Of a stretch of DNA of 64,000 nt, positions 1 through 64,000 are shown piece after piece. A program made the position numbers and the translations under genes. The DNA is from an uncultured Desulfobacter sp. (GTDB taxonomy: Bacteria; Desulfobacterota; Desulfobacteria; Desulfobacterales; Desulfobacteraceae). Location of the stretch: the NCBI GenBank assembly GCA_963665095.1, contig OY762069.1, positions 3,296,001 through 3,360,000 of the forward strand. Reading direction: 5' to 3'. Position 1 is the first letter of the stretch; each line of letters starts with the position of its first letter. The notes beneath the pieces are model-generated. The model was not told the DNA's origin, made no database searches, and worked only from the letters and a program-made list of their open reading frames with translations.

Positions 1-89
1 AAAATTTCCCGGGGAATAGCCAGATCCTGGCCAATAAAAACCAGTTTGTCCTGCCCCTTTCCAGCGTATGCGACCTGCTGCCATTTCCC

Positions 90-734
90 TTACACATAAT
101 CGCTTTTGACGCGCTCCCCGTCATTCATGGTGACGATGTACTTTGCCCTGAATACTTTGCCGTATATCCCCCTGGCCAGGGAGGTAAAAACGGATTGCAG
201 CGCTTCTTGGGCAACCGGTTTGGACGGATGACGGGCAATGGCAGCAAGGTCCGCCTGACTGCCTTCCTCACTTTCAAGATGGCTGAGCAGGATCACATGG
301 GCGGTTTCAATCTGATCCTTATAAAGCGCACCGCCCATCTCTTTAAAAACCGGGAACATGGTTATGTCTATAATGGTGATCACTGAATTGATCTGGGCCA
401 GGCTTTCCCGGAGGGCCTCATTACAGGCCCGGACAATCTCGTTGGGACGGCATAGGCCCGTGGGTTCGATCAATATCCTTGACGGATGCAGCTCCTTGAT
501 CATCTGGCGGATGGCAACGACAAAATCGCCATACAGGGTGCAGCAGATGCACCCGGAGGTGATCTCTTTGACATGGGTATCAAATCCGGACAGAAGCTCG
601 CCGTCAATACCTGTTTCGCCACATTCATTTTCTATGATGACCACTTTTTCATCAAACGCTTCTGTGAGCATCTTGTTGATCCAGGTGGTTTTACCTGCAC
701 CAAGGGATTCTGCGATAATGTCAATTTTTACCAT
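90..734 (-). pseudogene. CobW/COG0523-family GTP-binding metallochaperone, degenerate and shortened
   Basis: LGAGKTT Walker A (upstream part altered to AESLG), IIENE, GCICC, IEPTG motifs; only 214 aa with apparent internal deletion before the C-terminal R-x-K motif. Confidence 0.7.
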
Positions 735-737
735 AAG

Positions 738-1565
738 TTACTCCAGACAGGCTGAAATCATTGCATCAATGTTTTCAGGCTTTGTGTTATGGGGAAGTGT
801 GCAGGCCCCGCTCATGATAAACCCCTCAGGGCCGAAATCGTTTATCTGTTTTTTTGCCTCTTTGTATACATCATCCGGGCTTCCCACAGACATGAGCGCC
901 GGGCTAAGATTGGCCGTCATGCATATATGGCCGCCCAGGATCTCTTTGATCTTATAAATGTCTGTGAACCCGTCACTGTCAAAAATGCACCGATGGGCCG
1001 GGAACTCCTTGAAATAGTCAAGCATCGGGGTCCAGTTGGCGTCCATATGGAAGAAGGGCATGCCCCCCACTTCCAGAACGGCGTTGGCTTCGGTCATCAC
1101 ATCAAGGGTCTCCTTAACCTTGTCCGGCATGCGGTGCACATCACGGATAAAGCCGGTAATGCCACGGCCGGCGTACAGACAATCATAAATAATGGGGCCC
1201 ATCATCGGGGTCATATTCACGCAGTCAAGTTCCCTTAGCCTGTCATCGGTATAGGGCATGTACTCAACCATTGCCATGAGATCTTCTTCGGTGAGATCCA
1301 GGTAGGTTTCAAAATAATATTTCTGGTAGTATTTCCATCCCCTGGAAAGGATGATGTCGTAATCTTCAGGCTTCATGCAGGCGACTTCTTCAATCTGCCA
1401 GCAGTCTGTGGGTGCCAGCTCATGGCCGGGCATTCTGGCCTTGGACATCCACACAGCGCCTGATCCTTTGCCGGGCGCAAAGCCCAGGACGCTGACCGCA
1501 TCCACATGTTTCATCTGCTTTAAGGCATCAAAACAGCGATCAAGTGCCCAGGGAAATTTGTCCAC
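738..1565 (-). CDS. Uroporphyrinogen decarboxylase-family (MtaA/CmuA-like corrinoid methyltransferase) protein, possibly internally deleted
   Basis: C-terminal GHICMTANLSP...GFIMSGACTLPHNTKPENIDAM typical of URO-D fold; adjacent to corrinoid protein; short at 275 aa. Confidence 0.7.
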   Translation of the reverse strand: MDKFPWALDRCFDALKQMKHVDAVSVLGFAPGKGSGAVWMSKARMPGHELAPTDCWQIEEVACMKPEDYDIILSRGWKYYQKYYFETYLDLTEEDLMAMVEYMPYTDDRLRELDCVNMTPMMGPIIYDCLYAGRGITGFIRDVHRMPDKVKETLDVMTEANAVLEVGGMPFFHMDANWTPMLDYFKEFPAHRCIFDSDGFTDIYKIKEILGGHICMTANLSPALMSVGSPDDVYKEAKKQINDFGPEGFIMSGACTLPHNTKPENIDAMISACLE

Positions 1566-1706
1566 GTAATCTGCCGGGACCGCGTCCGGTTCAACATAAT
1601 GAAGAAATGCAAAGTCTCCCGAAAGAAAAATGGGGGTACGATCGGTCTTTTCGCCCCGGACCGCTTTTTCAATACGCTCTTTTCCACTGATAGTCTCACC
1701 CGTGAT

Positions 1707-2336
1707 CTACACCCCCATAAACGCTTTGGCTTTAACAACACCGTCCTGGGCGCTGTTGCAGAAAGCATCCGCACCTGTGTGTTCCCGAACCTGCTCATTG
1801 ATTGGCCCACCGCCAATCATGACCATTTTGCCTTGGGTCAAGCCTTCAGCGCGAAGGGCATCCACGGTGGTCTTCATACTGTTGAATGCCGTGGTTAAAA
1901 GACAGGAAAGTCCGATGATATCAGGGTTGTTCTTTTTAACCTCGTCCACAAACACGTCAGATTTTACGTTGATGCCGATATCAACCACTTTAAATCCGTT
2001 GGACTGCAGCAAAGATCCTGCGATGTTTTTGCCAATGTCATGGATATCGCCTTCAACCGTGCCAATCAGAAAAGTCCCTGCGCTGCTTTTCTCTTCAGCG
2101 CCTGTGTCATCTCCGCCCATGGCCTCAACTGCCTCTTTGAAAGTTTCTCCGGAAATAATCAGTTCGGACAGAAAATAGTTGCCAGCTTCAAATCCGCGCC
2201 CGACATCGGTCATGCCTTTCTGCAGTTCTTCCAGCACCATAGCCGGTGCAACACCTGAATCCAGTGCAGATCGGATTTCAGGAAAGAGAAGATCCTCTTT
2301 TAAATCAGCCATGGCGTTATAAAGTTTGTCACCCAC
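1707..2336 (-). CDS. Cobalamin-binding corrinoid protein (methyltransferase cognate)
   Basis: GDIHDIGKN B12-binding motif, IGLSCLLT, MIGGGP; GTG start at 2336 preceded by GAGG. Confidence 0.9.
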   Translation of the reverse strand: MGDKLYNAMADLKEDLLFPEIRSALDSGVAPAMVLEELQKGMTDVGRGFEAGNYFLSELIISGETFKEAVEAMGGDDTGAEEKSSAGTFLIGTVEGDIHDIGKNIAGSLLQSNGFKVVDIGINVKSDVFVDEVKKNNPDIIGLSCLLTTAFNSMKTTVDALRAEGLTQGKMVMIGGGPINEQVREHTGADAFCNSAQDGVVKAKAFMGV

Positions 2337-2612
2337 TTGTAAAACCTCACTTTTGTTAATCTGTTCGGGGGGTAGTCGCTCATATTCTGAATTGATCAGA
2401 ACAAAATTTTGCCAGTTGCTGCCAGAACAGCACGATCTGTACCAGTTTAAAAATGATATCAGAGCCTCACCTATGAACAATTAAAGGTAATTTATTGTAA
2501 TTATGAAAAAACAACACGGTTAGAAATGACACAGCACCAAAGGAAAACAATGATATCCGGTTCATTTGCTGAAATCCGGTGATATAAAACATCAAAAAGT
2601 ACGTTACAAATT

Positions 2613-3929
2613 CAGTAGTGTCCGGTTAGGTTGTTGCATATAAAAAACATCTAAAATTATTCAAAAAAACGTCATTTTTATGTTGACAAATGTGCGTAAA
2701 AATTTTTGCGCGCCTTGAAAAATTTTATCAAGGAGCCCAAATGACGCGCATTTCAATTACCAAAGCCACAATACAGTCCCTGAATTTTGACAAGTTTCGT
2801 GACCCTCTGATAAGGTCGTTTCCAAAAGCACCAGAATTGAAATCTCGAGGAGACCGACCGTTAAAAATGACATTCGAAGACCAGATAAATGCCCTGATTT
2901 ATTTCCATCTGCAGGAACACAAATCAGCCCGGCATTTAGTCCAAGATCTCAAGGAAAATATTTTTGCCAAAGAACATATTGCTCCGGAAGGCGGTATCAG
3001 CCGCAGTAGCTTTTGCGAAGCAGTCAACCACCGAGGGCTTGAACAACTGCAATTTTTGTTCGAAGACCTTTATAAACAGGCTGTTGGGTGTCTACCAAAG
3101 GAGCATGCTGAGTTGGGCGATCTGGTATCCATTGACGGCAGTCTTATAAATGCTGTTCTTTCAATGCATTGGGCCAACTACAGGAAAGGAAGCAAGAAAG
3201 CCAAAGCACATTGCGGATTTGATATTAATCACGGCATTCCAAACAAAATATTTTTGACAGAGGGCAGTGGAGCTGAGCGTCCTTTTGTTCCAAAGATACT
3301 TTCCAAAGGGCAAACCGGTGTCATGGATCGTGGTTATCAATCACATCACGATTTTGATCTGCTTCAGGCGCAGGGCAAGCATTTTGTTTGCCGTATAAAA
3401 GCCAAAACAACCAGAACGGTAATTGATACTCACGAAGTCAACGCTGACAGTTACATCTTTTATGACGCGCTGGTTCTTCTTGGCACTCCGAATCAAAACC
3501 AGACGAAAATGCCGGTTCGGGTTGTTGGCTATAAAATTGCCGGTGTGAAATACTATGTGGCAACGGACAGGCATGATTTAACAGCAGAACAAATAGCGAC
3601 CGTTTATAAACTCCGGTGGACCATTGAAGATTTTTTCAAATGGTGGAAAGAGCACCTAAAAGTTTACCACCTCATTGCCCGTAGTGAATATGGCCTCATG
3701 GTGCAAATCCTTAGTGGCCTCATCACGTACCTGTTGCTGGCAATCTATTGCCGAAACGAATTTAACGAGAAGGTTTCTGTTAAAAGGGTTCGACAGCTAA
3801 GAACAGCCATCTTGAATGATCTGATCGAGCAGAACCAGGGTGCGACTGAGGGTTTAAACAGAGACAATATTGTCAAAGATCAAAAAATCACAAGTACAGC
3901 GTTAGCAAAAACATAACCGGACACTACTG
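2613..3929 (+). mobile_element. IS4-family element, copy 1 (no target duplication)
   Basis: Terminal IR CAGTAGTGTCCGGTTA / TAACCGGACACTACTG; near-identical to 58828-60144; flanks do not match each other. Confidence 0.92.
2741..3916 (+). CDS. IS4-family DDE transposase
   Basis: SIDGS, MDRGY, YKLRWTIE motifs; ATG 2741 after AGGAG. Confidence 0.92.
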   Translation: MTRISITKATIQSLNFDKFRDPLIRSFPKAPELKSRGDRPLKMTFEDQINALIYFHLQEHKSARHLVQDLKENIFAKEHIAPEGGISRSSFCEAVNHRGLEQLQFLFEDLYKQAVGCLPKEHAELGDLVSIDGSLINAVLSMHWANYRKGSKKAKAHCGFDINHGIPNKIFLTEGSGAERPFVPKILSKGQTGVMDRGYQSHHDFDLLQAQGKHFVCRIKAKTTRTVIDTHEVNADSYIFYDALVLLGTPNQNQTKMPVRVVGYKIAGVKYYVATDRHDLTAEQIATVYKLRWTIEDFFKWWKEHLKVYHLIARSEYGLMVQILSGLITYLLLAIYCRNEFNEKVSVKRVRQLRTAILNDLIEQNQGATEGLNRDNIVKDQKITSTALAKT

Positions 3930-4511
3930 AACCAAACATCTTTTTTTGACGGTTTTTATAAAAATTATCAGATAGTCGGGTACAAATTTCATGCGTTTTT
4001 TCCAGAACCAGATCAAGAGGCAAATCAGTCTGGAATTGTGTCGGATTTCCCAAAAACAATCCTGCACATCTCAACTCTTCTTCTATTGTCCTAATGTCTC
4101 TAACTCCACCTTGAAAGCCGCTTGTGACTTTTATGTAGTTGATGCCCAACATCTCTATAAAATTCACTAATCCAGGGAAAAATTGATGGGTATTTTTAGG
4201 AATAGTCATATGAAAAGGCATCCCATAAAACGATTGGGTTTTTTTTTACGCCAGGCGTTGAACAGAAATTCGTGAATTGGGATTATTGTGTCATTCGTGC
4301 ATATCTCCCAGTAAACCAGCCCACTGAAATGATCTCTGATCAGGAAATGGATGATATGTGTTTTCTTCTGATTTTTATAATCCCCAAGTTTTATATCAAA
4401 AGGTTTCTTTTGATATTTCAAGATCCCCTTGCGCGTAACATAAAAATGCTTTGACGGGGTTACAATAAGTTGGTGCACTTCATTGGAATGACGGGATTGG
4501 TAGCGCTTCAT
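3930..4511 (-). pseudogene. Hypothetical cassette gene, frameshifted in a 9-A run (~4240) and truncated by IS4
   Basis: ORFs 4206-4511 and 3880-4221 join through the homopolymer; start overlaps the rhuM stop (ATGA). Confidence 0.55.
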
Positions 4512-4996
4512 TGATCAATACGCCCTTGCTCATTTGTCTGAATTTTTTCTTCGAGTTGTTTTAATTCTTCTATGTCTTCGTTATCTGCCTGGATGGCTTC
4601 ATAAGCCTTCCGTTTGTTATCAAACAATTGATAAATTTGTTTTACCTTTTCTTTCATAGCCGAACTGCTGACTTTTCCCTTTCCGGTGAGCAGGGGTTGT
4701 TCATTGAATTCCAAAATTCTGTCCACATTTTCTTGCCAAAATTTCATAGTGATATCGATCCTGTTTTTTGCCCTTAACTCTGCGGTTTCAAGAAAGATGA
4801 CAACTGTAGATTCCCGAAATAACCTGAACAAAAACCCGCCAAATTTTTCATATTAAATTGACAAAGTTCCATTTTTCTCAAATTATCCTGTACAGGTTCT
4901 GATCAAAGCATTCTGACAAAAATGAAAAGGGCGAAAAGCTTTGCAGAGCCTCGCCCTTAAGACCGGGATTTATAAAATCCCAAAACAACCATAAAA

Positions 4997-5443
4997 ATGA
5001 TAATAAAGGTCAAAGCTGATATCAAGCAAATTTTCAAGCAGGGCAAAAATTTTACATGGCCAAAACCGTCACGATGTCCACATTGCAACGACTCCAGGCT
5101 GTGGGGACACGGCTTTGTACTCTCCTTTTTTGATGGATTTGATCAAGGGGTGTATTTGAAGCGATATCGCTGCCCCTATTGCAAAACCGTATTCAAATTG
5201 AAGCCATATGGTTTTTTCAAGAGGTTCCAGGCCAGTATCTGGCAAATCCTTACCAGCATTATGAGTCGTCTATACACAGACCGGTATCTGCCGGAACTCT
5301 CCTGGAGTCGACAGCATTTTTGGTTTACTGCATTGAAACGAAATATAGCGGCCTACCTGTCCAACAGTTGGGACAAAGGTGTGGTTGCTGGTTTTATCAA
5401 GCTAATCGGTATGGGTAAAATCCCGGTTACCAGTTCAATTTAA
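4997..5443 (+). CDS. Zn-finger accessory protein (DUF6431-like) of transposon A
   Basis: CPHC...CPYC motifs; identical in copy 2. Confidence 0.75.
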   Translation: MIIKVKADIKQIFKQGKNFTWPKPSRCPHCNDSRLWGHGFVLSFFDGFDQGVYLKRYRCPYCKTVFKLKPYGFFKRFQASIWQILTSIMSRLYTDRYLPELSWSRQHFWFTALKRNIAAYLSNSWDKGVVAGFIKLIGMGKIPVTSSI

Positions 5444-5546
5444 CCATGGGGCTGGATCAGGGTTAAACCACCCTACCGAAGGCTGTGATTTACCGAAGGA
5501 TCATACTGTCATACAAGCCCTTAGAACCAAATTTTAAGGAGGAAGT

Positions 5547-6803
5547 ATGACAGAAAATCAGAAAAAAGAGGTTGCCGTGTTCAGGTTTGGGGTCATTTGT
5601 GAATTTGTGACCGGAACAAATTTTGATTACGGTGAAAAAGAACGAATTTTACAGCAGAAGTGCGCCCGCAAATGGTCCATCCCGTATTCTGGAAGGACCA
5701 GGCTTTCCAGAAGTACGATTCTGGGATGGGTCCGGCAGTATAACGGTCGAATAGAGTCTCTTTACCCCAAAGACCGTTCAGACCAGGGAAAATCAAGGGT
5801 ATTCGATGACGAGACTGCATCTCAACTAATCAAACTCCGGTTAGACCAGCCTGATGCGACAGTCGATACATTGATCTGTTCACTTCAAAAAACTACATGC
5901 CAGACATACAGTCCATCCAGTGTATACCGTTTTTTACGCGGCCGGGGGCTAATGAACACGGCCCGGCCAGAGGATAGAAGAAAGTTTGAAGCCCCGCACC
6001 CCAATGATATGTGGCAAAGCGACGTCATGCACGGCCCTACAGTCCTGGTTCAGGATAAGCAAAGAAAAACGTACCTGATTGCCATTATGGACGATCATTC
6101 CAGGCTGGTTACGGCTGCAGGTTTTTATTTATCTGAGAATCTGAAGACCTATCTTATGGTGCTGGAGCAGGCTTTTTTGAGCCGTGGGCTTCCCCGCAAG
6201 CTGTATGTAGATAACGGTCCTGCGTTCAGATCCCATCATTTAAAATATGTAGCAGCGTCTCTGTCCATCGCTTTAATCCATGCAAGGCCATATAAGCCCC
6301 AGGGGAAAGGTAAAATCGAGCGCTGGTTCAGAACGGTTCGGCTTCAGTTTCTGCAAAGATTTACAGGTAAGACCCTGGATGATCTGAATGGGGCATTTGA
6401 GAAGTGGCTTCATAATGAGTACCATCAGCGTAAAAACAGCTCCACAGGCGAATCACCGTTTAAAAGATTTACCTCGGCCATGGAGTGCATCCGTACCGCC
6501 CCACCGGATCTGAAAGACCACTTCCGCAAAACCGCCCGGCGCAAGGTGGCAAAGGACCGAACCATCACCCTTGACGGCAACATGTTTGAGGCCCCGGTTG
6601 CGCTGATCGGCAGACATGTGGATGTAAAGTACCATGAGGACACCCCTTTGCAGGCTGAAGTTATCTATAAAGCAAAGTCTTATGGCTTGTTAACCCCGGT
6701 GGACCTTGCTGTGAACTGTCGGGTCAAGCGGCACCGCTGGAACGAAAATGATATCCGGATTATGCCTGAACCCTCAAATTACAAGGGAGGGCAACTGTTA
6801 TGA
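5547..6803 (+). CDS. DDE (rve/Mu-like) transposase
   Basis: WQSD, DDHSR, YVDNG, GKIERW motifs. Confidence 0.92.
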   Translation: MTENQKKEVAVFRFGVICEFVTGTNFDYGEKERILQQKCARKWSIPYSGRTRLSRSTILGWVRQYNGRIESLYPKDRSDQGKSRVFDDETASQLIKLRLDQPDATVDTLICSLQKTTCQTYSPSSVYRFLRGRGLMNTARPEDRRKFEAPHPNDMWQSDVMHGPTVLVQDKQRKTYLIAIMDDHSRLVTAAGFYLSENLKTYLMVLEQAFLSRGLPRKLYVDNGPAFRSHHLKYVAASLSIALIHARPYKPQGKGKIERWFRTVRLQFLQRFTGKTLDDLNGAFEKWLHNEYHQRKNSSTGESPFKRFTSAMECIRTAPPDLKDHFRKTARRKVAKDRTITLDGNMFEAPVALIGRHVDVKYHEDTPLQAEVIYKAKSYGLLTPVDLAVNCRVKRHRWNENDIRIMPEPSNYKGGQLL

Positions 6804-7609
6804 GTGAAATGTATCGCACCTTTTTTGGCTTATCCAGGGAGGCCTTCCCGGCGCAGATAGAAATTAATGATATCCTGGTTACCCCGGAGGTCTCGGGCGT
6901 TAAAAATCGGATTGATTATTCCTTAAGACTTGGCTGCAGTGCGGTTATCACAGGGGATGTGGGCAGCGGAAAGTCCACCGCCTTAAGGTATGCCGCCTCA
7001 TCCCTACACCCTTCGGAATACAAAGTCTTTTATGTTACGGCCTCAAGCGGTTCCATCATGGAACTTTACCGGCAGATTGTTGAAGAACTGGGCATAGAGC
7101 GGACATCGACGTCCCGCGCTGTTATGATCTCCATTATTAAAAATGAAATACGTGAATTCGTCCTGGGAAAAAAGATCAAAACCGTTTTGATTATAGATGA
7201 GGCATCTCTGCTTCGCATGGAAGTCTTTGCCGAACTTCACACCCTGGTTCAATTTGAAAAAGACGCCATGCCCTGGCTGCCTGTGATCCTTGCAGGTCAG
7301 CCGACATTGATAGATAAGCTTCAGTACCGGACGTCAATCCCGTTTGCATCCAGGATTGTGGCTAAAAGCCATCTGGATGGTCTGGATGTGGCTGGAATGA
7401 AAACTTACCTGATCCATCATTTAAAACTATGCGGCGTTGACACCAACTTTTTTTCTGACCAGGCGGTGACTGCGATTCATCAAGGCTCCGGCGGCCTTTT
7501 ACGAAAGGCGAATAATCTTGCCAGAGGCTCATTGATTGCTGCTGCGGCAGAAAAATCAATGACGGTATCTGCAGAGCATGTCCGCATTGCTTCATCGGAG
7601 ATTTTTTAA
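6800..7609 (+). CDS. ExeA-like AAA ATPase (transposition helper)
   Basis: GDVGSGKS Walker A, LIIDEA Walker B, ILAGQP. Confidence 0.88.
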   Translation: MSEMYRTFFGLSREAFPAQIEINDILVTPEVSGVKNRIDYSLRLGCSAVITGDVGSGKSTALRYAASSLHPSEYKVFYVTASSGSIMELYRQIVEELGIERTSTSRAVMISIIKNEIREFVLGKKIKTVLIIDEASLLRMEVFAELHTLVQFEKDAMPWLPVILAGQPTLIDKLQYRTSIPFASRIVAKSHLDGLDVAGMKTYLIHHLKLCGVDTNFFSDQAVTAIHQGSGGLLRKANNLARGSLIAAAAEKSMTVSAEHVRIASSEIF

Positions 7610-7640
7610 GAAAAAACAGCCATAGAGCAGAATATTACGA

Positions 7641-7814
7641 TTTCGGTGAAACGGAGCCGGGCTCTGCTGAGGAGCAACCTGGTAAGGGATAGCCGGAAGC
7701 AGGCAGCATTGAATAATGCGCCAGGGGAAGTGGGGATTACCTGCTTCCCCTTTCTGCTTTATTCAAGCTGTTCTGCCTATGCCTTAAAAACCTACTGAGA
7801 AGGAGCGCAGCGAC
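7641..7814 (+). ncRNA. Candidate structured RNA at the 3' end of transposon A (also 41934-42107)
   Basis: High similarity and compensatory changes relative to 27403-27583 in the unrelated transposon B. Confidence 0.5.
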
Positions 7815-8664
7815 TTCTGTAGCTGTCTTAAATAATATGGAAAAGATTTAATCTGTTCAAAATAATTAGAAAATTTAAGTCAGGATAAAATGCGACTCAA
7901 CAACAACCAGTCGGTTCAAGGTGTCGATTTCATCTGTGTTCAGGTAATTTTTAGCAATAAAAATATCCTGTTTCCTCACCACACTGCTTTTCCAGGATGT
8001 CAACGCCATATTGGGTTTGTCTGCATCTGCTCGGTCTAATACGATTTCTGCAGCAGTCTGACCGGTAACTGCAAAGAGTAATTTATTCTGGGTTTCGGCA
8101 AAAAACATCTGGGTGGCTTTATCAGTCTTGTCATAGTCACTGCTTAAGGCAAATAGATCCCGCACCTTCTGATAAAATCGCTTTTCAGAAGCGCGGATTT
8201 CGCGAATACGCTCCAGGAGTTCATCAAAATAATCAGGTCTTCCATCAGGATTTTTTAGGCGTTCATCATCCATGACAAAGCCCTTGATCATATATTCTTT
8301 CAGGTTCTGGTTTGCCCAGATCCTAAATTGGGTACCTCTTTTGCTACGGACTCTGAATCCGATTGCCAGAACCATATCCAATGCGTAAAATGCCACATTA
8401 TAGTCCTTGCCGTCGGCAGCAGTTGTAAAGTAATTCTTTACAACTGAATTTTCCTCTAATTCCCCTTCTTTCAATATGTTGGAGATATGTTGGCCGATAT
8501 TTTGTTTGGAGGTGTCAAAAAGTTGGGCGATTTGATTTTGATTCATCCAAGCCATGCCGTCTTTGGCATATAACGAGACAGATGCTTTGCCGTCTCTGGT
8601 ATTATAAATAATAATATTTTGTTGGTTGTCTTCCATTATCAATCCTCTTGTACCTGCTTTATCA

Positions 8665-8749
8665 ATCTAACTCACCAACATCAGAATTTATAATAGATAA
8701 TACGTCTTGTAAAAACTGTTGCGGTCCACTGAAAAAAAATTTGTTAGCC
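8665..8749 (-). other. Degenerate attC-like junction between hamB and rhuM
   Basis: GGCTAAC overlapping the hamB stop and GTTAGAT upstream of rhuM, but little internal dyad symmetry. Confidence 0.4.
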
Positions 8750-9663
8750 CAATATTTCATTCATGCGCTCCTGGAAATAGCTTGGGTATTTCTCCATCAC
8801 CGCTCTGGCTCGGTCCCGATTTTGTCTTAGCGCTTTGACGAGATCCTTTTTTTGAGTCGCCGTCAGTTTCATAGATGCGATGAGATCCTGAGAGATGATC
8901 CGGTCTGAAAAACCAAGCTCATAAAGAGCGATAGCAGTTTCCGTTGGCAGGCCATATTTAAGGCGCTTTTGGAAAAGTTGTAGACGATTTATTGAATCGC
9001 CTGTTCCGTCACGCTCCAATATTTCTACAAATTCACAAACGGCACTCACAAGAAGAGCACCATCATAGGCAATGCCGCCCTCGCAGATATCAATAATGTT
9101 CTCGAGTTTGACTTTTCTGGGTCTCTTTCCTTTACCAAGCCTACATTTATTCTTATCGGCAATTAGGAAAAGCTCATGAAACTGAGTCCCAAACATCCAC
9201 TTCTTTGTGATATCTTTCAGGATATTTTTCTTGTCGAACTTATTGAAGGCCCTGTTGTGGATATGACGCTCTATTAATGGCCAAGTGATCTCAAAAAGCT
9301 CCTCTTCACTTTGAGCGGCAAGCAATGTATCTGCATTATCTTTTACCCACGTCTCAATATTTATGGCATCGTTAACACCATAGAGTGTTTTACCAAACGC
9401 TTTCCTGCGATTAATATCGGTAATGTATTTTGAGATATTGTCAGCCAGTACCTTGAACAGCTTTAGTATCTGCTCACGCTTTTCCTCGTCGGCCAAAAAA
9501 TATGCTAAAGTTTGTTCTGCCAACTCAGCAATATCCGCTTCCGAAAGAGTACTCTCACCTATATTGTCAGGCGGGGCGTGAACATGTCATAAATCTCCCG
9601 GTTTAAAAATGTAGGCGATTAAAGGGCCGGCCTCCAGATGCATGTAGACCGGCCTCGGCTTTG

Positions 9664-10398
9664 TTATTCTTCCGTCACATCTTTCATTCTAAAACTCTTA
9701 CCCTCAATGACCACAGGCTCGGTGTGGTGAAGAAGCCTGTCCAGCAAAGCTGATGTTAATGTCATGTCATTGTTGAAGATCTCCGGCCAATCTTTGAACA
9801 CCCGGTTTGTGGTTATTATGATGGCTCCTTGCTCATAGCGCTGACTGATAATTTGGAACAACAGGTCTGCCCCAATCTTGTCAATGGGCAGGTAGCCCAG
9901 TTCATCCATGATCAACAAAGTTGGCTTGAGGTATTTTCTCAGTTCCTGCTTTAACTGACCCGCCTTCTGGGCTGCCACCAGATTGTTGACGATATCAATG
10001 GCAGAAGAGAACAGAACCGTATGGTTTTTCAGGCAGGCCTGGTAACCTAAAGCAGTCGCAATATGTGTTTTCCCAACACCGACCGGGCCGATCACGATAA
10101 TGTTACCCTTTTCTTCAATGAACTTGAGTCTGAACAGATTCTGGATCTGAGCCTGATTGATTTTTCTGGGCCATGACCAGTTGAACTGGTCCAGGGTTTT
10201 GATTACCGGGAACTTGGCCATACGGATACGGCGCTGGATGGTTTTATCATGGCGCAGTAGTGATTCATGCCTGGCAAGCTCTGATAGATATTGAACGTGG
10301 CTCCATTGCTTCTGGGCAGCCAGGGTAGCCACTGACTCATAGTTTTCCCTGATATAAGGTAGTTTTAAGTGGGACAGGCATTTCTCAAGATCAGGCAT
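9664..10398 (-). CDS. istB: IS21 helper ATPase IstB
   Basis: GPVGVGKTH, MDELGY, LDRLLHH motifs. Confidence 0.95.
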   Translation of the reverse strand: MPDLEKCLSHLKLPYIRENYESVATLAAQKQWSHVQYLSELARHESLLRHDKTIQRRIRMAKFPVIKTLDQFNWSWPRKINQAQIQNLFRLKFIEEKGNIIVIGPVGVGKTHIATALGYQACLKNHTVLFSSAIDIVNNLVAAQKAGQLKQELRKYLKPTLLIMDELGYLPIDKIGADLLFQIISQRYEQGAIIITTNRVFKDWPEIFNNDMTLTSALLDRLLHHTEPVVIEGKSFRMKDVTEE

Positions 10399-11866
10399 TT
10401 TTATCTCCTATGGCGGTATAAATATTAAGATCAGGCTCCTGGATTGTCAGGTTCAGTAAATCTGCTTTATGTGTAACATGCAGGGCTCCGGGCTCCTGGG
10501 GAGACCGAACCCGCTGCTCAAGGAGGTTGGCGATGTATTCACATGAGAATGCAGAGAACTTAAAGGCATCTTCAATGGCCATGGCAACTTGTTCCCGGGA
10601 GTAGATTTCACTCAAGGCCACGATTTGCCGTACATGATGGGAGGCGTTAAGCCGCCTGTTCTGCAATTGCCTGTAATACTCCCGGGCCTTGTCAGAGAGG
10701 CTTAAAAAACGCATATAAATTGCCTGGTCTCTGGCCTTTTTGCGCTGGCTCAAAAGGATTTTAGAGTGATCAGGATCTTCAAGGTCGTTTTTGCGGCCAT
10801 AGGATCTGACATGGCGGGCAACCAACTTGTCTTCATGGTAAAAGCAGATCCGATCAGGGTAAAGCTTGGCAGTCAAAGCCACCCCTGCCAGCTGGGCGGG
10901 TACTGTGTAAGCATTTGTATCGATGACTACCCTGTACTGTCTTGAAGCCCGTACCTGCTTTACCACACCGATATCATAGGGTTCTGACGGCAGAGGGTAT
11001 AGGTGGGGCAATTCCAGGGCATACATCTCTGCGGGCTTTTGACCGGTCTCTCCGTGGGTTCTGACATTGGCGACAGTATCAAGCCAGTGTTTGCAGGTGG
11101 GCTCCATGATCTTAAAATCAGGGATTTCAAGACCGTTGAGCAGATTCTTTTTGACATAGCCCACAGCATTTTCAACCCGGCCTTTTTCATTACCCTTGCG
11201 CACATTACAGGGAACAATTGTAAATCCGTAATAATCTGCAAAATCAAGGTATCTGGGGTTGAAGACCGGGGCTTTCCCCAGCAGTCTTTTTAGAACAGCG
11301 GATTTGAGATTGTCCACCATGACCTTTTCCGGCACCTTTCCAAAAAACTCAAATGCATTCTGGTGGCAGCCTAAAAAATGCTCCATGGTCTGGGAGACCG
11401 TGAACTCAACGTACATCATGCGGCTGTGGCACATCACCATCACAAAAAAGCTCAACCGCCGGGTCGTGTTGCCCACCCTTACTGTACTATAAGAACCCCA
11501 GTCCACCTGGGCAGCTTCACCCGGAGCAAAACTCAGTTTCAAATACGCCTTTGTTTTGGGCGGCCGCACCTTCCTGACATAATCCTCAACAATGGTGATG
11601 CCCCCGGCAAAACCATCCTGGGTGATTCGTTGAAATATCTGGCGGGAACTGTAGGGATGTTTTTCAAGCATATGCAGGATGGCGTTCTTATACGGATCAA
11701 GCTTGCTTTCTCTGGGGGCTGACTGTCTGGGCTGGTACCTTTTCAGGTTGGCCCACCTGGCAACTGTCCTGGGGTCCAGATCAAGGGCATTGGCAATCTG
11801 GCTGTATGTCAGGCCGTCTCGGGTAAAGTAATTTCTGATTTGAACATAGGTTTCGTAATCAATCAT
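10391..11866 (-). CDS. istA: IS21 transposase IstA
   Basis: PGEAAQVDWG, VDNLK, EKGRVE motifs; overlaps istB. Confidence 0.95.
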   Translation of the reverse strand: MIDYETYVQIRNYFTRDGLTYSQIANALDLDPRTVARWANLKRYQPRQSAPRESKLDPYKNAILHMLEKHPYSSRQIFQRITQDGFAGGITIVEDYVRKVRPPKTKAYLKLSFAPGEAAQVDWGSYSTVRVGNTTRRLSFFVMVMCHSRMMYVEFTVSQTMEHFLGCHQNAFEFFGKVPEKVMVDNLKSAVLKRLLGKAPVFNPRYLDFADYYGFTIVPCNVRKGNEKGRVENAVGYVKKNLLNGLEIPDFKIMEPTCKHWLDTVANVRTHGETGQKPAEMYALELPHLYPLPSEPYDIGVVKQVRASRQYRVVIDTNAYTVPAQLAGVALTAKLYPDRICFYHEDKLVARHVRSYGRKNDLEDPDHSKILLSQRKKARDQAIYMRFLSLSDKAREYYRQLQNRRLNASHHVRQIVALSEIYSREQVAMAIEDAFKFSAFSCEYIANLLEQRVRSPQEPGALHVTHKADLLNLTIQEPDLNIYTAIGDKNA

Positions 11867-12245
11867 GGTTGCCCTCCGCTGCTGCTTTTAGAATATCTGA
11901 AAGACGCAGCATGGAGCCGTGCCGTTTTGATTTACCAGGAGCAGGGTCAAGGGCAAGCACCTGGTAAATAGGTCTCTGCCAGGCAATCAGCCCATTCTGT
12001 ATTAACCCGGAACGTGCTGTCTTCAGGCCATCAGAATCCATGCACAGCCGATCCATGATCGCCTTATCTCCATAGTAGCTGATGCCTTGACTGTCGGCCA
12101 CACACACCAGAAACAGATATAGGGCGGACTGGGAGTGTGTACACCTGTCAATGTGCCGTTCACGCACCAGGCGATGATCGATCCAACTGAAGCTTTGGGG
12201 TGTTTTTCGAACCCTGGATGGTAAAATGGGGGCCTTTGCAATCAT
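11859..12245 (-). CDS. Small putative winged-helix DNA-binding protein in IS21
   Basis: Overlaps istA start; LYLFL...GISYY...ARSGLIQNGLI pattern resembles wHTH; GGAG RBS; identical in copy 2. Confidence 0.6.
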   Translation of the reverse strand: MIAKAPILPSRVRKTPQSFSWIDHRLVRERHIDRCTHSQSALYLFLVCVADSQGISYYGDKAIMDRLCMDSDGLKTARSGLIQNGLIAWQRPIYQVLALDPAPGKSKRHGSMLRLSDILKAAAEGNHD

Positions 12246-12726
12246 TTTGCTCTCCTTCTTTTTGGGGTTGTGAACATAAAATGTCTTGCCCGTATTTTTT
12301 CATACGAAGGAGCGTGGAAGCGATGTCATCTTGTAACGCACTGCCTGTAAAGTTGGCGATTAACCCTATAATGACAGGAGGTTGCGCCCGTAAGAAATCT
12401 TGTAACGCATTGTCCATGAATTGCGTTGAATCCTGTTTATTTTCAGCCTGTTGGGGCAATATCGAGTCTTGTAACGTATCTGGGCTTTTGGTCTTCTTCC
12501 AATATCCGGGATTCTTCTTTCTCCATTCCTGAACACGTTCAACATGGGCAGGCCCACAAAAGTAGTTTCGATTTTCAGGCTTGTTCAGCCATTTTTTCTG
12601 GCTGCACCTTTTGCTGGCTTTTCTGCACTCAGATCTGGAACAGTATTTTTGAGAGTCTATATTTCTTGGATTAGGAGCGAATAATCTTCTACAATTTCGG
12701 CACCTTCTTTTCTTGAGTAGTCCCAT
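12160..12726 (-). CDS. Cys-rich hypothetical protein in IS21
   Basis: CRNC...YCSRSEC; GGAGG RBS; three LQD repeats; identical in copy 2. Confidence 0.6.
   Translation of the reverse strand: MGLLKKRRCRNCRRLFAPNPRNIDSQKYCSRSECRKASKRCSQKKWLNKPENRNYFCGPAHVERVQEWRKKNPGYWKKTKSPDTLQDSILPQQAENKQDSTQFMDNALQDFLRAQPPVIIGLIANFTGSALQDDIASTLLRMKKYGQDILCSQPQKEGEQNDCKGPHFTIQGSKNTPKLQLDRSSPGA
12329..12476. repeat. Three copies of TCTTGTAACG at exact 69-bp spacing (also 45486-45633)
   Basis: Copies start at 12329, 12398, 12467. Confidence 0.85.
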
Positions 12727-14639
12727 CTACATATTGCCTCCGATTCAAATCAGACATGAATAAGATCAGTATGTACGGAAAAAAGCAGAGGGCAAAGAAA
12801 GGAAAAAAATGAAGAAGACGAAATTTTTAAATTTGATTTTTAAGAGAAGAAAAACCAGCTAAGAACATACATTTTCAAACCGGGGATTTGGCTGCATTTT
12901 CAAGACGGCCCTGACACCATATCCCAGTTTGAAAGAAGAAAGCCCTCGATAGAAGAGAGAATTTGGCTAAAAAATTCGAACTGAGGTGTCACTGCCTCAA
13001 CAGTGAAGCCGCGTTCTCCATATTCCTTTGCAATCCTGCTAATAACTTGGTTTAGGGAATCCCACCCACCTATATAGGCCTCAGCAAAAGACAGAATATC
13101 CCATGTTAACGCATGATTTCTTTTGTCATTTGCCTTGTTTCGATCGTTCCGAATATTCAGCGGGATCAGTTGAAAGAGACTGCTGGCACATTCTTCTGAG
13201 TTTTTAGGATCAAGCAGTTCTTTAACTATATCCCATCGCCAGCCATCCTTTTGGGTACGTCGCTTATCATACACAATTGGGTCGGCAAACAGTATGCTAC
13301 CTTCGGTATGCATTCCGGCTCGACCAGCCCGACCAATGAGATTATGGAAATCACGAACTTTTATTCTTTCTAATCCCTGATACACGCTGGTCACAACAAG
13401 ATATCGAATGGGAAGGTTTACGCCTTGTGCCAATGTGGATGTGCATACGACAAACCTCACAAGATTTTCACGCATAGCATGTTCCACTGAAAGACGGATA
13501 CCGTGTGGTGTATTACCATGATGTGAAAATATGCCATACTTGGCACTCATTGAAGCTGATGCTGAATCACCAAGGTTTTCTACATGGAGATAATGAAGCC
13601 GCTCAATCTCTTTCAGGTCTGAAAACTCTTGTGGCAGCGGAAGTGGAATGCCACGTTGAATGATATCAACCGCTTTTTCACAGATGCTTGCAGCAGTTGA
13701 TTTTTTCCCGCAAAAAATAGCAATGCTTCCGTTTGTGGATAGTTTTATTCCAAGATAAATAGCAATTGCTTGGCCGTCTTTTTTCTCCGGAAAAAACCTA
13801 TCCTTTCGCTCTCTGCCTCTTCTGCCAAGATTAAATCGCTCGATTACCCTTGGAACGAAAAATTCGTTTTGTTCAACGTCACGGCTGTCAACGTACTCAA
13901 TCCTTCCCAATTGATCGAGCCAGCTTGCAAATCCGACAGATCTGAAAGTTGGAATCAGCGATGTTCCTTCGACGACATTGGAGTCACCATTCAGCCATTC
14001 ACCGACAGACTCAGCATTACTAATGACAGCAGAGATCAGCACTTTCTGGGCATCGTCGGGAATCATTGAAAGTAATGAAGTCAAGAGCAGCTCATAAGTG
14101 ATCCCACGAGTGCCGCTATCAAACTGGTGACCTTCATCAAAAACCAGCATTCCAACATGGGTCGCTAACTCCGGGGCGTGCCGAAGGACGTAAAGTAACT
14201 TTTCAGGAGTTACAACAAGAATCTGCTGGTGCCCCAGTAATTCAGCAATTTCGAAATCGGTCTGAAGCGCATCCGATAATTCATCAACTTTGGTAGATTC
14301 ATTGAGAAATGCATCAACGAGACTGTTTTTGATCTCATGGCAAAGCGCCCTAAAAGGAGCGATGATGATAGCCAGTGAAACCCGACCTGCAAGGAATGCG
14401 CTTCGGAGTATCAGCTCAGTTGCCTTTGTTTTACCTGCACTTGTAGGCATTTGAACAATTGCTGATTCACCTTTGAGAACGCCAGCCTTACCCAAGAGAT
14501 GTTGTGCAGGCCAGAGTTCTTTGATAAACGACTCTTTTTGCAAAGCATAAAGCCATTTATCACGAGGCTGTTCCGAATATAAAGGTAGAGCATTCCAAGC
14601 GGAATTTTCGAGCTTTCTTTTCAAAACAGATGCGATCAC

Positions 14640-16163
14640 TGAAGTGGACCCCATGTCAAGACCGATTTTAACGTTTTTTAAGCTACATTTTCTCTGTTTC
14701 TAATTTCGAATCAGCCTGTTAAAGACCCTCTTTTCCGGCATATTTTTCTTGATATTTAATACCGCTATGTTATCCTCCCGCCGCCAACCCGGAGGATAGG
14801 GCAATGCTGGGAAGCAACCTGAGCGCCGTGGCTGGCGACGAAGACATGGGGGCAGTATACGTTTAATGTATGCTGTCCTTCCCCCATGTTTTTGTCCTTA
14901 ATGCGTTAAATCCTCGCGCCTTAGCGCGAAATCAATACCCCGTAGGGCCGCCGGAGGCATCAGGCCTTTCCTTTAAGCCGCTCGATAGACCGAAAACGGC
15001 ACCTTATACCCCAGGGCTGAATGAAGTCTCTCCCGATTATAAAACCCGATAAACGCTTTTAACGATTGCTGAGCCTCTCTTACCGTTCTGTAGTCCTTCA
15101 AATAGACTTCTTCGTATTTAATCGTTCTCCACAGCCGTTCCACAAAAACGTTGTCCAAGGCTCTGCCCTTTGAATCCATGCTGATTTTGATGTTTTTAGC
15201 CTGGAGTATCTTCAAAAATTTTAATGAAGTGAACTGACTACCCTGGTCAGTGTTGAAAATCTCAGGTGTCGATACAATCAATGCCTCCTCAAGGGCCTCA
15301 ATACAAAATGTATTCTCAAGGGTGTTACTGAGGCGCCATGAAAGGACATATCTGCTAAACCAATCCATAACCGCCAATAAGTACATAAATCCGTTTCCAA
15401 TTCTAATGTATGTGATATCTGTACTCCATACCTGATCTGGCCTGTCAATTACGGCATTTTTCAGCAAATAGGGGTAAACTTTATGGCTTTCATCCCTCCT
15501 TGTTGTTTTAGGTCCTGGGTAAATCGCTTCTATTCTCATCAGCTTCATCAGGCGCTGTACTCGTTTCCTGCTTACCGGATACCCCATATTGTTCAGCCAG
15601 GCTGTAAGCCTACGGCTTCCATAAAAGGGGGTTTTGGTATGCTGCTCATCAAGCAGATCCATAAGGGTTAATGTATACGGGCTTATGGCTACCGGCCTGT
15701 AATACAACGCCCCTTTTGAAACCTGAAGCAGTTCACACTGCCGGTTAATGCTGATGGAAGGATGTTGTTTATCTATCAACCCCCTTCTGTCAGAGATTGA
15801 TTGTATTAACCTTTTTTTTTAACCAGTCATTCTCAACTTCGAGCTGACCGATTTTCTTATATAATTCGTCTATTAGATTCTGAGTATCATTTGGGCTTTT
15901 CTTTTTCGCTGATGAAAACAACGTCGGAAGACCCTCTATCGCTTCTTTCTTCCATCTGTTTAACATAGTTCGATGAACCTGGTATTTGGATGACAACTCC
16001 GCAAGAGTTTCATTTTCTCGAATCACATCAACTACAACTTTAGCTTTGAACTTTCCGGTATAATTTTTTCTCATGGACCTCCTTTTTCGGTACAAATTTG
16101 AACCGGGTTTTTATCACCTCATATGTACCTTAGCAACTGGTTCAAATTTCGGGGTCCATTATA
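14640..16163 (-). mobile_element. IS3-family element, copy 1
   Basis: Ends TGAAGTGGACCCC / GGGGTCCATTATA, 3-bp duplication CAC; second copy at 53266-58336. Confidence 0.92.
14973..16074 (-). CDS. IS3 transposase OrfA (15790-16074) / OrfB, likely programmed -1 frameshift
   Basis: A9G slippery run at ~15811-15820; WSTDITY, NTDQGSQF, DNVFVERLW motifs. Confidence 0.9.
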
Positions 16164-16761
16164 CACATCTCCAAAGAGGAGTTCCCGCGGTGTGCCGAAG
16201 TCATAGGCAGTTTTTCTCAGCTTTGCAGCTAAATTGAGGAGGTTGTCTTCACCTGATCCGTTTTCGAAAAACTGAAGGAGCCAATGAGAAATGCCATCGA
16301 TTGATTCTCCAAAGGGTCCATCAGAGCCTTCAAAATAGGTTTCAAGGTCGGCTTGCAACAACCAGAGCAACAGGTCTTCCAGACCAGAGCCATATAGATC
16401 CGGGCAGTCGCCATCAATGCGCTTTGCCAATACCGATGCACTTCCGGGAAGATCACACAGGTAATACGATGCAGAGCCGAGAAGTATAAGATACGGATCA
16501 AGAATCTCTTTCAGCCCTGACTGGAGAAAGGAGTCGAAAAAACGGGCAGAGAACAGCAAGTTGTTTCTCAGCTCCGAGACAGATTCAGGATATAACTCTC
16601 CCCGGTTAATAGCAGCGGCAAGATCCCCCAAAAGGGCTATTGAGACAGTGAAGAGCTTGGCCGGATCTTGTTTAATTTTTATGTGATGCTCTTCTGGTAC
16701 ACCATACTCAATCATTTTGGCCTTTGATCGAGTAACACCCAACAGCAAAAGGGATTTCTGT

Positions 16762-17328
16762 TCAGGCCTCATCCGCAGCCCTCCTATATAGTTCGTGGAC
16801 AAGCTCCATCATGCCGGGGCCCTTGATAACTAAGAGAACCAGATTGTCACCGTTTGGATGAGGAAAGAATGTCTTGGATTCAAAAACAAACAGAACATCC
16901 TTAGTGGAGGCTTTGCCATCTTTTTTATTAAATCGAAATCCGATTACATCGCTACCCTTTGGCGATTCATCTCGAACAACTTTCAATGACCATCGCACTC
17001 TGGGGACCCAATATCCGAGAAGCCATTGGAGATAATCGGAAACAAGAATCTCCCCAAAGTCTCCTGCCCGGATACCCGGACCGAGTTTTGTTGATTTGCT
17101 CGGAAACTTTATATCGATCAGGTAATCTGACCTTGTGCGTTTACCTCGGAGAAAATCAATGTCGGTATCCAGACAATAGTGATTTCGGAAATGTTTTGCC
17201 CAAGCTGAGAGCACGGCATCATTTTCCTCATGGCAGAAATCCCATACCTCGACATCTTTACCATCTGCGGTTTTCAACCGTTCGCCAGTATCAACAAACC
17301 ATTTAGTATGTTCCGAAGTCCAAGGCAT
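16762..17328 (-). CDS. hamA: Hachiman HamA-like (DUF1837) nuclease, probably internally deleted
   Basis: RAGDFGEIL, GSDVIG, FESK PD-(D/E)xK-type motifs; overlaps the helicase start; 188 aa appears short. Confidence 0.72.
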   Translation of the reverse strand: MPWTSEHTKWFVDTGERLKTADGKDVEVWDFCHEENDAVLSAWAKHFRNHYCLDTDIDFLRGKRTRSDYLIDIKFPSKSTKLGPGIRAGDFGEILVSDYLQWLLGYWVPRVRWSLKVVRDESPKGSDVIGFRFNKKDGKASTKDVLFVFESKTFFPHPNGDNLVLLVIKGPGMMELVHELYRRAADEA

Positions 17329-17445
17329 TCCAATTCCTGTTCTTTGCGGTCAGTTGCAAAACCATTGTTTGTCTACCGATACTTAAAATGATGGTCCTGG
17401 TCCCTCAGGTTCTGAATCGTCAGATTCAATTTCTTGCCAAGCTTT

Positions 17446-18045
17446 TCATATGATCCACGCCAAAATCAAACCACCAATAACCGTAACTATCACCCCTAAT
17501 ATTACTATGCCCCAAGGTTTTTTATACCAAGGCTCCATATCCTTTGTAACAATTTTCGAATTCGTACTACGATGACTGAGAACCGAATAAATCGGACATT
17601 CTGTATAATGCTGTGGTGTTAGTGTCGCCCACGCCCATCTCCAATCTTTTGATACAGCTTGTCCTTCTCCAAGCCTTTTATGTGCAATATCCTTATCTAT
17701 TTCATCTGAATAGCGACTTAGCTGTGAAGCAAAATATCCAAATGCTTCAAAGGTAACTTCAGGGCAAAAATTGCTGAAGTGGTTGACCTGGCCTGCTGGG
17801 CCTGAAACTGATGTTTCCTGCTCTCCAGTTTTGGGCCACAAATCATTTTTCTTCCAAAAATTAAGTAATTTCTTGTCTTCAGACGCCTCAATCTTGGTGG
17901 CCCCAGCCTCTCCCATTAAAGACAAGCTCTGATAATATCGTGGGCAGGACTTCACAGAAGCAAAGGGGCAACGAGGAGGTAGTGAACCTTCTAAATTCTT
18001 TTTCTTATACCAATCTAAATCTGGCACGACGATGGACATCTTCAT
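17446..18045 (-). CDS. Hypothetical Cys-containing protein with C-terminal transmembrane helix
   Basis: CPFA...CPRY, CPEV, HYTECP; hydrophobic C-terminus; GAGG RBS. Confidence 0.7.
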   Translation of the reverse strand: MKMSIVVPDLDWYKKKNLEGSLPPRCPFASVKSCPRYYQSLSLMGEAGATKIEASEDKKLLNFWKKNDLWPKTGEQETSVSGPAGQVNHFSNFCPEVTFEAFGYFASQLSRYSDEIDKDIAHKRLGEGQAVSKDWRWAWATLTPQHYTECPIYSVLSHRSTNSKIVTKDMEPWYKKPWGIVILGVIVTVIGGLILAWII

Positions 18046-18046
18046 T

Positions 18047-18520
18047 TCACCTCAATTTTGTTACGCCTACAGCCCGTTCAATACCTTCAACCTTCATTTT
18101 GTATCCTGCTCCAGATTTGAAAATCATCACTCTTGGCATGAAGGAATAATGATAGTGATAAAAATATTCTGATTGCTACCAAACTTGGCCGTTCATCAAT
18201 TTAACAATTGTTTCACCTTCCCATCCTTCAAAATCACCATCGATTTGGGTTTCGATAACATTGGGTGTTGCTTGTTGTGATTCAACGATTTTTGCTGCTT
18301 GCTGCTCGATTCCGTCTGTCTTGCCTTTTTCGTACCCTAACAAAAACTTTTCAATTAATAGAATTCTAAGTTTTTCTTTTTCCGATTCGGTTAGTTTTTG
18401 AACTCCAATTGCAGTTTGCTCTCCTTTAGAGAGGATTTTATCAAGCGGTAAATCCGGATATTGTTGAGCAAAAGCTGTTTCAACACAGCACAATAAAATT
18501 ATAATGAAAATTCGTTTCAT
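18047..18520 (-). pseudogene. Secreted hypothetical protein with an in-frame TAG at 18176-18178
   Basis: Signal peptide; frame stays open after TAG (QSEYFYHYHYSFMPRV...GVTKLR) to TGA at 18047. Confidence 0.7.
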
Positions 18521-18536
18521 GCCGTTCTCCTTAAGG

Positions 18537-18599
18537 GCATAACGCCGCTTTTGCAGCGGGCGCGGCTTTTTGCGCTCCGCTGCAAAAGCGGCGTTAGAC
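18537..18599 (-). other. attC site
   Basis: GTCTAAC...near-perfect palindrome...GTTATGC, 63 bp. Confidence 0.9.
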
Positions 18600-19160
18600 T
18601 ATTGGCTTTATTTTAATGCGCCATGAGCATTTACTTGCTCCCAAAAAAATCGAATCCACAAACGTAATATCAACTACTGAGAATACACTGTTAAAAAAAA
18701 CTGACATGTGACCAATACTACATTTGCAATAGTCATTATCTGTTGTGAATGGCTTTCCTTTATTTATCAGGCCACATATACACTTACTTCTTTCAACAAT
18801 GATTGTATTATCATTTGATTGATAAGCTATCGTTGTGTTGTATTTTTTCTCTTCTTCATTGAGGTTAGAAAAAAAAGCATCAACAGAATTTGAATTGTTC
18901 CAAATTTGCTTTGCCAAATTAGACCATGACTTCCCACAGCATTGTGCACCACACTCAAATAAAACTTTCTCTGTACTCGGTTTACCTATGATTTCACGCA
19001 TTCTATTAACTGTTGTTCCAACATAGTCAGTTTGTTCAACCTTTTTCAGATTGTTGAAGCTATCGGAACCAATTAATATTTGATCCATTTTCTCTTGAAA
19101 CCCCAGTTTTCTTAAGTTTTTGGTAATTCGTCCAAAACGACCTGTTTCTTGATATTTCAT
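18594..19160 (-). CDS. Cys-rich cassette protein (DUF6144/V4R-like)
   Basis: ECGAQCC, CIC, YCKCSIG, terminal C-x-W; stop lies in the attC R'' box. Confidence 0.65.
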   Translation of the reverse strand: MKYQETGRFGRITKNLRKLGFQEKMDQILIGSDSFNNLKKVEQTDYVGTTVNRMREIIGKPSTEKVLFECGAQCCGKSWSNLAKQIWNNSNSVDAFFSNLNEEEKKYNTTIAYQSNDNTIIVERSKCICGLINKGKPFTTDNDYCKCSIGHMSVFFNSVFSVVDITFVDSIFLGASKCSWRIKIKPIV

Positions 19161-19183
19161 AATTTATTTTATCCATTTTTTGT

Positions 19184-19258
19184 GTCTAATCGCGGTGCTG
19201 ACCGGCACCTTGCGCCGATCAGGCAAACGAAATTTGAATGATTGGTGTGCGGTGTCCG
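19184..19258 (-). other. Truncated, damaged attC fused to the next attC
   Basis: Dyad CGGCACC-GCGCCGATCA...TGATTGGTGTGC-GGTGTCCG; core reads GATTAGAC (1-nt insertion); L''/R'' arm missing. Confidence 0.6.
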
Positions 19259-19384
19259 AGAACGTGGTGTTCAGTGGGCGGGCGACGAATCACGACAGCC
19301 GACCAGAGAACGAAACTGGTTGAAAAAAGACAGCGGATAACGAAGGCGCGCTGTCGCCCGATCCACTGGAACACATGGTTCGGC
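19257..19384 (-). other. attC site
   Basis: GCCGAAC...CCAGTGGATCGGGCGAC...GTCGCCCGCCCACTGAAC...GTTCTCG, 128 bp. Confidence 0.82.
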
Positions 19385-19919
19385 AATTTTTCTTATTTCA
19401 ATCATGACTTAATGCTGTCTTGAAAAGAGCTTCTTCTGGGTTCTTTATTGCTGAAATAATATTTTCGGCAATCTTATCTATTAGTTTTTGCCCCCAAAAT
19501 GGATCTTTCATATCATAGTAAATTACTCTTATATGGTTAAGATCAAAAGGAACATCTTCTTCATTGGAAGAAACTAAAACCACTGGCTTTTGAAGAGCAT
19601 GTGCTAAACCAAGTTCATAAAACACATTAGCATTTCTGGATGTTAGTTCAGCTACTAGCACTTTTGATGTTGTTATGCCTTTCCAGATTTGATCAATAAT
19701 TTTTCCTGTTGAAAAAATGTCATCATCTGCTCGTATTGGGGTAAGCCCTGCTTTTTCAATAGCAGGCTTATAAATAAGAGAGTAATAGCCACCCAATGGT
19801 TCTGCAAAGGGCATCATTACAAAGCATGTGTCATTTATATTTACCTTAACACCTTTTCCAATGGTCTTAAGTCGGCTATCCTTATCATCGTTAAATCCGT
19901 TTGAGGAAGCAGTTACATC

Positions 19920-19977
19920 TAATAACCAATAAGGATTGATGCGACCTGACAAGGTCGCTTTCAATCCATTGTTCAAG
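19920..19977 (-). other. attC-like hairpin of element 1
   Basis: CTTGAAC AAT GGATTGA AA GCGACCT TGTC AGGTCGC A TCAATCC TTATTG GTT. Confidence 0.8.
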
Positions 19978-20227
19978 AAGCCCGGGTTTCATATGGGTAA
20001 AGATTGATTGTGGTGCAGGCGGGGTAGGCAAGCACAGGGTGGAAATTGATAAAAAGTGCTTGCCGGTATGCTTTAACTTTTCAATTTTGAATAATTTTGA
20101 CGTCGTTCTTTGAAAAACAGGACAGGTTCAGGGTTCGTTTTTCGGCCGCAGGACGTACTCGTCCCTGACGGTTCAGAAAACCGTTAAAAAACATGTATCC
20201 TAAAACCCGTTCCCTTTACGTTGAAGC

Positions 20228-21328
20228 CTATCCGAACCCAAAATCAGGCAACGGTAAGGGGCGGATATAGTAGATGTGACATCTGAGCTTGAGGCCCGCC
20301 CCGCATTCCGGGCAAATTGGCTTTGGCGAAGATTTGGGTGTTTCTATAGGCCGCTGTTCTTTGAACCCCAGGGTTGACTGGATAAGTGAACGGATTCGTT
20401 CAAGCGGGATGGAAGATCCCGGTCCCATGAAGCCATAATATCGGATTTTCATAAATCCTGTGGGCAGGACATGCTGAAGGAACCTGCGCATAAATTCCAT
20501 TGTATCAAGGGTCATTTTCCGCAGGCGCCGGCTGCCGGGCTTTTTATAATGGAACATCACCTTCTGCTGATCGTAATGGATAATCCGGTAGTCGGAAATC
20601 GCCACTTTGAACACATAGGGGGCCAGGTATTTGATACTGTGGTGACTGGAAACGGCCTGGGAATTTACGTTGAACGGCTTTGACCAGACGTCCGGAGCAA
20701 TACTTTGAAGTATTCCGGCCGTATTCAGCTGGGTTTTAAGCTTTGCTCTGAACACCTTGGACATGGCTTTGACCGGAGCGAAGAAGGCCGGACGGCAGGG
20801 ATGCCATTTGCCGTCGGTCCGGGAATATGCTCCGCCGGGAACAACATAATGGATGTGCGGATGATACTGCATGGTCCGTCCCCAGGTGTGAAGGACTCCA
20901 AAAAAGCCGGGCAGATCACCGCCGATGAATTTGCTGTCCCTGGCAAAGGCTTTAAGTGTCTGTGAGGATGCCGCAAACAGTGCCGCATAGGCCTCCTTCT
21001 GGTTGCTTCGAAACAGAGCGCGCAATTGTTCCGGGATGGTAAATGTTATCAGAAAATGAGGGCCCGGCAGTTGTCGTTCCAGCTGCCGGTCACGCCACTG
21101 GCGGGTTTTATGGTACTGGCATATGGGGCAGTGACGGTTTCCACAGGAACGAAAACCGAAATGTATCCGGCCGCAGCCGGTACAATCATAGACCACCAGG
21201 CCGCAGGCAGACGTCCGGCAGGAAATGATTGCCTTCAAGGCTTTTATGTGATTTTTTGGAATGCGGGTTTTATACCGATGGAGGTATTCCCGGGCTGACC
21301 GGGCAAAAATGTTTTGAATGGCTCCCAT
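20228..21328 (-). CDS. IS91-family HUH (Y2) transposase with N-terminal Zn-binding domain
   Basis: SCGNRHCPIC, LHTWG...[23 protein letters not shown] motifs. Confidence 0.92.
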   Translation of the reverse strand: MGAIQNIFARSAREYLHRYKTRIPKNHIKALKAIISCRTSACGLVVYDCTGCGRIHFGFRSCGNRHCPICQYHKTRQWRDRQLERQLPGPHFLITFTIPEQLRALFRSNQKEAYAALFAASSQTLKAFARDSKFIGGDLPGFFGVLHTWGRTMQYHPHIHYVVPGGAYSRTDGKWHPCRPAFFAPVKAMSKVFRAKLKTQLNTAGILQSIAPDVWSKPFNVNSQAVSSHHSIKYLAPYVFKVAISDYRIIHYDQQKVMFHYKKPGSRRLRKMTLDTMEFMRRFLQHVLPTGFMKIRYYGFMGPGSSIPLERIRSLIQSTLGFKEQRPIETPKSSPKPICPECGAGLKLRCHIYYIRPLPLPDFGFG

Positions 21329-21330
21329 GG

Positions 21331-22200
21331 CTACACCTCCTTCATCAGATCATTGATAAGTCCGCAGGCGTGTTCATGCCCCTGGGTGGTCAGATGCAGG
21401 TAAACCATGGTGGTGGTCAGACTGCTGTGGCCCAGATACTGCTGGATGCGCCGGATGTTGACACCTGCTTCGAGCAGATGGGTGGCGTAGCTGTGGCGAA
21501 GGGTGTGGATGGTGACCCGTTTTGTGATGGGCAAAGAGGTCAGTGTCTGTCTCAGGGCTCCCCTGACGGAATTGCTCCTCATGGGTTCTTCTGCTGTTGA
21601 GGCTTCTTTGCCGTTGCGTCCAAGTTTTGGAAAGATCAGTTTGGGGTTGCGATGGGTGGCCCAGTATTCACGCAGAATAAAAAGTGTCTTTTCAGGCAGC
21701 GGCACGTATCGGTCCTTTGCGCCTTTGCCCCGATGGACATGGATGAACATGCGCTGGCTGTCAATGTCCCTGACCTGGAGGCTCAATCCCTCATTGAGCC
21801 TGAGACCGCAGGAGTAGACAGTGGTCAGGTAGGCTTTGTTCCAGGGTGTCCGGACAGCAGTAAGAATGGACTTAACCTCGTTAATACTGAGTACGGATGG
21901 TAACCGCTGTTCCCGTTTGGCATTAATCAGGGCAAGCGTATGCCAGTCCCGCTGCAGCACATTGATGAAGAAGAACTTTATGCCGCTGTAGCAGATACGC
22001 ATGGTGGCGGCAGACCATTGATCAACGTTTTTGCGATGGAGAAAATAATCCTGCAGTTCCCGCTCGGTGATTTCATCAGGGGTTTTGCCGAAGAAATCGA
22101 CCAGCATACGGATAGCGCGGGTGTAGTTCTTTTGAGTGGAAGTGCTCATCCCGGCAAGTTGCAGGGCCCTCATTGATTGTTGATAATAATCGCTCATCAT
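21331..22200 (-). CDS. Tyrosine recombinase, IntI-related but lacking the IntI-specific insertion
   Basis: [44 protein letters not shown] 22200 after AAGGAG. Confidence 0.92.
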
Positions 22201-23054
22201 ACCGTCTCCTTTCATGTGAAGGGTTAATTGGATTGGCGTCCAGATACGATACGATGAAAATGACGGGCAATGCAACTTGCCGATTTTATTAATTAGAGTA
22301 GTTGTTTGGCTGCCGCGTAGCGGCTTACTTGAACCTTATCTTACCTCCCTTTTCTTCTATAAGTTTTGCATAATTTAAGGTGTCAGTGAAAATACTTATA
22401 AAATCAGACAATGATGCCTCTGGTATATTAAATTTGTCTATCAGGGCATTTTTGAAAAATTCTTCGTCGGGCAAATTTTCCCCACGATAGTGTTCGTAAA
22501 CATCTGAGATATCGGGGGCATTCTTAACAGCTTTTCTTAGGCCATTTAAAACATCTTCAGGATTTTGGGGGCGAAGTATCTGCCTTGAAATGTCTGTTAG
22601 TTCCAAATGGCCTGTTTTAGGCCGTGTAAGAAGGCCATATTTAATACAAGAACTTAATTCAGACGTATATGGTCCTTTATTATATTTTACACCTACGAAG
22701 GTTGCAGATTCTTGTTCCGTACAACCTCGCCCTGCATTTTGATCGAAAATGGCTTTCGGAATGCGCAATGCTTTTTCTAAATTATGTCGAGGGTATTTAG
22801 GAGAATGTGAAGAGCTCTTCTTAGGTTTAGATTTTTTAGGGGATATGGGTGCATTGCTTTTTGAAGAAATGCCAGACCTTGATTTTATGTTTCGGACATA
22901 GGAAGATTTAATATCTCTTCCCAACTCTTTAAAATGGTCAACAATTTCTTGATTTGTCTTTTTAGGATTATCTTTCAAAAAATTTCGTACCATTTCAGCA
23001 GTACTAATAGAAGAGTTGTCTGTATCAACCATTAAATCCTCCTTATGTTGTAAA

Positions 23055-23112
23055 CCCGAACGTAAAGTTGAGTGGCGAGCTTCAGCGAGCCCACTCGAAC
23101 GCCTTGTTGGGC
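23055..23112 (-). other. attC site
   Basis: GCCCAAC...GTTCGGG, 58 bp; centre nearly identical to attC 51529-51586; R'' complements cassette start GTTGGGC at 28339. Confidence 0.88.
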
Positions 23113-23915
23113 ATATTTTCCATTCTTATCAAATCTTCCAACGTCCATAGCATTATTGTTGGTTCAATTTCTTCGACAAAGAATTTTGCTGATTTTGTAA
23201 ATGGAGCACTGGATATAACAATACCTGTAGGTATTTGTTCTAATGCCATTGATCCAACAAGTTGTCGAATAACGGAAATGGGTACTTGTGATGTGGTTTT
23301 ATATTTTTTCACCTCAACAATGGCTCTGCTATTTTGAAAAGGATGAACAATAAAATCGTATCCATAATCTTTTAGATGCGACTGATGTTCAACGTTGTAG
23401 CCTTTTTTTATAAACCACTGACCAACTAGTTCCTCAAATTCTTGAGCATCAATATTGTCTATGATTTCAGGTCGTTCAAGTAATGTTACTATGCTGTTAC
23501 GAGGATTTTCAGGGTCTAACCCCGAGTAGGGTTCTCGTTCTACATGAGAAGATAATATGTTTTCAACATGAGCCAACAAGTCGTAATGACTAGAATCCCT
23601 AGAAAAGTAACGCATACTTCTTAAATCAAAAGGAATATCATGTATATCAGCAACAACGATAATTTTCTTGTTTTGCCCAAGTGCATAACCTAATTCGAAC
23701 ATAACGTTGGCGTTATTGGGCTGTAAAAAGCAAATAAACAATGAACATTTATTGATCTTTTCAGTGATTGCATGATTAAGCTCACTACCAATACATGTTT
23801 CATCACATAATTCAAATGATTCAGCCCCAATTGATGGAAGATGATCATTAAGAAAACACGCAAACCTCTGTGCTTCGTAATCGTTGTAGGAATATGAAAA
23901 GAAAACTCGTTTCAT
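23082..23915 (-). CDS. TIR/deoxyribosyltransferase-like domain fused to an Mrr-like restriction endonuclease
   Basis: VFFSYS, NANVMFELGYA; QEFEELV, DYGYD, VEVKKY Mrr-type motifs. Confidence 0.8.
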   Translation of the reverse strand: MKRVFFSYSYNDYEAQRFACFLNDHLPSIGAESFELCDETCIGSELNHAITEKINKCSLFICFLQPNNANVMFELGYALGQNKKIIVVADIHDIPFDLRSMRYFSRDSSHYDLLAHVENILSSHVEREPYSGLDPENPRNSIVTLLERPEIIDNIDAQEFEELVGQWFIKKGYNVEHQSHLKDYGYDFIVHPFQNSRAIVEVKKYKTTSQVPISVIRQLVGSMALEQIPTGIVISSAPFTKSAKFFVEEIEPTIMLWTLEDLIRMENMPNKAFEWAR

Positions 23916-24263
23916 GACCTGACCTCCTTAGCCCGATACAAAGCCCAAAATTCATAAAGGGCTGATTGCTTGGCATTTACATCATCTGCTGTTTCAGTTC
24001 CAAACCTACAAAAAGACTCAAGCATTCGGTTACATTCTTGAAAACGTGTATCCAGAATTTCGTTGATCTCCTTATCCAATCTATCTGTAATTTTGGGGCG
24101 TAACTCATTTATTTCTTGATCTGATTGAGAATGATCACAAAAAATCATGGAAAAATTAAAGATAATTTGCAAGATATGCCAGGGATGAGGCAGAAGCTCC
24201 CCCGTTTATCTCGCAAATAATCAATGGAACTTCTGCCCCTATTACCCTAACAGGGCAGGAGAT

Positions 24264-24839
24264 ATGCTATCAGAACTTATTAAAAACAAAAATCTTTTTT
24301 TCCATCTTTACGAAATCGATAAAAATACAGCAAAACAGTACAGACAGTTGCCTTGTCCGCATTGTGGAGGCCCCTTATATTTCAGCAATTACATGCGCAA
24401 GCCCCGGGGAGAGCCTGAGGGCGTGCCGGAGGAATTCTTTATTCAGTTCAGCCTATGTTGTGGAACCGAAGGGTGTCGCAAAAGATTGATGCCGCCGTCC
24501 TGCCGTTTTCTGGGGAGAAAAGTCTACTGGTTTGCAGTTATTCTGTGTGTTTTAACAGACTGGCAAAATACCAATGAAAAAATCACCGTTTATGATTTGT
24601 CCATACGAACTGGCATTAGCCGGAACACAATAAACCGCTGGCTTGCCTTTTTTCAGGATACATTTCCAGTGAGCCGAACCTGGCGAAGGCTTCGGGGGCA
24701 GATATCCGCTGGTGTCAGTAACAGCCGTCTGCCGTCAAGTTTCATCAATTATTGCCGGGCGGTGAAATCCAACGCCGAAAACGCACTTGTATCAAGCCTG
24801 ATAATCTTATCAGGCGGGTCCAAAATCAGGGCCGGATAA
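24264..24839 (+). CDS. Zn-finger/HTH accessory protein of transposon B
   Basis: CPHC, CC...C, ISRNTINRW; GGAG RBS. Confidence 0.72.
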   Translation: MLSELIKNKNLFFHLYEIDKNTAKQYRQLPCPHCGGPLYFSNYMRKPRGEPEGVPEEFFIQFSLCCGTEGCRKRLMPPSCRFLGRKVYWFAVILCVLTDWQNTNEKITVYDLSIRTGISRNTINRWLAFFQDTFPVSRTWRRLRGQISAGVSNSRLPSSFINYCRAVKSNAENALVSSLIILSGGSKIRAG

Positions 24840-24945
24840 TCTCGCGCAGAGGATGAACATAGACAAATATATGCAGGCTGTTTTACCACCTGATTTCAGA
24901 CGTTGATCCGAAATTTTAACCTGAAATTAAAAAGGAGCCTGATTT

Positions 24946-26391
24946 ATGAGTGGTAAAACACAGCACCCGGCAGACCTGTGGGCATTATTTCGCTTTTCGG
25001 TTATCGGCGGTTTACTGGCACGCCCTCCGGCAAAGGGAGAGTTGCAAAATGAACTGACCCGGCTCGCAGGTCAAATCTATTCTCATCCTGTGACGAACAA
25101 ACCGACCTGTTTTCATTTTTCCACAATTGAGGCCTGGTATTACAGGGCAAAAAATTGCCAGGACCCAATTCTGGCTCTGGGCCGTAAAGTTCGTTCAGAT
25201 ATGGGCAAATCCACAGCATTGAATGCTGAATTGATCCGCCTTCTTGGTGTCCAGTACAACACTTATCCGCAATGGAGCTATCAGCTTCATTGCGACAACC
25301 TGGCAGCTGAAATCGCTGAACAGGGCCTGTGTGAGAATCCGCCGTCCTATGCAAGTGTGAGAAGGCGTATGGTTGAACGGGGTTGGAGAAAAAAGGCTTC
25401 CAAGAACAAAAATCAAACATCCGGACAGAAATCAGCTTTTAAGCGATTAGAAACGTATGAAGTCCGTAGTTATGAAACCGAAAACATCCATGAATTATGG
25501 CATCTGGACTTTCACGAATGCAGCAGGCGCGTGGTGGACGAAAAAGGTCAGTGGCATACGCCCAAGGCATTGTGCATTCTTGATGATCGCTCCCGTCTGT
25601 GTTGTCATATTCAATGGTATTTGAATGAAACGGCAGAGGTTTTGATCCACGGCTTGTCCCAGGCGTTTTACAAAAGAGGGCTTCCCAGAGCCTTGATGAC
25701 AGATAATGGTTCTGCCATGATTGCTCATGAAACCGGCAACGGACTTAAACGATTGGGCGTCAGTCATGAGACCACGTTGCCATACTCGCCCTATCAAAAT
25801 GGGAAGCAGGAAGCCTTTTGGGGTACACTTGAAGGCCGTTTGATCGCCATGCTGAGCCGGATGGATTCTTTGACCCTGGTATATTTAAATCAGGTCTCCC
25901 AGGCCTGGATCGAGATGGAATACAACAAGTCAACCCATGATGAAATTCATATGTCGCCATTGCAATGCGCCCTTGACGGCAAGGATGTGTCACGTCCTGC
26001 ACCGGAACCTGAACAGCTTCAATTTTCGTTTACAGCCTGTGAATCCAGAAAACAGCGTCTGTCCGATGGTACCATCTCTTTGATGGGCATCCGGTTTGAA
26101 ATCCCTTCACGGTTTAATCATATCCAGCGTCTTCATGTCTGTTTTTGCTCCTGGGATAAATCGGTTGCCTGGCTGATAGATAAACGAACCGGAAATAAGC
26201 TTGCCGCAATTTATCCCCAGGACAAGACAAAGAATGCTTCAGCAATCCGTCGTATCAAATCCACTCCGGATGAAATTAACCCTGGCCATGAAACCCTGTC
26301 CGGATCAGAACCGGCCCTGCTTAAAAAGCTCTTGTCCGATTATGCAGCAACCGGAATGCCTTGTGCCTACTTGCCAATGGAGGAAAAGTGA
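24946..26391 (+). CDS. DDE (rve/Mu-like) transposase
   Basis: WHLD, DDRSR, TDNG, NGKQE motifs. Confidence 0.9.
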   Translation: MSGKTQHPADLWALFRFSVIGGLLARPPAKGELQNELTRLAGQIYSHPVTNKPTCFHFSTIEAWYYRAKNCQDPILALGRKVRSDMGKSTALNAELIRLLGVQYNTYPQWSYQLHCDNLAAEIAEQGLCENPPSYASVRRRMVERGWRKKASKNKNQTSGQKSAFKRLETYEVRSYETENIHELWHLDFHECSRRVVDEKGQWHTPKALCILDDRSRLCCHIQWYLNETAEVLIHGLSQAFYKRGLPRALMTDNGSAMIAHETGNGLKRLGVSHETTLPYSPYQNGKQEAFWGTLEGRLIAMLSRMDSLTLVYLNQVSQAWIEMEYNKSTHDEIHMSPLQCALDGKDVSRPAPEPEQLQFSFTACESRKQRLSDGTISLMGIRFEIPSRFNHIQRLHVCFCSWDKSVAWLIDKRTGNKLAAIYPQDKTKNASAIRRIKSTPDEINPGHETLSGSEPALLKKLLSDYAATGMPCAYLPMEEK

Positions 26392-27215
26392 TGAACAGCA
26401 AACGATTATTGGCTTATTATGGATTGAAGTACAATCCTTTTTTACCAAATATTCCTGTGGACTCATTATGGCATCCACCCCGGATGGAGGCATTTATTAC
26501 ACGCCTTGAAAATATGACCATGAACGGTGGATTTGCATTAATCGCCGGTGAACCCGGTCTTGGCAAATCCAAGACACTACAGGCGATTGCCCATCAGCTT
26601 GGCAAGCTTGATGAAGTCGTTGTCGGCGTTATGGAGCGCCCCCAAAGCAGCGTGGCCGATTTCTATCGGGAAATGGGGACACTGTTTGGTGTCAATTTGA
26701 GTCCGGCCAACCGTTACGGAGGGTTCAAAGATCTGCGGCAACGATGGAAAAATCATATTAAAACAACCCTGTTCAGACCCGTCCTGCTCATTGATGAGGC
26801 TCAGGAAATGCTTACCGGATGCCTGAATGAGCTTCGGTTGCTCAACAGTATGGATTTTGACTCCCAGAATTTATTGACCACCATTATCTGTGGTGATACC
26901 CGGCTGCCGGAACGGTTCAGAACCAGTGCATTGGTAGCCCTGGGGAGTCGACTCCGGTTCCGGTTAAAATTGGATCCTTATACCCGGGAAGAATTGTTGG
27001 ATTATATAGCGCATTGCCTAAATCAGGCCGGAGCTCCTCAACTCATGACAAAACCTTTAATCACCGCTTTGGTAGAGCACTGTACAGGAAACTTACGGGT
27101 CCTCAATAATATGTCGGCAGAACTGCTTGAAGTGGGCGTTCAAAGAGAGCTGCCGCAACTGGATGAGAAACTTTTCATAGAGCTTTTTTCACTGAAACCG
27201 TCGCCAACCAGATAA
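26388..27215 (+). CDS. ExeA-like AAA ATPase
   Basis: GEPGLGKS, LIDEAQ; start overlaps the transposase stop. Confidence 0.88.
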   Translation: MMNSKRLLAYYGLKYNPFLPNIPVDSLWHPPRMEAFITRLENMTMNGGFALIAGEPGLGKSKTLQAIAHQLGKLDEVVVGVMERPQSSVADFYREMGTLFGVNLSPANRYGGFKDLRQRWKNHIKTTLFRPVLLIDEAQEMLTGCLNELRLLNSMDFDSQNLLTTIICGDTRLPERFRTSALVALGSRLRFRLKLDPYTREELLDYIAHCLNQAGAPQLMTKPLITALVEHCTGNLRVLNNMSAELLEVGVQRELPQLDEKLFIELFSLKPSPTR

Positions 27216-27226
27216 GAGGTATAAAA

Positions 27227-27469
27227 ATGACAATCAATGAAACACAACTTGAAAAAACAATGGCTGAAATTGTCGACGAGCTGGGCAATCTGGTCATGGA
27301 GTTGATCCTTGTCAGTTTAAAAAAAATAAACTCGGAAAATCATCTTTTGACAGAATTGCTGGAGATCAAACAAGAGGAACAAAGAGAAAATGAATTTTAT
27401 GGTTTTGGTGAAACGGAGCCGGGACATCCTGGGGAGGAAACCCGGCAAGGGATAGCCAAAAGCAGGTAG
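27227..27469 (+). CDS. Small hypothetical protein of transposon B
   Basis: GAGG RBS; 3' part overlaps the conserved RNA motif. Confidence 0.45.
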   Translation: MTINETQLEKTMAEIVDELGNLVMELILVSLKKINSENHLLTELLEIKQEEQRENEFYGFGETEPGHPGEETRQGIAKSR

Positions 27470-27583
27470 CATTGAATAATGCGCCGGGGGAAGCGGGGTT
27501 GACCTGCTTCCCCTTTCTGTATTATTCAAGCTTTCCTGCTCATGCCTTAAAAAACCCAATAAAATCAGTCGGAGCGCAGCGAC
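27403..27583 (+). ncRNA. Candidate structured RNA at the 3' end of transposon B (also 56586-56766)
   Basis: Homologous to 7641-7814 with compensatory base changes. Confidence 0.5.
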
Positions 27584-28332
27584 ATCTGCTAATCATTGAA
27601 AATACAGTTATGCCTTTCCCTGATTTATCCTGATTGTCGCTCCATTGATTATCGTGCTTCCTCTCAGATTTACCGACATACTGCTTTTGAATTGTGACTG
27701 TCCAGCCTTTACATGATGAATGAGACCAAGTGGAAGGATGAGCTCTAAACTCAGTTCCGAGGGTTTCGAATGATGAATTCAATAATTTGCCAATTTCAGC
27801 CCCGCGCCACGGTAATGCCCCCAATTCTGGAGTTTTAAGGGATTCCATATCATAAATGAACAATTCTCCGGAATCTGTTAACCTTAGAATTGAATCAATG
27901 AATATATTAGCGAAAGCTCCTGGCTGTAATTCATGAGCTGTATTGGTGCAGGTTATGAAATCGAATCGGTGGTCATTGTTGATGATTTTGTTAAAATCGG
28001 ACAAATCTCCATGTAAAAAGGCGTATTCCTTAAACTTTAATCCGTCTGCCATCCTTTCCGCTGTTCGAGTATGATCTACATTTATATCGTATCCAAAATA
28101 TGAAAGCTTTGCTCTGTGTGTCAAAGATAAGTTTTCATTAAGTTGAGAGATGATTTGTCCTTTACCACATGCCAAATCAAGCCAGCATAATTTGCCAACA
28201 GCAGGATTTTGAAGACGACTATTCAACAAAGTTAATGCTGATTGATGTTGAGGTAAAATTCGCCTTATATCATGTGTAGCATCCGAATCAGCAATCGATG
28301 ACATAAGATTTCCTTGTGTTTATTTGTTTTGA

Positions 28333-28404
28333 GCCCAACGTGGCCATCACCGGTTGCTATGGAGCGCTAGCGGATTAGCAATCCGGTGCATGGCATGGTT
28401 AGAT
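28333..28404 (-). other. attC site
   Basis: ATCTAAC...GCCATGCACCGGATTGCTA...TAGCAACCGGTGATGGC...GTTGGGC, 72 bp. Confidence 0.9.
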
Positions 28405-28416
28405 GGAAAATCTCTT

Positions 28417-29307
28417 TTAAAAGACAGTATTTCGAACTAAAAATTTTCCATTAAATGTCATGGGTATACCTTGAGATTCGTTTTCCACATGCATATGAAG
28501 ATGTGGTTCACTGGTGTTGCCAGAGTTACCTACCTTCCCAATTGGTTGCCCCACTTTAACGAGGTCACCTTTCTTTACCAAAAGACTACCTTTCATCATA
28601 TGAGCAAGGTAAACAATTGTACCTTTATGGCTAATGGCCACATAGTTACCCAATGGTCTTTTTTTATCCATCGTAAGAGGAATCATATCAGGTCGATCAC
28701 CAGCAAGTTTGATTACTTTTCCGTCACAAGGGGAATAAATAATGTCTTCGAATATTTCATATTTTGAAAGCTGTTTTGGAATAATACCTATCGCTCTAAT
28801 TCCAAACTTATTAAGTTTATTAATATCCAGTGCATATTTTTGTGGAGGGTATGAATAATGATGGTTAGTGATGATGCTATTGCCACCATGTGAAATATAA
28901 TAAGTCCCATTTTTTAATGGAAACTCTAATTCTAAAGGCTTTGTATTAATAAAAAACCCTTTAATAGTCGAAAAATTATTTTTACTGTATACGATAGTTA
29001 AAACTATAATGATCGATAATGAAATATATCTCTTGTAATCTAATTTTTTAAAGAAGGGGCTTGTCTTTGCTTTTTTATATGAGAAAAATGCTGATATTAA
29101 AAATACAGCAATCAAGATATATCTCAGATAATAACTGACCCAATCCCATCTGCCAATGTTGAAAATTAACAACATATAGGTCGCTGTAAATAGAAACTGG
29201 AAAACCCAATCTATCTTGCTTTTGTAGTTTCTTTTCATTAACCAAATTATAATAATTGCAGGAAGTATCAATTGGTCGATAAATATAAGTGATATTAATA
29301 AAACCAT
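28417..29307 (-). CDS. Membrane-anchored M23-family metallopeptidase
   Basis: N-terminal TM helices; YALD, LAH, GNSGNTSEPHLH. Confidence 0.88.
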   Translation of the reverse strand: MVLLISLIFIDQLILPAIIIIWLMKRNYKSKIDWVFQFLFTATYMLLIFNIGRWDWVSYYLRYILIAVFLISAFFSYKKAKTSPFFKKLDYKRYISLSIIIVLTIVYSKNNFSTIKGFFINTKPLELEFPLKNGTYYISHGGNSIITNHHYSYPPQKYALDINKLNKFGIRAIGIIPKQLSKYEIFEDIIYSPCDGKVIKLAGDRPDMIPLTMDKKRPLGNYVAISHKGTIVYLAHMMKGSLLVKKGDLVKVGQPIGKVGNSGNTSEPHLHMHVENESQGIPMTFNGKFLVRNTVF

Positions 29308-29336
29308 AATCTATTTATTGTTACACATTATGCTAT

Positions 29337-29510
29337 TTATGTTGCTGTTCCGGTTTTACCAAAAATAAATACAAATGGAATAGCTAAAGGTCCAAACACT
29401 GCTCCCATAATTGCCCAGAACATAACTTTTCCCCCTCTTTTTTCTGCAATAGTACCCAAGAGAAAAGCAAAAGCAAAACTGATTAGACTTCCAATTATTA
29501 TACCCACCAT
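29337..29510 (-). CDS. 57-aa membrane protein (below the ORF-track cutoff)
   Basis: GGAGG RBS; MVGIIIGSLISFAFAFLLGTIAEKRGGKVMFWAIMGAVFGPLAIPFVFIFGKTGTAT. Confidence 0.7.
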   Translation of the reverse strand: MVGIIIGSLISFAFAFLLGTIAEKRGGKVMFWAIMGAVFGPLAIPFVFIFGKTGTAT

Positions 29511-29541
29511 TTCAAAATATCCTCCATAATTATGTCTGTAA

Positions 29542-29663
29542 ATCTAACGTGAAGTTCAGCCGCCCGGGGCTTGTGCCGAGCAGATTGTAAAAGCCAAATT
29601 TTTTCGAAAACCGAGCACTTTCAAAAGGCCGCTAGCACACCGGGTCGGCTGCAACGGCTTGTT
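29542..29663 (-). other. attC site whose R'' box is interrupted by element 2 (remainder ATGC at 32059-32062)
   Basis: Plus strand ATCTAAC-GTGAAGTTCAGCCGCCCGG...CCGGGTCGGCTGCAACGGCTTGTT; restored GCATAAC complements cassette start GTTATGC at 33058. Confidence 0.88.
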
Positions 29664-29792
29664 CAAGTAAGCGCTACGCGCAGGCTCCGCCTCGCAGCAT
29701 TGTTCAATTACATTGCTCATGGTATCTTCTAATTACCGGTTTGCAGGTCGGTATCTTCCGCCCGACAAGGTTAAAGAAGAAAGGAAGATACC

Positions 29793-30667
29793 ACGAGCAA
29801 ATTAATCAAACGTTTTAAAGAAGACCTCCAGTTAGCAGGATATGCTGACCGCAGCATTCAATCCTATACCGGCGCAGTTTTAAAGCTGCAGCGGTTTTAC
29901 AATCAACCCTTAGAAGATATCAGCGAAGAACAGCTGCGTCAATATTGGCTTAGCTGTCAAAACGAACTTGGCTGGAGTGCAGCCACACTGCGTATCAGTT
30001 ATTCCGGCATCCAACATTTTTTCAGCAGAACCCTGGTCAGATCCTGGAACCTTTTCAACGAAATCCAATGGAAGCGCGAGGAGACCTTACCAACTATTCT
30101 GAGCCTGGAGGAAGTCAGGAAAATTATATATGCCCTTCCCACCGTACAAAGTTATACATTTTATTTGACCTTATATTCCATGGGCCTGCGTTTGAGGGAA
30201 GCAACAACGCTTCAGGTCAAGGATATCCTTTCTGACAGGGGACTTGTGCATATTCACGGAGGAAAGGGTTACCGGGACAGGACCGTCCCCTTACCCCCAA
30301 TAACCCTGTCGGCTTTGCGAGACTACTATAAAACCCATCGCAATTCTAAATGGATTTTCCCTGCCCTGGGCCGCAATGGCGGTAAAGATGCCCAATATGC
30401 CGAAAATCATGTGAGCCAAAGTGGTGTTCAAGGCGTTTTACGATCCACTTTAAAACGCATGAAGTTTAAAAAACATGTCCACCTCATGTATTCCGCCATG
30501 CCTATGCAACTCATCTGCTCGAAGCCAATATCCCCATACGGCATGTTCAAAAAATATTGGGTCATAAAACCCTTAAAAGTACCATGATTTATCTGCATGT
30601 GACCACACAGGCCCGGGTTGATTCCAATGACAGGGTTTCCAAAGTCATGCAGGGGGTGTTGTCATGA
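29793..30667 (+). pseudogene. Tyrosine recombinase of element 2 (ACG at expected start, frameshift at ~30482)
   Basis: (M)SKLIKRFKEDLQLAG..., YSMGLR, GKGYRDR; shifted frame continues [13 protein letters not shown]...[12 protein letters not shown]. Confidence 0.85.
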
Positions 30668-31749
30668 GCGCCATTCAAAAAATCTTTCAGATGTATGGCG
30701 CCCAATATATGGCACTTTATGGGGATCGAATGCCCAAGGCCCATAAAAAAACCATCCGGGATATCATTCAGTGCCGAAGCGGCTCCTTTGGTACAATGGT
30801 GTATGAATGCAGCGACTGCAAAAATCTGCATCTGATCCACTGCTGCTGCGGCAACCGCCATTGCCCCAACTGTCAACAGAGTAAAGCAGATCAATGGCTT
30901 GTTCAGCAAATGAAAAAATTGCTGCCGACTCACTATTTTTTGTTAACGATCACACTGCCGCAAGGTCTTCGGGACGTTGTAAGATCACATCAAAGACAAA
31001 CCTACAGCGCCCTGTTTTCATGCACCAATAAAGCATTGAAAAAATTAGCACAAGACAAGCGGTTTGTCGGATCGGACCAAATTGGATACCTGGCCGGTCT
31101 CCACACATGGGGCGGCATGCTCCAGTATCACCCCCATTTACATCTGATCATCCCCGGTGGTGCTTTATCCGGTAAAAACCTATGGCTTGCTTCCAGGCAG
31201 GATTTATTTGTTCACACAAAACCCTTGGAGATTATTTTCAAAGCCAAATTCAAGAATGCGATGAAAAAAGCCGGACTGCTCAACAAAATTGATCCGGCCG
31301 TCTGGAAACAGCAGTGGGTGATTGACAGCCAATCCGTGGGGCAGGGACAAAATTGCCTGCGATATCTTTCAAGATATGTTTTCCGGGTGGCCATCTCCAA
31401 TAACCGCATCAAAAGCATTGAAAATGGTGTCATTAAATTTTCGTACAAGGATCGTGAAAAGAAAAAATGGAAAACCATGGCTCTGGATGCCATGGAATTT
31501 ATCAGAAGGTTCTTGCAACATGTTCTTCCCAAGGGATTTATGAAAATCCGGCATTATGGATTTCTTAATCCCAACAGTGCATTACCCATTGAAAAAATCC
31601 GTGAACTGATCTCATTCATCCATGACATTATTGCGCTTTTTACTGAAATCCGGGAGCCTGCAATCCCCGGCATTAAATGCAGCCATTGCGGACATGATTT
31701 GAAATTCATTTTCTTTGTAAAACCTGAATCCCGGGGCAAACCCCGGTAA
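30664..31749 (+). CDS. IS91-family HUH (Y2) transposase
   Basis: [14 protein letters not shown]...[18 protein letters not shown]. Confidence 0.92.
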
Positions 31750-31995
31750 CTGCACATTTTTTTGACCCGGTTTGGGCCTTTTTTACAAACAGCCTGATCT
31801 ATCACCAGGCATGTTGCGCTATTCGTGCGCAATATTGCAGCTACCTAAGGTTTTGAACCGGGTTTTAACAACTGAAAATCGGCTGGGCTTCTGGTTTTCA
31901 CATCAAAAGAAAGGCCGTTTTTTAAGTTTTCATCAGACCTGATCATTAACCCATCCAGAAAACCGGTAACCTTTCCCCCTATACACCCGCGGCTT

Positions 31996-32062
31996 CTTGA
32001 ACCAAAGGATTAGTACCGAGCTTCGTGCCTCAGCACGGTTACTAATCCTTTATTTGTTATGC
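31996..32062 (+). other. attC-like hairpin of element 2
   Basis: CTTGAAC C AAAGGATTAGT ACCG...CGGT T ACTAATCCTTT ATTT GTT. Confidence 0.8.
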
Positions 32063-32068
32063 ATATTG

Positions 32069-33031
32069 TCAATCTTTTTCAGATAGGCCTATCATAATGC
32101 CATTCGGGGCAAATCTGTCGCAATATGTCTCAATCCCTAATTTAATGATTAACGCTGTTGTCGATACCGCAAGTGCTTTGATCCCAATATTCATACTTGT
32201 CATTGCCGCAATAATCGCACCGCCTAAATATTTTTTATCTAAAACTACAGAAAGCCCATTATTAAACCAAGCCTGATAGATTTCACTTTTAGGGTCGCAT
32301 AATGATCTATAAAGAACTCTTTTAAAGGATGAAAAAACAGTTCGTCCTAATTCCTTTTCTTTGACAATTTCTTCCGGTGCAGGCAATATTTTTTTTTCGT
32401 CATAAGGGAGTTGATCTCCAGAAAAATTATGAATTCTCAATAAATCATTGATGACCTTTCGTGGAAGATGTCTTCCGAAATCCGATAAAATTTCATCTTC
32501 ATTCTTTGTTTGGATCAAAATTCCCGCTTCATTTTCAATTTGTTCAACCCTTAAAACATCGTCGCCTGAATTTTTGAGGGCGGCTAAAGCGGCTTCTTCT
32601 TTGAATCGTTGAATAATTCTTCGTTTGAATTGCCTTCGTCTTTTATCGGATCTGATATATTTGCTTTTTTCCAAAACTGTTTCAATTAAGGGTTCTGCTA
32701 AATCAATATTTTCATTCCTAAGATGACAGATCGCCAACAAAGAAGTTGCTTCCAAATACACTCTCGTTTGAGGATTACTTTTCTTTTGGACTCCGATTAA
32801 GCCGGGAATCGCGATGTGTAGGTTGCCTGATTCCATTGCTGCTTCAAAAAGCCAATTCTTTGCCTGCATTAATCTTGTTTCGTGCCCTGACTGTCTCAGC
32901 AGGTTTTGGATATCATATACTATCTGCTTTGCGAGTTCATAGTTCCCATTTTTAACAGCATTCCTGAGGTTCGGCTCCAAAATTTTCAGCCTTCTTTTCT
33001 GCTGCTTAGTTAATTTAGGCGGTCTTGCCAT
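32069..33031 (-). CDS. Hypothetical helical-repeat (TPR-like) cassette protein
   Basis: 320-aa ORF with AAGGA RBS between complementary core sites. Confidence 0.75.
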   Translation of the reverse strand: MARPPKLTKQQKRRLKILEPNLRNAVKNGNYELAKQIVYDIQNLLRQSGHETRLMQAKNWLFEAAMESGNLHIAIPGLIGVQKKSNPQTRVYLEATSLLAICHLRNENIDLAEPLIETVLEKSKYIRSDKRRRQFKRRIIQRFKEEAALAALKNSGDDVLRVEQIENEAGILIQTKNEDEILSDFGRHLPRKVINDLLRIHNFSGDQLPYDEKKILPAPEEIVKEKELGRTVFSSFKRVLYRSLCDPKSEIYQAWFNNGLSVVLDKKYLGGAIIAAMTSMNIGIKALAVSTTALIIKLGIETYCDRFAPNGIMIGLSEKD

Positions 33032-33051
33032 GTAATTCCTTTATATTCAGG

Positions 33052-33103
33052 GCATAACGGTTCCAAATAAGCGGTATCACCCGCTTTATTTGATTTGTTG
33101 GAA
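33052..33103 (-). other. Short attC site (52 bp)
   Basis: TTCCAAC AAATCAAATAAAGCGG GTGATA CCGCTTATTTGG AACC GTTATGC. Confidence 0.8.
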
Positions 33104-33128
33104 TTCCGTACATCAGATCCATACTCGC

Positions 33129-34295
33129 TTAATGGGGTAACTCGGTTCCTTCGCTCATGATCCGGATATATTCTGAATACGAATAAAGGCGATTACGCTT
33201 CTGGCCGCTTATTTCTTTCACTATACCAAGCTGTTCAAGTTCACGCAGACAGGCATTAACTGTAGCCGGTGCAAGTCGCGTTTTCTTTTGGACCCAATTG
33301 GGTGAAGCCATTGGACGCTCGAGCATTGCCTTATGAACGAGATGGGCCGAACCGGATATACGTTTCAGTCCGTTAATACGCACTCCATCTTCAGCAGACA
33401 GTTTCATAAGTTGCTGAACGGTTTCAACGGCTTTGGTTGCTGTATAAATAACGGCATCGACAAAGAAATTGAGCCAAGCCTCCCAGTCACCGGTCAGCCG
33501 TACTTCGTTCAAAAGCTCATAATAACGTTGTCGGTATGTTTTGAAATAGAGGCTAAGATACAGCATCGGTTCCTTGAGTACTTTTTCAGAACACAACAAC
33601 AGGGTTATTATCAAGCGGCCGAGACGACCATTACCATCAAGGAATGGATGGATGGTTTCAAACTGGACATGTGCCATTGCCGCCTTGATCAACACAGGCG
33701 TTTTTTCCGGAAGATCATGTAGAAACAGTTCCAGTTTCCCCATACATTCTTGAAGATATTCAGGTGGTGGGGGTACAAAAGCGGCATTACCAGGGCGACT
33801 TCCACCAATCCAGTTTTGACTCCTTCGAAATTCACCAGGATCACATTCTTTGCCACGACCTTTCGATAGCAATACACTATGGATCTCTTTGAGCAACCTG
33901 AGCGAAAGAGGGAAATCCTCTTTAAGTCGTCTGAGACCATGATTGAGAGCTGCTACATAGTTGCTTACCTCCTGCACATCATCTAAGGGAACTCCGGGTT
34001 GATGTTCGAATTCAAACATCAAAAGGTCCGAGAGTGAGGATTGAGTGCCCTCGATCATAGAAGAAAGTACCGCTTCCTTGCGCACATACATATAAAGGAA
34101 AAGCGATGTGTCCGGAAGCAGTACTGAGACACTGTCCAGGCGGCCAAGGGCCAGCAGAGCCTGGTCAAATTTTTCCCTGAGTTTGGATGACCATTCAATG
34201 GGAGGTGCCGGCGGCAAAGGGGCTGGAATGAATGCTTGAGTCTTTTCTCCAACTGTCGATATATTTATATATTGGCCTTGCAGATCTCTTTTCAT
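33129..34295 (-). CDS. Fic-family protein (DUF4172-like N-terminus, C-terminal HTH)
   Basis: EAVLSSMIEG inhibitory motif, HPFLDGNGRLGR catalytic motif. Confidence 0.93.
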   Translation of the reverse strand: MKRDLQGQYINISTVGEKTQAFIPAPLPPAPPIEWSSKLREKFDQALLALGRLDSVSVLLPDTSLFLYMYVRKEAVLSSMIEGTQSSLSDLLMFEFEHQPGVPLDDVQEVSNYVAALNHGLRRLKEDFPLSLRLLKEIHSVLLSKGRGKECDPGEFRRSQNWIGGSRPGNAAFVPPPPEYLQECMGKLELFLHDLPEKTPVLIKAAMAHVQFETIHPFLDGNGRLGRLIITLLLCSEKVLKEPMLYLSLYFKTYRQRYYELLNEVRLTGDWEAWLNFFVDAVIYTATKAVETVQQLMKLSAEDGVRINGLKRISGSAHLVHKAMLERPMASPNWVQKKTRLAPATVNACLRELEQLGIVKEISGQKRNRLYSYSEYIRIMSEGTELPH

Positions 34296-34352
34296 ATTTT
34301 TATTTCAATGTTTGAATTTGCAGGTTTTTTATTTCAAATTACATCTCAATCT

Positions 34353-34381
34353 AAAATAATGTCCTGTTGATATACTGTCAA
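34353..34381 (-). promoter_or_regulatory. Putative sigma-70 promoter of the fic cassette
   Basis: TTGACA-17 bp-TATTTT; TTGAAATAAAAA repeated twice downstream. Confidence 0.6.
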
Positions 34382-34449
34382 GAGACACACTATGATTGAC
34401 CAAAAATATCCGCCTGAGGATATTATTTATTTAATGCTGCGCAGCCGCC

Positions 34450-34538
34450 GTAAAACGTTGAGTTAAGCGGAAAAATTATAACCCAAAAACAACGTAAAAC
34501 CCGGCGGGTATTTTTCCGTCTTCAACTCTTTGTTACAT
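34450..34538 (-). other. attC site closing the IS91-like transposase cassette
   Basis: ATGTAAC AAAGA GTTGAAG ACGGAAAAAT...ATTTTTCCG CTTAAC TCAAC GTTTTAC; extrahelical G in L''. Confidence 0.85.
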
Positions 34539-34794
34539 TAACCGGGTCGAAGCCTCGCAGTTGATTTCTTGGGTAAAAGCAGGGGAATCCTTTTTTTCAA
34601 ACTTAGATTTAACAGCACAGATTTTAAAATTTGCCTGGTAAAATTGAGTGAGCATTAAGATTCTTCCTTCTATTTTATCCGGTCAGGCTTGAAAAAGAGC
34701 CGAAAAACCTGGTACCGGAGCGGATTGCCGATACGAGTCCCTGACAGGGAACTGCCTATTTTGATATCGGTAATTGTTTCCAAAGTAAAGCTTT

Positions 34795-36027
34795 TTATGG
34801 TTCCCCTGATTTAGCCGGAATTTGCTTGGCCTTGGTTTTTGGTAAGTCGTCTTTCACCACGTTGCCATGACCGTCCAGCACCAGGATCGTTATCATGTTC
34901 CCTTTGCCGCAGGCCGGGCATTGAGGCGTCTGTTCTTTCAGGGGTTCAGGATCAGGGGTATCCCGGTCATTCAATGCCTGGCGTATTTCCGATATATTTC
35001 GCCCTGCCTGCCCGTTGGCCAGAAACCCATAATATCTGATCCGGTGAAAGTGTTTTGGAAGAACATGCAAAAGGAAACGATCAATGAAGCTCATTACCGG
35101 TAAAGAAGTTGTTTCCCACTTGGATTTATTCCGGGTGTTTTTAAACCAGAACTCCACAGTCTCGTTGTTAACGGATATAATCCTGTTGTTGCTGATGGCT
35201 GTTGAATGGGTGTATCTACCGATATATTTAACGACTTCGGCTGGACCTGAGAATGGTGGTTTGGAATATACCACCCAGTCTTTTGGAGCGGTATGGTACA
35301 GCCATTGCCTGAATGCGCAGGGTTTTGAAAAATGAGCCAGTTCATCCGGGATGTTTAATCGTCCTCGACCGTGGGCTGCAATAAGGCCGTTAAGGAACTT
35401 TGCCCTGAATACATTTGAAAGCGCTTTGACCGGAAACAGGAATGTTGAGCTGTACTTGGGCTCCACCCATTCCCCATAAGTGTTTATTCCGCCTGCAGTG
35501 ACAATGAAATGGATGTGGGGATGCAGCCAGAGTTTGCCGCCCCAGGTGTGGAGGATACCGTAGAACCCGATCTTGGCTCCAAGACGCTTTGGATTCTCCC
35601 CGAATTCCAGCAGGGTCTGGGAGGCGCTTTCAAACAACAGGTCATACATTACCCGCCGGTTGAACCGGCACAAAGGGTTGAAGATATCCGGCAATGTGAA
35701 AACGCAGTGGTGATAGGACACCGGAAGCAGATCGTTGATCCTGGCCGTCACCCATCTGTGACGGGCGATATTGTTTCAACCCGGACAATGGCGGTTCCGG
35801 CAGGAGTTGTATCCTTTTTCAAGGTGGCCGCATGTGTCGCATAGCTCCCAGTGGGTGCCAAATTCTCCGCGTCGGCAGTGCTCGATATCGTACATAACCT
35901 TGTGTTGTCTGGGGTGCAGGCGGTGTGCTGATCTGAAGGGAGGACCGTATTTTCTAAATATATCTCCGACGCTTGGACCGGTTTCGGGTTTTTCAGGGAG
36001 CTTGGTATGGCTGCAAAGTGTTTTCAT
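34795..36027 (-). CDS. IS91-family HUH transposase with in-frame TGA at 35776-35778 (pseudogene or selenoprotein)
   Basis: Both ORFs are in one frame: SCRNRHCPG*NNIARHRWVTAR; LHTWG...HPHIH, YIGRY, RFLLHVLP. Confidence 0.85.
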
Positions 36028-36145
36028 CGGTTATGGAAGCCCGTTCTCCGGAAAAGTTTGCACCATAGATTATGAAGTCCTTATTTTATAGGCGTTTCGA
36101 GCTCTGCAGTTGGCTTCAAGATGTTGCATTCACCGTCCAGGTTTA

Positions 36146-36195
36146 ATGTAACGGCCAAAATCTGCGGCTTGTCCGCAGCATTTTGATTGTTGGAT
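36146..36195 (-). other. Short attC site (50 bp)
   Basis: ATCCAAC AATCA AAATGCTG CGG ACAAG CCG CAGATTT TGGCC GTTACAT. Confidence 0.85.
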
Positions 36196-36366
36196 ATTCT
36201 TCTTTTTCTATATTGCCATTTTTGGCTCTCAAAAAGCGATTATAGGACCATTTTTAGGCGTTTTTAGGACTTAAATTGCATAATTTATTTCATTATGCTT
36301 GATCCGACCCCGTGGTTAGAAAAGTTTTCCATATCTCTCCTCTTTGAAAATTACCGGCTGACCGGT

Positions 36367-38886
36367 TTATTTTTTTTGCAAATCAACTTCCATAAATGGG
36401 AGGAAATAATTATCAACGATTCTTTTTGAATTGATTGGCGAACTGGTTAAGATGTGATTACACTCTCTTTCAAGTTCTTCATCGGAGAGTTGTGAGGAAC
36501 AAAGTTTTTTTAATACGCTCCGGGTGTCCGATACTAAGGCAGTTAATTTCTCATATGTAAGTGCATGAGACGCTCCGGCGACGGCGGCTTCTGTCGCAAT
36601 ATTTTTTGGGTGCACTGAAACACGAACACATTTATAGTCCTTATAATTTTTAGCGAACCATTCTGCCGCGACTAAAAGTTGACCATGCTCTTCTTTAGTA
36701 AGAGCATTTTTTTCTTTTTTTCTGCTTTTTGCTTCTATGACAAAACCGAGTTTATTGGGCAATAGCCAGAGAACATCTGGCCCTTTCCCATTAATATCAT
36801 GCCGTTCTGAAGAGAATCCAAGTACATTGGCGAGATCTGCCAATGCTTTTTCAAATTTATTTGATGAAGCATTGGCATGAAGTTGCACAACAATTTCTTC
36901 AAAAGATTGTAAAAAGCCTCTGCGCAGTCTGTAACCGCCTATTTGTTTTACAATAGCTTGGGCTTGTTTATTTGGCACAGTTAGAGGCCTATATGGTGGC
37001 AAGATTTTTGGCCTAATAAGATTACGATTATGTGCGAATGCCTGTTTTTGTAAATCTTCGGATCTCTCTGTGTTGCCCCACTTGTCTGCGATTCTGGCTC
37101 CTAGCTGTTCCATCCAACCACGAGTCTGTGAATCCAATATACTATCATGAGTTAAAAATTTTTCAATTTTTGTAATTGCCTGTTCGTGATAACCGTCATG
37201 CCAGAGGTTAATGGCTTTTCGTTCTGTTGCAGCTTGATCATAATTTTGAACACCTTGACTTTCTTCATCTACCAACTCCGCAAGTGTTTCTGCATGATAT
37301 TCAGTCCAGTCAGTATCGCGGCTAAAGCTTCGTTCTATGGCCTTGGCCAAATCCTTTAACTCTTTTACCTCTTTGCTAACTTCAGTACCAATTTCTAATT
37401 GAGCTCTTGTGGCAATGGTTAGATATCGGAAATTAGCATCTTTCGCAATCCAGGCGGCTAAATTAGCCCCTGAAAGTATTACAACACAGTGATCGCCTGA
37501 GCCTCTCGCTCCTCGCCCAATTCCCTGTTCAATACGTTGTGCAAGCATTCTAATAATTGTCGCACCATTATAAAGGGCACTGGCTCTGTATAGCTCATAA
37601 GTTGAGGTCCCTGCGGGCAATCCGTGCATGATAAGTAGGCGACAAGAGTCACCTGGTAAATCAATCCCATCATATCTATTAGAGAACACAGCCGGACCGA
37701 ATGTTTTTCCCGTTTGCAATTCCTCTACTATTCTTTCAACGTCAGCAGATCCTTTGGCCACAGTTGCTACATCATTCCAGTCAGAAGCAATTTTATCTGA
37801 TGGTGTGAGCACAACAGCTCCCAACTTTTTTTTATCAGATGTCCAGTCAATCAATTTTTTTATTGCTTCATTTACATTAAAATCAAATGGCATTAAATCC
37901 GGAATCAAAATCATTCTCTCACTAACGCCTGCTAAGGAGCGAGATGTAAGAGCCTCTGTAACTGATTCTGGATTTGCATCAAAGGTACGAATTATTTCAC
38001 TATCATCCGCAATTGTAGCGGACATATAAATGCGGCGAGGTGCTTCAGCAAAGGTAGGGAAGGCATTAACCAAAGGGAGTATAGGTGTGATAGTAAAAGC
38101 ATCTTTGCTGATAAGTGCGTGGCAGAGATGGAGATTGTCTCGTAATAGTGGCCAAATTAAACGGTAGCTGTCAGCATCGGATTTGATTTGCTCACGAACG
38201 GTGTCAAGCTGTTCATGCCAAGCCCAATAAGGGACTTCTAAAACTCCATACTCAGCACCCGAAACTATATCATCAAATGAGCCCAACTTATCTATGTCCC
38301 TGAATGCTTTTCTAAATAACTCAGTTAAACGCTCATATCGATCTCCGTTATTTTTCAATATATCGAGCGTGAAGGACTCTCGAACCGTTGAAAATGCGGC
38401 ATGTGCATCATCAAGTATGATTGCCGCTACTTTTTGGGGATACCCTGAGCCACGTATTCCGAATTTACTCAAACCATGAAATAGCGCCTTATAGGTAGCG
38501 ACCATTATGGCGTTCCCATTAACAAAATCATCATTCAATGGCCGCCCCCTTTCGTAGGCTACCGCTGAAATTCCATGAGCTTTTGCTTTTTCAAGTGTTT
38601 GATTCACAAGTTGTACAGTTGGTGACAAATACAATACTGGTTCACCAGTTTCATTAAGTGTAGACTGTGCAATCAGAAGTCCAACTAAAGTTTTCCCACC
38701 CCCAGTGTGCAATTTTAAAACTACATCTTGATTGGATCGAGTTTCAAACCATGATTGAAGAACCCCAGCTTGACTTGTGTAAAGGTCATTTATCCCTGGC
38801 GGTTTTGGTAAACGGCGGAAAATTTCTGCTGGGTCAAGTTGTTTTGTTTTTTTCTTTTTAGTTCTTAATTTACCAAAATCTACCAT
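36367..38886 (-). CDS. SF2 helicase with C-terminal PD-(D/E)xK nuclease-like domain (Hna-like anti-phage protein)
   Basis: HTGGGKT, DDAH, MSAT, QGIGRGAR; C-terminal GPDVLW...IEAKS; 839 aa, intact. Confidence 0.75.
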   Translation of the reverse strand: MVDFGKLRTKKKKTKQLDPAEIFRRLPKPPGINDLYTSQAGVLQSWFETRSNQDVVLKLHTGGGKTLVGLLIAQSTLNETGEPVLYLSPTVQLVNQTLEKAKAHGISAVAYERGRPLNDDFVNGNAIMVATYKALFHGLSKFGIRGSGYPQKVAAIILDDAHAAFSTVRESFTLDILKNNGDRYERLTELFRKAFRDIDKLGSFDDIVSGAEYGVLEVPYWAWHEQLDTVREQIKSDADSYRLIWPLLRDNLHLCHALISKDAFTITPILPLVNAFPTFAEAPRRIYMSATIADDSEIIRTFDANPESVTEALTSRSLAGVSERMILIPDLMPFDFNVNEAIKKLIDWTSDKKKLGAVVLTPSDKIASDWNDVATVAKGSADVERIVEELQTGKTFGPAVFSNRYDGIDLPGDSCRLLIMHGLPAGTSTYELYRASALYNGATIIRMLAQRIEQGIGRGARGSGDHCVVILSGANLAAWIAKDANFRYLTIATRAQLEIGTEVSKEVKELKDLAKAIERSFSRDTDWTEYHAETLAELVDEESQGVQNYDQAATERKAINLWHDGYHEQAITKIEKFLTHDSILDSQTRGWMEQLGARIADKWGNTERSEDLQKQAFAHNRNLIRPKILPPYRPLTVPNKQAQAIVKQIGGYRLRRGFLQSFEEIVVQLHANASSNKFEKALADLANVLGFSSERHDINGKGPDVLWLLPNKLGFVIEAKSRKKEKNALTKEEHGQLLVAAEWFAKNYKDYKCVRVSVHPKNIATEAAVAGASHALTYEKLTALVSDTRSVLKKLCSSQLSDEELERECNHILTSSPINSKRIVDNYFLPFMEVDLQKK

Positions 38887-38994
38887 CGTAATTCCTCAAT
38901 TAAAATATGGAGGGTGTTTACAGCAGGAATAAATTAATATTTTTTAAACCCACCGGATTATATATCACAAGTATTCAACATTCTATTTGAAATT

Positions 38995-39045
38995 CGTTAA
39001 CATTGAACATCTGCGGCTTGCCCGCCAGCATGTTCGTTGTTGGAA
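38995..39045 (-). other. Short attC site (51 bp)
   Basis: TTCCAAC AACGAACATGCTG GCGGGCAAGCCG CAGATGTTCAAT GTTAACG; centre related to attC 36146-36195. Confidence 0.8.
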
Positions 39046-39097
39046 TCACGTATACTGTCCTCTTATCTTCAATGTTCACTTTAATTCAAGCAATGGG

Positions 39098-42000
39098 TGT
39101 AGATTCCCGAAATAATCTGAACAAAAACCCGCCAAATTTTTCATATTAAATTGACAAAGTTCCATTTTTCTCAAATTATCCTGTACAGGTTCTGATCAAA
39201 GCATTCTGACAAAAATGAAAAGGGCGAAAAGCTTTGCAGAGCCTCGCCCTTAAGACCGGGATTTATAAAATCCCAAAACAACCATAAAAATGATAATAAA
39301 GGTCAAAGCTGATATCAAGCAAATTTTCAAGCAGGGCAAAAATTTTACATGGCCAAAACCGTCACGATGTCCACATTGCAACGACTCCAGGCTGTGGGGA
39401 CACGGCTTTGTACTCTCCTTTTTTGATGGATTTGATCAAGGGGTGTATTTGAAGCGATATCGCTGCCCCTATTGCAAAACCGTATTCAAATTGAAGCCAT
39501 ATGGTTTTTTCAAGAGGTTCCAGGCCAGTATCTGGCAAATCCTTACCAGCATTATGAGTCGTCTATACACAGACCGGTATCTGCCGGAACTCTCCTGGAG
39601 TCGACAGCATTTTTGGTTTACTGCATTGAAACGAAATATAGCGGCCTACCTGTCCAACAGTTGGGACAAAGGTGTGGTTGCTGGTTTTATCAAGCTAATC
39701 GGTATGGGTAAAATCCCGGTTACCAGTTCAATTTAACCATGGGGCTGGATCAGGTTTAAACCACCCTACCGAAGGCTGTGATTTACCGAAGGATCATACT
39801 GTCATACAAGCCCTTAGAACCAAATTTTAAGGAGGAAGTATGACAGAAAATCAGAAAAAAGAGGTTGCCGTGTTCAGGTTTGGGGTCATTTGTGAATTTG
39901 TGACCGGAACAAATTTTGATTACGGTGAAAAAGAACGAATTTTACAGCAGAAGTGCGCCCGCAAATGGTCCATCCCGTATTCTGGAAGGACCAGGCTTTC
40001 CAGAAGTACGATTCTGGGATGGGTCCGGCAGTATAACGGTCGAATAGAGTCTCTTTACCCCAAAGACCGTTCAGACCAGGGAAAATCAAGGGTATTCGAT
40101 GACGAGACTGCATCTCAACTAATCAAACTCCGGTTAGACCAGCCTGATGCGACAGTCGATACATTGATCTGTTCACTTCAAAAAACTACATGCCAGACAT
40201 ACAGTCCATCCAGTGTATACCGTTTTTTACGCGGCCGGGGGCTAATGAACACGGCCCGGCCAGAGGATAGAAGAAAGTTTGAAGCCCCGCACCCCAATGA
40301 TATGTGGCAAAGCGACGTCATGCACGGCCCTACAGTCCTGGTTCAGGATAAGCAAAGAAAAACGTACCTGATTGCCATTATGGACGATCATTCCAGGCTG
40401 GTTACGGCTGCAGGTTTTTATTTATCTGAGAATCTGAAGACCTATCTTATGGTGCTGGAGCAGGCTTTTTTGAGCCGTGGGCTTCCCCGCAAGCTGTATG
40501 TAGATAACGGTCCTGCGTTCAGATCCCATCATTTAAAATATGTAGCAGCGTCTCTGTCCATCGCTTTAATCCATGCAAGGCCATATAAGCCCCAGGGGAA
40601 AGGTAAAATCGAGCGCTGGTTCAGAACGGTTCGGCTTCAGTTTCTGCAAAGATTTACAGGTAAGACCCTGGATGATCTGAATGGGGCATTTGAGAAGTGG
40701 CTTCATAATGAGTACCATCAGCGTAAACACAGCTCCACAGGCGAATCACCGTTTAAAAGATTTACCTCGGCCATGGAGTGCATCCGTACCGCCCCACCGG
40801 ATCTGAAAGACCACTTCCGCAAAACCGCCCGGCGCAAGGTGGCAAAGGACCGAACCATCACCCTTGACGGCAACATGTTTGAGGCCCCGGTTGCGCTGAT
40901 CGGCAGACATGTGGATGTAAAGTACCATGAGGACACCCCTTTGCAGGCTGAAGTTATCTATAAAGCAAAGTCTTATGGCTTGTTAACCCCGGTGGACCTT
41001 GCTGTGAACTGTCGGGTCAAGCGGCACCGCTGGAACGAAAATGATATCCGGATTATGCCTGAACCCTCAAATTACAAGGGAGGGCAACTGTTATGAGTGA
41101 AATGTATCGTACCTTTTTTGGCTTATATAGGGAGGCCTTCCCGGCGCAGATAGAAATCAATGATATCCTGGTCACCCCGGAGGTCTCGGGCGTTAAAAAT
41201 CGGATTGATTATTCCTTAAGACTTGGCTGCAGTGCGGTTATCACAGGGGATGTGGGCAGCGGAAAGTCCACCGCCTTAAGGTATGCCGCCTCATCCCTAC
41301 ACCCTTCGGAATACAAAGTCTTTTATGTTACGGCCTCAAGCGGTTCCATCATGGAACTTTACCGGCAGATTGTTGAAGAACTGGGCATAGAGCGGACATC
41401 GACGTCCCGCGCTGTTATGATCTCCATTATTAAAAATGAAATACGTGAATTCGTCCTGGGAAAAAAGATCAAAACCGTTTTGATTATAGATGAGGCATCT
41501 CTGCTTCGCATGGAAGTCTTTGCCGAACTTCACACCCTGGTTCAATTTGAAAAAGACGCCATGCCCTGGCTGCCTGTGATCCTTGCAGGTCAGCCGACAT
41601 TGATAGATAAGCTTCAGTACCGGACGTCAATCCCGTTTGCATCCAGGATTGTGGCTAAAAGCCATCTGGATGGTCTGGATGTGGCTGGAATGAAAACTTA
41701 CCTGATCCATCATTTAAAACTATGCGGTGTTGACACCAACTTTTTTTCTGACCAGGCGGTGACTGCGATTCATCAAGGCTCCGGCGGCCTTTTACGAAAG
41801 GCGAATAATCTTGCCAGAGGCTCATTGATTGCTGCTGCGGCAGAAAAATCAATGACGGTATCTGCAGAGCATGTCCGCATTGCTTCATCGGAAATTTTTT
41901 AAGAAAAAACAGCCATAGAGCAGAATATTACGATTTCGGTGAAACGGAGCCGGGCTCTGCTGAGGAGCAACCTGGTAAGGGATAGCCGGAAGCAGGCAGC

Positions 42001-42195
42001 ATTGAATAATGCGCCAGGGGAAGTGGGGATTACCTGCTTCCCCTTTCTGCTTTATTCAAGCTGTTCTGCCTATGCCTTAAAAACCTACTGAGAAGGAGCG
42101 CAGCGACTTCTGTAGCTGTCTTAAATAATATGGAAAAGATTTAATCTGTTCAAAATAATTAGAAAATTTAAGTCAGGATAAAATGCGACTCAACA
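39098..42195 (+). mobile_element. Transposon type A, copy 2 (ORFs 39290-39736, 39840-41096, 41093-41902)
   Basis: Near-identical to 4805-7902; 5-bp duplication ATGGG. Confidence 0.92.
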
Positions 42196-42721
42196 ATGGG
42201 CATGCCCGCTGCACGGAGTTCACGTGCCAATTCTTCTTTCCAGGTCCCGTCTTCATCGATACGGATATAAACGATACCATCGAAGTCTGAAGGAGTCTCC
42301 AAACCAGGACTAATCAAGGCGCAAACCCTTGGTTGCCCGAGATGGGCGAGAAAGTACCCAAGTTCAAGAATGACATTCTGACGTGCCCGGGGCTTCAATT
42401 TTTTGTCGTTTATACCTCCAATATCATCATCTGTCATAATAACAACAGCAAATGTAACGAGTTCAGCCTCTTCTATAAACTTTGTAAGAAGATGTCTTCC
42501 CATATTGGGTTGTTCGTGGAGAACTATTGGTTCTAAACCATGCGCTTTTAATTCACGAACAACTTCAATCCGAGCTGTATCATTTTGCCCGTGTACAACA
42601 AAGACTCGATTAGGCTCTCGATCACTAATTGATGTTTGTTTTGATCCTGGCGATAAGGATTCTACTCCTAAACCCTCGTGGTGATCTACTGCATCGTTAT
42701 TGTCGTCTCCATTTTCTTGAA

Positions 42722-45700
42722 TGTCAGGCGGGGCGTGAACATGTCATAAATCTCCCGGTTTAAAAATGTAGGCGATTAAAGGGCCGGCCTCCAGATGCAT
42801 GTAGACCGGCCTCGGCTTTGTTATTCTTCCGTCACATCTTTCATTCTAAAACTCTTACCCTCAATGACCACAGGCTCGGTGTGGTGAAGAAGCCTGTCCA
42901 GCAAAGCTGATGTTAATGTCATGTCATTGTTGAAGATCTCCGGCCAATCTTTGAACACCCGGTTTGTGGTTATTATGATGGCTCCTTGCTCATAGCGCTG
43001 ACTGATAATTTGGAACAACAGGTCTGCCCCAATCTTGTCAATGGGCAGGTAGCCCAGTTCATCCATGATCAACAAAGTTGGCTTGAGGTATTTTCTCAGT
43101 TCCTGCTTTAACTGACCCGCCTTCTGGGCTGCCACCAGATTGTTGACGATATCAATGGCAGAAGAGAACAGAACCGTATGGTTTTTCAGGCAGGCCTGGT
43201 AACCTAAAGCAGTCGCAATATGTGTTTTCCCAACACCGACCGGGCCGATCACGATAATGTTACCCTTTTCTTCAATGAACTTGAGTCTGAACAGATTCTG
43301 GATCTGAGCCTGATTGATTTTTCTGGGCCATGACCAGTTGAACTGGTCCAGGGTTTTGATTACCGGGAACTTGGCCATACGGATACGGCGCTGGATGGTT
43401 TTATCATGGCGCAGTAGTGATTCATGCCTGGCAAGCTCTGATAGATATTGAACGTGGCTCCATTGCTTCTGGGCAGCCAGGGTAGCCACTGACTCATAGT
43501 TTTCCCTGATATAAGGTAGTTTTAAGTGGGACAGGCATTTCTCAAGATCAGGCATTTTTATCTCCTATGGCGGTATAAATATTAAGATCAGGCTCCTGGA
43601 TTGTCAGGTTCAGTAAATCTGCTTTATGTGTAACATGCAGGGCTCCGGGCTCCTGGGGAGACCGAACCCGCTGCTCAAGGAGGTTGGCGATGTATTCACA
43701 TGAGAATGCAGAGAACTTAAAGGCATCTTCAATGGCCATGGCAACTTGTTCCCGGGAGTAGATTTCACTCAAGGCCACGATTTGCCGTACATGATGGGAG
43801 GCGTTAAGCCGCCTGTTCTGCAATTGCCTGTAATACTCCCGGGCCTTGTCAGAGAGGCTTAAAAAACGCATATAAATTGCCTGGTCTCTGGCCTTTTTGC
43901 GCTGGCTCAAAAGGATTTTAGAGTGATCAGGATCTTCAAGGTCGTTTTTGCGGCCATAGGATCTGACATGGCGGGCAACCAACTTGTCTTCATGGTAAAA
44001 GCAGATCCGATCAGGGTAAAGCTTGGCAGTCAAAGCCACCCCTGCCAGCTGGGCGGGTACTGTGTAAGCATTTGTATCGATGACTACCCTGTACTGTCTT
44101 GAAGCCCGTACCTGCTTTACCACACCGATATCATAGGGTTCTGACGGCAGAGGGTATAGGTGGGGCAATTCCAGGGCATACATCTCTGCGGGCTTTTGAC
44201 CGGTCTCTCCGTGGGTTCTGACATTGGCGACAGTATCAAGCCAGTGTTTGCAGGTGGGCTCCATGATCTTAAAATCAGGGATTTCAAGACCGTTGAGCAG
44301 ATTCTTTTTGACATAGCCCACAGCATTTTCAACCCGGCCTTTTTCATTACCCTTGCGCACATTACAGGGAACAATTGTAAATCCGTAATAATCTGCAAAA
44401 TCAAGGTATCTGGGGTTGAAGACCGGGGCTTTCCCCAGCAGTCTTTTTAGAACAGCGGATTTGAGATTGTCCACCATGACCTTTTCCGGCACCTTTCCAA
44501 AAAACTCAAATGCATTCTGGTGGCAGCCTAAAAAATGCTCCATGGTCTGGGAGACCGTGAACTCAACGTACATCATGCGGCTGTGGCACATCACCATCAC
44601 AAAAAAGCTCAACCGCCGGGTCGTGTTGCCCACCCTTACTGTACTATAAGAACCCCAGTCCACCTGGGCAGCTTCACCCGGAGCAAAACTCAGTTTCAAA
44701 TACGCCTTTGTTTTGGGCGGCCGCACCTTCCTGACATAATCCTCAACAATGGTGATGCCCCCGGCAAAACCATCCTGGGTGATTCGTTGAAATATCTGGC
44801 GGGAACTGTAGGGATGTTTTTCAAGCATATGCAGGATGGCGTTCTTATACGGATCAAGCTTGCTTTCTCTGGGGGCTGACTGTCTGGGCTGGTACCTTTT
44901 CAGGTTGGCCCACCTGGCAACTGTCCTGGGGTCCAGATCAAGGGCATTGGCAATCTGGCTGTATGTCAGGCCGTCTCGGGTAAAGTAATTTCTGATTTGA
45001 ACATAGGTTTCGTAATCAATCATGGTTGCCCTCCGCTGCTGCTTTTAGAATATCTGAAAGACGCAGCATGGAGCCGTGCCGTTTTGATTTACCAGGAGCA
45101 GGGTCAAGGGCAAGCACCTGGTAAATAGGTCTCTGCCAGGCAATCAGCCCATTCTGTATTAACCCGGAACGTGCTGTCTTCAGGCCATCAGAATCCATGC
45201 ACAGCCGATCCATGATCGCCTTATCTCCATAGTAGCTGATGCCTTGACTGTCGGCCACACACACCAGAAACAGATATAGGGCGGACTGGGAGTGTGTACA
45301 CCTGTCAATGTGCCGTTCACGCACCAGGCGATGATCGATCCAACTGAAGCTTTGGGGTGTTTTTCGAACCCTGGATGGTAAAATGGGGGCCTTTGCAATC
45401 ATTTTGCTCTCCTTCTTTTTGGGGTTGTGAACATAAAATGTCTTGCCCGTATTTTTTCATACGAAGGAGCGTGGAAGCGATGTCATCTTGTAACGCACTG
45501 CCTGTAAAGTTGGCGATTAACCCTATAATGACAGGAGGTTGCGCCCGTAAGAAATCTTGTAACGCATTGTCCATGAATTGCGTTGAATCCTGTTTATTTT
45601 CAGCCTGTTGGGGCAATATCGAGTCTTGTAACGTATCTGGGCTTTTGGTCTTCTTCCAATATCCGGGATTCTTCTTTCTCCATTCCTGAACACGTTCAAC

Positions 45701-46073
45701 ATGGGCAGGCCCACAAAAGTAGTTTCGATTTTCAGGCTTGTTCAGCCATTTTTTCTGGCTGCACCTTTTGCTGGCTTTTCTGCACTCAGATCTGGAACAG
45801 TATTTTTGAGAGTCTATATTTCTTGGATTAGGAGCGAATAATCTTCTACAATTTCGGCACCTTCTTTTCTTGAGTAGTCCCATCTACATATTGCCTCCGA
45901 TTCAAATCAGACATGAATAAGATCAGTATGTACGGAAAAAAGCATAGGGCAAAGAAAGGAAAAAAATGAAGAAGACGAAATTTTTAAATTTGATTTTTAA
46001 GAGAAGAAAAACCAGCTAAGAACATACATTTTCAAACCGGGGATTTGGCTGCATTTTCAAGACGGCCCTGACA
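42722..46073 (-). mobile_element. IS21-family element, copy 2 (istB 42821-43555, istA 43548-45023, extra ORFs 45016-45402 and 45317-45883)
   Basis: Near-identical to 9565-12916; 7-bp duplication TCTTGAA. Confidence 0.93.
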
Positions 46074-46775
46074 TCTTGAAGGGCATTTCGCACAATGAAT
46101 GCTTGAAAGAGTGAATTCTCAGCAGTAACAGCTTGTGGGTTATCTAAGGCAAACTTGATAATAGCATTTGCTCTATCCCGACGGCTCCCAATACTGCGAC
46201 CAGCGTCTAATCCTTCCACTCCAGCCTCTAAAAGGAAGTCGTCTATTTCGGTGTGCCCCCAATCACCTATTTCATTCCGGCTTTGCAATAGTTTTTGGCG
46301 GCTTGGGGTAGGTAGTGGAATGTTTTTAAACCTTGATATGGCGGTATCGGTAAATGCATAGTCTGCACTATGTAAAATAGAAAATAAGTCGCAATCTTTT
46401 ACAGCCCAATGATTTCGACTGAATTCGAAATCTGCAATATCTAAATCATGCCGGAGTTTCCATATAGCATCGTTAACTAAAGAGATATTTGGGTCAAATT
46501 TAGAGACAACGAAACTAATGCTCCGTGCATTAGCATTAATAGTGTTTATCTGAACGACATGCACTACCTCATCGCCACGCCCTTCCTGCATCAGAATACA
46601 GGGCCAGGATTTTAGACAGTGTATCGACTCAGTCGATAAATTCCCCAACTGATCTTTGATAGAGCTACTTGTATATTCCAGAAATCTACTTCGGTCGATT
46701 TCGATCTTGGGTTTGAAGACATCTTCTACTAATCCAGAAACAATAATGCTGTACATAGATTATCGTCTTTCCTTA

Positions 46776-47951
46776 TTAAAGATTTTTATAATAGCTTTTC
46801 CATTTATCAAAAGATAAATTCTCGCCAATTGTATCGATTTGTGATGTGGGCTCTTCTCTATGTTTCAATGCAAGTGCCTCTGTAGTTACCCTCAGTTTTG
46901 ACATTTGCATTGCATGCCCAACAAAAAAACCTTCGAATTTGCCATTATTTTTTGAATCCCACGTTTGTTTTATTTCTTCATCTGTTAAATCTTTTTGAGA
47001 ATTATAGTAGTTGATCAAATCTTGATATTGCCCCTTTTTCTTTGAATACCCATAGAAGTGTTTGTAGTCTTTTTTTGAAATAGACCTCTTAATAATTCCC
47101 CCACCCATTTCATCTATGAATAATCCTACAGGATAATTGAATCCAAATTTTTTTTGAACATTTACTGGATGGAATAACATGGGGAAATTTATGTAATACA
47201 TCCAAAGTATAGGCTCAATTATCATTGATAATTTGTAGGGGAAGAAAAGACCTTCCAAGCTCTGCTCGGGGACAGATGAACATCCCATGTGTTTAGGGGA
47301 ATACATCGGTTGATAAGGATGTGCTGATGTTTTAGAAAGACCGTCTAAGTGTAGTTGTAATCGTTTTTTCACTGGTTTGCTAAAGCTATCAGATGGTAAG
47401 CAACCTTTGAGAATAGTTGCCCATTTTGGGTTAAACTTATTCTTAAAATACTCTTCAATAGTTGTATAGCTGCCTTCATTCTCGATTTTTCTGTATGAGT
47501 AATTTTGAAGCAGTGAAAATTCTAAAAAGAGTCTTAACAATAGCCCTATCGAGGCCGAAAATCCATTTAGGCCACATAAAATAGCCTCGATAAGTAAGTA
47601 TTTTGCTTCGTAATAAAAATACCATCGCCTGAAAATAGTTGACGCATCGCCTCCTTCATGGAATGAGGCAGAAAACATATCTTGGACTGTTAAATAAGCA
47701 AACAATTTCCACTTAAAATCAATCCAATAGATGTTAAGTATTTTGTCATCCTCAAGTACTTCAAGACTTTTTTTTGCTATACTTGATAAATTCGATTTTT
47801 GTAGAGATAGAATGGCTTCAATGCTACCAGGATCTTTCATCGTGGACGGATTTTTAATGCAGATATAAGTAGACGCAACTTTTCGGTGAGAGGCCATTTT
47901 ATTTATAAGCTCATCTAAAAAGTTTGTATCTGAATTGTCAGTTTTATTCAT
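46776..47951 (-). CDS. Hypothetical cassette protein, possibly HEPN/DUF5677-like
   Basis: 391-aa AT-rich ORF directly after an attC core; LLRLFLE and LS-x4-HP patterns (family call weak). Confidence 0.65.
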   Translation of the reverse strand: MNKTDNSDTNFLDELINKMASHRKVASTYICIKNPSTMKDPGSIEAILSLQKSNLSSIAKKSLEVLEDDKILNIYWIDFKWKLFAYLTVQDMFSASFHEGGDASTIFRRWYFYYEAKYLLIEAILCGLNGFSASIGLLLRLFLEFSLLQNYSYRKIENEGSYTTIEEYFKNKFNPKWATILKGCLPSDSFSKPVKKRLQLHLDGLSKTSAHPYQPMYSPKHMGCSSVPEQSLEGLFFPYKLSMIIEPILWMYYINFPMLFHPVNVQKKFGFNYPVGLFIDEMGGGIIKRSISKKDYKHFYGYSKKKGQYQDLINYYNSQKDLTDEEIKQTWDSKNNGKFEGFFVGHAMQMSKLRVTTEALALKHREEPTSQIDTIGENLSFDKWKSYYKNL

Positions 47952-47957
47952 ATCATT

Positions 47958-48019
47958 ACAGAACGGGCTGTTCAGGGGCGGCGAGGTACGAGCCGTCCAC
48001 TACAACAGCAATGTTATAT
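47958..48019 (-). other. attC site
   Basis: ATATAAC...CTGTTGTAGTGGACGGCTCGTACCTCGCCGCCCCTGAACAG...GTTCTGT, 62 bp. Confidence 0.85.
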
Positions 48020-48631
48020 GCATTTTATGCCAAATTCCCTTTCCATTGCCGCACGAGTCATTACGATACTTTTTTGATCACGAGCCCCTTCTTTGTAGCT
48101 GACAACGAAAAATTTTTCTTTGCTTAACCAATCTTGGCTATATTCTAATCGAGCGGAACAGTGCTCAAAAAATAAAATATTTTCATATGCATCTTTAAGC
48201 GTGCAACTCTCCTCAAAGTATTTGGATATAATCTGTTTCATATCCGTCAAACAGGCTGCTATTTTGGGACCTAACCATTTGATTAAAGAAATTTCATCAT
48301 GAATGGCACCAATATTAAACAAGCCGTCTGAAATTTTTTTTTGTAATTTTGCCAAAACATGGACCGTATCATGTTTTGTCGTTTTTTTTATTATATCTTC
48401 ATCCTTTTTTAAAGCAGATGAATATATATTTTGTCCCATGAAAAAACTGTAAATGTCTTCAGAAACATTTATTACAGACTTGCCTTTCCATCCTTCAGCT
48501 TCTGAGGCCATTAATAATGGGGATTTTTCAAGAGCAGGATCAGTCCACAAACGAAGTCGGAAAATTAACTCTTCAGGCGTTTTATAGTAATCTATCGAAT
48601 CATAGCTGAGTTTCATGTTTGTATATACCAT
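48014..48631 (-). CDS. Hypothetical cassette protein
   Basis: Lies between core GTTATAT (48636) and complementary ATATAAC containing its stop. Confidence 0.7.
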   Translation of the reverse strand: MVYTNMKLSYDSIDYYKTPEELIFRLRLWTDPALEKSPLLMASEAEGWKGKSVINVSEDIYSFFMGQNIYSSALKKDEDIIKKTTKHDTVHVLAKLQKKISDGLFNIGAIHDEISLIKWLGPKIAACLTDMKQIISKYFEESCTLKDAYENILFFEHCSARLEYSQDWLSKEKFFVVSYKEGARDQKSIVMTRAAMEREFGIKCI

Positions 48632-48752
48632 ATAACGGGGAGCTAATCCGCCGGGAAAGTAAAGGCGACAAACCCTCAAAAACAAGGACTTTGGTTAAAT
48701 TTACACCGTTTCAAAGCGGCTCAGTTTTCCCGGTCGGGTTCAGCGCTTTTGT
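48630..48752 (-). other. attC site interrupted by the group II intron (remainder TAGCA at 50664-50668)
   Basis: Dyad GCTAATCCGCCGGGAAA...TTTCCCGGTCGGGTTCAGC; restored TTTTGT|TAGCA. Confidence 0.88.
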
Positions 48753-50663
48753 GTGTGCCGGGCACGGCACGTGTTCTTAAAAGTGAGTCAAACGTAAACG
48801 ATTTCAATGCGTTTGGCAAGTCTTAGGCCCAGCCGGATGGAGGCGAAGGGTGTAGTGGTAGTGCAACGGGGTACCGGTGACGGTGCTTCGGAAGGAAGCC
48901 GCCTTGCTGAGGCAAGGTACCGCAAAAGTACGGGATGACGTACAGGAATCGGATATAAGGCGCACATACCGGGACGAGCCTGCACAACAAGGTGAAGTCC
49001 TCTATCCATTACAGGGTATGTCCGTAAATCCGGCATTCACGTACTGAAAGACACGTGTTTACCCCGGGAGATCTCCCATGTGCCGTAACGGCTGAGGGGC
49101 GGGTAACCGACTCTGACCGCATGGGAGAAGTCAGCAGAAGGCATAGTAGGCGGAGGAAACGAGCCCTGCAAACCAGGGAGGACTCACCCCGGTGAAGGCC
49201 TGAACGGTGCCCGGGCCGAATGGTCCGGGTAAATGATAACGACAAATAGGAGATGTGTACTTGTGAACAGATCGCCACAGCAGATGGAACTGTTTCCAGC
49301 GTCACAAATTGCCGAACGTCTGGGAAACAATGCCCGGTTAATGGAGATGATCCTTGAACGCAACAACATTATCCTGGCATGGAAACATGTCTGTGCAAAC
49401 AAGGGTGCCCCTGGGGTGGATGGTATGAAAACCAGCCAGCTTGGCAGCTACCTTGCAAAGCACTGGCATGAAATCAAACAAGACCTGCTTAACGGCAGGC
49501 ACAAACCGCTACCGGTTAAAAGGAAGGAAATCCCCAAACCAGACGGCGGAATCCGTTTACTTGGAATACCCACGGTGCTTGACCGGTTTATTCAACAGGC
49601 CATATCCCAGGTCCTGGAACAGATCTGGGACCCCTTTTTCTCTGAACACAGTTATGGGTTCAGGCCCGGCAGATCCGCACACGATGCGGTAATGCAGGGT
49701 AAAAGGTACATGGTTGAAGGTTATACCTATGTCGTTGATATGGACCTGTCGAAATTTTTTGACCGAGTTTCGCACGACCGCCTGATGAGCAGACTCGCCA
49801 GAAGAATAAAAGATAAGCGCGTATTGAAGGTAATACGACAATATCTGAGGTCTGGTGTGCTGGTCTCGGGCGTCACGGTGCCTACAGAAGAAGGGACTCC
49901 CCAGGGAGGTCCTCTTTCTCCGCTGCTGTCCAATATTGTCCTGGATGAACTGGATAAAGAGTTGGAGAAACGAGGCCACCGGTATGTTCGGTATGCCGAT
50001 GATTTTATGATTTTCTGCAAAAGCCGCAAGGCTGCCGAAAGGGTTATGGAGAGTATCACCCGGTTTCTGACGGTGAAACTCAAGCTCAAAGTAAACCAGG
50101 AGAAAAGTGCTGTCAGCAGACCCTGGCTGAGCAAATTCTTAGGATTCACATATTTTCAAATGTGTGGGCAGTCCAAGATCCGGATTCACGCCAAGAGCAT
50201 GAAACGGTTCAAGGACAAGGTCCGGGAATTAACCAGCCGTAAACGGGGCAAAAGCCTGTGGCAGGTGATTCAGGACTTGAACCAGTACATTCGTGGATGG
50301 TGGGGTTATTTCCGGCTCACGGAAACCCTCTATTTTCTGAAAGAACTCAAGGTCTGGATACTGCGACGGCTGAGAAGTCTTGTCTGGAAACAATGGAAAA
50401 ACCCTGGAACCAGGGTTCGTAACCTGGAAAAACTTGGTATTTCGCATGGGGACGCCATGCTTTGCGGTAACGCCCGTAAAAAGTACTGGCACATGAGCAA
50501 AATCAAGTGGGTGGCCATTGCCATGCCTGAAATGTATTTTGTCAAAAAAGGATTATATCTGCCCGGGAACTGATTTCCGAAATCAGCCGAACCGCCTTGG
50601 TACGTGATCCGTATGCCGGGTGGTGTGGGAGGGCTCCTCAGTGATGGGGAGTCCTATCCCGAT
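48753..50663 (+). mobile_element. Group IIC-attC intron
   Basis: 5' GTGTG, domain V GAACCGCC...GTGGTGTGG at ~50589-50628, 3' end CCTATCCCGAT; inserted after TTGT of the attC R'' box, antisense to the cassettes. Confidence 0.92.
49233..50573 (+). CDS. ltrA: Group II intron reverse transcriptase/maturase without endonuclease domain
   Basis: GAPGVDG, RLLGIP, GTPQGGPLSPLL, YADD, FLGF, NQYIRGW. Confidence 0.95.
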   Translation: MITTNRRCVLVNRSPQQMELFPASQIAERLGNNARLMEMILERNNIILAWKHVCANKGAPGVDGMKTSQLGSYLAKHWHEIKQDLLNGRHKPLPVKRKEIPKPDGGIRLLGIPTVLDRFIQQAISQVLEQIWDPFFSEHSYGFRPGRSAHDAVMQGKRYMVEGYTYVVDMDLSKFFDRVSHDRLMSRLARRIKDKRVLKVIRQYLRSGVLVSGVTVPTEEGTPQGGPLSPLLSNIVLDELDKELEKRGHRYVRYADDFMIFCKSRKAAERVMESITRFLTVKLKLKVNQEKSAVSRPWLSKFLGFTYFQMCGQSKIRIHAKSMKRFKDKVRELTSRKRGKSLWQVIQDLNQYIRGWWGYFRLTETLYFLKELKVWILRRLRSLVWKQWKNPGTRVRNLEKLGISHGDAMLCGNARKKYWHMSKIKWVAIAMPEMYFVKKGLYLPGN

Positions 50664-51519
50664 TAGCAGTATTTTCGCCGTCGTTTCTGAACACAAGTCT
50701 AAATTTAGGCAAGAATTTAACTTCCCCTTCGGAGCCTTTTTCGATTATTTCATCATATTTTTCAGGTCTCGACTCGACTTGAGTTAACTCTTCCTCATCA
50801 TAATCTGCCTTAGATGTGTCAAGCGGAACCCATCCCATGTCCTTTTCAATATCAGCCATAGAATATTTTCTCATATTGGATAACTGATTATTCATCAATG
50901 TCGGAAACACTTTTTCAAAAATTTTTCTTTTATCTGCCTCTTCAATGCAAAACGGAATAAACCATGGAATTGCTTGCTTTGGATGTAAATCATGAAACTT
51001 GGGGATGACCCACCGTTTTTCTCCATGTTTGTCTGTTCTTTTGAATGCGTACCTTTTCAATAAATATTCGGCGTCAATTAAGGTGCATCCAAAATCAGGA
51101 CTTGAGCAAGAAATTCCCTTTATATCTCCCAAAAATGAAAAATCTGGTGAAAAATTATAAAGGAGATAAAAAGGCTCACCTCCTTTAGATCTTGCATAAC
51201 TAATGAGGTCATTTATTTGATTACCATGTTCCATTTTTGGGTAAGTCTGACTTTTATAAACGATTTTTGATTGAATCGGAAAAAATAAAAATCCGTCTTT
51301 TGTTTGGACAAATAACTCAATATCATTCCCATTCGTTTTTTCATTCGTAGCTTCAAAAATAGATATCATTGATTTGGAACTATTACGATTGATCTCATAT
51401 ATTAAATTTTGGGTTATCGTAACTTCAAATATTTTCAATCCATATCGACTTCTCGAAAATTGAATTCTATCCCAAGTGTCTCTGGATAATTCTCGCAGTA
51501 ACCTGCACTGTTCTGCCAT
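50638..51519 (-). CDS. DUF6615-like PD-(D/E)xK nuclease-fold cassette protein (3' end now runs into the intron)
   Basis: EVTIT, EKTNGNDIE, IQSK, YLLYN; ATG 51519 after AAGGA. Confidence 0.65.
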   Translation of the reverse strand: MAEQCRLLRELSRDTWDRIQFSRSRYGLKIFEVTITQNLIYEINRNSSKSMISIFEATNEKTNGNDIELFVQTKDGFLFFPIQSKIVYKSQTYPKMEHGNQINDLISYARSKGGEPFYLLYNFSPDFSFLGDIKGISCSSPDFGCTLIDAEYLLKRYAFKRTDKHGEKRWVIPKFHDLHPKQAIPWFIPFCIEEADKRKIFEKVFPTLMNNQLSNMRKYSMADIEKDMGWVPLDTSKADYDEEELTQVESRPEKYDEIIEKGSEGEVKFLPKFRLVFRNDGENTANRDRTPHH

Positions 51520-51528
51520 ATTTTTCCT

Positions 51529-51586
51529 TGCTAACGTTGAATTCACCGGCGAGCTTCAGCGAGTCCGGTGCAATGACTGGTTAGCT
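51529..51586 (-). other. attC site of the first cassette
   Basis: AGCTAAC...CATTGCACCGGACTCGCTGAAGCTCGCCGGTGAAT...GTTAGCA, 58 bp. Confidence 0.9.
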
Positions 51587-52168
51587 TATTGTTTTTATAT
51601 ATTTTTTTGCTTTTTTCAGTTTCCATGTTTCATTAATTATAAAAATAAATAATCCTACATACAGGAACCTGATCACCACATTTTCAATCATGGTTAACTC
51701 TTTGCCATGAGAAAAAATATTTGGGTAGAAAAGTCCTATGATGCTTAATGTAACGGAAAATAGAAAATATATTCTAAAAAAATATTTCCATAATTTGTTG
51801 TCATTATCAAACAACTTGTCTGGAATAATCAAACCATTATATATTTTTATGTTTCGTTTATATGTTTTTACAACTTGTATTGTTTTTTTGGGAGTTGTGG
51901 AGTTTAAACATGCCTTCATTGTTTCGAAGTCAAAATTACAATTATAAAAAGCATTGAATTTTTCAAGGGAACTTAATTCTAGTATGGATTCTTTTTGATT
52001 TGACAGAGATGTTGGTAAATTGTTAACAATACTGTCAAGAATTTCAATATTTCTTTTTTTTCGTTCAATTTTTGTGTCAATGCGATTGACAAAAAATTTT
52101 AAATACCCCCAAATAGCAGCGATGCTGATACCTGCAGATTTTAGTATTTCAATTACTTGTTCGTTCAT
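51581..52168 (-). CDS. First cassette: AT-rich membrane protein of unknown function
   Basis: Three hydrophobic segments; bounded by GTTAGCT and AGCTAAC. Confidence 0.75.
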   Translation of the reverse strand: MNEQVIEILKSAGISIAAIWGYLKFFVNRIDTKIERKKRNIEILDSIVNNLPTSLSNQKESILELSSLEKFNAFYNCNFDFETMKACLNSTTPKKTIQVVKTYKRNIKIYNGLIIPDKLFDNDNKLWKYFFRIYFLFSVTLSIIGLFYPNIFSHGKELTMIENVVIRFLYVGLFIFIINETWKLKKAKKYIKTIS

Positions 52169-52179
52169 ATTTTTTGAAA

Positions 52180-52220
52180 AGCTAACAATATAATGTGTGG
52201 TTCTGTATATCCTTCAAATT
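52180..52220 (-). other. attI site (crossover G|TTAGCT at 52186/52185)
   Basis: Core site complementary to the first cassette's R'', no hairpin, immediately upstream of intI; outer limit approximate. Confidence 0.75.
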
Positions 52221-52221
52221 A

Positions 52222-52258
52222 TTTATAATTTGACCGGATAGGCAAAGTCAAGTATCAT
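52222..52258. promoter_or_regulatory. Overlapping divergent promoters: Pc (-) and Pint (+)
   Basis: Minus TTGACT-18-TATAAA (52251-52222); plus TTGACC-17-TATCAT (52230-52258). Confidence 0.55.
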
Positions 52259-53265
52259 TTACCTAACTGGATAACACCCGAACCTTAACGTTATCAAAGT
52301 TTGATATCATGCTAAAAGTCCCACCAGCCCTAATCGCAAAATATGACCGGCTGCTGGTTAACAGCGAAGCGCAGCCAAAAGAATACCCTGCCTATCGAAA
52401 ATGGCTCAGGTACTATCTTGATTTTTGCAAAAAATATGATCATGAATATGCAGACTCCGAAAGCTTGTTGCTTTATATTGATAAGCTGAAATCAAAGAAG
52501 CAGAATTTGTTTCAGCAAAATCAGGCCCAAAAGGCAGTAAAGCTATACTATGCAGGACTGGAAAAACAAACACAAATCTTTGCCCATAACCATCCTGAGT
52601 CCATTCCCGAGATTCAAGAGGGGGCAAATCCTTTCTGCACAGGCAATGAAAACGATCTCTGGGATCGATCCATACAATTATTAAAAAATGAAATACTGGT
52701 CCGTCATTATTCAAAAAAGACCTTGAAATCTTATTCATTGTGGGCTGAAAAACTACGCTATTTTGTCAAAGGGAAAAAACCTGAAACTTTGAACGTTGAA
52801 GATGTGAAGGGTTTTCTGACATTCCTTGCTGTAAAGAAAAAGGTTTCAGCGTCTTCCCAAAACCAGGCGTTTAATGCTTTGTTATTTTATTTCAGGCATG
52901 TATTGAAAAAAGAATTCGGTAAGGTGGACGGGGTAGTCAGGGCCAAAAGGAGACCGTATGTGCCTGTGGTGCTGTCCAGGGAAGAGGTTGATCGGGTTAT
53001 TAACTGTCTGGAATACCCTATGATCTGGTAGTGAAGCTTTTGTACGGATGCGGTCTGCGTTTGGCGGAATGCATGAAGTTGAGAATAAAGGATTTTAATT
53101 TCGATCATAACCTGATCACCATCCACGATGGGAAAGGTAAAAAGGACAGGACCGTTCCAATACCGGAGACAGTCCGAGGGGAACTTGAACGGCAAATCAG
53201 TCATGTCGTTGATGTCCACGAGGATGATCTTAAAGAGGGGTTCTCTGGGGTTTTTATGCCCAATC

Positions 53266-56200
53266 TGAAGTGGACCCCATGTCAAGACCGATTTTAACGT
53301 TTTTTAAGTGAGAATGATCACAAAAAATCATGGAAAAATTAAAGATAATTTGCAAGATATGCCAGGGATGAGGCAGAAGCTCCCCCGTTTATCTCGCAAA
53401 TAATCAATGGAACTTCTGCCCCTATTACCCTAACAGGGCAGGAGATATGCTATCAGAACTTATTAAAAACAAAAATCTTTTTTTCCATCTTTACGAAATC
53501 GATAAAAATACAGCAAAACAGTACAGACAGTTGCCTTGTCCGCATTGTGGAGGCCCCTTATATTTCAGCAATTACATGCGCAAGCCCCGGGGAGAGCCTG
53601 AGGGCGTGCCGGAGGAATTCTTTATTCAGTTCAGCCTATGTTGTGGAACCGAAGGGTGTCGCAAAAGATTGATGCCGCCGTCCTGCCGTTTTCTGGGGAG
53701 AAAAGTCTACTGGTTTGCAGTTATTCTGTGTGTTTTAACAGACTGGCAAAATACCAATGAAAAAATCACCGTTTATGATTTGTCCATACGAACTGGCATT
53801 AGCCGGAACACAATAAACCGCTGGCTTGCCTTTTTTCAGGATACATTTCCAGTGAGCCGAACCTGGCGAAGGCTTCGGGGGCAGATATCCGCTGGTGTCA
53901 GTAACAGCCGTCTGCCGTCAAGTTTCATCAATTATTGCCGGGCGGTGAAATCCAACGCCGAAAACGCACTTGTATCAAGCCTGATAATCTTATCAGGCGG
54001 GTCCAAAATCAGGGCCGGATAATCTCGCGCAGAGGATGAACATAGACAAATATATGCAGGCTGTTTTACCACCTGATTTCAGACGTTGATCCGAAATTTT
54101 AACCTGAAATTAAAAAGGAGCCTGATTTATGAGTGGTAAAACACAGCACCCGGCAGACCTGTGGGCATTATTTCGCTTTTCGGTTATCGGCGGTTTACTG
54201 GCACGCCCTCCGGCAAAGGGAGAGTTGCAAAATGAACTGACCCGGCTCGCAGGTCAAATCTATTCTCATCCTGTGACGAACAAACCGACCTGTTTTCATT
54301 TTTCCACAATTGAGGCCTGGTATTACAGGGCAAAAAATTGCCAGGACCCAATTCTGGCTCTGGGCCGTAAAGTTCGTTCAGATATGGGCAAATCCACAGC
54401 ATTGAATGCTGAATTGATCCGCCTTCTTGGTGTCCAGTACAACACTTATCCGCAATGGAGCTATCAGCTTCATTGCGACAACCTGGCAGCTGAAATCGCT
54501 GAACAGGGCCTGTGTGAGAATCCGCCGTCCTATGCAAGTGTGAGAAGGCGTATGGTTGAACGGGGTTGGAGAAAAAAGGCTTCCAAGAACAAAAATCAAA
54601 CATCCGGACAGAAATCAGCTTTTAAGCGATTAGAAACGTATGAAGTCCGTAGTTATGAAACCGAAAACATCCATGAATTATGGCATCTGGACTTTCACGA
54701 ATGCAGCAGGCGCGTGGTGGACGAAAAAGGTCAGTGGCATACGCCCAAGGCATTGTGCATTCTTGATGATCGCTCCCGTCTGTGTTGTCATATTCAATGG
54801 TATTTGAATGAAACGGCAGAGGTTTTGATCCACGGCTTGTCCCAGGCGTTTTACAAAAGAGGGCTTCCCAGAGCCTTGATGACAGATAATGGTTCTGCCA
54901 TGATTGCTCATGAAACCGGCAACGGACTTAAACGATTGGGCGTCAGTCATGAGACCACGTTGCCATACTCGCCCTATCAAAATGGGAAGCAGGAAGCCTT
55001 TTGGGGTACACTTGAAGGCCGTTTGATCGCCATGCTGAGCCGGATGGATTCTTTGACCCTGGTATATTTAAATCAGGTCTCCCAGGCCTGGATCGAGATG
55101 GAATACAACAAGTCAACCCATGATGAAATTCATATGTCGCCATTGCAATGCGCCCTTGACGGCAAGGATGTGTCACGTCCTGCACCGGAACCTGAACAGC
55201 TTCAATTTTCGTTTACAGCCTGTGAATCCAGAAAACAGCGTCTGTCCGATGGTACCATCTCTTTGATGGGCATCCGGTTTGAAATCCCTTCACGGTTTAA
55301 TCATATCCAGCGTCTTCATGTCTGTTTTTGCTCCTGGGATAAATCGGTTGCCTGGCTGATAGATAAACGAACCGGAAATAAGCTTGCCGCAATTTATCCC
55401 CAGGACAAGACAAAGAATGCTTCAGCAATCCGTCGTATCAAATCCACTCCGGATGAAATTAACCCTGGCCATGAAACCCTGTCCGGATCAGAACCGGCCC
55501 TGCTTAAAAAGCTCTTGTCCGATTATGCAGCAACCGGAATGCCTTGTGCCTACTTGCCAATGGAGGAAAAGTGATGAACAGCAAACGATTATTGGCTTAT
55601 TATGGATTGAAGTACAATCCTTTTTTACCAAATATTCCTGTGGACTCATTATGGCATCCACCCCGGATGGAGGCATTTATTACACGCCTTGAAAATATGA
55701 CCATGAACGGTGGATTTGCATTAATCGCCGGTGAACCCGGTCTTGGCAAATCCAAGACACTACAGGCGATTGCCCATCAGCTTGGCAAGCTTGATGAAGT
55801 CGTTGTCGGCGTTATGGAGCGCCCCCAAAGCAGCGTGGCCGATTTCTATCGGGAAATGGGGACACTGTTTGGTGTCAATTTGAGTCCGGCCAACCGTTAC
55901 GGAGGGTTCAAAGATCTGCGGCAACGATGGAAAAATCATATTAAAACAACCCTGTTCAGACCCGTCCTGCTCATTGATGAGGCTCAGGAAATGCTTACCG
56001 GATGCCTGAATGAGCTTCGGTTGCTCAACAGTATGGATTTTGACTCCCAGAATTTATTGACCACCATTATCTGTGGTGATACCCGGCTGCCGGAACGGTT
56101 CAGAACCAGTGCATTGGTAGCCCTGGGGAGTCGACTCCGGTTCCGGTTAAAATTGGATCCTTATACCCGGGAAGAATTGTTGGATTATATAGCGCATTGC

Positions 56201-58336
56201 CTAAATCAGGCCGGAGCTCCTCAACTCATGACAAAACCTTTAATCACCGCTTTGGTAGAGCACTGTACAGGAAACTTACGGGTCCTCAATAATATGTCGG
56301 CAGAACTGCTTGAAGTGGGCGTTCAAAGAGAGCTGCCGCAACTGGATGAGAAACTTTTCATAGAGCTTTTTTCACTGAAACCGTCGCCAACCAGATAAGA
56401 GGTATAAAAATGACAATCAATGAAACACAACTTGAAAAAACAATGGCTGAAATTGTCGACGAGCTGGGCAATCTGGTCATGGAGTTGATCCTTGTCAGTT
56501 TAAAAAAAATAAACTCGGAAAATCATCTTTTGACAGAATTGCTGGAGATCAAACAAGAGGAACAAAGAGAAAATGAATTTTATGGTTTTGGTGAAACGGA
56601 GCCGGGACATCCTGGGGAGGAAACCCGGCAAGGGATAGCCAAAAGCAGGTAGCATTGAATAATGCGCCGGGGGAAGCGGGGTTGACCTGCTTCCCCTTTC
56701 TGTATTATTCAAGCTTTCCTGCTCATGCCTTAAAAAACCCAATAAAATCAGTCGGAGCGCAGCGACATCTGCTAATCATTGAAAATACAGTTATGCCTTT
56801 CCCTGATTTATCCTGATTGTCGCTCCATTGATTATCGTGCTTCCTCTCATTTAAGCTACATTTTCTCTGTTTCTAATTTCGAATCAGCCTGTTAAAGACC
56901 CTCTTTTCCGGCATATTTTTCTTGATATTTAATACCGCTATGTTATCCTCCCGCCGCCAACCCGGAGGATAGGGCAATGCTGGGAAGCAACCTGAGCGCC
57001 GTGGCTGGCGACGAAGACATGGGGGCAGTATACGTTTAATGTATGCTGTCCTTCCCCCATGTTTTTGTCCTTAATGCGTTAAATCCTCGCGCCTTAGCGC
57101 GAAATCAATACCCCGTAGGGCCGCCGGAGGCATCAGGCCTTTCCTTTAAGCCGCTCGATAGACCGAAAACGGCACCTTATACCCCAGGGCTGAATGAAGT
57201 CTCTCCCGATTATAAAACCCGATAAACGCTTTTAACGATTGCTGAGCCTCTCTTACCGTTCTGTAGTCCTTCAAATAGACTTCTTCGTATTTAATCGTTC
57301 TCCACAGCCGTTCCACAAAAACGTTGTCCAAGGCTCTGCCCTTTGAATCCATGCTGATTTTGATGTTTTTAGCCTGGAGTATCTTCAAAAATTTTAATGA
57401 AGTGAACTGACTACCCTGGTCAGTGTTGAAAATCTCAGGTGTCGATACAATCAATGCCTCCTCAAGGGCCTCAATACAAAATGTATTCTCAAGGGTGTTA
57501 CTGAGGCGCCATGAAAGGACATATCTGCTAAACCAATCCATAACCGCCGATAAGTACATAAATCCGTTTCCAATTCTAATGTATGTGATATCTGTACTCC
57601 ATACCTGATCTGGCCTGTCAATTACGGCATTTTTCAGCAAATAGGGGTAAACTTTATGGCTTTCATCCCTCCTTGTTGTTTTAGGTCCTGGGTAAATCGC
57701 TTCTATTCTCATCAGCTTCATCAGGCGCTGTACTCGTTTCCTGCTTACCGGATACCCCATATTGTTCAGCCAGGCTGTAAGCCTACGGCTTCCATAAAAG
57801 GGGGTTTTGGTATGCTGCTCATCAAGCAGATCCATAAGGGTTAATGTATACGGGCTTATGGCTACCGGCCTGTAATACAACGCCCCTTTTGAAACCTGAA
57901 GCAGTTCACACTGCCGGTTAATGCTGATGGAAGGATGTTGTTTATCTATCAACCCCCTTCTGTCAGAGATTGATTGTATTAACCTTTTTTTTTAACCAGT
58001 CATTCTCAACTTCGAGCTGACCGATTTTCTTATATAATTCGTCTATTAGATTCTGAGTATCATTTGGGCTTTTCTTTTTCGCTGATGAAAACAACGTCGG
58101 AAGACCCTCTATCGCTTCTTTCTTCCATCTGTTTAACATAGTTCGATGAACCTGGTATTTGGATGACAACTCCGCAAGAGTTTCATTTTCTCGAATCACA
58201 TCAACTACAACTTTAGCTTTGAACTTTCCGGTATAATTTTTTCTCATGGACCTCCTTTTTCGGTACAAATTTGAACCGGGTTTTTATCACCTCATATGTA
58301 CCTTAGCAACTGGTTCAAATTTCGGGGTCCATTATA
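53266..58336 (-). mobile_element. IS3-family element, copy 2 (orfA 57963-58247, orfB to 57146), containing nested transposon B
   Basis: Same ends as copy 1; 3-bp duplication ATC inside intI. Confidence 0.92.
53309..56849 (+). mobile_element. Transposon type B, copy 2 (ORFs 53447-54022, 54129-55574, 55571-56398, 56410-56652)
   Basis: Matches 24126-27666; 6-bp duplication TTTAAG within the IS3 end. Confidence 0.92.
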
Positions 58337-58827
58337 ATCGCCTTGAGGTGAAATATAAAAATGCGCCCAGAGAATTAACCTGGCAATGGTTTTTTCCTGC
58401 AAAAGAGCTGACTTTTGTGGCGGATTCCAACGAATACCGCAGATATCATCTTCATGAAACCCATGTTCAGAAGGCTATAAAAAGAGCAGTCAGGAAATCA
58501 AAAATCATTAAGCGGGCAACAGCCCATACCTTCCGGCATAGTTTTGCAAGTCATCTGCTCCAGGCAAATTACGATATCAGAACGATTCAAGAACTTTTAG
58601 GGCATAGTGACGTTAGAACGACCATGATTTATACACACACAGTAAAATCAAAAACATTGAAAGAAATCAAAAGCCCATTGGATCTCTGAAACGCATTCAA
58701 TTCTTGAAAAAAAGCAATCTAACGGCAAGCACTAATGGTATTGATGAACGCTTTTTTCGAAATTTTCAAGACACCATATATTGTGTCTGTTTTTGAACGC
58801 CTATAATAAATTTAATTTGGAGATTAA

Positions 58828-60144
58828 CAGTAGTGTCCGGTTAGGTTTTTGCTTGCGCTGTACTTGTGATTTTTTGATCTTTGACAATATTGTCTCTGTT
58901 TAAACCCTCAGTCGCACCCTAGTTCTGCTCGATCAGATCATTCAAGATGGCTGTTCTTAGCTGTCGAACCCTTTTAACAGAAACCTTCTCGTTAAATTCG
59001 TCTCGGCAATAGATTGCCAGCAACAGGTACGTGATGAGGCCACTAAGGATTTGCACCATGAGGCCATATTCACTACGGGCAATGAGGTGGTAAACTTTCA
59101 GGTGCTCTTTCCACCATTTGAAAAAATCTTCAATGGTCCACCGGAGTTTATAAACGGTCGCTATTTGTTCTGCTGTTAAATCATGCCTGTCCGTTGCCAC
59201 ATAGTATTTCACACCGGCAATTTTATAGCCAACAACCCGAACCGGCATTTTCGTCTGGTTTTGATTCGGAGTGCCAAGAAGAACCAGAGCGTCATAAAAG
59301 ATGTAACTGTCAGCGTTGACTTCGTGAGTATCAATTACCGTTCTGGTTGTTTTGGCTTTTATACGGCAAACAAAATGCTTGCCCTGCGCCTGAAGCAGAT
59401 CAAAATCGTGATGTGATTGATAACCACGATCCATGACACCAGTTTGCCCTTTGGAAAGTATCTTTGGAACAAAAGGACGCTCAGCTCCATTGCCCTCTGT
59501 CAGAAATATTTTGTTTGGAATGCCGTGATTAATATCAAATCCGCAATGTGCTTTGGCTTTCTTGCTTCCTTTCCTGTAGTTGGCCCAATGCATTGAAAGA
59601 ACAGCATTTATAAGACTGCCGTCAATGGATACCAGATCGCCCAACTCAGCATGCTCCTTTGGTAGACACCCAACAGCCTGTTTATAAAGGTCTTCGAACA
59701 AAAATTGCAGTTGTTCAAGCCCTCGGTGGTTGACTGCTTCGCAAAAGCTACTGCGGCTGATACCGCCTTCCGGAGCAATATGTTCTTTGGCAAAAATATT
59801 TTCCTTGAGATCTTGGACTAAATGCCGGGCTGATTTGTGTTCCTGCAGATGGAAATAAATCAGGGCATTTATCTGGTCTTCGAATGTCATTTTTAACGGT
59901 CGGTCTCCTCGAGATTTCAATTCTGGTGCTTGTGGAAACGACCTTATCAGAGGGTCACGAAACTTGTCAAAATTCAGGGACTGTATTGTGGCTTTGGTAA
60001 TTGAAATGCGCGTCATTTGGGCTCCTTGATAAAATTTTTCAAGGCGCGCAAAAATTTTTACGCACATTTGTCAACATAAAAATGACGTTTTTTTGAATAA
60101 TTTTAGATGTTTTTTATATGCAACAACCTAACCGGACACTACTG
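58828..60144 (-). mobile_element. IS4-family element, copy 2 (transposase 58919-60016, premature TAG removes 26 aa)
   Basis: Same IRs as copy 1; 9-bp duplication GGAGATTAA. Confidence 0.93.
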
Positions 60145-60213
60145 GGAGATTAAGCATCTCCTGTAAAAAAAATGCAACAGAGCATGAGGTCCCCCTTCGT
60201 TTGGCTACGTCCC

Positions 60214-60424
60214 TCCAGTGGAGGACCATCTGCCTGTAAGAGAGCGTTAGGGATTCGTTTGCTACAAATTCTTAATGCAGCGTAGCGTTAAGAACTGCGC
60301 TCGAAGAGAAGCTTATGCTTACAACTGTTTGAGGACCAACTGGACCGCAGTTTTTGCAGTTTAGCGCAGCAAATTTAGAAGTTGTACAAACGGATTTCAG
60401 CGAACGACAGACAGGTGGTCTGGA
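60214..60424. repeat. Long imperfect inverted repeat (~210 bp)
   Basis: GACCATCTGCCTGT/ACAGACAGGTGGTC, GATTCGTTTG-CTACAAATTCT/AGAAGTTGTA-CAAACGGATT, CTGCGCT/AGCGCAG. Confidence 0.6.
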
Positions 60425-60629
60425 ACGGGTTGAACCGCAGATTTGCATTCAACTTTATTGAAGATTAACCATATTTTTACATGCGATTGCCCTGGGGTAA
60501 ACAAAAAAACGCTTTTGACAAAAAAAATGGACGTTTTTGATATCCGGGTCTGATCCTCAGGGCCTATAGTCATTGTAACATTTATTATTCGTCAGATATG
60601 ACAAGACACTTGAGTGAAACTATAATGCC

Positions 60630-61646
60630 ATGAAAAAAATACCTGAAATCCGCCATTCATGGGCACGGCTCTATTCGCTTCTGAGAATGGATCCGGCCGG
60701 GGATGTCCTGGTAACGGCTGTTAAACAAAAAATATTTGACCATCTTAGGAAACCTGAGCCTGCGGACCGGATTGCCCGGCTGTTGAACTCCCATCCCGGC
60801 AATACCAGTGTTTTTCTCAATGCACTGGCCGGTGTGGGGGTCATTCACAAAAAAAACGGGCAGTTTTCCAACACGCCTGAAAGTGATGCCTTTCTGGTCA
60901 GTACAAGCCCGTCGTACCTGGGGCCGTTTTTCTGCCGGGTCCGGAATTTTTTCACACGGTGCCGGTCCCCGGAACATATAGAATCGTTGCTCATGAACGG
61001 CCCGGCAAATAGCATGGCCACCAGGGATGATTCCGAGTGGGTGGCCTATACCCGGCAGGCCTCGGCCCACCAGTTTTGCGGCCCTGCACAGAGAACGGCA
61101 GAATTTCTGGCTTCCCTGCCTGAATTTCCGGGCATGAAGAAAATGCTTGATCTCGGGGGCGGGGCGGGGTTTTACACCATGTTAACGGTCATGGCCCATA
61201 AAACCATGACAGGTGTTGTTTTTGATCTTCCCCCGGTTGTTGCGGTCGCCCGTGAATTCATCAGGGAGTACGGGTTTTCAGACCGGGTATCCACCATGGG
61301 AGGCGATTACACAAAAGACCCCTTGGGCGATTCCTATGACCTGGTTTATGCCGGGGGCACGTTCAACTTTGCAAAGGCCCATATTGATACGGTTTTTCAA
61401 AAAATATATGCAGCCCTTAACCCTGGGGGTGTTTTTATATCCCAGCATGGCTCAGTTTCCAAAGACCGGAATGAGCCAGGCGATCAGACCCTGGATTTTT
61501 TGTTTGATGAACTTAGCGGGATGGATATCTTTTTCCCCAAAGGCATGATTGCCAAAGCAATGACCCGTGCAGGTTTCAAGGCCGTCACCAGCACAGTCCA
61601 AAAAAGTGAGTTTGGTGGCGCGGAAATTGACATTGCAAGAAAATAG
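60630..61646 (+). CDS. O-methyltransferase family 2 protein with dimerisation domain
   Basis: LDLGGGAG, VFDLP, GGDY, LNPGG. Confidence 0.88.
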   Translation: MKKIPEIRHSWARLYSLLRMDPAGDVLVTAVKQKIFDHLRKPEPADRIARLLNSHPGNTSVFLNALAGVGVIHKKNGQFSNTPESDAFLVSTSPSYLGPFFCRVRNFFTRCRSPEHIESLLMNGPANSMATRDDSEWVAYTRQASAHQFCGPAQRTAEFLASLPEFPGMKKMLDLGGGAGFYTMLTVMAHKTMTGVVFDLPPVVAVAREFIREYGFSDRVSTMGGDYTKDPLGDSYDLVYAGGTFNFAKAHIDTVFQKIYAALNPGGVFISQHGSVSKDRNEPGDQTLDFLFDELSGMDIFFPKGMIAKAMTRAGFKAVTSTVQKSEFGGAEIDIARK

Positions 61647-61656
61647 GACCAGAGAA

Positions 61657-62871
61657 ATGATGATGACTAAACTCTCCTGCCGCAAACCACCCCTTGTTTT
61701 CCTGTTTGCACTGATTTTTATTCTTTTGGTTTCAAAAAGTGCCCTATGTTCCGACACCGATTTTACCACAATTAAAGACCATAGGGATAAATCCGTCAGG
61801 ATTCCCAGCACCATAAACCGGGTGGCAACCATCAGCGACGGTATGATCGCCCAGGTGATGACCTGTTTCGGCGTGGCCGGAAAAATTGTTGCCGCAGGTT
61901 CTGAATGCATCCCGCGGACATGGGCGCCCACCTATCCGGGAACCGGGGGAAAAACAGTTTCATACCATGGAGGCATGAATACGGTGACCTATCTGAATCC
62001 GCGGCTAATGGAGATTCCACTTATTGCAAAATACGGCTCTGCCATCAACTATGAAAAACTGGCAACTCTTAAACCCGATCTTCTCATTGCGCGCATGGGG
62101 TCATGTACCCTTTCTTCAGGCCGGGATGTGGTTAGAAAAAGCCTTGATCTTGTGGAGTCCTTAGGAATACCGGTGGTGATGCTGTCCGGTGAGCAAGCCG
62201 CAAAGGTCCCCGACGTTTCAGGCATGTACCGTGAAATCAGCCTTTTGGGAAAGGTGTTCGGCAAAGAAGTGCAGGCCGGTCAATTAATTGATTTCCTGGA
62301 ACAGACCCTTGGATTTATCAAGAACCGCACAGACCGTATCCCGAATGCTGATAAAAAAAGAGTCCTGTTGCTGGGGCTTTCCCCCAGAGCCAGAAGTGAC
62401 GGTGCCGCAGGACATACAAAAGGTACCGGCACCCTTCAGGGCATTTTTTTAAGCCAGTTTGTCAATGCCGCCAATGCCTATGAAGGCCCGGGGGCGTGGG
62501 CTGTTTTAAATGCGGAACAGATCCTTTCCATGGATCCTGATGTCATCATACTTATTACAGACTGGGGGTACCATCCCCCACAGGAACTTTACGATGCTTC
62601 TTATTACAAGAGTCTTAGACATCTTAAGGCCGTGAAAAACCGTTGTGTGGCCTCGCTTCCCTTCACCCCCTGCAATTGCGAAAAAAGACTTGAATTCCCT
62701 GTCGACATCATGGTTATGGCCAAAACAGCCTATCCCCGGCTGTTTGAGGATATAGACCTTGGCGACTGGATTCTTAAATTTTATCAGGACCTTTACGGCG
62801 TTGACGCCCAAACTGCAAAGGAACTTATGTGCTGCCAGTTTTTGGACTGGACCTTATCCAGTAAAAATTAA
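61657..62871 (+). CDS. ABC transporter substrate-binding protein (iron-siderophore/cobalamin type)
   Basis: Signal peptide, TIKDHRDKSVRIP, NYEKLATLKPDL, EQILSMDPDVI, LKAVKN. Confidence 0.85.
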   Translation: MMMTKLSCRKPPLVFLFALIFILLVSKSALCSDTDFTTIKDHRDKSVRIPSTINRVATISDGMIAQVMTCFGVAGKIVAAGSECIPRTWAPTYPGTGGKTVSYHGGMNTVTYLNPRLMEIPLIAKYGSAINYEKLATLKPDLLIARMGSCTLSSGRDVVRKSLDLVESLGIPVVMLSGEQAAKVPDVSGMYREISLLGKVFGKEVQAGQLIDFLEQTLGFIKNRTDRIPNADKKRVLLLGLSPRARSDGAAGHTKGTGTLQGIFLSQFVNAANAYEGPGAWAVLNAEQILSMDPDVIILITDWGYHPPQELYDASYYKSLRHLKAVKNRCVASLPFTPCNCEKRLEFPVDIMVMAKTAYPRLFEDIDLGDWILKFYQDLYGVDAQTAKELMCCQFLDWTLSSKN

Positions 62872-62903
62872 GTATTTCAGAAAAAGAACCGCCCAAACCC
62901 AAA

Positions 62904-63867
62904 ATGAAAAGCACAATTGGGCTCAGACCCAGATATAATTTCAGTGACATCATCGGAGAGAGCCCCAGCCTTAAAAAGACCATGGAAACAGCAAAATTTC
63001 TGGCCCTCAGCAAAGAAAATATTCTGCTGACCGGTGAGAGCGGCTCTGGTAAGGAGCTGTTTGAACTGTGCCGCATTTCCCCGCAGCCTGATTGAAAGCG
63101 AACTGTTCAGGTACGAGCAGGATGCTTTTACCGGCGCGGAAAAAAGACGGACGTCCCGGAAAGATCGAGCTTGCCAACGGGGCACACTTTTTCTGGATGA
63201 AATCGGGGATATGCCCATTGATATCCAGGCCATCCTGCTTCGTGTGCTTCAGGACCGGCAGCTGGTTCGCATTGGCAGTGTCAAATGCCGGCATGTGGAT
63301 ATCTGTGTGATTGCCGCCACCAATCAGAATCTGAAGCAGTTGATTGAGGAAAAAAAATTCAGACAGGATCTGTATTTCCGGCTGTCAGTGCTCTCCTTGC
63401 CGGTTCCGCCTTTAAGGGAGCACCATGGAGATGTGGAGCTGCTGACACAGTTCTTTTTAGAAACCTATTGCAAAGAAAATGATCTGCCCGTGCCTGTGAT
63501 GGATACCCGGGTGCAGGCGCTGTTCAGTGCAAACCAATGGCCCGGCAACGTCAGGGAGCTGGAAAATGCAGTCAAATAGTGTGTAAATATGTCCAGGGGC
63601 AATACCATCCGGCTGGAACATGTCCCGGAGGATATTCACAAGGGAACAAGCAGCTTCTGTGTCGGGCCGGAACCGGTTAAAAGCAGTGACCCTTTTCTGG
63701 AGCAGACAGATGCAACCTGTCTGCCGTATTTAAAAGAGATTGAAGCCCTTTATGTTGCAAAGACATTGGAAGCAACAAACCATAACATGACCCGGGCGGC
63801 TGCCCTGCTGGGGATCAGCAAGACCACACTTTATCGGCGGATAAAGGGGCAGCAGGGTCACCTCTGA
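62904..63867 (+). pseudogene. Sigma-54-dependent Fis-family regulator, fragmented
   Basis: GESGSGKE, ESELF...AFTGA, LFLDEIG, WPGNVRELEN and HTH LGISKTTLYR spread over several frames, with a deletion and an internal stop. Confidence 0.88.
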
Positions 63868-64000
63868 AAAGGCCGAGCCTGAGCATTTTAATTGCCCTTA
63901 AGAACCAGGCCAAGTTTTCTTGACAATGCAGCTCCTGTTTATATATTTATTTTCATGACTTTTTATATTGTAACTGATTCCCACTTTCCAACTTTAATTT

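Follow-up and report, generated by a model that had tools for sequence, protein, structure and literature searches.

Two recombinase-HUH elements in an integron cassette array

The window, as we call the whole stretch of 64,000 nucleotides analysed, carries an integron cassette array with a split intI from position 52309 onward and a group II intron, a domain of which was the sole match in an Rfam scan of positions 17000-54000. Elements A (22333-19926, minus strand) and B (29662-32056, plus strand) both encode a tyrosine recombinase (YR) and an IS91-type HUH enzyme, start at G|TT and finish with an inverted repeat followed by a hairpin and G|TT. They are divergent, with 46% identity between the YRs and 42% between the HUH proteins, and their DNA is alignable over 86 nt only. 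An earlier note on this DNA had described two such elements with common ends, and its coordinates, ends and hairpins were recovered as reported.

Element A (2408 bp) is intact and all its features lie on the minus strand. Its left end (22312-22333) consists of TT and a terIS-like tetranucleotide (CTTG on the plus strand, 22328-22331) next to a short palindrome (22312-22324) that is not significant on its own relative to shuffles (z -1.6); on a circle this end yields an R'-like box. The recombinase YR-A (21331-22200; 289 aa) has R134-K159-H232-R235-H258-Y267 present and lacks the IntI insertion. Neither an attI nor a cassette promoter was recognised beside its gene, and no sigma-70 match was found in 22150-22400. 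The IS91-family Y2 HUH protein A (20228-21328; 366 aa) features H156/H158, Y234/Y238 and the zinc cysteines. Further on are an internal oriIS-like motif (19990-20002; a presumed HUH binding site whose pattern was picked by eye), a subterminal inverted repeat (19971-19982) with the R''-like box CTTGAAC, complement of the left end, and the terminal hairpin with its spacer (19926-19970), which reaches the G of G|TT.

Element B (2395 bp) has the same parts on the plus strand: a terIS-like tetranucleotide and a palindrome at the left end (29662-29681), YR-B (29793-30667; frameshifted near 30481 in the window copy), the IS91-family Y2 HUH protein B (30664-31749; 361 aa), an internal oriIS-like motif (31970-31984), a subterminal inverted repeat with the R''-like box (31991-32002) and a terminal hairpin with spacer (32003-32056). 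The latter is now, on the minus strand, an attC-like site for the upstream cassette 32069-33031. Both B copies have ACG where the YR of relatives has its start codon. The hairpins of A and B fold much better than shuffles on either strand (z -5.5 to -7.2; 0/200 shuffles equal). On the computed circle the joined ends lengthen the hairpin stem and leave one bulged base, the same arrangement that had been proposed from the letters alone. Bulges differ in side and place between A and B.

Three identical copies of A and two of B (the second 99.6% identical) occupy five different sites of the genome. All bear the same hairpin, which is therefore part of the element and not of the target, as the earlier note maintained; homologues keep it too. 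Excision of A in silico at G|TT yields a stop-free ORF of 408 codons that reunites the 5' (22334-23032) and 3' (19398-19925) parts of an interrupted cassette gene, both on the minus strand, the 3' part with a nucleoside deoxyribosyltransferase-like domain under the Pfam cut-off. The 408 aa product aligns with all 21 longer homologues (21/21) and is ungapped at the junction in the 8/8 inspected. Excision of B regains a folding host attC (29542-29661, minus strand; the rest at 32057-32062), in which B is inserted backwards at the R'' box. Removal at G|TT was thus confirmed to restore both targets, and target duplication is absent in the two insertions.

Three of the five A/B copies have entered a host attC at its R'' box and run opposite to the direction of the array. 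In a fourth, a group II intron occupies the left junction. A group IIC-attC-type intron in this genome enters the same type of attC as well as a left end of A. Two cassette genes are separated by a solo A hairpin whose inner GTT is the crossover point, an arrangement suggestive of IntI recombination of these sites as folded single strand. The right G|TT of the element gathers stacked end units. The related element C (34456-36151, minus strand; four genome copies) comprises an IS91-like HUH gene with an in-frame stop and no recombinase, and has the build of an ordinary cassette, down to its ordinary attC.

Ends, crossover and targets of the relatives

The end geometry of A and B was found again in 47 types of relatives from several phyla (64 types were testable; 8 gave no end call and 9 further calls were wrong on inspection). 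In 37 of these 47 types every base of the left-end hexamer is complementary to the R'' hexamer, and each of the six positions shows at least two pair types, that is, paired changes between the ends; note that R'' was located through complementarity to the left end, which biases these values toward pairing. Chance was rejected as the origin of the end repeats. The long stems of folded junctions vary in sequence and are conserved in structure (median z of -6.9). No strand bias of junction folding was detected (bottom strand better in 18, top in 13; n=31, p 0.47), no fixed extrahelical bases were seen in the hairpin and bulge positions vary among types. The 5' spacers are similar to those of attC while the 3' ones, as read by eye, are usually 1-3 nt longer. 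The gene-cassette geometry initially proposed consequently holds for the boxes, the hairpin and the G|TT crossover, but not for attC spacers, fixed extrahelical bases and strand bias.

Integrons recombine between G and TT (PMC12901181), while IS91 members insert at CTTG, GTTC or GTCC, the tetranucleotide being part of the terIS layout (PMC13181058). The left ends of the YR-HUH elements show these same tetranucleotides. In TT-core multi-copy families, all left junctions not hit by an intron (67/67) open with TT. Departures of the G|AT type occur at right junctions only (L220, L203, L016, L019) and departures at -1 at left junctions only (L225, L016, L018); this side-specificity places the insertion crossover at N|TT and not at the tetranucleotide 2 nt inward. 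Ends at the GAAC/CAAG tetranucleotide are ruled out by this position and by the hairpin kept in homologues. Families with AA, AT or AC cores exist, and in the AA-core family right junctions are also G|AA or G|TA. Some rhizobial right junctions have no TT and may have been overwritten by other insertions. The target logo (59 left and 59 right flanks) features G at -1 (57/59), T at +1 (56/59) and T at +2 (58/59); beyond these only A at +3 (40) and T at +4 (37) stand out.

About a fifth of the left junctions (29/130) are attC-like at the threshold used, compared to 0.4% and 1.8% in controls, and targeting restricted to attC was rejected on this count. The insertion is inverse in 25 of the 29, forward in 2 and unclear in 2; the scorer being blind to orientation, this was read from the base after AAC and compared with neighbouring ORFs, with a mismatch in a few rows (e.g., L207). 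A need for AA seven bases before TT has weak backing in targets other than attC (A at -9 in 40% and at -8 in 42%; n=82). Class 1 integrons also harbour relatives, lying in either orientation, which makes them relevant to resistance surveillance.

YR-less elements are of two kinds. The canonical ones (L288, L290, L215-L217) lack a hairpin and end at the oriIS motif, and the cassette-type ones (C, L168, L206, L291) have a canonical attC and lie forward in arrays. Hairpin ends accompany a YR or a canonical attC, not canonical IS91. Stacked end units finishing at GTT number 33 in 8 element types, 26 of them from one genome; of 17 distinct starts, 13 follow a non-native TT. This fits the joining of a 5'-linked AAC end to 3' ends that vary, as in HUH chemistry, and the end fragments point to a second cut, probably by the HUH enzyme.

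In IS200/IS605 elements, guide sequences pair with the end and the target. By analogy, the HUH enzyme could transpose these elements alone, its cut shifted to AA|C and the subterminal repeat guiding pairing with left end and target, the YR being a resolvase or regulator. The terIS layout of the left end with canonical tetranucleotides would agree with this, as would the missing strand bias and IntI insertion, and end pairing is silent on which enzyme reads the ends. We nevertheless regard it as unlikely: the targets have G|TT in common and not the left-end tetranucleotide, the crossover is 2 nt off the canonical cut, stacked units indicate a separate cut after GTT, and hairpins are distributed as described above. 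A division of labour in which the HUH enzyme releases a single-stranded circle and the YR of the element integrates it is, from the sequences compared, the probable explanation.

Recombinase, circle junctions and genomes without IntI

The RKHRHY catalytic set of the YR is retained in 81-86 of 88 full-length proteins, and HUH residues H156, H158, Y234 and Y238 are kept in 77-79 of 81. The HUH proteins score 353-360 bits against NF033538 (cut-off 125) while the YR reaches 171 bits with TIGR02249, under its cut-off of 265. The best PDB match of the YR alignment is the VchIntIA structure 2A3V, to which it aligns with a gap at the IntI-specific insertion (I2 helix region); the segment has 70-86 aa in in-frame YRs versus 112 aa in 6/6 IntI. 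The AlphaFold model of YR-A was set aside (pLDDT 53). In a quick IQ-TREE phylogeny of 61 rows, with 6 frameshifted or unplaced rows left out, YR, IntI and XerC/D each fall on one side (SH-aLRT 91, 100 and 100); since this three-way split is unrooted, it tells neither which groups are sisters nor in what order events occurred. The pairing of YR and HUH genes and the YR-IntI kinship are already published, these YRs being assigned to an integron-like subgroup (bioRxiv 542381).

An oriIS-like motif is positioned ~25-55 nt 5' of the R''-like AAC, with the hairpin after it, in 21 of 47 types versus 3 of 94 control windows, for a pattern picked by eye. The joint hairpin-G|TT-left end expected of a circle is present on contigs L143 (134-nt terminal overlap), L073 (141) and L065, which could also derive from tandem dimers or assembly cycles. 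For region 19700-22600, assembled contigs from four of eight listed runs of close strains, in which rare forms drop out, had no circle joint and displayed only flanks already known, the solo hairpin and some further loose ends. The internal motif, the intact YR and the circle-type contigs are compatible with a YR that excises and integrates a double-stranded circle by Campbell-type recombination, the HUH enzyme merely amplifying the circle from the motif. This we hold to be quite improbable, because the homologous overlap of element and target is one base at most, long stems of variable sequence are preserved as structure, needless for a double-stranded site, and stacked units match nicking at the end.

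It is also conceivable that integration of the circle is the work of host IntI (or Xer), with the YR of the element as a passenger. The G|TT crossover and attC enrichment, the solo hairpin serving as attC and the forward, cassette-like placement in L239, L100 and 4/4 examined G361 copies point in this direction. However, the single closed chromosome of G360 harbours 13 element copies and no IntI match, families with AA, AT and AC cores exist and the YR catalytic set is conserved, so that we give this possibility very little credence. G302 (one contig, 99% complete) has two element copies and likewise no IntI match. Such genomes support spread of the elements for which host IntI would be unnecessary; IntI may act secondarily on their sites.

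Proposed transposition mechanism and known counterparts

Integration of a single-stranded circle by the YR of the element would proceed as follows. The HUH enzyme would nick the bottom strand of the right junction immediately outside AAC, a step suggested by IS91 biology and the stacked end fragments; the strand displaced by rolling-circle synthesis would halt at the terIS-like tetranucleotide of the left end and be released as a bottom-strand circle. The circle ends, whose complementarity is seen in the sequence, are predicted to pair and lengthen the hairpin; the folded recombination site so formed would contain AAC and GTT boxes. At AA|C, a position established from junctions, the YR would then presumably exchange one strand with a target at G|TT, the product being resolved by replication, as for IntI on attC x attI. 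The targets would be G|TT sites generally, attC being a favoured subset mostly entered backwards at R''; such entry leaves a usable site on either side of the element, so the host array still works. The missing IntI insertion, the absent strand bias, the longer 3' spacer and the variable bulges count against this two-enzyme scheme.

If correct, the HUH enzyme peels off a circle that an IntI relative pastes like a gene cassette, which would be an undescribed mode of transposition; the scheme predicts that an enzyme lacking the IntI insertion recombines folded strands. We found no published description of the end structure or transposition mechanism in the literature covered (ISfinder and TnCentral pages may describe the ends of some members). 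It is possible, but tentative, that the elements form a distinct transposon class that preserves the stage which gave rise to integron cassettes: the hairpin would be a proto-attC, the YR an IntI before its insertion, the YR-less HUH cassettes with canonical attC intermediates, and small circles stacked at the G|TT of the element itself a primitive array. What the recombinase does in widespread IS91-annotated elements and how attC-type single-strand recombination arose are the questions addressed, both accessible in a 2.4-kb unit with defined ends to suicide-conjugation assays known from IS91 and integrons. For a large insertion-sequence group, the ends and targets now in annotations are corrected at the same time.

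IS91-family members with an upstream tyrosine recombinase are catalogued in ISfinder. ISShvi3 is one of them (PMC9229058). The elements share with IS91, IS801, IS1294 and IS1294b an NF033538 HUH protein with HUH and Y2 motifs, a terIS-like left end (CTTG, GTTC or GTCC by a palindrome), an oriIS-like motif, the lack of target duplication and a proposed single-stranded circle. They differ in extending 2 nt past the tetranucleotide on the left and, on the right, past the oriIS-like motif to the inverted repeat and hairpin, whereas the canonical L288 and L290 stop at oriIS. Their ends are complementary (fully in the 37 of 47 types) while IS91 has no terminal inverted repeats, their target is G|TT with the crossover 2 nt from the IS91 cut, and their recombinase is intact.

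As in integron cassettes, ORFs are followed by an AAC box, a hairpin and G|TT, the crossover lies between G and TT, and the boxes are fully complementary on the circle only; the YR resembles the integron integrase by its best match VchIntIA (2A3V) and its intact RKHRHY. Unlike cassettes, the elements carry their own recombinase, without the IntI insertion, and HUH enzyme. Their 3' spacer is longer than the 5-nt/6-nt spacers of attC, their bulges are variable and strand bias is missing; they are mostly inverse at R'', and no attI/Pc platform was recognised in them. The autonomous integron-like element of the earlier note is thus retained as a self-mobile, cassette-like transposon and rejected as an integron, given the YR without IntI insertion, a hairpin that differs from attC and no recognised attI/promoter platform. 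Group IIC-attC introns and IS1111-attC elements likewise invade attC at R'' or close to it, opposite to the cassette direction, with other enzymes; here, 29 of 130 junctions being attC-like, insertion is not attC-restricted. In CTX phage, host XerC acts at dif. Xer-exploiting elements and SEs are described as exchanging one strand through a tyrosine recombinase, with replication resolving the product, and SEs encode no HUH (PMC9345347). CTX phage and SEs resemble the present elements in the proposed single-strand exchange resolved by replication, and differ from them in that both enzymes are here contained within a 2.4-kb unit with a loose target.

Elements A and B in the window and the genome

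Elements A (22333-19926, minus strand) and B (29662-32056, plus strand), which lie exactly where the earlier note had placed them, each encode a tyrosine recombinase (YR) with Pfam domains Phage_int_SAM_4 and Phage_integrase and an IS91-family HUH protein. Their YRs share 46% identity and their HUH proteins 42%. Three identical copies of A and two of B occupy five sites in the genome. Every copy carries its own hairpin, which thus belongs to the element and not to the target, as had been proposed. The A and B hairpins fold better than 200 of 200 shuffles on either strand. Excision of either element at G|TT re-forms its target, in agreement with the first reading: removal of B restores an attC, and removal of A a 408-codon ORF that agrees with all 21 longer homologues found and is gapless across the junction in the 8 homologues inspected. 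The YR gene has a frameshift in the window copy of B, and in both B copies its start position reads ACG in place of ATG (29793-29795).

A and B lie in an array of integron cassettes whose reading direction is the minus strand; it also holds a group II intron, numerous insertion sequences and an integron integrase gene that several of these split (52309-53031 and about 58340-58683); an intact intI is found elsewhere in the genome (910169-911113). Both B copies and one A copy lie at the R'' box of a host attC in orientation opposite to the array, the left junction of another A copy is occupied by a group II intron, and A in the window lies within a gene. Backward insertion at R'' leaves a site for both neighbours: read in the direction of the array, the cassette upstream is followed by the element hairpin, and the element by the attC of the host. 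A solo A hairpin (G000:C1:2928254-2928301, same genome) serves as the site between two cassette genes, with a small ORF on one side and on the other a gene pair that looks toxin-antitoxin-like from its sequence. It evidently recombined at its own inner GTT, and is present in contigs from four of four sequencing runs of close strains.

Large identical repeats occur twice each in the window (4805-12726/39098-45883; 24126-27553/53309-56736; 2613-3929/58828-60144) and consist of nested IS481/IS21-type, IS3 and IS4 elements. Defence-like cargo (12900-17328, 23082-23915, 33129-34295 and 36367-38886) comprises genes for a HamA-like protein with an interrupted helicase, TIR-like and Mrr nuclease proteins, a Fic protein and a DEAD helicase. 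In several phyla, group II introns have entered element left ends within their first bases (G000:C1:923155 and 3902695; loci L010, L023, L031, L115), and the same box is also hit in a plain attC.

Ends, targets and crossover position

The survey gathered 221 HUH loci in 121 types, with a YR gene immediately upstream in 200, a figure biased by the 80 loci retrieved together with their YR. Ends were called by script in the 64 types with sufficient flank; both ends and the stem were detected in 56, and nine calls proved wrong by inspection. The end structure described for A and B therefore recurs in 47 of these 64 types. They span Desulfobacterota, Verrucomicrobiota, Cloacimonadota, Planctomycetota, Chloroflexota, Acidobacteriota, Bacillota and Pseudomonadota. 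The hexamers at the left end and at R'' show full complementarity in 37/47 types, a count favoured by the location of R'' via complementarity, while multi-copy families fix the ends independently. The main pairs are TTGAAC/GTTCAA (17), TTCAAG/CTTGAA (11) and TTGGAC/GTCCAA (6). The rare AA, AT or AC cores (L120, L156-L158, L118, L133, L126, L131), in which the subterminal repeat is changed to match, could originate if the excised circle picks up these two bases from the target.

Targets were counted in multi-copy families; two rhizobial families were set aside, as were 12 right flanks that bear stacked hairpins and 2 left flanks that are altered. The last base of the left flank is G in 57/59 cases, and the first and second bases of the right flank are T in 56/59 and 58/59, which upholds the GTT target first proposed. 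Over all types, G precedes TT in 106/130. AttC sites form a subset of the G|TT targets, with 29/130 left flanks attC-like (controls 0.4% and 1.8%): 25 insertions are inverse at R'', two forward at R' and two unclear. Four of four copies examined separately in genome G361 are forward, and two E. coli class 1 integrons provide one case of each orientation. In genome G360, several targets (L170, L175, L210, L212) directly precede a repeated small REP-like palindrome.

The left junction starts with TT in 67/67 cases, G|AT-type bases occur at the right only and odd -1 bases at the left only (imperfect targets); the crossover therefore maps to N|TT. It does not lie at the GAAC/CAAG tetranucleotide, the outcome that the earlier note had named as contrary to its reading. 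One study puts the integron crossover at this same position, between N and TT (PMC12901181). IS91-family targets are CTTG, GTTC and GTCC, according to another (PMC13181058). These tetranucleotides are present at YR-element left ends, where a cut after them would fall 2 nt inside the mapped crossover.

Enzymes and transposition mechanism

Both enzymes are intact across the family: the YR catalytic R, K, H, R, H and Y are conserved in 86, 85, 82, 84, 84 and 81 of 88 proteins, and the residues of the HUH and Y2 motifs in 77-79 of 81. The closest PDB match of the YR is VchIntIA, and the YR lacks the IntI insertion in a comparison that includes VchIntIA. A preprint already assigns IS91-linked recombinases to an integron-like subgroup and notes the missing insertion (bioRxiv 10.1101/542381). 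No IntI match was found in G360, a closed chromosome with 13 element copies, or in G302. The elements are independent of IntI in these two genomes, and integration by a host IntI is very improbable.

At G|TT, the right ends of eight element types carry short units derived from element ends, in stacks of up to nine (L188-L237 in genome G359, L208, L189, L281, L002, L042, L076, L177). All 33 units, 26 of them from a single genome, end at GTT; 26/33 start with element sequence, and a non-native TT stands before 13 of the 17 distinct starts. Read on the bottom strand, they join a constant 5' AAC to variable 3' ends, a pattern consistent with HUH chemistry in which termination came early, and inconsistent with the chemistry of a recombinase. 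Transposition by the HUH protein alone, with a guide-like repeat, is unlikely.

Circle-type junctions are present in contigs L143, L073 and L065, with terminal overlaps in the first two; cuts before AAC at the right and after the tetranucleotide at the left would give exactly this junction. For the 31 cleanest types, with 25 of 56 rows omitted, the median folding z of the computed junction is -6.9, and no strand bias in folding was found. Integration of a double-stranded circle by the YR, with the HUH protein as replicator, is somewhat less probable still than the HUH-only route. In the IS91 family a palindrome adjoins the terIS cut and the substrate is a bottom-strand circle (PMC13181058). 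The mechanism we consider likely is that the HUH protein would release a bottom-strand circle, and the YR would integrate its folded junction at G|TT through one strand exchange; we infer both the enzyme making each cut and the folding in vivo. The family is real, widespread and active, and to judge from its sequences the YR element behaves like a self-propelled integron cassette. The two-enzyme mechanism is probably new. No prior description of these ends, targets or mechanism was found in the open-access literature searched.

Comparison with IS91 and integron cassettes

In canonical IS91 and in an IS801-like element the end lies a few bases past the oriIS motif, GAAC or CAAG comes next, and there is no hairpin; the YR-less L215-L217 end at a similar oriIS-like motif, also without hairpin. 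An oriIS-like motif, its pattern picked by eye, is internal to YR elements in 21/47 types versus 3/94 controls. A third group comprises YR-less HUH genes organised as ordinary cassettes with canonical attC: element C (34456-36151, minus strand; four copies in the genome, one 5'-truncated), L168, L206, L169 and L291, the latter within a class 1 resistance integron and with ends of the TTGAAC/GTTCAA type. Since YR-less canonical elements lack the hairpin and YR-less cassettes have an attC, hairpin ends accompany a recombinase, either the element's own or the host's. The YR elements differ in defining features both from the canonical IS91 family and from the IntI/attC system.
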